From a virus: 36,851 nucleotides of DNA. The DNA lies in the IMG/VR virus record IMGVR_UViG_3300042868_007814, positions 1-36,851 of that record; one strand, 5' to 3'. The notes beneath the pieces are model-generated. The model made no database searches and was not told the DNA's origin. It was given only the letters and a program-made list of their open reading frames with translations. The translations under genes were made by a program, and so were the position numbers. Positions 1 through 36,851 of the stretch are shown piece after piece. Within the stretch, counting starts at the first letter, position 1, and each line of letters starts with the position of its first letter.

Positions 1-127
1 ACTTGGCGTAGGCCACAGCCGAGAACACAGCACCGGCCTTGTTGAAGGCTTGGTACGGAATCCAGCGGAAGCCCATCCAGGTGCCCTTAAGCGTGCCGGA
101 CTGCAACATCTGGCCAGCTAAGAAGTC
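1..127. repeat. Terminal overlap: bases 1-127 are identical to 36725-36851 (circular closure of the contig)
   Basis: Base-by-base comparison of both ends (acttggcgtaggccacagcc...gctaagaagtc) shows 127/127 identity. The repeat lies inside one continuous reverse-strand ORF. Confidence 0.95.
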
Positions 128-724
128 AGAGCTGGTCAAGGTGGTATCGGTCAAGACTTGCTGCAGCGCCACATCGTTGTAGAGCATGTAAAGCTCTTCG
201 CCGTTTTCATCGTCTGCTTCATTTGCGCGGAACAGCGCTTTAGCTTGGATGATCTTGGCCCGAGTGAAGCCGGTACCACCGGCAGCGATCTTCTGACCGG
301 CTGGCAGTGCGTAGCTGGTCAAGCCGTCTTGCGACAACAGAGTGCCCAACGCAGCTTGATAAATAATGTCATCAGCACGACGATTGCGGGCTGCCATCAG
401 AGAGGCCATGTACTGGCCACCAGTGACAGGGTTCACGAGCATCTTGGGGATGTCGTTGCGATCCATCGGGTACGCTTTGTAGAAGTCGCGCATCACTGCA
501 TTGCGGGCAGTGTGGTCGATTTCAGACCAGATGGTGTCACCGTGGCGAACGGTGTTCTCGTCCAGCGTGCCAGCGGATGCCAGGTTGTTGATAGTGAAAG
601 ACGCGCCTTCGATGGTGCCGCGATCAAATACGGTCTTCATCAGGCGGGATTCCTGCTGCTGGGCTTCTAGGCGCAGCGCGGTATCCCATTTCGTCACGAA
701 TTGTTGCGTGATAGTTACGGACAT
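1..724 (-). CDS. Major capsid protein, 5' part. The CDS runs off the left edge and continues at 36851..36579 (870 nt, 289 aa on the circle).
   Basis: Reverse-strand ATG at 724-722 preceded by GGAG (TTTTGGAGTTATTCATG). Manual translation MSVTITQQFVTKWDTALRLEAQQQESRLMKTVFDRGTIEG... stays open to base 1. It is in frame with track ORF 36579..36833 (724-109=615). It sits after portal and scaffold, as in T7-like head modules. Confidence 0.75.
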   Translation of the reverse strand, partial: MSVTITQQFVTKWDTALRLEAQQQESRLMKTVFDRGTIEGASFTINNLASAGTLDENTVRHGDTIWSEIDHTARNAVMRDFYKAYPMDRNDIPKMLVNPVTGGQYMASLMAARNRRADDIIYQAALGTLLSQDGLTSYALPAGQKIAAGGTGFTRAKIIQAKALFRANEADDENGEELYMLYNDVALQQVLTDTTLTSSDFLAGQMLQSGTLKGTWMGFRWIPYQAFNKAGAVFSAVAYAK

Positions 725-904
725 GAATAACTCCAAAAGTTGAACTTGGTTCGCCTTTCAGGTGATCCGTTTCCGGGCCTGTTGGTACGTCTCGTACTGA
801 CCGGCTCAATGTCAGAACTACGCGGGCTGTGCAGGTGATCCGTTCGCCACTTCGGGCCTGTGGGAGCGAATGTCCCACTGAGGCCCGGTCGGTTTCCCGA
901 CTTT
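725..904 (-). promoter_or_regulatory. Highly structured 180-nt leader between the scaffold and capsid genes
   Basis: Long imperfect hairpin at 854-886 (GGGCCT..GTGGGA / TCCCAC AGGCCC). GNRA hairpin at 888-901. Direct repeat caggtgatccgtt...cgggcctgt at 759-782 and 832-861. No ORF on the transcribed strand. Confidence 0.35.
886..902 (-). repeat. 17-nt hairpin motif copy 1 (plus strand CGGTCGGTTTCCCGACT; minus-strand RNA GUCGG-GAAA-CCGAC)
   Basis: Exact 17-mer shared with 4392-4408 and 23449-23465. This copy starts 3 nt after the scaffold stop codon. Confidence 0.9.
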
Positions 905-1882
905 TTAAGCGATGGGGGTGTCAGGCACCCCAGCTGTTACGAGCTTGTTCCACTTGGCGACGGTGGCCGCATGCTCGGGGTGGCGTGTATTGCGGAACGC
1001 TTCGGAGGCTTGTATGGTTGCTGCCTCGGCTATGCCACCGGCTGACGGTGTGGAGCCGCCCGGGTTCACTGACTTATCTTCCTTGAGCTGCGCGCCCACC
1101 ACGGCCATGATTCGATTGAATGCGGGACTGTTGCCTAGCTCGGCTTCTACCTCTTGCGGTGTGAGCCCTGCGGCCTGTGCAATCTGGTTCATGCCACGCC
1201 ATGCGGCCTGTCCGTTCTTTTCGTACTCAGCGCCCCATGTCTGCTTGAGGGTGGCTATGGTGTCTTCGGCTGACACCTTTTGCCCACCGTTGACCAGCGC
1301 GGGGGCAAGCTCGAAATACTTAACCATGGCGAATTCGAACTGGGCTTGCGAGAACCCAGCCTTGTGCGCGTCTTCCTTGAATTTGTTGGTGAGCGCATCA
1401 TCAAACGCCACGCCCTTCAAAGCCTCTGGCACTTCGGGCAGTTTGTATTCGGCTGCAGCCTTTGGACGTGCCCCGCCCTCCCCTAGTCGGCGCTCCAAAT
1501 TGGCGCGGTGTTCTTCTACTTTCTTCGCTGACGCCTGCGGGTCGACTTCGCCTTTGTCGTTCTTTACAAGGAACTTTTCGGGAATGAAGGCCCATGGGTC
1601 GGCACCCGCGCCAGCGCCTTCACCGCCGCCTGCTCCACTTGACGCATCAGCTCCGGCCCCAGCCCCCATTGCACTGCCAGCGTTTGCAGCTCCAGCACCT
1701 GGCGCACCGTTCGCGCCTGCTCCAGCCGCTGAATCAGCCCCCGCCGCGCCTCCACTTGCGCCCGCTCCAGAATCACTACCGCTGGCTGCGGCCCCGCCCC
1801 CATTGCCAGAACCTCCAGCGCCTGCGCCAGCCGCGCCCGGATTGCCTTCCATGTAAACATAGCGAAGTCCTTTTAGAAACAT
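905..1882 (-). CDS. Putative scaffolding protein with an approximately 82-aa Gly/Ala-rich N-terminal region
   Basis: 325-aa ORF between portal and capsid. AAAGGA lies 7 nt upstream of the ATG at 1882. The helical, charged C-terminal part is typical of scaffolds. The assignment rests on position only. Confidence 0.6.
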   Translation of the reverse strand: MFLKGLRYVYMEGNPGAAGAGAGGSGNGGGAAASGSDSGAGASGGAAGADSAAGAGANGAPGAGAANAGSAMGAGAGADASSGAGGGEGAGAGADPWAFIPEKFLVKNDKGEVDPQASAKKVEEHRANLERRLGEGGARPKAAAEYKLPEVPEALKGVAFDDALTNKFKEDAHKAGFSQAQFEFAMVKYFELAPALVNGGQKVSAEDTIATLKQTWGAEYEKNGQAAWRGMNQIAQAAGLTPQEVEAELGNSPAFNRIMAVVGAQLKEDKSVNPGGSTPSAGGIAEAATIQASEAFRNTRHPEHAATVAKWNKLVTAGVPDTPIA

Positions 1883-1900
1883 GATGTGTCCTTTGTGTGG

Positions 1901-2149
1901 TTAATCGGCTTGCGCCTCGATGTCGGTGGGTGCCACGCCATTGGCGCGGTTGATTTGCCCGACGATGTGATGCACGACTTTCGTGCTACCCAAGCGCTCA
2001 AAGGTCTTGAGCACCGCATCAATGCCGCCGTCTGTCACCGCTGGTTGGCTAAACCGCATAGTCAGGTATTCAAGAATTGCGGCCCCGCGTTTGTCTACTT
2101 CGAAGACTTCGCGGAATAGCTCTGGCGTTACGTCTGGCAAGCGACTCAT
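1901..2149 (-). CDS. Hypothetical protein (82 aa) between portal and scaffold
   Basis: ATGA overlap with the portal stop (2146-2149). Balanced amino-acid composition. Confidence 0.55.
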   Translation of the reverse strand: MSRLPDVTPELFREVFEVDKRGAAILEYLTMRFSQPAVTDGGIDAVLKTFERLGSTKVVHHIVGQINRANGVAPTDIEAQAD

Positions 2150-3750
2150 GCGGCGGCGGCGTTCTTGATTAAAGCCTCACCAGCCGCGCCTTGCATTTGT
2201 GCGGCCTGTTGCTGCTGCTGTTGCTTTGCGTCGGCCTCGGCTTTGAGCTTGCGCCGTGCCGTTACATCGTCCATGCTTCGAATCAGTTTGGCCGGCACAC
2301 CCAATGCGGATGCCTTGTCACGCTGGGCGGCCTCAAGGTCGACCAGGTCCAGCAAGGTCGGATCCATTTGACTGGCCTCGGCCAAGCCCATCAAGAAGGT
2401 GTCAATTGCTGTAACTTCCTCCAGGCGCTGCGCACGCGCCAGGGGCGAGACATACTTCACCGTGAAGTTCTTGTTGCGCAGGCTTTCCGGCGCTTGGCCC
2501 AGCACCCCGGCGCGATAAGCCAGGTTAAAGCAGCGCTCAATCAGGGGCTGCAAGAACTCAGCTTGCAAGCGGCCAAAGATGGGGCCAAGCTGCTGGCGAA
2601 TCAGTTGCACCCTGGCGTGCACCTCTGTGGCCGTCATGGCTGGACCTTCTTGGGGGTGCAGCTGGTCGGCTAGGAGAATCTTGCGGATGCTGGCCTGCAG
2701 CCGATCAGCCTTGGCAAACGACACATTGAAGTCGGCGCCAGTGACAAGCGGCTCCATGTTCTTGGTGTCGGCCATCATCACCATCTTGCGAGGTCCAATG
2801 CGCACCGTCTTGGGGTTCAGAATGCCATCGTCTACAGCCTTCCACATGCCGCTCACAGCAATGTCGAGGTTTGCAAGCTCCAGCTTTTGAATCTGGTTCA
2901 GCGTCTTAATGTCCGGTAGTGCGTCAGAGCCCAAGCCGGTGGCGTAAGGTGTGCCGGGGATCAGGCGCCAGCGTGGCACCGCGCACGGGAACTCGTCATA
3001 GCCGGATTCGCGCACCATGTGCTTGGTGCTCACCTCGTGGTGGTTGCTTGCAAAAGCTTTGTTCTTGGCTAAGCGTGGGCCAACGGCATGCACAGTGCGC
3101 GGGTAGATTGCCCACACAAACCAATGCTTTTGCCCAAGTGCATCACCGCCTTGGCGGTATTTGTCCTGCAACTGAGTGGACAGGTTCTTCAAGCCGTACT
3201 CGTTCACCGCCTGCTCTAGCGTCAGTTCAAACTCACGGTAGATTGTGTCCACCTTGCCCCCCGGCTTGCTGGCGCTGACGTAGCACTGTGACAGTGGCCA
3301 TTGCTCGAAGTGATAGCCGCCTTCGTCCTTCTCGTCAACGTACAGCACAAACCAACCGGCTGGCACCATGTCGCTGTGACACTCGCCCACCGCTGCGTCA
3401 AAGTTGGAAGCGTGGATGTTCTCGAAGATGATGCGCGCGGCATTGTCAAAGAATCGGTTTTCCTCGTCGTTCGCGCCGTCCGCCTTGAGCCCAAACCAGA
3501 TCGAGTTCGCAGGGTGCATGCCCGACGCAAAGCCCGAGGCCGCTACCCGCGCGGAGTCTATGGCTGTGCTGTCGTAGATTTCGGCCTTCTTGTTTTGCGC
3601 GTCCGAAGCCGTTACGGTGGTGCCTTGAAAGCCGTGCCCGCGCTCAGGCGACATGTAGTCGAACACATCCCGCCAAACGGTTTCATGCGGCTGGCGGTCT
3701 GACTTGAGCTGCCCCAATCGGCGGCAGTCTTGTTCGGCTACTTCGGACAA
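2146..3750 (-). CDS. Portal (head-to-tail connector) protein, T7 gp8-like family
   Basis: 534-aa ORF. The N-terminus (LKSDRQPHETVWRDVFDYMSPERG...IYDSTAIDS) resembles podovirus head-tail connector proteins. The C-terminus is acidic and Gln-rich. It lies upstream of scaffold and capsid. Confidence 0.85.
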   Translation of the reverse strand: MSEVAEQDCRRLGQLKSDRQPHETVWRDVFDYMSPERGHGFQGTTVTASDAQNKKAEIYDSTAIDSARVAASGFASGMHPANSIWFGLKADGANDEENRFFDNAARIIFENIHASNFDAAVGECHSDMVPAGWFVLYVDEKDEGGYHFEQWPLSQCYVSASKPGGKVDTIYREFELTLEQAVNEYGLKNLSTQLQDKYRQGGDALGQKHWFVWAIYPRTVHAVGPRLAKNKAFASNHHEVSTKHMVRESGYDEFPCAVPRWRLIPGTPYATGLGSDALPDIKTLNQIQKLELANLDIAVSGMWKAVDDGILNPKTVRIGPRKMVMMADTKNMEPLVTGADFNVSFAKADRLQASIRKILLADQLHPQEGPAMTATEVHARVQLIRQQLGPIFGRLQAEFLQPLIERCFNLAYRAGVLGQAPESLRNKNFTVKYVSPLARAQRLEEVTAIDTFLMGLAEASQMDPTLLDLVDLEAAQRDKASALGVPAKLIRSMDDVTARRKLKAEADAKQQQQQQAAQMQGAAGEALIKNAAAA

Positions 3751-3753
3751 TGG

Positions 3754-3963
3754 CTATCCCCCTAGAGTGGTTTTGCCAGCACCCAGCGCGGAAGCAGGGG
3801 CCAGCCCAGCGCCAGTGCTTAGGGCGCTCATGCGGCGCGTAGTCCGGCGGGTGGCAGTCTCGGCGTTGGCTGTGGCTTGCGCCTCGGCTGCGGCTTTTGC
3901 TGCGTCCGCTACCGGATCGTTTCTAATGATTGGCGGCGTCTTTGGTGGGTCTGCAAAGCACAT
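3754..3963 (-). CDS. Hypothetical small protein (69 aa)
   Basis: Packed with 3-nt gaps to both neighbours on the same strand. Ala-rich and low complexity, so weaker support. Confidence 0.4.
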   Translation of the reverse strand: MCFADPPKTPPIIRNDPVADAAKAAAEAQATANAETATRRTTRRMSALSTGAGLAPASALGAGKTTLGG

Positions 3964-3966
3964 GGC

Positions 3967-4320
3967 TTACTGCTTTTGAATTGCGGGGTTAGAGCCGTAG
4001 GAAGGTGGCACAAACCAGCCGTCCTTGGTCAGAACTGGGGATGTGATGATGCTCAAATCCAAGTCCGCCATGTTGGGTAGGTCTTGGGTCACTGGCTTTG
4101 CAGCTTGGACACCGCGCGCAAGGTTGGTTACTGCGGCTTGAAGCGCTGCGTTTTGCTCCATCATGGCAGCCATTTGGGCACGCATTTGGGCCATTTCGTC
4201 CAAGGGTTCATCGGCTCCGCTGGCCACTACATTGGCTGTGAAAGCGTCCCCTTTTGTCTCTTCGGGTTTTACTGTTTCGCCGGGTGTTTGAATTGCGCGG
4301 GTTGCTGCTTTCGTGGCCAT
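3967..4320 (-). CDS. Hypothetical protein (117 aa)
   Basis: AAGGAA RBS upstream of the ATG at 4320. Same strand as its neighbours and tightly packed. Confidence 0.55.
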   Translation of the reverse strand: MATKAATRAIQTPGETVKPEETKGDAFTANVVASGADEPLDEMAQMRAQMAAMMEQNAALQAAVTNLARGVQAAKPVTQDLPNMADLDLSIITSPVLTKDGWFVPPSYGSNPAIQKQ

Positions 4321-4391
4321 GATGATTCCTTTTCGGTGAGTTGAGATCAGGCGTGATCTGGTGGAGTAGCCCGCAGTGTTTGCCAGCCTGC

Positions 4392-4408
4392 CGGTCGGTT
4401 TCCCGACT
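4392..4408 (-). repeat. 17-nt hairpin motif copy 2
   Basis: Exact CGGTCGGTTTCCCGACT. Starts 2 nt after the stop codon (4411-4413) of the 86-aa HTH gene. Confidence 0.9.
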
Positions 4409-4410
4409 TT

Positions 4411-4671
4411 TCACCGTTTCGAGCTGGCACGGGCAGCCGATAGCAGGTCGTTCACGTTCAGCGGTAGCGACTCCCGAGGCAGGTTCATGACCTGGCACCA
4501 CAAGCCCACCAGGCGCTCGCCCTCCGCATGCCTAGGCTCCGCGTCCAAGATGCGCCAGCCCATCACTGTGGACTTGGCCACGTCAATCGCTGCGCTGACG
4601 GCGGTCACGCTGTAGCCCTTGTTTTGCAGCTCAGTCATGACCCGGAACCAATCGACGCGGACCCGGCTCAT
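4411..4671 (-). CDS. Small HTH DNA-binding protein (86 aa), possible late-gene regulator
   Basis: HTH-like segment YSVTAVSAAIDVAKSTVMGW. ATGA overlap with the upstream NinG-like gene. It is the last gene before the head module. Confidence 0.5.
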   Translation of the reverse strand: MSRVRVDWFRVMTELQNKGYSVTAVSAAIDVAKSTVMGWRILDAEPRHAEGERLVGLWCQVMNLPRESLPLNVNDLLSAARASSKR

Positions 4672-5237
4672 GCAGCCTCCAAATGCGCGCGCGCGAGGGC
4701 TTTCAACTTGGCGCGGTACTCAGCCTTGATGGCACGCAGGCCCTCGGCTGTCCACTTTGCCACCTGGTTGCTCGACTCCAGCGCCTCCACGCGCTCCAGC
4801 CCAATGCGGGCAATCAAGCCGATTCGGTAGTCAACCGCTCTGCCAGCGCCATAGCGATTACAGACCTTCCTTTGCCCATGGGCGTTATCCTCATGGAATC
4901 GCAGGTGAGAGGCGCTACCAGTACTGCGGTAGTGCCCACAGTCATAGCCACCGCCAACTTCGGCGAGTCCGAGAGGCTGCCCACAGCAGATGCAGGGTTT
5001 CGCCCGATCTCGTAGGCGTATGTAAGCGTTAAATGCAAATTGGGCCTCACGGATCAACTGGGGAATGGTCTTGATAGCTTCCTTGCGGGTGCGAACCTTG
5101 GCCCGCTCTTGGGCCTTGTCTGCCCTGACCTTGCGGGCTGCGCACATGGGGGAGCAAACGGACTGCATGGGGCGCAATGGCACGAATGGCTTGGAGCAAT
5201 GGGTGCACGGCCGTGGCTTGGGATTAAACGGCTTCAT
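4668..5237 (-). CDS. ninG: NinG/Rap-family recombination endonuclease
   Basis: Cys clusters (CTHCSKPF...CSPMC; CICCG) and CGHYRSTGSASHLRFHEDNAHGQRKVCN match the lambda NinG signature. The start was set to the ATG at 5237, which forms an ATGA overlap with the NinB stop. The track ORF begins at 5255. Confidence 0.8.
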   Translation of the reverse strand: MKPFNPKPRPCTHCSKPFVPLRPMQSVCSPMCAARKVRADKAQERAKVRTRKEAIKTIPQLIREAQFAFNAYIRLRDRAKPCICCGQPLGLAEVGGGYDCGHYRSTGSASHLRFHEDNAHGQRKVCNRYGAGRAVDYRIGLIARIGLERVEALESSNQVAKWTAEGLRAIKAEYRAKLKALARAHLEAA

Positions 5238-5692
5238 GGGCGGTACTGCTCCCAATCGGTAGCGCTGAAACGCACATCCAGCTCAGTCACCGCGTAGGCA
5301 ATGACCTGCTCGATGTACTTGGACATGGGTTTGATCTTCAAGCCCTTGGTGGTGCCCAGAGCTGTTGAGATCACAGGGCGCTTGCGGCCGGCAACGTAGG
5401 TTTTCGTTTTTTGGCGCGGCAGGTACATGCGTTTGAAAAACTCATGCCACGCATCGGACGTGTACCGAACGCCGCCGATCTTGGCTTGGTGGGCAATCTC
5501 GGTGTAAACCACACCCCAAAGGAATCTGCCTTGCTGCACGGTCTTGGCATCGTCCTCGGGCTCCACGGTGACGGTCAGGCGCTCAATGCCCTGCTCCCAC
5601 ATCGTCCGGCAGAACGGTGCGATTTGCTGGCTGATGCAGGCCTTGGCCTGGTCAGGGTTGATGAAGTAGGTTTGCAGGGCGTATTCGCTCAT
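5234..5692 (-). CDS. ninB: NinB/Orf-family recombination mediator (putative)
   Basis: 152 aa. GGAGG lies 8 nt upstream of the ATG. The QGRFLWGVVYTEIAHQ segment and overall layout resemble lambda NinB. It is adjacent to NinG, as in lambdoid nin regions. Confidence 0.6.
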   Translation of the reverse strand: MSEYALQTYFINPDQAKACISQQIAPFCRTMWEQGIERLTVTVEPEDDAKTVQQGRFLWGVVYTEIAHQAKIGGVRYTSDAWHEFFKRMYLPRQKTKTYVAGRKRPVISTALGTTKGLKIKPMSKYIEQVIAYAVTELDVRFSATDWEQYRP

Positions 5693-5864
5693 TGAACGCC
5701 TCCAGCAACTGCGGGCAATCGAGTGCCAGGCTGTACCACTTTGCAGCTTTGGCAGCGTAGGCAGGCTCCAAGGTGTGCATCCACAGGCAATGGTCTAGGA
5801 ATTTCGCTTGGTATGGGGTCATGGTGTGACATGAGGTAGCGCGCGGCGGCTTGGTGCTCGTCAC
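5652..5864 (-). CDS. Hypothetical small protein (start uncertain: GTG 5864 or ATG 5822)
   Basis: Protein-like sequence MTPYQAKFLDHCLWMHTLEPAYAAKAAKWYSLALD. The competing overlapping ORF 5689..5982 looks compositionally unnatural. Confidence 0.4.
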   Translation of the reverse strand: MTSTKPPRATSCHTMTPYQAKFLDHCLWMHTLEPAYAAKAAKWYSLALDCPQLLEAFNERIRPANLLHQP

Positions 5865-5885
5865 GCACCCATTTCCGGTTGGGCA

Positions 5886-6353
5886 TCATGCGGATTGCCC
5901 CAGCGCTTGTTTTGCCATTTGCACCACTGTCTGATTCCGCTTCAAGCCTCCCTGCACATCGCGCAGAATTGCTTTTGCCCACGCTTTGGGGTCATGGGCT
6001 GATGGGGATACCGCAGCTTGGCGCAGCGGGGCCAGCTTTGCGAGCTCAGCCTTCACGCGCTCAGGGTCGGCCTTGGGCTCTGGCAATCGTGGCTGCTCAG
6101 TCGCCGGAGCTTGGCGGCACAGGTTTTTGAACTGAATGACGTTAGGGCACCGCTCTGGCAGGTTTTCCAGCGCCCATGCAATCGGCATCATGCTTTCGCG
6201 GCTTCGCAGAAAGCCGTACAGCTCATGCCCCCATGTGGTCTTCACGTCCATGATGGGCGCTTGCCCTATGGCATTGTCCCAAGCCACGCCGTAGGTGGCT
6301 GCAAGGCGTTTGAAAACTCGGTCGATTGGGTTTTGCTCTGCAACTGCGTTCAT
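5886..6353 (-). CDS. Lambda P-like replication protein (helicase-loader family, putative)
   Basis: VFKRLAATYGVAW...MDVKTTWGHELYGF...PNVIQFKNLCR parallels the lambda P N-terminal pattern (VFSQLLATFP...RRQWVLAF...PSPGQFVAWCR). ATGA overlap with the upstream replication gene. Confidence 0.5.
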   Translation of the reverse strand: MNAVAEQNPIDRVFKRLAATYGVAWDNAIGQAPIMDVKTTWGHELYGFLRSRESMMPIAWALENLPERCPNVIQFKNLCRQAPATEQPRLPEPKADPERVKAELAKLAPLRQAAVSPSAHDPKAWAKAILRDVQGGLKRNQTVVQMAKQALGQSA

Positions 6354-7351
6354 TGGGAAATCTCCAAAACTTTTGACGCGGAATCAATCACCATGCCGCT
6401 GGCTTTTGGCTGGTTGTCGGGATGCGTCTCACCGGTCATTTGCTCCCAGCGTTCACGTCCAATGCGTGCGTCCCGCTCCCGGAAGCTCTCGCCCTGCGGT
6501 GCGGCTCGAGCCTTTGGCGCTGCTGCAGCGTCAGCCCTGCGCCCCTCTGCCATGGCGATTGCGTAGGCGAACCCCTTGCCAATTGCTACAGAATCCATAG
6601 CTGCTTGCCCAAGTTCTGCAAGCGTTAACCCGGCATTTATCGCGTTGACCAGCTTCGGGCTTGAGGGGTTTACTGAGGCCATGCCTGCAGCCTTCATCGC
6701 TTTGCAAACATCGCCAGGGGTTGGGCGCGCATCCGCGCTCTCACTACCGCTACTACCTACAGCTTTAGCTGTATCTCCCTGTCTCTGTCCCTCTCCCTCT
6801 CCCTTGGATGACGTTTTGCTAGGGACATGATCGGGACAAGTGGGGTTGTCCCTAGGGACAAACAGTGGGTGTCCTGCGGGACAACCAAGGGACACCCATT
6901 CTTCGTAAGAGGGTATTGGGTGGCTTGTCTCGTGTCTGTCGTTGTGCTTTTTAATACGGGCGCACTCAGTTTTCCAGCGCTGCTTGCGTTTTGCATCCCA
7001 TGCATCAAGAGCTTTTTCAACTACTACAGGGTGATACAAGCGCCCATCAGTGCATTCAATCCAGCCGCGCAATGCTCCAGCGCGCACCTTCATCCATTCC
7101 TTAACGATCCGACCGTACCCGGTTTGCTGGGCAAGCCACTTGTCATCGTTGGGAATTGAGGCTGCAGGCACCTGGTGCCATGACGCAGCCCAAAGAAGTA
7201 CAGCCGCCCAGCATGCTTCTGGTGACTCATTGGAAGCAAGATCAGAATCACGCAAGCGCGCAACGTCCAGCGGCATAAAAGCAAAATCGCGCAAGTCGCA
7301 ATCTGCTGGGGTTAATGGCAATGGAGGTTGATTCACAGGCAAAGCCCCCAA
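6350..7351 (-). CDS. Replication initiation protein with DUF1376 (YdaU-like) N-terminal domain
   Basis: DLRDFAFMPLDVARLRDSDL...EACWAAVLLWAASWHQVPAASIPNDD is the DUF1376 pattern. The track start is TTG, so the start is uncertain. Confidence 0.65.
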   Translation of the reverse strand: MGALPVNQPPLPLTPADCDLRDFAFMPLDVARLRDSDLASNESPEACWAAVLLWAASWHQVPAASIPNDDKWLAQQTGYGRIVKEWMKVRAGALRGWIECTDGRLYHPVVVEKALDAWDAKRKQRWKTECARIKKHNDRHETSHPIPSYEEWVSLGCPAGHPLFVPRDNPTCPDHVPSKTSSKGEGEGQRQGDTAKAVGSSGSESADARPTPGDVCKAMKAAGMASVNPSSPKLVNAINAGLTLAELGQAAMDSVAIGKGFAYAIAMAEGRRADAAAAPKARAAPQGESFRERDARIGRERWEQMTGETHPDNQPKASGMVIDSASKVLEISQ

Positions 7352-7662
7352 ATACGACCACCAGCAGTGCCGTGGCCCTTAGAGCGCATGCAAAAACCAA
7401 TGGTGCGAATAAGGCCCTTGCGACTTAAGCGAGAAAACACCGCACCAAATGCCCGCGCATCATGGGCCCGCGCGCCGTGGGCAATGGCCACATCGGTGAG
7501 CACTTCACCGCTAGCCTGCCCCACAGTGCGCAAATGCGCCAGGATGGCTGTAGCGGCCTTCTCTGAAAACTCGGGGTCTACCTTGCGCGCCTTTTTTTCG
7601 CAGGCGTTGGCAGCGCTTATGCCAGCCTCGTGCGCGTCGAAATCTATGGTCAGTTGGTTCAC
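7333..7662 (-). CDS. Hypothetical protein (109 aa)
   Basis: ATGA overlap with the upstream gene. Ordinary composition. Confidence 0.5.
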   Translation of the reverse strand: MNQLTIDFDAHEAGISAANACEKKARKVDPEFSEKAATAILAHLRTVGQASGEVLTDVAIAHGARAHDARAFGAVFSRLSRKGLIRTIGFCMRSKGHGTAGGRIWGLCL

Positions 7663-7934
7663 AGCGACCTCCCTGCAATGGCCTGAGTCCGTTCAGACTG
7701 GGCAGGCGTGGTGATGGGTAAGCAAAACGAGTGGCCAGCGTTGGAGCGCTGCGCAGCTTTCTTGTGGTACCGGGCTAGTGCCTGTGCACGGTTGCGCTGG
7801 ATGGTTATCTGCTCTTTTGTCAGCTCTACTGGCGCGGGCTTTAGGCGCTGAAGGTCAAAGCAGTTGCGGCCTGGGGGAATGTCCTCTAGGCCGGTGGTGA
7901 TGGTGCCCTGGGGCTTGCCTTGGATGTAGATCAT
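7659..7934 (-). CDS. Hypothetical protein (91 aa)
   Basis: ATGA overlaps at both ends in an operon context. Confidence 0.45.
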   Translation of the reverse strand: MIYIQGKPQGTITTGLEDIPPGRNCFDLQRLKPAPVELTKEQITIQRNRAQALARYHKKAAQRSNAGHSFCLPITTPAQSERTQAIAGRSL

Positions 7935-8308
7935 GCGGCCCTCAACTGCTGGATTTGTTGCTCGAGCTGGTGAATCAAAGCGTCTTTGCTCTTGTCGACC
8001 AACTCACAATTGAGCTTTTCAGCTTCAAACTGAACCGGCGCACGGTTCCCACATAGCTGCATCAATGCAATGCGCTTGTTTGCTGGGAAGTTGCCACGGC
8101 CTTTGCGTAGGCGGGAAAAGTGACCCTTATCAATGCCCAGTGTGTCCCGAATGGTTTCGTCGCTCAGGTTCGACAAGTTCATGCATAGATTCAGGGCATG
8201 CAGCTCGTCCTTACAGGCGCGAATGAACTCCACTGGCACATCTACCGGTGTGCGCATCACGGCCAGTAAAGGCATCTCGCGTTGCGAATGGTTGGCAATG
8301 GTTGACAT
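7931..8308 (-). CDS. Putative HTH regulatory protein (cII-position, 125 aa)
   Basis: Start taken at the ATG at 8308 (MSTIANHSQREMPLL...). HTH-like DETIRDTLGIDKGHFSRLRKGRGNFP and a C-terminal coiled coil. The upstream 102 codons of the track ORF are Pro/Ser/Arg-rich read-through. Confidence 0.45.
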   Translation of the reverse strand: MSTIANHSQREMPLLAVMRTPVDVPVEFIRACKDELHALNLCMNLSNLSDETIRDTLGIDKGHFSRLRKGRGNFPANKRIALMQLCGNRAPVQFEAEKLNCELVDKSKDALIHQLEQQIQQLRAA

Positions 8309-8357
8309 TGGTTGACTTTCGTTTTGGTCAAAAAAAACGGACAGTTGAGGCATGAAA

Positions 8358-8531
8358 TCAAGCCGCCTCAATCTCAAGCTCGTGTACAGCCGCCCAGTAG
8401 TCCCGCTCAAAAGCAGCGTGGGCCGCACTCCCGGCTGGGTATGGATTGGAGACATTGACGTTTTGGCCGCGCTCGGCAGCGGCTTGGGCTTGGGCGCGGA
8501 TGGTGTCGCGGGAGACGATGGGCTCGACCAT
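8358..8531 (-). CDS. Small ORF (57 aa, below the ORF-track cutoff) immediately after cro
   Basis: Manual translation MVEPIVSRDTIRAQAQAAAERGQNVNVSNPYPAGSAAHAAFERDYWAAVHELEIEAA. The ATG lies 3 nt after the Cro stop (TAAATCATG), with GGAGC upstream. Confidence 0.45.
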   Translation of the reverse strand: MVEPIVSRDTIRAQAQAAAERGQNVNVSNPYPAGSAAHAAFERDYWAAVHELEIEAA

Positions 8532-8534
8532 GAT

Positions 8535-8762
8535 TTAGGCTCCCTGTCCGCTGGTAGCTTGGGTTGCGCTCTTGGCTTTGACTTTGCGCAGCACTCGCTT
8601 GTGCAGTGCAACAAGCGCTTGTCCTATGGCGTAACTTGGCTGGACAGTGATGCCACGCGCAAGCTCGCTGATAGTTGCCTGCCCACATCCACAATGAGTG
8701 GCGATCTGCACCTGACTAAAGCCGGTGTCTTGAATGTCTTTTATGAGTTGGTTCCAGTTCAT
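8535..8762 (-). CDS. cro: Cro-like HTH repressor
   Basis: 75 aa with HTH FSQVQIATHCGCGQATISELARG. Divergent from the cI-like gene across a 59-bp operator region. Confidence 0.8.
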   Translation of the reverse strand: MNWNQLIKDIQDTGFSQVQIATHCGCGQATISELARGITVQPSYAIGQALVALHKRVLRKVKAKSATQATSGQGA

Positions 8763-8765
8763 GCG

Positions 8766-8821
8766 CCGATATTATCGGCTTACCGTTATTGTGTCAAATT
8801 ATTTTTATCGGCAAGCCGGTA
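8766..8821. promoter_or_regulatory. Immunity-region operators plus a PR-like promoter for cro
   Basis: Sites: CCGATAtTATCGG at 8766-8778, TATCGGcttaCCGTTA at 8773-8788 and TATCGGcaagCCGGTA at 8806-8821. On the minus strand, TTGACA (8797-8792), a 17-nt spacer and TAATAT (8774-8769) end 6 nt before the cro ATG. Confidence 0.6.
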
Positions 8822-9559
8822 ATGGAAAACCCTAACCTTGTGCCCATGCGTACAGAATTTGGACAAAGGCTGTTTGAGGCTAGGACTCATGCGGGATTGA
8901 CACAAACCCAACTTTGCAAAATTGTTGGCATGTCACAAGGAACCTATGGTGAGCTTGAGCGTTCAGGATCGTCTTCGTCATACACCCCCGCAATTGCGAC
9001 AGCCTGCCAGGTAGATGTGAGTTGGCTGGCTTACGGTACAGGCGAAATGCTTAGGCCGAAAGTTAGCAGCTATTCAAACGACACTACACCAGCAGCGCAT
9101 TTTGTGCGCGAGCCTCAATCCATCTATCTAACAAACAACCCAGAATATCCAGCCATCCGGCGCGTTTCAATCAAAGCGCAGGCCGGTGTCAGTGGCTACG
9201 CAGTCGAGTACATGAACGACGATGGCCCGCCCATTGTGTTTCGCAAAGACTGGTACACAACCCATAATTTCCAGCCTGAAAAAATGCTCGCCCTGCGCGT
9301 CGGCGGTGAAAGCATGGTGCCCAACCTATACCCGGATGACCTGATAGTGGCAAATTCAGCGCAAACCGAGCCCAAGGATGGCATTGCCTTTGTGGTGGCC
9401 TACGAAGGCGAAGTGGTTGTTAAGCGCCTGATTCGTGACGCTGGGCAATGGTGGCTAAGTAGTGACAACCAAGACCAGCGGCGCTACCCGCGCAAAGTTT
9501 GCAATGGCGATACGCAGATCATTGGCGAGGTTGTGTATAGGCAGACTGAGCGAATTTAA
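8822..9559 (+). CDS. cI: cI-like repressor: XRE-type HTH plus S24 (LexA-like) autopeptidase domain
   Basis: HTH LTQTQLCKIVGMSQGTYGELE. C-terminal GGESMVP (Ser nucleophile) and VVKRL (Lys). Start uncertain: ATG 8822, ATG 8846, or the track's TTG 8789. Confidence 0.85.
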   Translation: MENPNLVPMRTEFGQRLFEARTHAGLTQTQLCKIVGMSQGTYGELERSGSSSSYTPAIATACQVDVSWLAYGTGEMLRPKVSSYSNDTTPAAHFVREPQSIYLTNNPEYPAIRRVSIKAQAGVSGYAVEYMNDDGPPIVFRKDWYTTHNFQPEKMLALRVGGESMVPNLYPDDLIVANSAQTEPKDGIAFVVAYEGEVVVKRLIRDAGQWWLSSDNQDQRRYPRKVCNGDTQIIGEVVYRQTERI

Positions 9560-9571
9560 ATGGGGGTATGA

Positions 9572-9790
9572 ATGAAAAAGGAATTGTTTCTAATCGCGTG
9601 GCGGATTGTCATGCTGGCTTCTGTTTTGTGGATCGGGGTAACACTTGCCAACATTGAGCGCAACATGTACCAAGGGCCGACCGGGGCCGACTCTGATGTG
9701 CAGGCTTTGGCCAGGATTGAGAAGGCTATAGAAGGAATGAACGAAACCCTTCAAGATATTGCAAAGTTCGGCGCAGGGTGGCGGCGCTGA
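9572..9790 (+). CDS. Small N-terminally anchored membrane protein (72 aa)
   Basis: GGGGGT RBS. TM segment LFLIAWRIVMLASVLWIGVTL. Lies directly downstream of cI. Confidence 0.55.
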   Translation: MKKELFLIAWRIVMLASVLWIGVTLANIERNMYQGPTGADSDVQALARIEKAIEGMNETLQDIAKFGAGWRR

Positions 9791-10248
9791 TGCTACGCGC
9801 TATTATTTTAATAGCTGCATGCTCAATATCCACGGCGACACTAGCCCAACAATGCCAAGTTTTTGCAGTGTCAGACGGCGACACCATCAAAGTGCGCTGC
9901 GGCGAGGGTGACCAGCTCACAATCCGGCTATCCGGCATAGATGCGCCAGAGAAGGCCCAGCCCTACGGTCAGCGCAGCAAAGAGGCTCTAAGCGCCCTGT
10001 GCTACCAAGTGCAGGCTACCATCACCCCAAAGACCAAAGACCGCTATGGGCGCACCGTGGCAGATGTGGAGTGCCGGGGTAAAGATGCTGGGGCCGAGCA
10101 AGTGCGCACCGGCATGGCTTGGGTCTATGTGAAGTACGCCAAGGGCTACGAAGCGCTTTACCCGCTGCAAGATGCGGCCAAAGCTGCCAAGCTGGGGCTA
10201 TGGGCAGACCCAGCGCCCGAGCCGCCGTGGGAGTGGCGGCATAGGTAA
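9790..10248 (+). CDS. Secreted or lipoprotein staphylococcal-nuclease (SNase/thermonuclease) homologue
   Basis: DGDTIKV...IRLSGIDAPEKAQPYG...DRYGRTVADV...GMAWVY is the SNase-fold signature. N-terminal MLRAIILIAACSISTATLAQQ is signal-like (possible lipobox IAAC). The ATG at 9790 overlaps the upstream stop (TGATG); the track start at 9778 is GTG. Confidence 0.8.
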   Translation: MLRAIILIAACSISTATLAQQCQVFAVSDGDTIKVRCGEGDQLTIRLSGIDAPEKAQPYGQRSKEALSALCYQVQATITPKTKDRYGRTVADVECRGKDAGAEQVRTGMAWVYVKYAKGYEALYPLQDAAKAAKLGLWADPAPEPPWEWRHR

Positions 10249-10267
10249 AAAGTAGCATTGCAATACA

Positions 10268-11146
10268 ATGCAACGCATGGACAGAGAGCTTCAAATCGAA
10301 TCAGTCGAAGGTGAGATTGCCTTGGTCATTGCGTACCAACCCGGCAAAAGTGAAGCCTTGGGCGTTTTGGCTGGAGCCATGCGCTTGATTGAATCGCTCG
10401 ACAAGCTAGACCGGTGTTTACTCTCCAGCGTGGACAGCAATTTAGAGCCCGTCTCTATTTTGAATGACGTACAGCACTCAAGCCTTAAAGTGCTACTGGC
10501 CCGCGCCTTGCGCAAAGTCCCTGACGAACATTTGGCATCTTTGGATTGGAAAAAGTGGCTTGGGGCCTTGCTCGTTAAGGGCAAGCATAAGTTGCTTCAA
10601 AATGTTGATGCAGACGCGCCAGAGCTGCGCCAAAAACTCTCAGAGCTTGAAGCTGATTACAAAGCTGCCCCGGGCGGATTGATCGGCTACACCCCACCAA
10701 CAGTGTCAGACGTGCAAGAAGCGTTAGATGGAGTTGCGAAAGCCAGAGCTTCACTACCAGGCCAGCGCGTAACTGTGCAAACCGAATATGGCGACATTGA
10801 GCTGGTGGAGGTTGTCTCGTCACAGCCTGCAGAGATTGACGGACCCCAGCAAACCATCACTAATTCGGGGGTCGAGTTTTTCAAAGTAAAGGCCCCGGAC
10901 ATGCTTGGCGCGGCCCAATGGCAAGTTTTACGCAATGGCAGAACTGTCAGAGTAGACATGCTTCACCACAAGTGGATTGAGGCGTACCATGCACGGCAAT
11001 TCAGCATTCTTCCAGGCGACAGCCTTAAATGCCAGTTTGAGGAAAGCGTGACCTATGATGCCGCCGGGAACGAGCTAGAGCGCGCCCTATCTGTGATTGA
11101 GGTGCTGGAAGTTATCAGCCCGCCAGTACAACACAACTTGTTGTAA
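10268..11146 (+). CDS. Unknown 292-aa protein, last gene of the cI operon
   Basis: Long clean ORF with no family recognised. No signal peptide or TM segment. Followed by a strong terminator. The region is visibly AT-richer than the rest of the genome. Confidence 0.7.
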   Translation: MQRMDRELQIESVEGEIALVIAYQPGKSEALGVLAGAMRLIESLDKLDRCLLSSVDSNLEPVSILNDVQHSSLKVLLARALRKVPDEHLASLDWKKWLGALLVKGKHKLLQNVDADAPELRQKLSELEADYKAAPGGLIGYTPPTVSDVQEALDGVAKARASLPGQRVTVQTEYGDIELVEVVSSQPAEIDGPQQTITNSGVEFFKVKAPDMLGAAQWQVLRNGRTVRVDMLHHKWIEAYHARQFSILPGDSLKCQFEESVTYDAAGNELERALSVIEVLEVISPPVQHNLL

Positions 11147-11164
11147 TTCTTGCCCCCCCCACCA

Positions 11165-11187
11165 ACCCGCCCCGGCGGGTTTTTTTA
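11165..11187 (+). terminator. Rho-independent terminator ending the cI operon
   Basis: ACCCGC-CCCG-GCGGGT hairpin followed by T7. Confidence 0.8.
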
Positions 11188-11278
11188 CGCCCGCAAGCTG
11201 CCTCGACTTTCGTCGGCGAAACTTTTGCAGCAAAAGTTCTAGGTATTAACCCTTAAACCGATAAATATTTTGCTTTTA

Positions 11279-11320
11279 TATCGGCAAACCGTTGACAACA
11301 GATAACGGCACACCGATAAT
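11279..11320 (+). promoter_or_regulatory. PL-like early promoter with two operators
   Basis: TTGACA (11292-11297), a 17-nt spacer and GATAAT (11315-11320). Operators TATCGGcaaaCCGTTG (11279-11294) and TAACGGcacaCCGATA (11303-11318) overlap the -35 and -10 elements. The half-site is the same as in the cI/cro region. Confidence 0.6.
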
Positions 11321-11356
11321 TCACCCATCACAGCAAAACGCTGAATGGAGTGAAAG

Positions 11357-11659
11357 ATGCAAGCAGCAGTAAACGTAATCCGCACCGCCAAAGACATATC
11401 CCTAGCCGATGTGCAAATGGTAGTCGCAGCACTGTACAGCGCTGTGAAAGAGTCAAGCGGTAGCCACCTACAGCCACAGCAAGTAGTGCTGGACAGCTTG
11501 GCAGACATATCAAATTGGCTGCAAGACAAGCTAACAGAGCAAGAGCAGCAATCAGCGCTTGAAATGGCTGAGTGGCAAAAAAGCAGGCTTGCAAAGGCTT
11601 GGGGATTTGGAGAATCTTTGCAAGCATTGCAAGGACTGACAGTGCGGGGTGCAGCATGA
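11357..11659 (+). CDS. Hypothetical early protein (100 aa)
   Basis: GGAG lies 6 nt upstream of the ATG. It is the first gene after the PL-like promoter. Confidence 0.55.
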   Translation: MQAAVNVIRTAKDISLADVQMVVAALYSAVKESSGSHLQPQQVVLDSLADISNWLQDKLTEQEQQSALEMAEWQKSRLAKAWGFGESLQALQGLTVRGAA

Positions 11660-11901
11660 AGGCACTACACCCACTTTACGCAGTCGCTGTAGTGGCCATG
11701 GGTTTTGCGCTTGCATCAAACCCCGAAGAGCAGCCCACAACAGCCACCCTAGACGGTATTGCAGCAACTAAAGCTGAGTTGCGTACCGACGCAGGAAAAC
11801 AACGCGCTTGTGGGCCGAATGCGAGCTGGAGAGAGATTGACGAAACCACTATCCAGTGCGTGACAAAGAAGAACAAACCAACTATCCGGGTGTCCCTATG
11901 A
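11656..11901 (+). CDS. Small protein with an N-terminal hydrophobic or signal-like segment (81 aa)
   Basis: The ATG at 11656 forms an ATGA overlap with the upstream stop. MKALHPLYAVAVVAMGFALASNP... Confidence 0.45.
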   Translation: MKALHPLYAVAVVAMGFALASNPEEQPTTATLDGIAATKAELRTDAGKQRACGPNASWREIDETTIQCVTKKNKPTIRVSL

Positions 11902-12053
11902 ACGTCGAATTATTTGAACCAGAAGGCGAGCGTTTTGAGCCTAGCTGCACGCTCTCTGAAATTCTCCAGCCAATGGTGCCAGCGATTTCATTTGCGCTTG
12001 GCATGTGCGTAGGCGGCGCTCTGGTGCTGCTTTACCTGTCAACAAAAGTATGA
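11898..12053 (+). CDS. Small C-terminally anchored membrane peptide (51 aa)
   Basis: ATGA overlap at 11898. C-terminal TM segment PAISFALGMCVGGALVLLYL. Confidence 0.4.
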   Translation: MNVELFEPEGERFEPSCTLSEILQPMVPAISFALGMCVGGALVLLYLSTKV

Positions 12054-12142
12054 CCCAAGCAATCGCCTTGGCCGTCTTGGTGGTGATCGCGGTACTCGCT
12101 GTCACGGCCTTTGCGGACTGGGTATTTTTTAACAACAACTGA
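12050..12142 (+). CDS. Hydrophobic micro-ORF (30 aa)
   Basis: ATGA overlap at 12050. Manual translation MTQAIALAVLVVIAVLAVTAFADWVFFNNN. Ends 9 nt before recT. Confidence 0.3.
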   Translation: MTQAIALAVLVVIAVLAVTAFADWVFFNNN

Positions 12143-12151
12143 AAGAACGAT

Positions 12152-13060
12152 ATGAGCAATGTAGCCACCCTTCCCCAAGCCAAACCCAGCTTTGACTTGT
12201 CCCCGCAGACCTTTGACCAGGCGCTGACGTTCAGCAAGTACCTGTCCGACAGTGACATGGTGCCCAAGGATTTCAAAGGCAAGCCCGGTAACTGCCTGAT
12301 TGCCATCCAATGGGGTGCTGAAATCGGTTTGAAGCCACTGCAAGCCCTGCAAAACCTTGCAATCATCAATGGCCGCCCAGCCCTTTGGGGTGATGCCGTT
12401 ATCGCTCTGGTGCGCAGCTCCAGCGCCTGCGAATACGTGATCGAGACACAGACTGCAACCGAGGCCACTTGCAAGGTGAAGCGCCGGGGTGAGCCCGAGC
12501 AGTCGCGTACTTTCAGCATGGCTGACGCTCAGGCCGCAGGGCTCAAGGGCAAGCAAGGCCCCTGGACGCAGTACCCCAAACGCATGATGCAGATGCGCGC
12601 CCGCGCCTTTGCGCTGCGTGACGTTTTCCCCGATGTGCTGCGCGGCCTGCCGGTGGCCGAGGAAATCATGGATTTACCCAAAGACATGGGCACAGTCGAG
12701 CCCGCGAGTAGTCCAGCCGCACCAGATGCATTGCTCGCCAGCGCTGAAACCGCCGCCGCGCTGGGCGTGAAGGAATATCAAACGTTTTGGGGTGGTGCCA
12801 CTAAGGATGATCGCAAGGCACTTGCTGCCCACCACGAACGCCTCAAAGAGGCGGCCATAGCTGCTGACAAAGCCCGCACGGTAGACACGCCACCTGCCGC
12901 CAAGACCTTTGATGAAGTCATGGCCATGCTGTGCGCGGCCACCAACATCGACCAGCTCTATGTGGCCGGGGAATGGATCACCGCCATGGAAAACCCAGTA
13001 GACCAAGGCGTACTGTCGGCCAAGTTTGAAGAACTCAAAGTTGTCTTGGGGGCCGAATGA
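12152..13060 (+). CDS. recT: RecT-family single-strand annealing protein
   Basis: 302 aa. The LIAIQWGAEIGLKPLQALQNLAIINGRPALWGD...MMQMRARAFALRD pattern is RecT-like. Paired with a YqaJ exonuclease through an ATGA overlap. Confidence 0.8.
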   Translation: MSNVATLPQAKPSFDLSPQTFDQALTFSKYLSDSDMVPKDFKGKPGNCLIAIQWGAEIGLKPLQALQNLAIINGRPALWGDAVIALVRSSSACEYVIETQTATEATCKVKRRGEPEQSRTFSMADAQAAGLKGKQGPWTQYPKRMMQMRARAFALRDVFPDVLRGLPVAEEIMDLPKDMGTVEPASSPAAPDALLASAETAAALGVKEYQTFWGGATKDDRKALAAHHERLKEAAIAADKARTVDTPPAAKTFDEVMAMLCAATNIDQLYVAGEWITAMENPVDQGVLSAKFEELKVVLGAE

Positions 13061-13857
13061 TCATCATAAATTGCGACCAAGGCTCACCAGAGTGGCACCA
13101 AGCTCGCGCCGGGTGCATCACGGCCAGCATGTTCAAAGTGGCTCGCCAGCGTGTGGGAATGCTCACCGAGCAGCAGCAGGCTTACGTCACAGCTATTCGC
13201 TCTGGAGCTGATGAAAAGGCTGCCATGCTGGCCGCTGGGTACAAGGCCAAGCCGCGCGCGGAGGTGATAGACAAGGCCATTGCCGGTGAGCCGGTTGGCG
13301 ATTGGTCTGACGCTGCCAAGAACTACGCCTTTCGCCTAGCCGTGGAGCGCATCAGCGGCACACCCCTAGACGAAGGTTTCCAGACATGGCAAATGAAACG
13401 CGGCCACGAACTGGAGCCCGAGGCCCGCCGCCGCCATGAGGAAGAGGCAGGTGTGATTGTCCAGCGCGCCGGGTTTGTCACCACAGATGACGGCTTGTTT
13501 GGCGGCTCTGCTGACGGCCTGATTGGTGACGACAGCGGCTCCGAATACAAGTGCCTTGTGTCACCCGAAGGACTGCGCGATGTGCTGCTGAATGCGGACA
13601 TTAGCGAATTCGTTGACCAGGTGCAGGGCTGCATGTGGCTAACCGCGCGCAAATCTTGGCATTTTGGTTTGTACTGCCCTGCCCTAGCCGCCGTTGGCTC
13701 TGATTTCACTTGGCGCGAAGTCCAGCGCGACGACGACTACATAGAAGCGCTGGAAGCTGATCTTGTGCAGTTCTCTGCGCTTGTGAATGACTACCAGGCC
13801 AAGCTATCGCGGTTCAACCAAAGCAGCAATGCCACTCAGTTGCTGCAAGCCGCCTAA
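13057..13857 (+). CDS. YqaJ-type (lambda Exo-like) recombination exonuclease
   Basis: N-terminal QGSPEWHQARAGCITASMF is the YqaJ signature. Confidence 0.85.
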   Translation: MIIINCDQGSPEWHQARAGCITASMFKVARQRVGMLTEQQQAYVTAIRSGADEKAAMLAAGYKAKPRAEVIDKAIAGEPVGDWSDAAKNYAFRLAVERISGTPLDEGFQTWQMKRGHELEPEARRRHEEEAGVIVQRAGFVTTDDGLFGGSADGLIGDDSGSEYKCLVSPEGLRDVLLNADISEFVDQVQGCMWLTARKSWHFGLYCPALAAVGSDFTWREVQRDDDYIEALEADLVQFSALVNDYQAKLSRFNQSSNATQLLQAA

Positions 13858-13891
13858 CCCATCACCCACCCCGCAACCCTGAAAGCAACCC

Positions 13892-14293
13892 ATGACCACA
13901 GAAACCACTATCGAGTCCATCCAGTTCACCAACCTACCAGCCCTTGGCGCTGAGTTCGAAGGCGGCAAATTCGCCGGAATTACCACCCAAAAGGATGGAA
14001 CCCATGTCGCCGTAATCTTGCTGCCAAACAAAGCGCAGGAACTGATTTGGAAGAAGGCTATGAACTGGGCTGAAAAGCTCAAAGCCGAACTCCCAAGCCG
14101 CCCCGTTGCCGCCCTTTTGTTTGCCAACGTCAAGAGCGAACTTGATCCCAAATGGCACTGGACCAACGAAACGCACCAGGACGATTCCTCTTCCGCCTGG
14201 GGTTGCTACTTCCACGACGGCCACCAGTACGACTACCACAAGAGCTACGACGGCTGTGCCGTCGTTGTCCGCTTGATTCCCCTCACCGCTTAA
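13892..14293 (+). CDS. DGR target protein 1 (133 aa), DUF1566/C-type-lectin-like, with VR1 at its C-terminus
   Basis: The C-terminus WHWTNETHQDDSSSAWGCYFHDGHQYDYHKSYDGCAVVVR aligns to the TR codon by codon. No signal peptide. Confidence 0.85.
   Translation: MTTETTIESIQFTNLPALGAEFEGGKFAGITTQKDGTHVAVILLPNKAQELIWKKAMNWAEKLKAELPSRPVAALLFANVKSELDPKWHWTNETHQDDSSSAWGCYFHDGHQYDYHKSYDGCAVVVRLIPLTA
14186..14272 (+). repeat. DGR variable repeat VR1 (87 bp)
   Basis: 77/87 identical to TR 15358-15444. All 10 differences lie at TR adenines. Confidence 0.9.
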
Positions 14294-14327
14294 TCCTTCA
14301 ATCCTTTCAACTCCACAGGAGCCAACC

Positions 14328-14786
14328 ATGACCGCAATAACCCTTGAAGCCATAGAGGCCAAACAAACCGAGCTGAGCAAGTTGATTGCCCAGTTCAAGG
14401 CAGAAGCCAATAAGCCCATCGTTTTGACGTTGAACGAAATCAGCATCGAACTGCGCCCCGGCGAGCACTACGCAGGCCCGGTGATCGATGAATCTGGCCG
14501 TATCACCCACCACCTGGTGCTGATGGCCCAGCGCCCCGCTGGCAAGCTGGAATGGCAAGCCGCCATGGACTGGGCCGAAGATGTAGGCGGCTCCCTGCCC
14601 AGCCGTCAAGAGCAGGCACTGCTCTTTGCAAACTGCAAGCCGCACCTCAAACCTGAGTGGCACTGGTCGAACCAAACCCATGAAAGCGATTCCTCTTACG
14701 CCTGGGATTGCCACTTCGGCGACGGCGACCAGAGCACCGGCCCCAAGAGCTACGACGGCTGTGCCGTCGTTGTCCGCAGAGTTTGA
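14328..14786 (+). CDS. DGR target protein 2 (152 aa), paralogue of target 1, with VR2 at its C-terminus
   Basis: AGGAG RBS. The C-terminus WHWSNQTHESDSSYAWDCHFGDGDQSTGPKSYDGCAVVVR aligns to the TR. No signal peptide. Confidence 0.85.
   Translation: MTAITLEAIEAKQTELSKLIAQFKAEANKPIVLTLNEISIELRPGEHYAGPVIDESGRITHHLVLMAQRPAGKLEWQAAMDWAEDVGGSLPSRQEQALLFANCKPHLKPEWHWSNQTHESDSSYAWDCHFGDGDQSTGPKSYDGCAVVVRRV
14691..14777 (+). repeat. DGR variable repeat VR2 (87 bp)
   Basis: 76/87 identical to the TR. All 11 differences lie at TR adenines. Confidence 0.9.
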
Positions 14787-14822
14787 TTCTTCAATCCTTT
14801 AATCCTTTGATCTGAGCCACCC

Positions 14823-15185
14823 ATGGCCCTTCACACCGACCTCCCGATCTACCGCACAGGGGTGCGCCTGCTTGGCCTCGCCGTTAAAGCTCAGGTGCAA
14901 ATGCCGCGCACCGTAAAACGTGCCCTGGGCGAAAAGATCACCCAGCACTGCGTTGACATGCTAGACCTGATGGCCTTGGCCAATGCCACCCAGCGCGACA
15001 TACGTTCCGGACACATTGACCAGCTGCTGACCAAGCAGCGCGCTATCACCGTGCTTTTGCGGGTTAGCCACGACAGCCGGTATATCTCGCCTAAGCTATG
15101 GGCAGATTCCATTGAGCTGCTGGGCAGTGTCGGCAAGCAGGCCGGTGGCTGGATCAAAAACGCCAACAGGGCGCCTGCCGTATGA
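14823..15185 (+). CDS. avd: Accessory variability determinant (Avd-like four-helix-bundle protein)
   Basis: 120 aa, basic and helical. The C-terminus ELLGSVGKQAGGWIKNANR parallels the Bordetella phage BPP-1 Avd C-terminus. It occupies the canonical position between the target genes and the TR. Confidence 0.75.
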   Translation: MALHTDLPIYRTGVRLLGLAVKAQVQMPRTVKRALGEKITQHCVDMLDLMALANATQRDIRSGHIDQLLTKQRAITVLLRVSHDSRYISPKLWADSIELLGSVGKQAGGWIKNANRAPAV

Positions 15186-15877
15186 CAGTCAAGGCTCTCA
15201 TACCCGCGCGCATAGTGAATCTGGTCGCGCCGCTGCCCCACAAAGGCACCGACATGCACACAACGGATACCGCTGCCAGCGCGCAGGCCCGGTCCGGTGC
15301 AGCTCCCATTCTGATCGGCCAAGGCCTTCGCAGTGGTGGCCTTACTAGCGCGAATGGTCCTCTTACGCCTGGAATTGCAACTTCAACAACGGCAACCAGA
15401 ACAACAACCACAAGAGCTACGACGGCTGTGCCGTCGTTGTCCGCAAATTCACACCTGTTTCAATTGCTGGTGCAAGCCTACCTCGATTGCCGACGCACCA
15501 AGCGCAACAGCGCCAGTGCGCTGGCGTTCGAAGCCAATGCCGAGCGCAACCTGTTCGATCTGCACGACGAGCTGGTAAGTGGCGACTATCAGCCTGGGCG
15601 CTCCATTTGCTTCGTTATCACCCACCCCAAGCCGCGCGAAGTATGGGCCGCAGAGTTTCGCGACCGCATCGTGCACCACTTGCTTTACAACGAAATCGCC
15701 CCGGCCTTTCACCGCCGTTTCGTGGCCGACAGTTGCGCATGCATCCCCGGGCGCGGCACGCTGTACGCCGCCAAGCGGCTGGAAGGCCAAGTGCGCAGCT
15801 ATGTGATCCGGCGTTGGTTCAACGCGCGGTTACATGCAGCTGCGCAGGCATTGGCTGGGAGAGCAACATCATGCTAA
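15182..15877 (+). pseudogene. DGR reverse transcriptase remnant (N-terminal third only)
   Basis: Residues 90-207 (LFQLLVQAYLDCRRTKRNS...YQPGRSICFVITHPKPREVWAAEFRDRIVHHLLYNEIAPAFHRRFVADSCACIPGRGT) match the N-terminal DGR-RT motifs. The ORF ends 24 codons later at 15877, with no catalytic-Asp or YxDD region. The ATG at 15182 overlaps the avd stop (ATGA), and the ORF reads through the TR. Confidence 0.75.
15358..15444 (+). repeat. DGR template repeat (TR)
   Basis: tcc tct tac gcc tgg aat tgc aac ttc aac aac ggc aac cag aac aac aac cac aag agc tac gac ggc tgt gcc gtc gtt gtc cgc. Seven AAC codons and one AAT codon in the VR reading frame. An in-frame TAG lies 10 nt upstream, so this frame is not translated. 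Confidence 0.9.
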
Positions 15878-17604
15878 CCCCCCAATTCAACCTGCCTATC
15901 CACGCCGAGCTGGTGGTAGACCTCTTTGCCGGCGGCGGCGGTGCCAGCACTGGCATTGAGCAAGCCATCGGCCGTGCAGTGGACATTGCCATCAACCATG
16001 ACCCCGAGGCCGTGGCGCTGCACCAGGCTAACCACCCGCAGACTCGCCACTTTGTGAGCGATGTGTTTGAGGTTGACCCCGTGACAGTAACCGCCGGTCA
16101 GCCAGTGGGCCTACTGTGGGCCAGCCCGGATTGCAAACATTTCAGCAAGGCCAAGGGAGGCAAGCCCGTGTCAAAGAAGATTCGCAGCTTGGCGGGCGTG
16201 GTGCTGAAATGGGTCAAGGCCCTTGAGCCATCTAACAGAAAGCCGCGAGTGATCTGCTTGGAAAATGTGGAGGAATTTCAGACTTGGGGGCCGCTAGTCA
16301 AGCGCAAAGTGGTCACCACCGACGAACTGGGCAATACAACTGAAACATGGGGCGAGTGGCCATGCCCGCAACGCAAGGGCCAAACATTCAAACGCTGGGT
16401 TAGCAGTTTGCGCAATCTAGGCTATGTGGTGGAGTGGCGCGAGCTGCGCGCCTGCGACTACGGTGCCCCCACCATCCGCAAGCGCCTGTTTCTGGTGGCG
16501 CGTTGTGACGGCCAGCCCATTGTGTGGCCACAGCCTACCCACGCTGCCCCTGACTCGCTGCAGATCAAGGCCAAGAAACTCAAGCCATGGCACACCGCGG
16601 CTGAGTGCATCGACTGGAGCATCCATGCGCCCAGCATTTTTGAGCGCAAAAAGCCATTGGCCGATGCCACCTGCAAGCGAATTGCCAAAGGTATACAGCG
16701 CTATGTGGTCGATGCGGCCGAGCCGTTTATTGTTCAATACCACAGTGCCAAGCGCGCCGGAGACGAGCGCACGGCACCACTGGACAACCCTCTGCCAACT
16801 CAAACCACAGAAAACCGGTTTGCATTGGCTGTACCGACGCTAATTCAAACCGGCTATGGTGAGCGTGAAGGCCAAGCACCGCGCGCGCTGGACATTGGCA
16901 AACCCATAGGCACACTGGTGGGTAGCCAAAAGCATGCGCTGGTGTCTGCATTCCTCGCAAAGAACTACACGGGCGTGGTCGGTTCCGATATGGCCGACCC
17001 GGTGGCTACCGTCACAACCGTTGACCATCACAGCCTTGTCACCGCCAACATGGTGCACCTAGGCCACGGCGAGGGTGCAGGCAGTACCAAGCGACGCAGC
17101 CACGGTATTCGTGACGTTCGGGAGCCAGTCAACACCATCACAGCCAGTGGAGCCGTGGGCGCACTGGTCACCAGCCACATGCTCAAGCTGCGCGGCACCA
17201 ATGTGGGCAGCCCAACCGACGAGCCACTACACACCATCAGCGCCCAAGGCACCCACCATGCCGAAGTGCGCGCCTTCCTCATCAAATATTACGGCACCGA
17301 CCAAGACCCGCGCCTAACCGAGCCCATGCACACCGTACCCACCAAAGACCGCTTTGGCCTGGTGACCGTGCACGGCGAGGAATACGCCATTGTGGACATT
17401 GGCCTGCGCATGCTTACCCCGCGTGAGCTCTACCGCGCCCAAGGCTTTCCAGAGAGCTACGAAATCGACACCGGGGGCGACGGTCGGGCCCTGACCAAGA
17501 CCGCCCAGGTGCGCATGTGTGGAAACAGCGTCTGCCCACCCATGAGTAAAGCCATTGTGGGTGCCAATTACACCGAGCCACAACAACAACGGAGAGCCGC
17601 ATGA
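15871..17604 (+). CDS. DNA (cytosine-5) methyltransferase
   Basis: Motif I DLFAGGGG, motif IV ASPDCKHFS, ENVEEF, and motif X GNSVCPP. GGGAGAG RBS before the ATG at 15871. The track ORF's upstream extension (15487-15870) is Arg-rich read-through. Confidence 0.9.
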   Translation: MLTPQFNLPIHAELVVDLFAGGGGASTGIEQAIGRAVDIAINHDPEAVALHQANHPQTRHFVSDVFEVDPVTVTAGQPVGLLWASPDCKHFSKAKGGKPVSKKIRSLAGVVLKWVKALEPSNRKPRVICLENVEEFQTWGPLVKRKVVTTDELGNTTETWGEWPCPQRKGQTFKRWVSSLRNLGYVVEWRELRACDYGAPTIRKRLFLVARCDGQPIVWPQPTHAAPDSLQIKAKKLKPWHTAAECIDWSIHAPSIFERKKPLADATCKRIAKGIQRYVVDAAEPFIVQYHSAKRAGDERTAPLDNPLPTQTTENRFALAVPTLIQTGYGEREGQAPRALDIGKPIGTLVGSQKHALVSAFLAKNYTGVVGSDMADPVATVTTVDHHSLVTANMVHLGHGEGAGSTKRRSHGIRDVREPVNTITASGAVGALVTSHMLKLRGTNVGSPTDEPLHTISAQGTHHAEVRAFLIKYYGTDQDPRLTEPMHTVPTKDRFGLVTVHGEEYAIVDIGLRMLTPRELYRAQGFPESYEIDTGGDGRALTKTAQVRMCGNSVCPPMSKAIVGANYTEPQQQRRAA

Positions 17605-18065
17605 AAACAGTCTACCGCCGCGCCGCCCACGCCAAGCGCATGCACCGCGACCCCATGGCCGCAGTTCACGTCCTTGCTGCGAACACCGAGCAACCCCGCG
17701 AAAACGCCGACCGCATCATGGTAGCGCTGCGCCTGACCTTTGAAAAACTCAAGATCGGCACGGGCGACTTAGAGCAATTCGACCGCCTAGCCGCCGCTGT
17801 CAACGTGGGCCTGATACGCGCCGAGCTGATAGACCCGCTGGCCGCTGAAACGATGGTGCGGGGTGTCGCAGCATTGATGAACTGCGCGGCCATCCATGAG
17901 CGCCACGGCAAGTTTGGCTTTACCGGGCCTGATCTGGTGGCCATGGGTGACGCTCTAGACCTTTACGAAGGCATTTTGAGGCTGTCCACGCCTAAGCAAA
18001 TGCTGGATGCGCTCGATATGGCGGCTGCGCGGATGCGTGGGCAAGTGCAGGGGGTGGCAGCGTGA
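17601..18065 (+). CDS. Hypothetical protein (154 aa) between the two methyltransferases
   Basis: ATGA overlap with the upstream gene. Ordinary helical composition. Confidence 0.55.
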   Translation: MKTVYRRAAHAKRMHRDPMAAVHVLAANTEQPRENADRIMVALRLTFEKLKIGTGDLEQFDRLAAAVNVGLIRAELIDPLAAETMVRGVAALMNCAAIHERHGKFGFTGPDLVAMGDALDLYEGILRLSTPKQMLDALDMAAARMRGQVQGVAA

Positions 18066-18562
18066 ACACTCAGCGCATCCTTGACCCATGCTGCGGCAGC
18101 CGCATGATGTGGTTTGACCGCCAAAACCCTGATGTGGTATTTGGTGACCAGCGCAGCGAGGTATTGACTGTCACCGACCGCTCGCACGGCAACGCCAGCG
18201 GCACACGCACCCTTCGCATTGAGCCCGATGCACTGCTGGATTTCCGAGCGTTGCCGTACCCGGATGGCACATTCAAACTGGTTGCGTTTGACCCGCCACA
18301 CCTCGTTCGCGCCGGCCCTCGCTCATGGTTGGCTGCCAAGTATGGAAAGCTGGGCACAGACTGGCGCGACGACCTGCGCCAAGGCTTCGCTGAGTGCTTT
18401 CGCGTGCTGGCCACCGATGGCGTTCTAGTGTTCAAGTGGAATGAAACCCAAGTCAAGCTGGGCGAGGTGCTTGCGCTTACGCCCGTGCAGCCGCTCTTTG
18501 GGCACCCGAGCGGGCGTAAGGGGCTTACCCACTGGATCGTGTTTATGAAAGGCGCGGCATGA
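18062..18562 (+). CDS. SAM-dependent DNA methyltransferase, DPPH motif (N6-adenine or N4-cytosine class)
   Basis: ILDPCCGS (SAM-binding-like) and FDPPH (catalytic motif IV). GTG start overlapping the upstream stop. Confidence 0.65.
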   Translation: MNTQRILDPCCGSRMMWFDRQNPDVVFGDQRSEVLTVTDRSHGNASGTRTLRIEPDALLDFRALPYPDGTFKLVAFDPPHLVRAGPRSWLAAKYGKLGTDWRDDLRQGFAECFRVLATDGVLVFKWNETQVKLGEVLALTPVQPLFGHPSGRKGLTHWIVFMKGAA

Positions 18563-18777
18563 CCGACCTCACCGATGCCGAGATAGACAGCATCTGCGAT
18601 GGCTACGTTCAAAACGCCGCGCGGATCCGCTACCTGCGCGCCATGGGCCTGACGGTGCACCGCAAACCCAACGGGCGGCCACTGGTCAACCGTGCACACT
18701 ATGATGCCGTCATGGGCAATGGGGCAAACCGCGCCATGCAAAAGACTGATTTTCAGCCAGTGTGGGGAGTCCACTAA
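18559..18777 (+). CDS. DUF4224-like small protein (possible excision/directionality factor)
   Basis: LTDAEIDSICDGYVQNAARIRYLRAMGLTVHRKPNGRPLVNRAHYD matches the DUF4224 pattern usually found just upstream of phage integrases. Confidence 0.7.
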   Translation: MTDLTDAEIDSICDGYVQNAARIRYLRAMGLTVHRKPNGRPLVNRAHYDAVMGNGANRAMQKTDFQPVWGVH

Positions 18778-19830
18778 ATGCGAAAAGACCGGGAGAGCGC
18801 CAAGGGCTTACTGCCACTTATGGAGGCTCGCCCGTGGGCTGATGGCAAGACCATCACCTACCGCTACCACCCTATCCAAGCCAAGCCCATCAACCTAGGC
18901 ACAGACCGCCTAGCGGCTATCCGCAAGGTGCTGGACTTGCTGGGCAATAACGAAGATCAAGGCACATTGAAATGGGTGTGGGAGCGGTACACAGACCCCG
19001 AAGCGCCCTCCCCGCGCTGGAAAAAGCTAGTGGACAGCACCAAGGCCGACTACCGGCAGGCGTGGAAAGAAATCGAAAAAACCTTCGGCAAGATGCCCGC
19101 CAACCGTATCGACTCCACGATGGTGGCCAGATATGTGCACGTCGAGCGCGCATCGGCCCCCAAACGGGCAAACACTGAAAAAGCTCTGCTATCCAACCTA
19201 TTCGGGCATGGCATTAAATTGGGCGTGTGTACCGTAAACGCAACAATCGGGGTGGAGCCGCACCAGTTGGAAGCTAGAACTGAGGCCCCTCAAGATGCGC
19301 TGCTGGCCAAATTCCTCACATGGTTGACCGAGCAAACGCCCCAGCGCCGCATCGTGGGCATGGCCGCTGAGTACGCCAGTCTGGCCGGCAATCGCAAATG
19401 CGAGTTCTTGCAGCTCACCTGGCCACAGGTAGACCGGGCAGCTGGCGTGATCCGCACCATACGCGCCAAACAGCGCGGCAAGAAGCGGGAGCAGGTAGTG
19501 GAGGTGGTGAGTATCAGCCCCGCGCTGGAGGCCCTTTTGGTGCGCCTGGAGACCATTCGTGAGTTGGACTGTCTCTACGTCTTCCCAACGCGCGACAACA
19601 ACCACTACACCGATTCGGGATTCAAGGCGCTATGGCAGCGCTGCATGCTGGAGGCGATCAAGCAAAAAGTGCTGACGGCTGAGACGCGGTTCACATTCCA
19701 TGACCTGCGGGCCTTCTATGCCACCAAGCATAAGAAGGTGACTGGAGCCCTGCCGGATTTGCATAAAAACCCGGAGACGACTGCCCGGGTGTATGACCGA
19801 AACGTGGAAGTTTTCAGGTCTTCAAACTAG
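18778..19830 (+). CDS. int: Tyrosine recombinase (phage integrase)
   Basis: 350 aa. AGNRKCEF (Arg box), FTFHDLRAFYATKH, and the C-terminal ARVYDR with the catalytic Tyr. Confidence 0.9.
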   Translation: MRKDRESAKGLLPLMEARPWADGKTITYRYHPIQAKPINLGTDRLAAIRKVLDLLGNNEDQGTLKWVWERYTDPEAPSPRWKKLVDSTKADYRQAWKEIEKTFGKMPANRIDSTMVARYVHVERASAPKRANTEKALLSNLFGHGIKLGVCTVNATIGVEPHQLEARTEAPQDALLAKFLTWLTEQTPQRRIVGMAAEYASLAGNRKCEFLQLTWPQVDRAAGVIRTIRAKQRGKKREQVVEVVSISPALEALLVRLETIRELDCLYVFPTRDNNHYTDSGFKALWQRCMLEAIKQKVLTAETRFTFHDLRAFYATKHKKVTGALPDLHKNPETTARVYDRNVEVFRSSN

Positions 19831-19935
19831 CTCCCGTTTCCCAGCGTGGGAAATTTGGCGGGAATTTGCACTGTGTGTATTTGCAGTGCGCTACACAAAA
19901 CAGAGCGCCATCACTAAGGATGGCGCTGTATTAGA

Positions 19936-19983
19936 TGGGGTGGCTGATGGGGCTCGAACCCACGACAACAGGAATCACAATCC
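19936..19983 (-). other. attP core: 3' 48 nt of a tRNA-His(GUG) gene (anticodon loop to CCA end), not a full tRNA
   Basis: The reverse complement GGATTGTGATTCCTGTTGTCGTGGGTTCGAGCCCCATCAGCCACCCCA matches the 3' half of proteobacterial tRNA-His. No D-arm or 5' acceptor strand lies beyond 19983. Confidence 0.8.
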
Positions 19984-20115
19984 ATCGAAACTTTCCAGTA
20001 TTGGCGCGGCTTTGCGGCTAATTCGTGGGAAATTTCAGGAAAAATCGGCCTAGGCCCCATGCGGGTTTGCGGGGCTTATCCCCCACCAATCATACTTAGG
20101 CTTTACTGTGTCACT

Positions 20116-20583
20116 TCACCGCAGACAAACGCTGCGTACGTAGCCCTGCAAGCCGGTTACTTGGTCTGAGAGCCGGTCAGCGTCTCGCGCCACCGCTTCA
20201 TATCGCCCGACGCTTTCTCTGAGAACCCGCTCGGTGGGGCTTGCATCAGCTCCGCTGCCGGCGGGGGAATTTGGGGCGGCTGCACGGGCGGCGTCGAGGG
20301 CCGCAATAAGGAGCAAGCGCTCAGACTCAGCACCAGAGGCAGAATCAGCAGACTTACGCTTGAGGGCTTGGTAATCATTTTGAACCTTTGAGTTTGCGAG
20401 TTGAAGGGTTTGCTCTTTGGCGCGGGCATCGTTTAGGGCTGCGATGTGGGCGGTTTGCTGGTCGCTCACGTAGGCATCGAACTCCACTTGCTTGGATAGC
20501 CCGCCTTGGTGGTAAGCAAACCAATGCGAAACCACCAGCCCGAGCGCGGCCCAGGTGCGCCAGTTGAGCAGAATGGCGATCAT
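20116..20583 (-). CDS. Rz: i-spanin (Rz-like)
   Basis: Start at the ATG at 20583 (ATGA overlap with the upstream gene). N-terminal TM segment MIAILLNWRTWAALGLVVSHWF followed by a coiled coil. Contains an embedded lipoprotein ORF. Confidence 0.75.
   Translation of the reverse strand: MIAILLNWRTWAALGLVVSHWFAYHQGGLSKQVEFDAYVSDQQTAHIAALNDARAKEQTLQLANSKVQNDYQALKRKSADSASGAESERLLLIAALDAARAAAPNSPAGSGADASPTERVLRESVGRYEAVARDADRLSDQVTGLQGYVRSVCLR
20157..20378 (-). CDS. Rz1: o-spanin (Rz1-like lipoprotein) embedded in Rz in another frame
   Basis: MITKPSSVSLLILPLVLSLSAC (lipobox LSAC) followed by a Pro-rich mature region PSTPPVQPPQIPPP. Confidence 0.7.
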   Translation of the reverse strand: MITKPSSVSLLILPLVLSLSACSLLRPSTPPVQPPQIPPPAAELMQAPPSGFSEKASGDMKRWRETLTGSQTK

Positions 20584-20789
20584 GGCTTCACCTTGGGCTG
20601 ATCTACCAGCCGCCCAACAATGCCAAAGGCCAGAAGGCCCATAGTGACCCACTGCACCACGGAGGGCGGGATGGTTGCTTTCATATCTTCGGGTATGAAC
20701 ATCCAAGCGCCCTGTATTGCCGTGGCAAACGCCATGGCTTGGATAGAGAGCATGCGATACGCTTTGCGCCAGTTTGCGATTAGTTTCAT
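20580..20789 (-). CDS. Two-TM holin-like protein (69 aa)
   Basis: TM segments MLSIQAMAFATAIQGAWMFI and VVQWVTMGLLAFGIVGRLV. ATGA overlaps on both sides within the lysis cassette. Confidence 0.6.
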   Translation of the reverse strand: MKLIANWRKAYRMLSIQAMAFATAIQGAWMFIPEDMKATIPPSVVQWVTMGLLAFGIVGRLVDQPKVKP

Positions 20790-21229
20790 GCCAGCGCCCC
20801 CGCGTTGTTAATGTCAATGGTGACCACTTCGCCTGCGCGGATGGCCCGCTGCACTTCGGCTTTTACCAATGCCACGGCTGGGCGGCTAGTGCCACCGATA
20901 AGCGTGGTTTCTGTGGCCTGCATGCCCAAGAGCGGGCAGCCTTCGGTATCAGCGGCGGTGTTGCCCGCGTGCATGCGGATGTACTGGAAACCCGGCACAT
21001 CGTGGATGGTGAGCGTGTCAGGCCCAAAGCGCCCGGAATGCTCAAGCGTCACCCGGTACTCACCCGATGGAATAGCCGTCGCGCCTTTGACCTTCCAAGC
21101 GGCCACCGGCACGCCTTCAATCTCGCGCACTTCGTCTTCCAAGGTGGCACAGGCATACACGCCGTTTATGTAGAGCTTGCCGATGGTGGCCCCACCCACT
21201 GAGGGGCGGCGTTGGAGTGTGAGCTTCAT
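20786..21229 (-). CDS. Putative endolysin / cell-wall hydrolase (DUF5675-like)
   Basis: 147 aa. TIGKLYINGVYACATLED...IPSGEYRV...VPGFQYIRMHAGNTAADTEGCPLLG resembles the DUF5675 family seen in podovirus lysis cassettes. Flanked by membrane proteins and spanins. Confidence 0.55.
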   Translation of the reverse strand: MKLTLQRRPSVGGATIGKLYINGVYACATLEDEVREIEGVPVAAWKVKGATAIPSGEYRVTLEHSGRFGPDTLTIHDVPGFQYIRMHAGNTAADTEGCPLLGMQATETTLIGGTSRPAVALVKAEVQRAIRAGEVVTIDINNAGALA

Positions 21230-21453
21230 TTAATCAGCCCCTTGGCCTGCGCCCAAAAATACACAGCCGTGGACAGCACGCCCACCACCAAGAAAAACTT
21301 GTTCACCACACCTCGGCCCACCGACCTGTAAACCTCGTCGGTCAGCTTTGCCATGGCCTTGGTGGCCGCGCGCTCTGCGATAAGCTCGATGTGCTCGTCT
21401 GAGAGCTGCAGCTCTTTGCGCCGCTCAACTTCGGGGAATGTGGCTCTGCTCAT
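21226..21453 (-). CDS. C-terminally anchored membrane protein (75 aa), holin/antiholin candidate
   Basis: TM segment FFLVVGVLSTAVYFWAQA. First gene of the lysis cluster. Confidence 0.5.
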   Translation of the reverse strand: MSRATFPEVERRKELQLSDEHIELIAERAATKAMAKLTDEVYRSVGRGVVNKFFLVVGVLSTAVYFWAQAKGLIK

Positions 21454-21488
21454 GTGATTGCTGCCTTAATGTGTCCGGGTTTTGAAAT

Positions 21489-21863
21489 TTAGAACTTGAA
21501 GGAAATCGAAAAAGCCGCGGTAGTCGGGCTAATGCCTTGAACTTCGGGGATAGTCACCAAGTGAGCTTCGATGGGGCCAAGCGGTACGCTCAGGGCCAAG
21601 CCCGCAAAGGGCACCGCTGGGTATTTATAGCCGGTCACCATTCCCGCGAAGACGCCCGCCTTGACCGGCCCTAGGTGAACCGGCTGCCAAGCGGCACCCA
21701 CATAGGCGCTCTGCTTGCGCACGCTGTTGAAATAGGTGCCAGCAGCCAGCCGCCAATCACCATCCACAGGACACAGCAAACCAACACCAGGCGTGTCGTT
21801 GTTGTACCCCGGCGAGGCATGGTAGGCCGCTACGTGTAGCTGTACTGCGCAGTCAGAAATCAT
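21489..21863 (-). CDS. Outer-membrane beta-barrel-like protein lacking a signal peptide (124 aa)
   Basis: Alternating-hydrophobic strands, aromatic girdle residues and a C-terminal ...FSISFKF. Start taken at the ATG at 21863, which forms an ATGA overlap with the tail-fibre stop. Confidence 0.4.
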   Translation of the reverse strand: MISDCAVQLHVAAYHASPGYNNDTPGVGLLCPVDGDWRLAAGTYFNSVRKQSAYVGAAWQPVHLGPVKAGVFAGMVTGYKYPAVPFAGLALSVPLGPIEAHLVTIPEVQGISPTTAAFSISFKF

Positions 21864-23344
21864 AGATCTGCACTCGCTGCAATCCATGCGGGTATCAATC
21901 CAGAGGCCTGCAAGTAAGCTGCGTTACCAGCGACTAATCCACTGGCAACAACCGCCTGCAGCGAAACATCTAAGCTAGACGATGTAAGTGCCAATATGTT
22001 GGTCACCGTCCGACCTCCCGCCGCTGCATCGCTTACATAGAATGCAGAAGGGCCTGAGAACGTAATAGCAGGCACCGCACGCAACTGTACTGGGAGCCTT
22101 ATCGAACCCAAAGCCTGTGTAGTTGTGGATGCCTGCAAAAGCCCAATAAATGCAAATGATGGGGTCACCCATCGGTAATAGTACCTACAAGCCAAAGCAA
22201 ATTCGGTGGCGTATGGTCGGATTTCAAATGCCGATGCATCAGTGCCTTGTTCTAGTTGCACGTTCCCAATAGTCCAAGTACCTGACGTTTGAGCGCCAAC
22301 ACTAAATACAAGTTGCAAACCAGTGGTAGCTGCTGCTGGCACACTCACTTGGGCGCTGTAGCGAGACACTGTAGAGTTCACAGTGAATGTCCCGGTGGCT
22401 ATTTGCGTAACTGTGGGCGCAGCCAAGGTGCCGAAGGTGTCGTCCGTGGTGGTGGCCCGAAACAATGTCCACGTCACAGTCGTAAGCAGTGAATTGGCAA
22501 GGTCTGCCGAAATGGTTACTGTCTGGCTATTTAAGTCGTAGGTATCACGAGCCTCTAGTCGGGTGCCGAAGCCGATTGCAGTAACCGAGGCCGCACCGGT
22601 GAATCTATAACGTCTTTGCGCCTGTGCACTACCTGCTACGACTTGACCTGTTACGTTGGCCCCAGTGCAATAGGCGTACCAACGGTCTGCGGTGTAGGCC
22701 AGGGCCGCACCAGCCGTAATGGTTTGTGCCGCGTATGCGTTGCGCTGGTCAACCTGAAAGCCGCCGTTGTGAATGCGATTTCTAAACCCTACTCCAATGT
22801 TGCCAAGCCCCATCGCTGCCCGAGCCGCAGCCAATGTCGCCCCAGCAACCACTGGCGCCATAGCCAAGGACACAGGCGCACTTGCACCCCCCGCGTAGTT
22901 TTGCAGCGCGTTACCTGCCGCGTTCCAGCCCAGCAGCGCATTGGCTACCGGCTCCGGGACAACTGTGCTCGCTGTTGATCCGGCTGCCAGCGTCAACGCT
23001 AACGCATTCAAAAATTGTGAGTCCTGCAGCATCATCACAATGCGGTCCAAGTCCGCATTAATTACGGGCGCTTGAAAGTCCCCAAGCTGTTGGAAATCAG
23101 AGGAGCGTGTCTTGGGCACGCTGCGCTGCAGCTCGATGATTTCCCCGCCTACCATTGGTGTACCAAATGTCACGTCAGCGCTTGCAGCGCCGATACCGGA
23201 CACCGTGAACCCGGTGGTAACTACTGCGCTGTTGACTTTGACTACAAGATCACTGGCAAGGAACAGCCGAAAATCGGTTGTGAAAAGCGTAGCTGCTGGG
23301 GCTGCCGTGTATTTTTTGTAGGGGGTTTGAGCGGTAACTGACAT
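21860..23344 (-). CDS. Tail fibre protein with a T7 gp17-like N-terminal attachment domain
   Basis: N-terminus YKKYTAAPAATLFTTDFRLFLASDLVVKVNS...IELQRSVPKTRSSDFQQLGDFQAPVINADLDRIVMMLQD is the podovirus tail-fibre N-terminal pattern. The C-terminal part is Thr/Ala/Gly-rich and beta-like. Confidence 0.7.
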   Translation of the reverse strand: MSVTAQTPYKKYTAAPAATLFTTDFRLFLASDLVVKVNSAVVTTGFTVSGIGAASADVTFGTPMVGGEIIELQRSVPKTRSSDFQQLGDFQAPVINADLDRIVMMLQDSQFLNALALTLAAGSTASTVVPEPVANALLGWNAAGNALQNYAGGASAPVSLAMAPVVAGATLAAARAAMGLGNIGVGFRNRIHNGGFQVDQRNAYAAQTITAGAALAYTADRWYAYCTGANVTGQVVAGSAQAQRRYRFTGAASVTAIGFGTRLEARDTYDLNSQTVTISADLANSLLTTVTWTLFRATTTDDTFGTLAAPTVTQIATGTFTVNSTVSRYSAQVSVPAAATTGLQLVFSVGAQTSGTWTIGNVQLEQGTDASAFEIRPYATEFALACRYYYRWVTPSFAFIGLLQASTTTQALGSIRLPVQLRAVPAITFSGPSAFYVSDAAAGGRTVTNILALTSSSLDVSLQAVVASGLVAGNAAYLQASGLIPAWIAASADL

Positions 23345-23383
23345 GGTGGCCTTTGCAATGGTTTGCGCGGGCCACCCAAAGGG

Positions 23384-24973
23384 CTAAGAGGTTTCGAACA
23401 CTATCTCGTGAACGCCCGCTGATGGACGCCAAGGATGCTGCTGATGCTCGGTCGGTTTCCCGACTATTTGCCCAATACGCACCGGTGTGTCGGCAATGGC
23501 ACCAGCGCCAGAATCAATGAAGTCGTCGGGCTGGTTTGTGCTGAGCGGGTTGAAGTCCTTCATCTGGTCCCATGTAGGCCCATCCAATACAGACACATGA
23601 GCCCACAGCACACCCATGGATAGCGGCGGCTCGAATGCGTCAAGGATGCGCTTTTGCTTGTTCACGGTGCTGTGATCGTCCACCACCGCGCAGCCGGTGC
23701 CCGCCAAGAACTTGCGCAGCCGTGGCGGTATAAAACCACCCGGCCCGTTCGTCTCCACTTTGACGCTGGGTATTTGGTACTCCAAAACCAACTCTTTGGC
23801 CCGCTTGCATTGGTCGTCTAGATCGCCGATCAAGGCCTCGGCAAACTGCCAGTACAGATTGCCGGATGCGTCGGTAAGCACCAGGCTAAAAACTGATGCA
23901 TCGGATTTGATCTTTCCAAGCGAGCAATCCCAGCGCGCGCACGCGCCCACAATCCGGGTCTTGCCAAGCCACATGATGGCCTCTCGGTTGGAGTATTGAA
24001 CGCGGGGCTTGGTGTCGTAGGGGACCATGCGCGCAGGGTCTAGGCGAACCTCGCCCACTGGTTTACTGTGTAACTGGTACTGAGAATCCCACTCATTGAT
24101 GGTGCGGCACTTCTTACGGCGGGTTTCCATTTCCTCCAAGGTGAATCGTTCAGGCCATGCGCTGCCTGCGTAAAAGTCCACCAACCCGCCCGGGGCTTTA
24201 TGCAACACCACTGTAGTGCCGCGCAGCGTATAGTCCTTACCTGGCTTGAGCGCCTTGGTAAATTTACCGATTCCGGCCAGTACCATTTCGGGTACAAAGT
24301 CCAGCACATATTCACGCTCTCGCGCTTCCTCTACCCGTTGTTCATTCGCAAACATAGGAATGGTCAGGCAATCAGCCCCCATGGCCTCCATTTCGTCGTA
24401 CAGGCTATCGTGGGTGTGAGGTGTCCCGATGTACAGCTGCCGCGCACCGGGCACCATACAGTGCGTTTGCTCGCCCAGTCGGTAGCGCATTTTCTCCCGG
24501 GCTTCGGGGTTTTGTATGTTCCTTGGTACTTCCACATCATCGTTTTGCGCTTCATCGCACCGGCTTGATGTGATGTTGGTGGTAATGCCAGCGGCTTGCA
24601 TTGATGGGTTCCGTTCATCGTTGGCACCTGGTACCCACCAAAAAGAAGCCTCTCCGCGAATGGCTTGGAACTGGTCGCGCGTGAGCGGGTGGCGCATGAG
24701 CACCGCCTTAGTGTCCCGGCTGGTTTTGTAGGCCGTCCTGTCTTGGTCGCCTTGGTGCAGTATTCGGTAAGCCGGGTCTTGGTAAAACCTCCAGGCGTTG
24801 TACACGGCCAGAATAGTGGACTTACCGAATCCACGAAAGCAGCGCAATACCGCAAGAATGCCACGATGCTCCAGCCAGTCAACGGCCTGCCAGTGAATGT
24901 CCGGCACAGTCCACCGCCGTTCCTCGGCCCAAATGGCAAAGAACGTGGCAAGGTTTACCTTTTTACTTGCCAT
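23384..24973 (-). CDS. terL: Terminase large subunit
   Basis: 529 aa. Walker A-like CFRGFGKST and acidic nuclease-type motifs in the C-terminal half. Preceded by a small-subunit-sized gene. Confidence 0.8.
   Translation of the reverse strand: MASKKVNLATFFAIWAEERRWTVPDIHWQAVDWLEHRGILAVLRCFRGFGKSTILAVYNAWRFYQDPAYRILHQGDQDRTAYKTSRDTKAVLMRHPLTRDQFQAIRGEASFWWVPGANDERNPSMQAAGITTNITSSRCDEAQNDDVEVPRNIQNPEAREKMRYRLGEQTHCMVPGARQLYIGTPHTHDSLYDEMEAMGADCLTIPMFANEQRVEEAREREYVLDFVPEMVLAGIGKFTKALKPGKDYTLRGTTVVLHKAPGGLVDFYAGSAWPERFTLEEMETRRKKCRTINEWDSQYQLHSKPVGEVRLDPARMVPYDTKPRVQYSNREAIMWLGKTRIVGACARWDCSLGKIKSDASVFSLVLTDASGNLYWQFAEALIGDLDDQCKRAKELVLEYQIPSVKVETNGPGGFIPPRLRKFLAGTGCAVVDDHSTVNKQKRILDAFEPPLSMGVLWAHVSVLDGPTWDQMKDFNPLSTNQPDDFIDSGAGAIADTPVRIGQIVGKPTEHQQHPWRPSAGVHEIVFETS
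23449..23465 (-). repeat. 17-nt hairpin motif copy 3 (inside the terL 3' coding region)
   Basis: Exact CGGTCGGTTTCCCGACT. Encodes (I)VGKPTE of TerL. Confidence 0.9.
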
Positions 24974-25331
24974 TCACTTTTGCATCAAACGTGCGTTTTT
25001 TGGCTTTGTCAAGCGCCCGAGCCACCGCCGCCGCCGCGCGCCGTTCCGCTTCGTTTATTTTCTTGTCCATGTCCGCATCTTTGGATGCCCCCTCTGCATC
25101 ATCACCGCCCGGTGCGCTGTGAGACTTCACCAAGTCCAAGGTGTAACGCAGCACGCCGCCCGTGGCCATAGCGTTTTTCTTGCACCAGTAAGAATCCCCG
25201 CGCTCTTGCTGCGTCATGTCCGCAGGTGTAGCCCCACCACCCGGCCATTCAACTGGGTCAGCCTCCACCAAAAACCGATCAGCCAATTTTTCGGAAAGGT
25301 CATTCAATCTTGCAATTTGGTCTGGTCGCAT
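24963..25331 (-). CDS. terS: Putative terminase small subunit (122 aa)
   Basis: AGGAG lies 7 nt upstream of the ATG at 25331. Overlaps the terL start by 11 nt. The upstream part of the track ORF (to 25601) overlaps the preceding gene and is rejected. Confidence 0.5.
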   Translation of the reverse strand: MRPDQIARLNDLSEKLADRFLVEADPVEWPGGGATPADMTQQERGDSYWCKKNAMATGGVLRYTLDLVKSHSAPGGDDAEGASKDADMDKKINEAERRAAAAVARALDKAKKRTFDAKVNGK

Positions 25332-25333
25332 GG

Positions 25334-27859
25334 TCAATCTCCTACTGCGTTGCTGAAATCGGGCGCACGGCTTGGCAGGGGTTCTGCCGGGTCCCACCAG
25401 TAGCCCTGTCCCCAGTCCTTTTGCGCGCGCTGTTTCATGCGGGCCAAGTAGCCGGGGTTGAGGGCTTCCTGTGCTGAAAAAAGAAACCAGTGCTCGTATG
25501 CACCGCGTGTCCACCATAGATTTGCATAGGGAAGCTGTGAGTTCCCCCACCGCAAGGCCTCGGCCCCGAAGTGGGTGTCTTTGCCCTTGGCAGCCTCCCA
25601 TGCGTTGGCCACCACCAGGTCACCAGCAAGCCCCGCCACAGCGCCCGCCGATGGCCCCAAGACTGTGCCTATGGTTTGCTCCGCTGAGCTGCTGCGCTGC
25701 TCGGTGGGGTCTTTGAAAAGCAAGTCTCCAAGGTATCCAGCACCGCCCCCCTGGGCCAGAGCGCGCATCCAGAATTTTTGCTCGGTCAAGTCGTAGGGGT
25801 CTTTGCCCTGTACCAGCGCTTTGTTTTGCAGCACCACGGCACCCAGCATCATGAGCGACAAGTTCAACCCAGCCATGACCGCTATTTTGTTGGCCACCCC
25901 ACCCGCTCGACCTTCGGCACCAAAGCCCATAGGTGCACCCTCCAAGCCCTGCGGGGTATCAAACACCCGGCGCCAGTGGCGCGTCATCATGGCGATGGGG
26001 AAGCTCTTGAACTGGGCAAAGGTGCGCATCAGCTCACCATTCACCGTGCCAGTGGGCATGCCGCCGCCGGTCACAATGGCGCGCGTGGCTAGGTCAGGAT
26101 TCGTCACGGCGAACTGCGCTTCGTCCACAGTGAAGGCCAGCACCTTGGTGGCAACCTGCGCAGCGTCAGCGTGGCCGGTGGCTTTGATTGCCTCCGGTGT
26201 CAGATACTCGCGCCCTTGGTGGTCTGTGGGCTTGGCCTGATTCACCACCGCCCAATCGGCCTCGGTGATGCCCTTGCGCTGCAATAGGTGGCGGTCCCAC
26301 TCGGTGAGCTTGCCCCACTCAGTTTTGCCCATCTTTGCCATGCCGCCCATCATGGTCATGGAGAAGGCATTGCGTAGGCCGTCCGTCCAGGCGTTCATCA
26401 GTGAGAGCTTCATCACGCTGCCAGCCAGCCGCCCGGTCAGGCTGTGCGTCATGTGGTCGCCAGTCCAGCGGTTCAATGTGGAAGTGAGCGATTCCCCAAT
26501 CACGCCATGGGCGTGCAGAAAATCCCGCGTGTCACCGTCAAACTGTTTGCCGATGTTGCGCAGCATGTCGAAGTACGGCAGCTTGTTGTAGTGCAGCGTA
26601 GCCGCAATGGTGGCCATGTCCGTGGTGCTAGACAATACCGCGCCGCCCAGCTTGGCCGCCGTTTGGATGTTGCGCATGTCTTGAAACACCTGGGCCACCA
26701 CACGGTTTTGTGAAGCGGTTTTCCCGCTGACCAAGTTCCAGTAAGCCTCGGGCTGGTTGCCAGCGCTGCGGCTGTCCCAGGTCCCCACGCCATCAGCCCG
26801 CTGGGCAATGTCCTGTTGTAGCTTGAATTGCTGCTCAGGATTGGGACCGTAGCGTTCCACCAGTCCAGTGTCGCGCGCCATGTGCCCAACGTGGCCCAGC
26901 ATGGCATCGTATAGGCTGCCCTGACCATATTCGCCCATGTAGTTCATCCACGCTTCACCATCTTTGAAGTGCAACACCCGGGCCTCGCTGCCAGCGTTTG
27001 CCTTAGCCCCGGTGCCCTTGAACTGACCGGGCTCGGTCTTGTTCAGCCCACCGGTGGCAATGGTGTCGTGGGCGCCTTCTAGCAGCTTGAGCAAGTCGGC
27101 ATCCTTCATCAAACTGCCGTCCGTGTTCACGTATTGCTCACGGTCTAGCAAGGGCATGACCTTCGCGGCCCAAGTCTGCGCGCCCGCCTCCATCACCCTG
27201 ATCGCATCATGCGCTTGGGATAGGTAGCCATACCCCAGCTTGCCAATGTCACCCCCGGCTGAATTGAAACGCTTGCGCATGCTCTCTATGGTTTGGAGCC
27301 ATGCTTTAGCCGCGGCTTGTGCTGCCGTGTTGCCGGTGTGGCCGTCTGCCAGCTTGAACACTTCGCGCACCACGTCGCGGGTTGTCACAGGATTGTCCAA
27401 GTCGAATATGCGCATGCCAAGGTTGCGCAGTAGGCCGGTGCCATCCTTGGAGCTGGCCGCGTCCATCAGGTCGGTGAGGCCCGAAATCGCATCGTTGCGC
27501 ACGGCATCAATGTATTGGCCGGTTTGCTCAATGTCGCGGATCAGTGCACCCGAGCGGGTCAAGTCGCCCAGCGTTGCGGAAGCCTTGATTCGGTTGTCAG
27601 TCTCGGCGGTGCGCAGCACTTGCAAGGTGGCGCGGTATTCCTTGAGTGCCGCCTGGGCCTGCACATCTTGCATGGCAGCCACGGCCGCTTCGCTCACCCG
27701 CTCGTCGCGGGATAATCCCTGCCAGCGCTGGCGGTCTTGGCGTGCCAGCTCCCGCATCTTGGCGCTGATAGCGTCGTCTATAGCTTGAATCTTGGCGGGG
27801 CTGAGCTGCTTGCCAGCGGCAGCGATTACGGCTTTAATGCAGTTCGAATTCATGGACAA
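25334..27859 (-). CDS. Internal virion / DNA-ejection protein (841 aa)
   Basis: Large ORF in the gp14-16-equivalent block between the tail tubular genes and the terminase. Hydrophobic Gly-rich C-terminal segments. Assignment by synteny only. Confidence 0.5.
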   Translation of the reverse strand: MSMNSNCIKAVIAAAGKQLSPAKIQAIDDAISAKMRELARQDRQRWQGLSRDERVSEAAVAAMQDVQAQAALKEYRATLQVLRTAETDNRIKASATLGDLTRSGALIRDIEQTGQYIDAVRNDAISGLTDLMDAASSKDGTGLLRNLGMRIFDLDNPVTTRDVVREVFKLADGHTGNTAAQAAAKAWLQTIESMRKRFNSAGGDIGKLGYGYLSQAHDAIRVMEAGAQTWAAKVMPLLDREQYVNTDGSLMKDADLLKLLEGAHDTIATGGLNKTEPGQFKGTGAKANAGSEARVLHFKDGEAWMNYMGEYGQGSLYDAMLGHVGHMARDTGLVERYGPNPEQQFKLQQDIAQRADGVGTWDSRSAGNQPEAYWNLVSGKTASQNRVVAQVFQDMRNIQTAAKLGGAVLSSTTDMATIAATLHYNKLPYFDMLRNIGKQFDGDTRDFLHAHGVIGESLTSTLNRWTGDHMTHSLTGRLAGSVMKLSLMNAWTDGLRNAFSMTMMGGMAKMGKTEWGKLTEWDRHLLQRKGITEADWAVVNQAKPTDHQGREYLTPEAIKATGHADAAQVATKVLAFTVDEAQFAVTNPDLATRAIVTGGGMPTGTVNGELMRTFAQFKSFPIAMMTRHWRRVFDTPQGLEGAPMGFGAEGRAGGVANKIAVMAGLNLSLMMLGAVVLQNKALVQGKDPYDLTEQKFWMRALAQGGGAGYLGDLLFKDPTEQRSSSAEQTIGTVLGPSAGAVAGLAGDLVVANAWEAAKGKDTHFGAEALRWGNSQLPYANLWWTRGAYEHWFLFSAQEALNPGYLARMKQRAQKDWGQGYWWDPAEPLPSRAPDFSNAVGD

Positions 27860-28037
27860 ATTCTTTCTATTCTGGTTTTACATTGCTTGCATGCTTGGGA
27901 TGGTCTTCTTGATCAGCTGCGGCGTGTTTGGCAGCGTCAAGACGGCGTGGCGGTACATGCGCACGCTGGTGAAGCACATCGCCTTTTTGGCAGCCGCTGG
28001 CTGTGTAGTGGCGTTCATAGTCACATCGAGCCTGTAG
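27852..28037 (+). CDS. Antisense-oriented small 2-TM membrane protein (61 aa)
   Basis: MDKFFLFWFYIACMLGMVFLISCGVFGSVKTAWRYMRTLVKHIAFLAAAGCVVAFIVTSSL. It fills the 161-nt gap between two minus-strand genes, and the minus strand has no ORF there. Confidence 0.45.
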   Translation: MDKFFLFWFYIACMLGMVFLISCGVFGSVKTAWRYMRTLVKHIAFLAAAGCVVAFIVTSSL

Positions 28038-30186
28038 ACAGGGCGCAATCGGCAGCGATTTGCAGCAAGGGCGCGTCTTGGGTGCCCAGCTCGGTATCGG
28101 TGCCCTCGATGGATTCCCGGCGAATCCGCTCCATTTCTTGGGCCACAGTGATGGGCTTGCCGTCTGCGTCTTGGCCTACTACCAGATCAGGACTGGTGCG
28201 CTCGATCTCGTCGGCGCGCGAAAGCACCGAACGAATAAGGGGGGATTTTTGGGGGGGTGGGCTGGAGCTAGATGCTCCGGGTTCGGCTGGCATGTCGCCA
28301 GCCTTGGGGGCTGCAGCGCTTAGCTGGTCTTGCGCTCTTGTTCCCTGGCCATAACCGTTTTGTTCAGGCTGTCCACTATTCCCTGCGCTATCAGGTTTGT
28401 TCGTTGCGCGTGGGTCATTACCGGCCGTGCCTCGGTAGACGGTTTCGGTGATGCGACTGGCTGAGTATTCTTGGTTGAGAGCTGCATAAAGTTTGTCCTC
28501 AATTCCACTGTAGTCTTGTGCGGGTAGTTTGTCAAGTTGAGAGATTTGGGCTTGATCTTTGCCCAGCGAGTTATCGACCACACTGATCGCAACCCGTGGA
28601 TCATCGGCATACTTTGCCTGTAGCTCTCGCATGGTTTGGGCTGAACCCATGTGGGTGCGCGCGTGCTCACGCAATGGCACGGTTCGCCCCATTCGCTCAG
28701 CTCGTGGCAGCGCCCCCATGGTCAAAGCCTCTACCGGGTCGCGGAACGTGTAGACAATACTCACCTCCCGCCCTGCGGCTAACGCCTGGTCAATTTTCGT
28801 CACCGATGAATCTAGTGAGTTCATATTGGTGTCGTAGATGATCTCGGCCCGCTTTGTTACTTCGGGCATCAATTTAAGCCCGCTGCTTTTCCCGGCCCCT
28901 GTGCCACCGGCCGTGAACAACACCACCGGGTCACGCCCTGCCGGGGTAGGTTGCGCCAGCTTCTCAGCGTAAAGTCGTTTTACAAAAGCACTGGCGGGCT
29001 CATGCACATCGGCTGACTTGGTTCTATCTGCTCGGTAGGCTGGGGAAAGTTCGCGCGCATCGTCCGTGTTCAAAATGCGGCCGTTGTCGGTGCTTTTTAT
29101 CTTGGCGTATTCGTCCGCAGCGCCTTTGAAGTCTTTCTCAATCCTTGCGGCCATTTCCTGAGTGATGGCGTTATTCACAGTCTGTCGCTCTGGCAACTGT
29201 GTCATTTGGCGCACGGCCTCGGCGGGTGGCGTAGCGTCCCGCACGTCTTGGGCAAGCGTGAGGTTATGGGTCATCACAGCGTCAACCTGCTCTTGCGTGA
29301 GGGGTGTAGATTCAGGTTTGGCAGCCGGTTGGGCTTCGGGTGCGACTACCGGCTTAGGTGCTCCAGCCTTGGCCCTGCGGGCTCCCGCCACGGCATACGC
29401 AGCAAATCCGGCGGGAACCAGCGAAGACACTGTCAACCCCACCGGGTCAAGTGGGTCGTATTGCTTGGCCAAATCTTCGTAATTCGCACCCTTAAGAATT
29501 TCGCGGGTGGCTGCTTGCTGCGCCATAAAAGACCCCGGCCCGCCAGCAGCCCATAGCCCAACTGTTTTCGGTATGGACCCGGGCGCGGCCACCGGCAACA
29601 TGACACTGGCGGTAGACACAACGCCAGCCACCGCCCCCACCTTCATGCGGGTGTTCTTGTCAACGCCTTGCTGTTTCAAGTCGTCTGAGGTTTGCATGCC
29701 CTCGTCTACCCCGAGCATGACCGCGCCCGGTACGCCGCCACCAGTCACCGTGTAGCCAACAGCCTTGACCGCAAATCGAGGTAAATCAAATGCTAGTTTT
29801 TCCGCAAGCCCTGCGGTAGCTGGATCAGGTCGGTAGTGACGCGATACGTCGCGCAACGATGAACCTGCAGCGGATGTGGTGTCAATTCCCTCCGCGTCAA
29901 CTTTGGCACGGTGCAGTTCAACATCACGTTTTTCTTTGTCGCTCTGCAAGCTAAACATACCCCCTGCGCTGGCAATGCTGCCCTGCCCATATGCGGCATC
30001 GGCTTGAGCGGCCCCCTTGAGCACATCGGCAACCATCGCCCCCGCCTCCGAAACGCCAGCGGTTATGCCTCGAAATGGGGCACTCCAGCCATTCCACTTT
30101 GATGCTGGTTTGGGTTTTTCTGGCGGCTGGGCTGCCAGTGTGGTGATAGCGGTTTCGGTGTCCGCTTGGTACAGGTCGTCTAGCAT
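28021..30186 (-). CDS. Internal virion protein (721 aa) with hydrophobic N-terminal half and a zeta-toxin-like P-loop kinase domain
   Basis: Residues approximately 365-580: ILNTDDARELSPAY...HEPASAFVKRLY...VVLFTAGGTGAGKSS (Walker A)...RAERMGRTVPLREHARTH, the zeta-toxin family layout. The N-terminal half contains Gly/Ala-rich TM-like segments. Confidence 0.55.
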   Translation of the reverse strand: MLDDLYQADTETAITTLAAQPPEKPKPASKWNGWSAPFRGITAGVSEAGAMVADVLKGAAQADAAYGQGSIASAGGMFSLQSDKEKRDVELHRAKVDAEGIDTTSAAGSSLRDVSRHYRPDPATAGLAEKLAFDLPRFAVKAVGYTVTGGGVPGAVMLGVDEGMQTSDDLKQQGVDKNTRMKVGAVAGVVSTASVMLPVAAPGSIPKTVGLWAAGGPGSFMAQQAATREILKGANYEDLAKQYDPLDPVGLTVSSLVPAGFAAYAVAGARRAKAGAPKPVVAPEAQPAAKPESTPLTQEQVDAVMTHNLTLAQDVRDATPPAEAVRQMTQLPERQTVNNAITQEMAARIEKDFKGAADEYAKIKSTDNGRILNTDDARELSPAYRADRTKSADVHEPASAFVKRLYAEKLAQPTPAGRDPVVLFTAGGTGAGKSSGLKLMPEVTKRAEIIYDTNMNSLDSSVTKIDQALAAGREVSIVYTFRDPVEALTMGALPRAERMGRTVPLREHARTHMGSAQTMRELQAKYADDPRVAISVVDNSLGKDQAQISQLDKLPAQDYSGIEDKLYAALNQEYSASRITETVYRGTAGNDPRATNKPDSAGNSGQPEQNGYGQGTRAQDQLSAAAPKAGDMPAEPGASSSSPPPQKSPLIRSVLSRADEIERTSPDLVVGQDADGKPITVAQEMERIRRESIEGTDTELGTQDAPLLQIAADCALSTGSM

Positions 30187-32273
30187 TACTGGACTCCGAT
30201 CACGATTGGCTTTTTGCCATCGCCGGACATGACTGGGCGGCCACCCACCAGCACGTTGTAGCGGCCACGTCCGGCGTAGGAAAGTTCTGCCCCTGGGAGC
30301 GACTTCACAAAATCAGCCGCGGGCATTTCAACCCCGGCGGCGCGTACCGTGCCAGTGGGTGACTGTTGCTTCACCTCTTCGGCGGTCACGCTGCGCAAGC
30401 GTTTGTCCAGCATGTCGGTATCTACGCCAGCGGGCAAAGGTATCTTGCGTCCGTTGTGCTCCACCACGGGGCCACCGGATGCCAGATTGATGGCACGCTT
30501 CATATCTGCCTCGCTCAGTCGCCCCCCCTTTTCAGCGGCTAGACCGTGGGCAATGTAAATGGCAGCATCCCGAACGCCCTCTGTTTGGGTTTGGGATGGG
30601 TAAACGCCCGCGAGCTCAGCCGTCATAAAGCGTTTCCACTGCCCTGGCTTCACATCGGCGGCCTCCTTGTTCTTGGTGCTGGTGCCGTCTTTCTCGGCCT
30701 GGGCACCTTTTAGAACCAACTCCGAAACATAGCGGCCCTCGGTGGTCTGCGAACCGGCCATGCCAAAGGCAAGCCCCAGCGCGCGGTCTTTCTTGTCCAA
30801 CTGTTGGGCCATACCGGCTGCAGCGCGGGGGCCTAAGTTCTTGGCCAGCGTGGCAATTGCAGTGCTTTTCTGCGCTGGTGGCAATGCGTCAAGCAGCTTG
30901 CGCACGGGCTCTATTTCGTCGCCAGTGAGCGGGGCCACATGCCCACCACTCCACTGCCCTGCGCGCTCAGCAACTGGCAGCCGTGCACTCAGGCTGGTGG
31001 TCAGCGCTTGCATTGAAGATGTGTCCAAAGGTGCGAACTGCGCTGAATCTCCACTGCGTTCAAGGTAGGCCCGCAACGGGTCTTCTTTGATGTCGGCCTG
31101 GCTACCTCGCAAAACCTTTTCAATCTGGTCTTTGCGCTTGGCCAGCGCTGGGTTATTGCCTTCTTTGGCAATTCGTGCGGTGATACTGTCCAGCTCCGCG
31201 CGCTGGGCAGCGATGGGCTGTGCGGCAAGCCCGCCGTTTTCGGATGCAGCTTTGGCCAGCGCCACTACGCCGGCCTGGTACGGTGTGCCCGCAGTTTGCT
31301 TGATCACGCTGTCCACATAGGCCGGGTCAAGTGCCAGCCCCTTGTCGCTCACAGCCTGGAACGCTTGGAATGATGCCTCGGCCCGCCTCATGCCAGCTTC
31401 GGCCTTACGGGATGCGCCCTGGGCTTCTAGCTCGGCTTTTTGGTCAAGGCTGTATTTGTAGCTGGACACCCGATCCAATAGCGTGGCCCGCTTTTGCGGG
31501 TCCATGTCGCTCATGCCCTGAATGGTCTTTTCGGCAAGGTCTAGCCCTTTGCGGTCTTGGCGCACATTGCTCACCAGCTGGTAGGCCTTGGTAAAAGTCA
31601 CCTCTTCTTTGAAGCTCTGCACCTCTTTTTCCACCTTTTCAGGCGTCCAACCAGCCCCGGGGCCAGCGGCGCGCGCGGCTTGCTCCCATTGCTTGGATGC
31701 GGTTTCCAAATCGGTGCCTGCAAAGCGCTGCATGCTTTCTTTGTAGGTGGTCAGCCCAGCGTTAGCCTCTTGCTGGTCACGCTTGCGAATGGTGTCTTCC
31801 AGCCGATTTGACAGGCTGCCAGCCAATGGCTTCATTTGCGCCGCCACTAGGGGGCCTAGGTCGGTTGGCAACTTGCCAACGCTTTCGCTGACTAGCTTTT
31901 GACTTCCATCAGTCCACTGCTTACGGGCATCGTCCTTGCTGATTTTTCCGGTAGTCAGGCCTGCGGTCACTTGGTCGTTCAGGTCAGCGAGCCCCACCTG
32001 AATGTCTGCGTGGGCATTGAGCTGCTGCACCTGTTCGGCGCGGCGGGCTTGCTTCTCGGCTTCCTGCCTTGCCTCGGCCTCTTGCTGGGCACGTAGTCGG
32101 TCTGCCTCGGCCACCGCTGCATTGTTCTGCTGCTGACCAATAGCTGCTGCGGTGTTACCTAGGCGCTGGGTCGCCTCAGATAGCCCGCCGTCAAGTTGTG
32201 CGGCTGAGACTGTTGGAGTCTGGCGCTGTGGTGCAACTGCGTTGCCGAATTCGCCCATTGGTACTTTTGCCAT
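30186..32273 (-). CDS. Internal virion protein (695 aa, gp15-position)
   Basis: Large Ala/Gln/Glu-rich helical ORF, contiguous with neighbouring internal-protein genes. Assignment by synteny only. Confidence 0.5.
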   Translation of the reverse strand: MAKVPMGEFGNAVAPQRQTPTVSAAQLDGGLSEATQRLGNTAAAIGQQQNNAAVAEADRLRAQQEAEARQEAEKQARRAEQVQQLNAHADIQVGLADLNDQVTAGLTTGKISKDDARKQWTDGSQKLVSESVGKLPTDLGPLVAAQMKPLAGSLSNRLEDTIRKRDQQEANAGLTTYKESMQRFAGTDLETASKQWEQAARAAGPGAGWTPEKVEKEVQSFKEEVTFTKAYQLVSNVRQDRKGLDLAEKTIQGMSDMDPQKRATLLDRVSSYKYSLDQKAELEAQGASRKAEAGMRRAEASFQAFQAVSDKGLALDPAYVDSVIKQTAGTPYQAGVVALAKAASENGGLAAQPIAAQRAELDSITARIAKEGNNPALAKRKDQIEKVLRGSQADIKEDPLRAYLERSGDSAQFAPLDTSSMQALTTSLSARLPVAERAGQWSGGHVAPLTGDEIEPVRKLLDALPPAQKSTAIATLAKNLGPRAAAGMAQQLDKKDRALGLAFGMAGSQTTEGRYVSELVLKGAQAEKDGTSTKNKEAADVKPGQWKRFMTAELAGVYPSQTQTEGVRDAAIYIAHGLAAEKGGRLSEADMKRAINLASGGPVVEHNGRKIPLPAGVDTDMLDKRLRSVTAEEVKQQSPTGTVRAAGVEMPAADFVKSLPGAELSYAGRGRYNVLVGGRPVMSGDGKKPIVIGVQ

Positions 32274-32786
32274 TTAATCCCCCGATCCGCTGTTGCCAGA
32301 GGTATATCTACTCATTGGGTTGCCTGCTGGCTTACCCGCTGGGGATTTCCACCCGCCTGCCGCACTCATGCCCGTGCTAATTGCAGACATGTAGCCAGCG
32401 GTACGCGCGTTCTCACCCGCTTTTTTGGCTGCCTCACCTTGGGCTACCAATCTGCGCGCGTTGTTCTTGCCTGACAGTATGGCGGTCAGTGCGTCTTGTT
32501 CTGCGCCTTGGTCGATCTGGTTATTGATCACCTCGGCCGTGCCGTCATTCACCGAAAAGCCACTGGCTGCGGTTGCTGCGGTAGCGGCTGATTTTTGCGC
32601 CTGGCCAGCCTTGCGAATTTGGCGGGCCTGTAGTTCGGCCTCCCCCTTTGCGGCGTCCGCATCGGCCTGCTTTTGAGCGTTTTCATAGTTGCCCATGGCG
32701 GCGGCTTGCTCACCTTGGGTAATCGAACTAGCCATAGATATAGCCGTCCCTCCCATCAGCATTGCTGCTGTCAAACTGATGCACAT
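32274..32786 (-). CDS. Small internal virion protein (170 aa, gp14-position) with an N-terminal TM segment
   Basis: Start at the ATG at 32786 (TGAAATG junction with the GNAT stop). MCISLTAAMLMGGTAISMASSI is TM-like. The track ORF's extension to 33029 overlaps the GNAT gene. Confidence 0.5.
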   Translation of the reverse strand: MCISLTAAMLMGGTAISMASSITQGEQAAAMGNYENAQKQADADAAKGEAELQARQIRKAGQAQKSAATAATAASGFSVNDGTAEVINNQIDQGAEQDALTAILSGKNNARRLVAQGEAAKKAGENARTAGYMSAISTGMSAAGGWKSPAGKPAGNPMSRYTSGNSGSGD

Positions 32787-32787
32787 T

Positions 32788-33231
32788 TCAAAACTCCTTT
32801 GCGTGAAGCGTGGCCACGGTCGTGTAACCAAGATGGGCAAGCAGTTGCCCCGTTTTCTCAAGCTGTAAGCCGGTGTTGATTCCGAGCTCGGCGGCGTGTG
32901 CGCCCTGACTTTTGGCCCAGTCTTCATAACCTTTGACAAGGCGCGCGGCCAGCATGCCGCCCCGGTGCTCAGGGTGAATGAATAGACCAAAGTCCTGCCC
33001 CACCTTGCCGGTGGAAAACCACAGCTCAATCACAGCCGCAGCAATCGCACCGATCACCTTGCCGTTTTTTTCAGCCACCAGAATCAGCCCAGCACCTTCA
33101 ATAAGGCGGGTAAAAATGAGTTCCACTTTCTCGCGGGAGTGCGGAATGTCTTTGAAACGGCTCTCCATGTGCATCACTTGGGCTAGGTCAAGAATGCGGG
33201 GGAGGTCTTCTAAGGTTGCGTGACGGATCAT
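32788..33231 (-). CDS. GNAT-family N-acetyltransferase
   Basis: 147 aa. Acetyl-CoA motif A FIHPEHRGGMLAARLV and an overall GNAT layout. Confidence 0.8.
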   Translation of the reverse strand: MIRHATLEDLPRILDLAQVMHMESRFKDIPHSREKVELIFTRLIEGAGLILVAEKNGKVIGAIAAAVIELWFSTGKVGQDFGLFIHPEHRGGMLAARLVKGYEDWAKSQGAHAAELGINTGLQLEKTGQLLAHLGYTTVATLHAKEF

Positions 33232-33238
33232 GTAGTCC

Positions 33239-35398
33239 TCAGTCGTTGATAGTGCATTTGCGGATCACAGCCAGCACATGGAAGTCCACCGGGTCAGGCT
33301 GGCTGATGGTCAACTCATTGCGGTACAGCTCGTCCGATAGCGTGGTTTCGCGCAGATCACCAGTGCCAACTTCGGGCACTCGGTCAAGCAAAGCGCTGTT
33401 CATCTTGCGGAAGTCTTTGAGCTGGCCATTCACGCGGATAGCCACCGTATCCAGCACCCGCACGATCACCTCGCCTACACTGACTGCCGCGCCCTGTGAC
33501 GTGCCCCCGGTAGAACCAACTTCCGGATTTAGCAGCGTCATGGTGGGGGTGTAGCCTAGGCCTACCTCAATTGCGCGTGCGGGGCGCGTGGTCACAATGC
33601 CGCCGGTCACTACTTGCTCACCCTGATAGATGCCATCGGCCAACACTTTGACCGTCTTGCCCTCAAGGTGCCCAAAGCCTGACCAGGATGTTTTATCGGT
33701 TCCGCTGGTGTCAGTCTTGGCGCAGTCGGTTTTTAGTGTGGGGTCAAAATACTCGACAAAGCGCTTAGTGGCGCCATTGATGGTGCGCTTGACGATCACC
33801 CAAGTTTGCTCGGAAGTCGCTGTGGGTATTCTGGCCACGGACTCCACCAGCCCATCGGTAGTCCAGCGCACCCACGCATTCACCTCTTGCTCGCTGTCAT
33901 AGGTGGCCACGGCCATTTGTCCATCAGCGCGCACGCAGCTAAGCAACGCATCGGGCTCCCCTTGGAATGCCATATCCACGATGCCCGACTCGGTTATGTG
34001 CTCGGAAAACACCGTGCGATCTGGTGAATCAAAGCCGTCAATATCCTGACGGTAGCCACAGGCTCGCACCTTGCGCCCCGCACGCTGCACAAACAAGATT
34101 TCGTGGCCCACCTTTACCGGGCGCACCTGGTTGGCCCCCGCGGTAGATTCGTCGTTCTTTTGGATGTTGGTCGGAGTGATCGGCTTCTCTTGCCCGCCGC
34201 GCATGCTCATTTCGTTGGAGCTGGTGAACACCATCAATCGACGGCCTTGAGCCAGATGCTGGATGGGCGCAATTTCAGATGTAGCCAGTTCTCTCGAAAA
34301 GCCGTCGCTGTCCAGTGTGCCTATTTCAAAGTTCAGCGTATCGCCTATGCGGCTGCCCGCCACAGTCTGAGGAAACCCAGCCGATCCGGCCAGCAATAGC
34401 CGCTGCTCATACAAAGTCACAGCGCTGGGGTACTTGCTTACGCTGTTCCAAATGCTGCTATTCAGTGTCCAGCTATTGGCAATGGCCGCCGTGGTGGACG
34501 CTAGAACCTGTTGAACCGTGCCATTCACCACTGTTGGGCTGGTGTAGCCCGTGATCCTGACTAGCCCGTTATTGACCTTGATGTATTTGCCCACCTCCGC
34601 AGAGCCTGCGCGAAAACCTGCGGCCCCAAGTGTTGCGGTGACCGATGCGCCCACCGGCCCGACTGCCGACACTGAGCAGGTGGTTTGTGGGGTTCCGTCT
34701 ATGGTCCAAGCACCCGATGCAATGCTGGTGCTGGCAAAGGCGCTTTGAATGGTGCAAGTGACATTGTTCGCGTCCACATAGGCAGTGATCAGCGCAAGCC
34801 CTGAGCCGGACACAATGTAGCGCCCAACGTCAGCAGCAAAGAATGCGCCAGTGGCGCCAAAGTTGCGCCCCGCCCCCACGGTCGCAGCGGACAGCGTGAG
34901 CGCAAGCGCGGGATTGATCCCCAGCTCGTCAAAGGGCTCTACCGTGAAGGGGGCGGCTAGCAAGCGCCAATCGTTATCGGCAAAGCGCTGCAGCCGGTAC
35001 ACCGGAACATCACCCTGCACCAGATACATAGTGTCCGCGCCCTGCACATAGTCGATCTCGAAAAGTGATGCCTCGACATAGGGGGTAGCTACTTCATAGG
35101 GCCCAGCCACATGGGCACCGTCCTTGAACACTCGCAGGTACAGATCGCCAACCTCCAGTATGTATGCCTGGTCGCGGTTGTAGATGAATGGAATTAGGCG
35201 CGACTCTTTGGCGCTGGTCTTCGTCTCGGCTGCCATGCGCGTGCCCGGGCGGCGGCGCGCTCCACCCTGCACCAGAACCTGGATGTTCTCCGCAGTCTTC
35301 AAGCCATTGTTGTACTTGGCAATATCAATGCGGCTTTGCACGCGCGGGGACAACTCCCCGGCTGTGAAGTTGGTCTGAATCGGTATGACCTTGCCCAT
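33239..35398 (-). CDS. Tail tubular protein B-like (nozzle)
   Basis: Start at the ATG at 35398 (TGATATG junction). N-terminus IQTNFTAGELSPRVQSRIDIAKYNNGL...GGARRRPGT is typical of podovirus tubular B proteins. Follows the gp11-like gene. Confidence 0.6.
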   Translation of the reverse strand: MGKVIPIQTNFTAGELSPRVQSRIDIAKYNNGLKTAENIQVLVQGGARRRPGTRMAAETKTSAKESRLIPFIYNRDQAYILEVGDLYLRVFKDGAHVAGPYEVATPYVEASLFEIDYVQGADTMYLVQGDVPVYRLQRFADNDWRLLAAPFTVEPFDELGINPALALTLSAATVGAGRNFGATGAFFAADVGRYIVSGSGLALITAYVDANNVTCTIQSAFASTSIASGAWTIDGTPQTTCSVSAVGPVGASVTATLGAAGFRAGSAEVGKYIKVNNGLVRITGYTSPTVVNGTVQQVLASTTAAIANSWTLNSSIWNSVSKYPSAVTLYEQRLLLAGSAGFPQTVAGSRIGDTLNFEIGTLDSDGFSRELATSEIAPIQHLAQGRRLMVFTSSNEMSMRGGQEKPITPTNIQKNDESTAGANQVRPVKVGHEILFVQRAGRKVRACGYRQDIDGFDSPDRTVFSEHITESGIVDMAFQGEPDALLSCVRADGQMAVATYDSEQEVNAWVRWTTDGLVESVARIPTATSEQTWVIVKRTINGATKRFVEYFDPTLKTDCAKTDTSGTDKTSWSGFGHLEGKTVKVLADGIYQGEQVVTGGIVTTRPARAIEVGLGYTPTMTLLNPEVGSTGGTSQGAAVSVGEVIVRVLDTVAIRVNGQLKDFRKMNSALLDRVPEVGTGDLRETTLSDELYRNELTISQPDPVDFHVLAVIRKCTIND

Positions 35399-35399
35399 A

Positions 35400-35969
35400 T
35401 CAGTACCGACCTGCAATCAGCGGGAACTCGTCGCCCATCGTGTCGCTGGGGTTTTCCTGGGCATCGATGGATTTAGCCTCGCGCAGAACCCGGGCAGCCT
35501 CTTGCGTGAGTGAGTCGCGCAGGCTTGTCGATTGCACCACCGGGTAAGCGAGAAGCGCAGCCATAGCATGGGTAGCAGCTTGCACCAGGCCGCTGTCCCA
35601 GTTGTCCTCGTTATCGTTGCGCCACACGTAGCGCAGTGGCAGGACTGTCGCGTTGCATAAGATCATGCGGTTTTCGAGCTGGAAATCAGTAATGAATTTG
35701 CCGGGATAGCCCACCTCATAGAGCCGCAGGAAGTCACCGGGGAGCTGGAACTGCGCGCTGTAGCCATAGGCTGGCGCATCACTCAAGGGGGACAGCAACA
35801 CCCGTTTTATGGCGCAGTTCCAAAAGTGTTTGCGCAGCAACGAATCGCGCACCATGGGGTACAAGTTGGCGCAGTACCGCGCCCGGTCGCTGTCATCGGT
35901 GAGGCTTGCAATAGCAGACTTCCCAAGCATCAGCAAGGCGTTAGAGCAAATGGATACTGCGGTTGTCAT
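35400..35969 (-). CDS. Tail tubular protein A-like (T7 gp11-like adaptor)
   Basis: ICSNALLMLGKSAIASLTDDSDRARYCANLYPMVRDSLLRKHFWNCA parallels the T7 gp11 N-terminal pattern. 189 aa. Confidence 0.7.
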   Translation of the reverse strand: MTTAVSICSNALLMLGKSAIASLTDDSDRARYCANLYPMVRDSLLRKHFWNCAIKRVLLSPLSDAPAYGYSAQFQLPGDFLRLYEVGYPGKFITDFQLENRMILCNATVLPLRYVWRNDNEDNWDSGLVQAATHAMAALLAYPVVQSTSLRDSLTQEAARVLREAKSIDAQENPSDTMGDEFPLIAGRY

Positions 35970-35987
35970 CGGTCAAATCCTTCAAAC

Positions 35988-36014
35988 AAAAAAGGGGAGC
36001 CACTGAGGCCCCCC
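35988..36014 (-). terminator. Rho-independent terminator after the capsid/decoration genes
   Basis: Minus strand: GGGGGGCC-tcagt-GGCTCCCC (8 bp including one G.U pair) followed by T6. Confidence 0.7.
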
Positions 36015-36063
36015 TTCTGAAAACGCCACCGCGCAGGGATGGTCACGCGAATGGCAACTGCGC

Positions 36064-36522
36064 TTAAGGTGCTACGTACTCAATTTCTGCACGAATTGCC
36101 GCATTAGCGGTGGGTGTCGCGCCTGCGAAGGTTCCGAAAATTTCACAGTCTTGGGGCAGCACGTAATACTGTCCAGCTGTGAGTTTTGTGCCCGTGTAGA
36201 TCGGTGCAGTTGCAGCCGTGGTAATTGCAGTTGCAGCCATCAAAGCAGTGGCATCTACCGCCACTTTTGTAGCTGCATCACGCAAACCTAGAGCTAATGT
36301 CAGCGATGCCGTATTTGCAGCATTGGAAAGGATGGGCCCAGCCAATAGGCGGGAACCCTTAGCCAGAATGATGCCGGTTCCAAACGTATCGCCATTCGCT
36401 GCGGTGTAGGTGGCTGGTGTATCGAGAATTACAGATCGCACACGATTTTGAGCCGTAGGATGCGTCTTTTGCCCTGCGGCGATTGCCACCGCCGTGCGGG
36501 TCACTGTTGCTAGTTCTGCCAT
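36064..36522 (-). CDS. Head decoration / cement protein candidate (152 aa)
   Basis: AGGAG RBS. Ala/Thr-rich, beta-type composition. Lies immediately downstream of the capsid gene and upstream of a terminator. Confidence 0.5.
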   Translation of the reverse strand: MAELATVTRTAVAIAAGQKTHPTAQNRVRSVILDTPATYTAANGDTFGTGIILAKGSRLLAGPILSNAANTASLTLALGLRDAATKVAVDATALMAATAITTAATAPIYTGTKLTAGQYYVLPQDCEIFGTFAGATPTANAAIRAEIEYVAP

Positions 36523-36552
36523 GTTGGTTTCTCCTAAAGTTGGTCAAGTGGC

Positions 36553-36568
36553 GGGGGCCGAAGCCCCC
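36553..36568 (-). promoter_or_regulatory. GGGGGC-UUCG-GCCCCC tetraloop hairpin between the capsid and decoration genes
   Basis: Perfect 6-bp GC stem with a UUCG loop on the transcribed strand. No U-tract follows. Confidence 0.5.
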
Positions 36569-36578
36569 ATGCCGTTGG

Positions 36579-36851
36579 TTACTGGAAGTCGATCTGTACG
36601 ACTTTCTTATCGTCTTGACGGCCTGCACCGTAAGACGCCGCCATAGACACTTGCCAAGCGTCCTTCTTGTCACCCCGGCGGGTAACGTTGCCCTCTTCGT
36701 AGCCCTTGCCGAAGTGGATACCAGACTTGGCGTAGGCCACAGCCGAGAACACAGCACCGGCCTTGTTGAAGGCTTGGTACGGAATCCAGCGGAAGCCCAT
36801 CCAGGTGCCCTTAAGCGTGCCGGACTGCAACATCTGGCCAGCTAAGAAGTC
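36579..36851 (-). CDS. Major capsid protein, 3' part (continues from 724..1 across the circular join)
   Basis: Track ORF ...GTLKGTWMGFRWIPYQAFNKAGAVFSAVAYAKSGIHFGKGYEEG...VQIDFQ. In frame with the 5' part. 36725-36851 duplicates 1-127. Confidence 0.75.
   Translation of the reverse strand, partial: DFLAGQMLQSGTLKGTWMGFRWIPYQAFNKAGAVFSAVAYAKSGIHFGKGYEEGNVTRRGDKKDAWQVSMAASYGAGRQDDKKVVQIDFQ

Follow-up and report, generated by a model that had tools for sequence, protein, structure and literature searches.

The phage genome analyzed here carries a genuine diversity-generating retroelement (DGR) of the Avd/DUF1566-target class at positions 13892-15877. In the account that we consider, as a whole, highly probable, this DGR was formerly intact, lost its reverse transcriptase (RT) through a deletion at a short microhomology, and now carries variable repeats (VRs) that are most likely frozen. 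The window, by which we mean the entire IMG/VR record IMGVR_UViG_3300042868_007814 of 36,851 nucleotides, represents a complete circular phage genome of ~36.7 kb with an exact 127-bp terminal overlap. It encodes phage structural and lysogeny genes. The phage is temperate and podovirus-like, and its host is probably a bacterium of the order Burkholderiales. The DGR occupies the early region, which contains the genes for lysogeny and recombination. A megablast search with positions 13000-18000 against GenBank phages yielded short methylase matches only and no related phage. Comparison with related loci, denoted by L numbers below, identified ~30 intact Burkholderiales relatives that share the layout of two targets, Avd, RT-15 RNA, and template repeat (TR), followed by a full-length RT, and that show adenine-only VR mismatches. 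All features of the cassette described below are on the plus strand.

The TR (15358-15444), VR1 (14186-14272), and VR2 (14691-14777), each 87 bp long, align without gaps. The TR consists of 24 A, 29 C, 18 G, and 16 T, and when read in the VR frame, it includes AAC seven times and AAT once. Ten positions in 9 codons distinguish VR1 from the TR, and 11 positions, likewise in 9 codons, distinguish VR2 from it; all 10 and all 11 of these mismatches fall on TR adenines, and the 63 non-A positions of the TR are unchanged in both VRs (0/126 non-A comparisons differ). The two VRs differ from each other at 13 positions, each of them a TR adenine. An earlier note on this DNA, made from the letters alone, had given the same coordinates, codon content, and adenine-confined mismatches, and our alignment reproduced them exactly. 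Each VR occupies, in frame, the 3' end of an open reading frame (ORF), VR1 that of 13892-14293 and VR2 that of 14328-14786, and its similarity to the TR stops sharply on both sides of the repeat. The VR2 repeat may be 3 nt longer, with one additional A-to-G change.

The two target genes, T1 and T2, are tandem paralogs, as the earlier note had also recognized, and are 50% identical, so similar 3' ends would be expected in any case. Conceivably, then, the repeats could be products of ordinary paralogy or gene conversion, with the adenine bias arising by coincidence. The hypergeometric probability that all differences would be confined to adenines amounts to 4.9e-7 (VR1) and 8.9e-8 (VR2), with a combined p of ~4e-14; furthermore, the third copy does not code for a target and lies between avd and the RT remnant, and the identical design recurs in the ~30 relatives. 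With 21/21 differences on A, ordinary paralogy or gene conversion is ruled out as the source of the repeats, and the probability that we assign to a coincidental bias is vanishingly small. The cassette thus contains a TR/VR pair with adenine-confined differences, one of the features by which DGRs are defined.

Both targets are located in the early region, between the YqaJ gene and avd. T1 (13892-14293; 133 aa) is a small DUF1566/C-type lectin-like protein, and T2 (14328-14786; 152 aa) consists of an N-terminal helix followed by a C-type lectin-like domain; a signal peptide and a lipobox are absent from both. Comparison with the Pfam Lcl_C/DUF1566 profile (PF07603) produced scores of 19.8 bits for T1 and 24.8 bits (E=2.8e-5) for T2, below the gathering threshold of 34.9, so the assignment of the targets to the DUF1566/C-type lectin families, with which the earlier note had suggested comparing them, did not reach the family cutoff but was supported at the level of the fold. 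Among the 682 homologs of T2, many at 60-75% identity have a precomputed PF07603 match, and T1 homologs occupy the same position in ~25 related DGR loci. In the AlphaFold model of T2 (pLDDT 81.3), VR2 forms low-confidence loops spanning residues 119-143. The top match of this model in the PDB was the C-terminal domain of Legionella Lcl (8q4e; probability 1.00, E 5.7e-3, TM 0.48/0.55); dozens of C-type lectin-like domains ranked behind it, and none of the matches reached E <= 1e-3. It is this fold search that supports the Lcl_C-type assignment; when PDB sequences were searched with the target profile, nothing significant emerged, the sole match being HbP1/8q4e at E 0.33. Together, the ORF frame and the T2 model place the VR C-terminally in a target of the C-type lectin fold, as is typical of DGRs.

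A short motif, TTCAATCCTTT, is found downstream of each VR, at 14297-14307 (25 nt past VR1) and at 14790-14800 (13 nt past VR2); these are its two matches in the window, compared to 0.03 expected. The relatives contain approximately one copy of the motif per VR and none after the TR, and its conserved form, TTCARTCCTTT, lies 13-25 nt past each VR. The GC-rich 3' ends of the repeats are identical in the VR and the TR, and divergence starts immediately after them. Given this distribution, TTCAATCCTTT is a candidate IMH-type element that might mark the VR as the recipient. A 4-bp hairpin within this post-VR motif was considered and found unconvincing.

The avd gene (14823-15185) is intact and encodes a protein of 120 aa. 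As predicted from the sequence alone, profile searches identified it as the DGR accessory protein: it scored 42.7 bits against Pfam bAvd (cutoff 40) and matched the PHROG family phrog_3206, "Avd protein of DGR," at 1.5e-21, with a score against NCBIfam DivGenRetAVD of 43.6 bits, which is under the equivalog cutoff of 80. The protein is 91-92% identical to the Avd proteins of L001 and L002. The spacer between avd and the TR is filled by a 192-nt structured RNA of the Rfam family RT-15 (RF03018; 15169-15360) that the earlier note had overlooked. The match covers the covariance model in full (positions 1-192 of 192). Its score of 158.7 bits exceeds the gathering score of 82, which establishes membership in the family, and is typical of intact relatives. 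In all 16 of the related loci tested, RT-15 occurs at the same place and finishes on the first bases of the TR. No match to Rfam RT-10 was detected in the window.

Downstream of the TR, which ends at 15444, RT homology begins at 15446, and the same gap of 1-2 nt is present in the ~30 relatives. The remnant (15446-15799) corresponds to residues 1-118 of a DGR RT and includes motifs 1-2 only; intact DGR RTs are ~360 aa in size, and the 27 full-length relatives range from 356 to 379 aa. The stub is 75-84% identical to residues 1-118 of these 27 RTs and matches the PHROG family "Reverse transcriptase" at 9e-43, a degree of similarity that clearly points to descent from a DGR RT. Both tblastn with 21 full-length RTs and an unfiltered six-frame profile search confined the RT match to profile positions 1-120 of 361, from 15446 to ~15805, and neither revealed further RT sequence elsewhere in the circular genome. 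The stub did not match Pfam RVT_1, for which the full-length relative L002, used as a positive control, scored 53.3 bits. Motif A (KCDLANFF), the xGxxxSQ motif (IGNLSSQ), and the YxDD motif (YVDD), which are present in 26-27 of the 27 relatives, are all missing from the stub. The cassette therefore lacks a DGR-clade RT with catalytic motifs, and the part of the earlier note that treated the RT as a component of an intact DGR has to be abandoned. An autonomous element with a functional RT, in the order target-target-avd-TR-RT, would agree with the gene order, with the TR/VR signature, and with the source annotation of the 231-aa ORF as "RNA-directed DNA polymerase," but this ORF consists of RT residues 1-118 and a foreign tail without the catalytic motifs, in a circular genome without any other RT. 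Unless the assemblies are wrong, these results refute an intact DGR, which we regard as very improbable.

The foreign tail (15800-15877), which continues the reading frame of the RT stub, comprises the last 25 codons and the stop codon of another gene. It corresponds to the C-terminal ends of ~80-aa proteins with two transmembrane segments encoded in L038-L052, L002, and L035, the intact representatives of which belong to Pfam DUF7220 (PF23858) with scores of 97-101 bits. The piece in the window covers profile positions 55-66 of 70 and scores 15.8 bits against a cutoff of 28, so that it is a fragment short of full-domain membership, and no intact DUF7220 copy was found in the window. The fused RT::DUF7220 ORF remains open, and its stop codon overlaps the ATG of a C5 DNA methylase gene at 15871. 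At the junction (15791-15802), protein and DNA alignments revealed a microhomology of 9-12 bp, GTGCGCAGC(TAT), which encodes V-R-S(-Y) and is common to the RT and DUF7220 genes. An arrangement that might have preceded the deletion, with the RT followed by DUF7220 and the methylase, was not recovered: DUF7220 is upstream of the methylase in 0 of 80 methylase-bearing IMG/VR loci. In the closest methylase locus, L059 (86% protein identity), homology to the window begins exactly at the methylase ATG, and in L011, L021, L093, and L061, an intact RT adjoins the methylase. The possibility that the breakpoint is a recurrent hotspot was rejected: short RT-N-terminal proteins end at scattered profile positions, from ~88 to 250, and most of these are contig-end or frameshift fragments, the N-terminal query itself favoring stubs.

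Because short repeats can cause mis-joins in metagenomic assemblies and the junction sits within a 9-12 bp microhomology, the truncation might be an assembly artifact, with the real phage encoding a full RT. The JGI contig(s) and two Logan assemblies, made from different runs, contain the identical junction with 100% identity across it, a repeat of this size is far below assembler k-mer sizes, and the contig closes on itself through its terminal overlap; such an artifact is accordingly hard to credit. L054 is identical to the window across 4547 bp that include the junction, and L053 is identical from 15494 onward, with the same junction. In L053, the same RT stub appears to be joined to another TR allele, and the switch falls inside the conserved 5' stretch of the RT; unless this contig is chimeric, the truncated form would thus have persisted and recombined to some extent.

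At its intact stage, a complex of RT and Avd would have reverse-transcribed a transcript containing avd, the RT-15 RNA, and the TR, misincorporating nucleotides at template adenines. The resulting cDNA would have replaced the 3' ends of T1 and T2 independently, giving rise to the 10 and 11 adenine-only differences. These reverse transcription and homing steps are modeled on the BPP-1 paradigm, and it is their sequence signature that the window displays. A later deletion or illegitimate recombination at the microhomology would have joined RT codon 118 to the DUF7220 tail. This event eliminated about two thirds of the RT gene and, with it, the complete catalytic core. With no other RT in the genome, the cassette cannot diversify its targets by itself, and the element is now non-autonomous. 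Since the RT is reduced to a dead stub, the VRs record past mutagenic retrohoming, and VR1 and VR2 have most likely been frozen since the last homing events. The RT loss would be recent on the point-mutation scale, which would explain the intact state of T1, T2, Avd, RT-15, and the TR.

Avd, the TR, RT-15, VR1, and VR2 show zero decay, and this lack of decay, along with the open fused ORF, fits a very recent loss and continued use in trans equally well. The second of these possibilities is a non-autonomous but active element, the T1 and T2 genes of which are still diversified by an RT supplied in trans from a related DGR in a co-resident prophage or co-infecting phage of the same lineage. Every cis component is in place along with Avd, and close relatives of this DGR, with an identity of 75-84% in the RT and of up to 92% in Avd, are widespread among the prophages of Burkholderiales. 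Moreover, in three other RT-defective cassettes (L055-L057), the VR/TR pairs are still adenine-only and RT-15 is intact. Joint production of the TR and the RT is not needed, since some DGRs transcribe the two from different strands (PMC5758913). The pairing of the L053 stub with a second TR allele hints at recombination with some other DGR of the same cells, but L053 could be a de Bruijn-graph chimera, and clean VR/TR pairs are predicted by recent loss alone, given that ~170 non-A sites are slow to gain one substitution. In addition, the protein collection holds zero VR variants of T1 or T2: VR-only variants were sought in the 90% protein clusters, where each target is the single member, and exact-protein look-ups of Avd and T2 matched the source contig(s) alone. 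On balance, we consider ongoing diversification in trans unlikely. A broader and quite speculative proposal, to which we assign a low probability, is that the RT-less cassettes of this lineage, composed of targets, Avd, RT-15, and TR, are maintained as non-autonomous "satellite" DGRs that borrow the RT of co-resident related prophages, with RT-15 recruiting the RT-Avd complex and priming cDNA synthesis. If so, RT-15, upstream of the TR, would do what the spacer downstream of the TR does in BPP-1.

Under the preferred reading, that is, recent RT loss with frozen VRs, this locus is a clean example of the death of a phage DGR, by a single microhomology deletion in a complete genome with the remaining parts pristine. 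It cautions that a TR/VR signature alone is no proof of an active DGR and that the annotation "RNA-directed DNA polymerase" on such a stub is not to be trusted. The recurrence in this lineage of RT-defective cassettes with intact cis elements makes trans-complementation between co-resident DGRs a testable proposition.

The class of this DGR, its two-target layout, and the RT loss all have precedents; as a DGR, the element is ordinary. The BPP-1 DGR (mtd-avd-TR-brt), to which the earlier note had likened it, similarly resides in a temperate short-tailed phage and shares the order target(s)-avd-TR-RT, the presence of Avd, adenine-specific TR-to-VR differences, and a VR at the C-terminus of a C-type lectin-fold protein. 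Thus, the resemblance holds for the gene order, but it breaks down in several other respects. The RT here is a dead 118-aa stub. The target in BPP-1 is the tail fiber protein Mtd, whereas the targets here are two small non-structural proteins of the early region; the tail fiber gene of this phage (21860-23344, minus strand) lacks a VR, so no receptor-binding tail fiber target of the tropism-switching type is present. The second target, viewed in the earlier note as a departure from the paradigm, turned out to be the norm among the ~30 relatives, and two targets are found in ~13% of DGRs (PMC5758913). In BPP-1, a spacer of ~140 nt downstream of the TR (Sp, Rfam RT-10) is where Avd binds and priming takes place (PMC6182149). 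Here, the BPP-1-type arrangement at the 3' side of the TR is absent: the TR abuts the RT without such a spacer, and the structured RT-15 is upstream of the TR. A GC-rich hairpin is not evident past the VRs, where the TTCARTCCTTT motif is found instead, and the 5' part of the RT coding sequence gave no signal of a BPP-1-like RNA element, its first 40 codons having a synonymous codon identity of 0.57, compared with 0.55 overall.

The DGRs of the DUF1566/CLec2 class (category "d" of Wu et al. 2018), including that of Legionella pneumophila LdtA, resemble this element in the DUF1566/Lcl_C-like target domain and in the B1 architecture (avd-TR-RT), and short DUF1566-only targets occur in approximately half of this class (PMC5758913). 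Unlike LdtA, which is a surface lipoprotein, neither T1 nor T2 carries the corresponding export signals, and unlike this class, the element here is phage-borne and has no working RT. DGRs with an RT inactivated by a nonsense mutation, IS insertion, or frameshift were described in 2012 (DiGReF, PMC3521204); as here, the RT is destroyed and the TR/VR pair is adenine-only, which was interpreted as very recent inactivation. The present case differs in that a microhomology deletion produced an in-frame RT::DUF7220 fusion and in that the phage genome concerned is complete and devoid of any other RT. Finally, the RNA in the window agrees with Rfam RT-15 (RF03018; Weinberg et al. 2017) in its full-length match, well over the gathering score, and in adjoining an RT gene. 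The original description gave RT-15 no function or element type and tied RT-10 alone to DGRs (PMC5737381), whereas in the window and in all 16 relatives tested, RT-15 constitutes the spacer between avd and the TR of a DGR. This orphan Rfam motif is now placed in a widespread lineage of Burkholderiales prophage DGRs, and its position suggests an RNA architecture unlike that of the only biochemically dissected DGR.

The first 127 bases of the window (positions 1-127) are repeated exactly at 36725-36851; with this overlap the window closes into a circle of about 36,724 bp, the complete genome of a temperate podovirus-like phage. The plus strand encodes a CI-like repressor (8789-9559), RecT, a YqaJ exonuclease, an integrase (18778-19830) and, directly downstream of the remnant of a diversity-generating retroelement (DGR), two DNA methyltransferases: a C5 cytosine methylase of 577 aa (15871-17604) and a smaller enzyme (166 aa, phrog_954; 18062-18562). 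Structural genes occupy the minus strand (21860 to 35416), which encodes terminase, head-tail adaptor, internal virion proteins, tail proteins and a tail fibre.

The DGR repeats, all on the plus strand, are an 87-bp template repeat (TR, 15358-15444) and two variable repeats of the same length, VR1 (14186-14272) and VR2 (14691-14777), which lie in frame at the 3' ends of the tandem ORFs T1 (13892-14293) and T2 (14328-14786) and align with the TR without gaps. The TR contains 24 adenines and 63 other bases. All 10 differences between VR1 and the TR, and all 11 between VR2 and the TR, fall on TR adenines, with none among the 63 non-A sites (chance probabilities of 4.9e-7 and 8.9e-8, respectively); VR1 and VR2 differ from each other at 13 positions, exclusively in TR-adenine columns. 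The similarity breaks off abruptly at either repeat end, and chance paralogy is effectively excluded. Read in the VR frame, seven of the TR codons are AAC and one is AAT. On re-counting, the repeat coordinates, the gapless copies, the adenine-only mismatches and these codons all proved to be exactly as an earlier note on this DNA had them.

T1 and T2 are paralogs, 50% identical, with one VR each, in agreement with the same note. As to its suggestion of a DUF1566 or lectin-type target, both proteins matched Pfam Lcl_C/DUF1566 below threshold. The top PDB match of an AlphaFold model of T2 (43 homologs, pLDDT 81.3) was the Legionella Lcl C-terminal domain (8q4e, probability 1.00), followed by dozens of C-type lectin-like domains, with zero PDB matches at E <= 1e-3. 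The model consists of an N-terminal helix and a compact domain, and VR2 maps to C-terminal loops of low confidence. No signal peptide was found in T1 or T2. The T2 helix (model m524b4b921322) is 22 residues long, confidently predicted and missing from T1; many of the fold matches are "neck + CRD" fragments of collectins (SP-A, SP-D, MBP), which trimerise via a comparable helix, so the modeled T2 may oligomerise through its N-terminal helix. The next ORF (14823-15185, plus strand) is avd, as previously proposed, given its matches to Pfam bAvd (42.7 bits, cutoff 40) and to the PHROG "Avd protein of DGR" (1.5e-21); its score is under the stricter NCBIfam equivalog cutoff.

The cassette ends in a 231-aa ORF (15182-15877) annotated as "RNA-directed DNA polymerase". 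No Pfam RVT_1 match was detected in this ORF, although the reverse transcriptase (RT) of the related locus L002, used as a positive control, scored 53.3 bits. When the post-TR portion of the ORF was searched against GTDB genomes, residues 1 to ~124 matched RT genes, and a second class of matches linked residues ~104-141 to non-RT sequence. In 20 relatives, the RT extends over 356-379 residues from the aligned start. In tblastn searches of the whole window with the relatives' RTs, only 15446 to ~15817 matched, with nothing further at E < 0.01, and an unfiltered profile of 27 full-length RTs matched the six-frame translation only over profile positions 1-120 of 361. Motif A (KCDLANFF, 26 of 27 full-length relatives), the DGR-specific SQ motif (IGNLSSQ, 27/27) and YVDD (27/27) are all absent from the window. 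An RT catalytic domain is thus missing from the entire replicon. The earlier reading of an intact, autonomous DGR is effectively excluded by an RT stub without catalytic motifs and no RT elsewhere on the replicon; the DGR itself is genuine, with two targets, Avd and a TR, but its RT is non-functional. The ATG of the 231-aa ORF overlaps the avd stop, and the frame runs through the avd-TR spacer and the TR (15182-15445). This upstream frame is not conserved as open in relatives, and in L005 it opens just 18 nt before the RT homology; the genuine RT of this lineage probably begins at the 3' end of the TR, perhaps with a non-ATG codon.

The last 25 codons of the ORF (YVIRRWFNARLHAAAQALAGRATSC) correspond to the C-terminus of a family of ~80-aa proteins with two TM segments, Pfam DUF7220 (97-101 bits), of which the window retains profile positions 55-66 of 70; no intact DUF7220 copy was found in the window. 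The tripeptide V-R-S occurs both in the RT ("...RLEGQVRS") and in DUF7220 ("...ISxVRS|YVIRRWF"), and 9-12 bp of the junction GTGCGCAGCTAT (15791-15802) are found in the L002 RT gene (GTGCGCAGCTAT) as well as in the L039 and L041 genes for DUF7220. Together, the tripeptide and the shared DNA identify the event as a microhomology-mediated deletion or an illegitimate recombination, which fused RT residues 1-118 in frame with the DUF7220 C-terminus. The RT thereby lost its catalytic core, and the cassette its autonomy. The junction recurs in two Logan contigs, L054 (SRR27421862), which is 100% identical to window 15416-19962, and L053 (SRR27420588), which is identical from 15494 on for ~4.2 kb, and JGI contigs show the same gene string, so that an assembly artefact is effectively excluded. 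In L053:1-120, corresponding to window 15374-15493, the TR 3' end and the beginning of the RT are those of another, L008-like allele (85% identical). The fused ORF ends on a stop codon that overlaps the C5 methylase ATG (15871); in L011, L021, L093 and L061, a homologous methylase comes immediately or shortly after an intact RT. In L059, the closest IMG/VR relative, similarity to the window sets in precisely with the methylase start codon, which suggests a methylase module that moves as a unit.

A search with the N-terminal RT portion, a query biased to such stubs, yielded three further RT-defective loci on long contigs, independent cases in other prophages. L055 (4537-5952; chromosome of Chromobacterium haemolyticum) has an RT broken into two pieces and a truncated Avd; in L056 (3344-5420), an RT stub to ~residue 88 precedes unrelated genes; in L057/L058 (L057: 3678-5408), an internal deletion of residues ~112-335 leaves RT residues 1-111 and the last ~25, upstream of a ParB-like gene. 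The breakpoints differ between the defective RTs, so a breakpoint hotspot was rejected. L055, L056 and L057 share the same early-region setting, between recombination/replication genes and the integrase. In all three loci, the RT-15 RNA is intact, and the VR/TR pairs have 12-17 adenine mismatches and no non-adenine ones. Clean repeats are expected after recent loss and are therefore not in themselves a sign of activity in trans; Schillinger et al. (2012, PMC3521204) had earlier described DGRs whose RT is inactivated while the repeats are intact, and likewise took the inactivation to be "very recent". That a related RT still serves the window cassette in trans is unlikely, even though all cis parts and Avd are intact, related DGRs are abundant and L053 seems to link the same stub with a different TR allele, with the switch in the conserved RT 5' stretch; L053 arose either by natural recombination between two DGR alleles or through chimeric assembly. 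Very probably, VR1 and VR2 record independent past mutagenic homing, the RT-core deletion ended the cassette's autonomy, and both VRs are now most likely frozen. One of the two main merits of the locus is that it documents well how a DGR decays, here in a phage genome that is complete.

The other main merit of the locus is the placement of the RT-15 RNA in the avd-TR spacer of a DGR lineage. RT-15 (Rfam RF03018; 15169-15360, plus strand) is the only Rfam match in the window above the gathering score (158.7 bits against 82, full model covered) and fills the spacer from the last avd codons to the first TR bases; it takes up this same position, with the same end on the TR, in all 16 related loci that were examined. 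The element did not figure in the earlier note. In Weinberg et al. (2017, PMC5737381), RT-1 to RT-19 are motifs located close to RT genes, of which RT-10 alone was tied to a DGR, as the TR-brt spacer of Bordetella phage BPP-1; a literature search found no role assigned to RT-15. Two plus-strand copies of a post-VR motif (TTCAATCCTTT, consensus TTCARTCCTTT) start 25 nt past the VR1 end (14297-14307) and 13 nt past the VR2 end (14790-14800), and are the window's only two matches, where 0.03 would be expected at random. This second lineage-specific cis feature is often present as a tandem ATCCTT-like pair; relatives have roughly one copy for each VR and none downstream of the TR. It may mark the recipient site in the manner of an IMH.

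About 30 loci, mostly from Burkholderiales (including Hydrogenophaga, Acidovorax, Curvibacter, Methylibium and Pandoraea), share the layout target-target-Avd-RT-15-TR-RT, each with a single TR ending 1-2 nt ahead of the RT homology. All relatives except L035 have two or more VRs (three targets in L005 and L018), so two targets are the norm in this lineage; among all DGRs, two targets occur in ~13%, and short targets made up of DUF1566 alone form a class of their own (PMC5758913). VR mismatches in the relatives are confined to adenines, the sole exception being one mismatch in L035, which has one VR and an RT frame interrupted after 130 residues. The window cassette adds an RT-defective case to a known DGR class. 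It differs from BPP-1, where the target is the tail fibre, in that its targets are small proteins encoded in the early region. The ~140-nt spacer downstream of the BPP-1 TR provides Avd binding and the priming adenosine (PMC6182149). Whereas this spacer (Sp/RT-10) lies downstream of the TR, the only detectable conserved structured RNA of the present lineage, RT-15, lies upstream, and the 27 RT genes show no hidden RNA constraint in their 5' codons (synonymous-site value of 0.57 in the first 40 codons against 0.55 overall). By analogy, RT-15 could be the counterpart of the BPP-1 downstream spacer in Avd binding and priming.

Follow-up and report, generated by a model that had tools for sequence, protein, structure and literature searches.

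An in-frame fusion of a truncated DGR reverse transcriptase to a DUF7220 gene remnant in a temperate phage of Burkholderiales

How does a diversity-generating retroelement (DGR) come to have its targets, template and accessory gene in place with only the first third of its reverse transcriptase (RT), and what does that leave of its activity? The question is raised by IMG/VR record IMGVR_UViG_3300042868_007814, analysed here over its whole length of 36,851 nt (hereafter the window). The first 127 nt of the window recur exactly as its last 127 nt, and because the two ends share this sequence the window is a closed circular genome of ~36.7 kb; the RT catalytic domain, which is missing from the window, is therefore missing from the whole phage, the genome being circular and complete. 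Its genes encode a portal protein, TerL, virion proteins, a tail fibre, a spanin, NinB, NinG, RecT, YqaJ and a CI-like repressor, and it is the complete genome of a temperate Burkholderiales phage whose host family is probably Comamonadaceae. Its integration module consists of the following features:

18559-18777, plus strand: putative excisionase, 72 aa (phrog_8896 excisionase, E = 2e-4)
18778-19830, plus strand: tyrosine integrase, 350 aa (PF00589)
19928-19983, minus strand: attP core similar to the 3' portion of a tRNA-His gene (T-arm and GTG anticodon loop read from the sequence)

Phage genes flank the integrase and attP core on either side. ARAGORN found no whole tRNA at the attP core, and sequences matching the core at 91-100% lie next to integrases in five related loci (L050, L065, L106, L128 and L138; loci among the relatives are given as L numbers, database proteins as P numbers). 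The DNA of L324 is 84.5% identical to the window across the 72-aa putative excisionase and the start of the integrase.

The components of the retroelement upstream of its RT descend, as does the locus as a whole, from a BPP-1-type DGR:

13892-14293, plus strand: DGR target gene 1, 133 aa, with a C-terminal VR1 (ORF; weak, sub-cut-off Lcl_C Pfam match)
14186-14272, in target gene 1: variable repeat VR1, repeating the 87-nt template repeat (TR)
14328-14786, plus strand: DGR target gene 2, 152 aa, a paralogue of target 1, with VR2 (ORF)
14691-14777, in target gene 2: variable repeat VR2, also repeating the 87-nt TR
14823-15185, plus strand: avd, 120 aa, intact (Pfam bAvd PF22296, 42.7 bits against a cut-off of 40)
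15358-15444, plus strand: TR, 87 nt with 24 A, rich in AAC codons (repeat family and alignment)

The TR differs from VR1 at 10 positions and from VR2 at 11, and every mismatch (10/10 and 11/11) falls at a TR adenine, so that non-adenine differences number 0 among the 21. Because of this pattern, together with the presence of avd, the locus is a genuine DGR with past adenine mutagenesis. Both VRs sit at the C-termini of their target proteins, whose matches to Lcl_C (PF07603, C-type-lectin-like) reach 24.8 and 19.8 bits, under the cut-off of 34.9; homologues of the targets carry PF07603 in precomputed Pfam assignments. TR, VR1 and VR2 end in an identical GC-rich 3' sequence (GGCTGTGCCGTCGTTGTCCGC). 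The avd gene, adjacent to the TR, supplies the DGR accessory protein through its bAvd match and is equal in length to the avd of relatives L008 and L292. The region from the avd stop to the TR showed no codon-phase periodicity in a coding test. No stable hairpin was predicted 3' of the VRs (z = 0.8 and -0.9), and a repeated AT-rich motif, TTCAATCCTTT, lies where the hairpin was looked for.

The window thus resembles the Bordetella phage BPP-1 DGR (avd-TR-brt, with its VR in mtd) in its components and in the order of avd, TR and RT, and the two are further alike in the adenine-specific TR-to-VR changes, the C-terminal VR of a target that is, in the window, putatively lectin-like, and the temperate phage that carries them. 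In place of the tail fibre target of BPP-1, the window has two small tandem paralogues (133 and 152 aa) in its early/recombination region; its TR abuts the RT coding region, whereas 144 nt of non-coding spacer separate TR and RT in BPP-1; and, unlike BPP-1, it has no predicted hairpin downstream of the VRs. Its RT differs as well, being cut to residues 1-119, and has no YxDD.

The RT remnant belongs to a 231-aa ORF (15182-15877) whose presumed start overlaps the avd stop (ATGA, 15182-15185). Two references delimited it: an RT of 365 aa rebuilt from relative L002, a JGI contig with avd, TR and an RT gene that one frameshift divides in two, and a family HMM of 366 positions made from 148 distinct full-length RTs among 322 related loci gathered from viral, genome and metagenome collections. 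In tblastn against the window, residues 1-119 of the L002-derived RT aligned to 15443-15799 (83% identity, E = 2e-63), and the next best match had E = 0.77. The HMM matched at profile positions 1-121 alone (nt 15443-15805), and a search of all six frames of the whole genome with filters off (--max, E ≤ 100) returned no RT beyond position 121. None of the 38 ORFs scanned against Pfam or PHROGs matched RVT_1, and the 231-aa ORF itself gave no such Pfam match at E ≤ 0.01, because the RT fragment is too short. Motif 3 (YLKCDLANFF), motif 4 (GLPIGNLSSQFFANV) and YVDD, as read in intact relatives, are all missing, leaving the remnant without any catalytic Asp motif and the locus without the full set of motifs 1-7, including YxDD, of a complete DGR-clade RT. 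Because an intact RT, a defining requirement, is missing, the locus is, as judged from its sequence, a DGR remnant and not a functional autonomous DGR. The first-pass annotation, made from the letters alone, had described an RT cut to its N-terminal third, no catalytic continuation in any frame, and intact VRs, TR and avd; each of these points was borne out by the searches and alignments above.

Where the RT remnant stops, a fragment of another gene begins in the same frame:

15443-15799, plus strand: RT remnant, residues 1-119 of a ~365-aa DGR RT, up to GRGTLYAAKRLEGQVRS (tblastn and family HMM)
15791-15802, plus strand: junction GTGCGCAGCTAT (V-R-S-Y), the putative crossover site, a sequence that both parent genes can carry
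15800-15877, plus strand: DUF7220 3' remnant, the last 25 codons (Y207-C231) and stop, in frame with the RT remnant (tblastn of the tail)

Read in the RT frame, the tail (SYVIRRWFNARLHAAAQALAGRATSC) finds matches at the C-terminal ends of ORFs of 81-82 aa in L249, L043/L275 and L033/L089 (tblastn, E 3e-7 to 1e-5), and these ORFs encode small membrane proteins of DUF7220 (PF23858, E = 2.9e-28). The DUF7220 database protein P0123, which ends ...SYVIRRWFNARLHAAAQALAGRARTC, has a C-terminus (...SVARSYVIRRWFNARLHAAAQALAGRARTC) nearly the same as the tail in the window. With only the last 25-26 residues left of a family of ~81-83 aa (70-position profile), the tail is a gene fragment and not a member of DUF7220 in its own right. 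A diverged RT C-terminus was considered for the 26-aa tail and ruled out, the HMM having no match there and DUF7220 accounting for the sequence. Among the loci (blastn-short) and viral contigs (exact-pattern scan), a DNA-level match to 15800-15870 was found only in contig L001; the origin of this segment was recognised only at the translated level.

RT homology of the DGR relatives stops at 15798-15802 and the DUF7220/methylase DNA homology from L323, L324 and L325 begins at exactly 15800; since the homology boundaries are known on both sides, the junction is pinned to within a few bases. It is read as CAA GTG CGC AGC TAT GTG ATC. The RTs of five aligned relatives all carry GTGCGCAGC (V-R-S) here, and the RT of L033 carries GTGCGCAGCTAT at the junction position; on the DUF7220 side, V-A/V-R-S-Y is encoded at the matching place, the DUF7220 of L249 having GCCCGCAGCTATG. 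Two points of the earlier account are corrected by these results: the breakpoint lies at 15799/15800 according to the homology boundaries, and not at the methylase start, and the tail, which had been called unrelated sequence, is the DUF7220 3' end according to tblastn, the PF23858 relatives and P0123.

Immediately downstream lie three further genes:

15871-17604, plus strand: C5 cytosine DNA methyltransferase, 577 aa, intact (PF00145, E = 1e-30, 107.8 bits against a cut-off of 22)
17601-18065, plus strand: 154-aa protein of unknown function (phrog_20828)
18062-18562, plus strand: second DNA methyltransferase, 166 aa (phrog_954, E = 7e-70)

The stop of the 231-aa ORF overlaps the ATG of the C5 methylase (PF00145) at 15871, as had been noted at first reading, and the two share 7 nt. 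Residues 1-577 of the methylase align with 80 viral homologues, that is, over its full length. In L323-L325, contigs bearing P0123 and P0137, DUF7220 is likewise followed by a gene that overlaps it by 7 nt, as in the window; this gene is annotated as a C5 methylase in L324 and L325, and in L323 the DNA of the gene aligns with the methylase of the window. An intact RT is followed directly by a C5 methylase in relatives L106, L096 and L197, and methylase homology begins at 15870 in all relatives. Insertion of the methylase into the RT was therefore ruled out, the methylase being a usual neighbour of intact RTs. Of the first-pass proposal that the DGR was recently frozen when a methylase module displaced it, the first half is kept as the best-supported state of the locus, and the second gives way to a deletion or an illegitimate exchange over a few shared bases.

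The sequence on either side of the junction suggests instead that the fusion arose by a single illegitimate recombination at a short common sequence of 9-12 nt (GTGCGCAGCTAT, or at least CGCAGC), which would have brought about codon 57 of a DUF7220 gene lying downstream into frame behind RT codon 119. Such an event would have cost the RT its C-terminus and all its catalytic motifs (the Asp of motif 3, motif 4 and YVDD) and DUF7220 its 5' two thirds, together with any genes in between, while leaving the methylases, excisionase, integrase and remaining phage functions untouched. In its most economical form it would be an intragenomic deletion of at least ~1.1 kb from an ancestral order of RT, (0-2.6 kb), DUF7220 and methylase; a spacing like that of L249 gives a deletion of ~1.1 kb. 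This ancestral order is plausible because L249, L043/L275 and L033/L089 have an intact RT with DUF7220 0.2-2.6 kb further downstream, and because DUF7220 and the methylase are paired in L323-L325; RT, DUF7220 and methylase occur together in no single relative. We infer that the crossover lay within the microhomology, the direct parents not having been found: no closer intact allele above 87% protein identity was present in the viral, genome and metagenome collections, and megablast against GenBank phages returned only short methylase matches. Comparison with related phages, proposed in the first-pass annotation, thus resolved the breakpoint and yielded no near-identical intact allele (closest 87% protein). 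The product would be a chimeric ORF without DNA polymerisation, in which case mutagenic retrohoming would have stopped, with VR1 and VR2 frozen at their last alleles. To this explanation as a whole, a microhomology-mediated deletion that left a recently inactivated, frozen DGR, we assign a probability of roughly 0.78.

The same junction could have formed by illegitimate recombination between two phages at co-infection, with the DUF7220'-methylase-...-excisionase-integrase arm of a DGR-less phage taking the place of all sequence beyond RT codon 119. We regard this origin, which comes close to the displacement proposed at first reading, as possible and considerably less probable. Arms of the kind required do exist: L324 and L325 have DUF7220-methylase-...-72 aa-integrase with no DGR nearby and are 67-85% identical in DNA to positions 15800-18847 of the window, no RT lies upstream of the closest DUF7220 tail (P0123/L323), and the modules are mosaic, with the methylase upstream of, downstream of or directly beside the RT depending on the locus. 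However, a simple deletion is enough, since relatives with a DGR already have a co-oriented DUF7220 downstream of the RT, and others already have the methylase directly after it. Both arms have equally distant relatives, which gives no discrimination between exchange and deletion, and the functional result would be the same.

Whichever way the junction formed, loss of DGR activity would be expected because the RT catalytic domain is missing: in BPP-1, homing needs a catalytically active Brt, and the SMAA mutant shows no homing (PMC3240598). The inactivation also appears to be recent, because there is no non-adenine TR/VR difference, the RT remnant is undecayed, and avd and the targets are intact. 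At the 61 columns that are ≥95% conserved among intact RTs the remnant has 0 deviations, against a mean of 0.71 in intact controls. The identity of the 33-bp 3' ends of the TR and VRs, offered at first reading as a sign of recent activity, is weak evidence, and the 0 non-adenine differences and 0/61 deviations serve better. Both VR proteins were found on other contigs as the same exact allele only, in few, possibly related assemblies whose consensus hides minority variants, and no VR-only variant occurred in a collection of 15 billion proteins (90% clusters, homologue search), where the nearest relative was 76% identical; for target 2, this was the nearest non-identical sequence among 682 homologues. 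The identical VR alleles, the lack of VR variants and the undamaged RT remnant, avd and targets support a frozen DGR, so that a recently inactivated, frozen element is the best-supported reading of the sequence and the two hypervariable genes are most likely frozen.

A non-autonomous element would look much the same. Its targets, with avd, the TR and the RNA following it, could still be diversified if a related DGR prophage, or another element in the same cell, provided the RT in trans. We think this arrangement improbable, though in BPP-1 plasmid-borne avd, TR and brt act on a prophage deleted for them (PMC3240598; PMC5758913). Priming in BPP-1 also needs RNA downstream of the TR (PMC6182149), and here, where the TR abuts the RT ORF, 355 nt downstream of the TR survive and may include an equivalent RNA element. 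The remnant, avd, TR and VRs are undecayed, and the avd 3' end, the TR and the 355 nt beyond it are kept, as expected under trans-complementation; a recent deletion accounts equally well for this lack of decay. Candidate helpers can share a host, since two DGRs of the same family occur per genome in MESE01 (L089, L159), P. palmensis (L132, L157) and a Rhodoferax MAG (L090, L122), and the left end of contig L001 derives from a second DGR lineage in the same sample. However, the bRT-Avd complex is specific to its own DGR RNA (PMC6182149), and a helper ~75-85% identical might fail; the occurrence of only the identical allele of each target on several contigs, without a VR variant, is mildly against continued diversification; and among relatives truncated alleles are few and their breakpoints unrelated, the pattern expected of dead ends. 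By extension, and with similarly low confidence, DGR cassettes of this make-up (targets, avd, TR and downstream RNA) that lack an RT may survive as non-autonomous 'satellite' diversifiers, with a DGR prophage in the same cell rewriting their VRs through its own RT. Such cassettes, if real, would be systematically missed because DGR surveys start from the RT gene.

In the wider family a full RT is the rule. Intact DGRs of related Burkholderiales and Pseudomonas phages and prophages, for example loci L243, L003, L006, L106 and L249 and the cultured Burkholderia phage Magia and Pseudomonas phage SC_8_H2H8_2017, show 75-87% protein identity over the RT remnant. These relatives share with the window the arrangement of targets, avd, TR and RT beside an integrase and the same methylase or DUF7220 neighbours; they differ in having a full RT of ~360-370 aa, which is absent from the window and its near-identical copies. 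A protein search had returned only proteins of <250 aa, which raised the idea of widespread RT truncation. This was ruled out at the DNA level, where 226 of 245 related loci with an RT match have a full-length RT; because of that count, the short protein matches are attributed to retrieval bias and contig ends. In 11 loci the RT is cut by the contig end, and the 8 others comprise the window's own allele (L001), three that are not gene loss (the L002 frameshift, a duplicated start in L090, and L026, which ends 38 nt before the contig end) and four that lack part of the RT. Full RTs are thus kept in ~96% of evaluable loci, and RT loss was seen in 4 loci besides the window's allele among ~234 not ended by a contig edge. 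In these four the RT is partly missing within the contig, after residue 245 in L008, after 222 in L292 and after 316 in L285, with only a C-terminal remnant in L227; the database protein P0053 is an RT with an internal in-frame deletion. As in the window, the RT of these five is interrupted or partly deleted while neighbouring DGR parts remain, yet their breakpoints are independent and none has the RT::DUF7220 junction. RT loss is rare and scattered, in keeping with short-lived dead ends.

A chimeric join at the short repeat at 15799/15800, hiding a real phage with an intact RT, could be imagined because the junction lies inside a 9-12-nt sequence that two genes can share, and because the left end of the metagenomic contig L001, which falls in a conserved stretch of RT, is itself suspicious. 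Misassembly is nevertheless very unlikely, since a repeat of 9-12 nt, far under assembler k-mer sizes, is too short to mislead an assembler and the junction recurs in other contigs, although these assemblies may come from related samples. The independently assembled Logan contig L001 (SRR27420588, 4321 nt) has 0 differences to the window over 15501-19694, 4.2 kb that include the junction, and an 11,018-nt JGI/NCBI contig (3300059473, recorded for two samples), compared by ORF and gene table, has an identical 231-aa fusion ORF and the same gene order. Moreover, the fusion is in frame with its stop/start overlap kept, and the genome forms a closed circle of normal size. That the RT is complete and merely split, recoded or placed elsewhere (by a frameshift, an intron or a second ORF) can be set aside almost entirely, for although a single frameshift does divide the RT of L002 into two ORFs, neither the unfiltered six-frame HMM search of the circular genome, nor tblastn, nor the RVT_1 scan found a second part.

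In the literature on DGRs, the large surveys classify elements from the RT and treat activity, not RT loss. The words truncated, degenerate, nonfunctional and decay do not occur in Wu et al. (PMC5758913), and 'inactive' in Roux et al. is an activity class inferred from VR variation. The present case illustrates a known process at good resolution, the decay of a gene in a mosaic phage genome, and its importance is modest: it would be a clean natural example of the death of a DGR, in which one in-frame, short-homology deletion took the catalytic core and left the other parts untouched. That importance would rise if reads showed continuing adenine mutagenesis. For annotation, the 231-aa ORF named 'RNA-directed DNA polymerase' would be better read as a dead RT::DUF7220 chimera. 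For the phage, hypervariability of its VR genes should not be assumed, and for the family, the locus provides a natural test case of the ability of related DGR RTs to use a TR/avd cassette that is not their own.

The first and last 127 nt of the window (1-127 and 36725-36851) overlap exactly, so that it represents a complete, circularly closed phage genome. This genome measures about 36.7 kb and has a GC content of 57.8%, and its minus-strand structural genes continue across the window ends. Within the virion gene block, residues 445-532 of a 721-aa protein (28021-30186, minus strand) correspond to a Zeta_toxin (PF06414) kinase-like domain. Elsewhere, the integrase adjoins a fragment resembling part of a tRNA gene:

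19928-19983, minus strand: fragment like the 3' part of tRNA-His, comprising the T-arm and the GTG anticodon loop

As it lies beside the integrase and is flanked on both sides by phage genes, we identify this fragment as attP. Matches to it (91-100%) were found next to integrases in five related loci (L050, L065, L106, L128 and L138), and L128 holds two copies about 10 kb apart.

Between avd and the RT, a reading frame is open across 15182-15443; it begins with an ATG that overlaps the stop codon of avd, spans the TR and enters the RT. In 77 of 83 relatives the same frame stays open over 270 nt or more, and its translation, 'MTVKALxPVR..NLVAPL', is conserved. Codon periodicity was absent from the region (column entropy 0.62, 0.64, 0.68), and conservation here therefore looks to be at the nucleotide level, as of a DGR RNA. 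Downstream of the VRs, at the place occupied by a hairpin in Bordetella phage BPP-1, neither VR in the window has a predicted stable hairpin; an AT-rich repeated motif is found there instead:

14281-14307 and 14774-14808: TTCAATCCTTT / TTAATCCTTT, directly 3' of both VRs

Possibly, this motif serves as the target-site element in DGRs of this family.

The Logan contig L001 differs from the window at 46 positions, all within about its first 112 nt (L001 1-112, corresponding to window 15389-15500). This end matches, at 97% identity, the 3' end of the TR and the 5' end of the RT in another DGR lineage, represented by L048 and by L119 (from Dechloromonas). The contig end is either a genuine recombinant or chimeric, joined where the RT is conserved. 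Whichever origin applies, sample SRR27420588 holds a second DGR lineage.

Proteins listed by a homologue search with the 142-aa RT fragment were all ≤248 aa, unlike the DNA-level relatives, among which full-length RTs predominate. Candidate retrieval in the protein search thus appears biased to short sequences, and its match lengths are no guide to biology. In the closest relative in architecture, the JGI contig L002, a single frameshift at ...NWSRP|AYYLKCD (10640-10680) splits the RT into two ORFs, reflecting either a sequencing error or a further inactivation. Five other RTs, four in related loci and one a database protein, are damaged at different points:

L008, 6001-6753: RT truncated just past YVDDFVLLH
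L292, 1208-1885: RT truncated past FANVL
L285, 6001-7209: RT truncated past residue 316
L227, 8659-9030: C-terminal RT remnant only, adjoining two VR-type genes and a methylase
P0053 (protein): internal deletion, in frame, that brings IPGRG next to SHSH

These five are independent decay events among RTs of the same family as that of the window.
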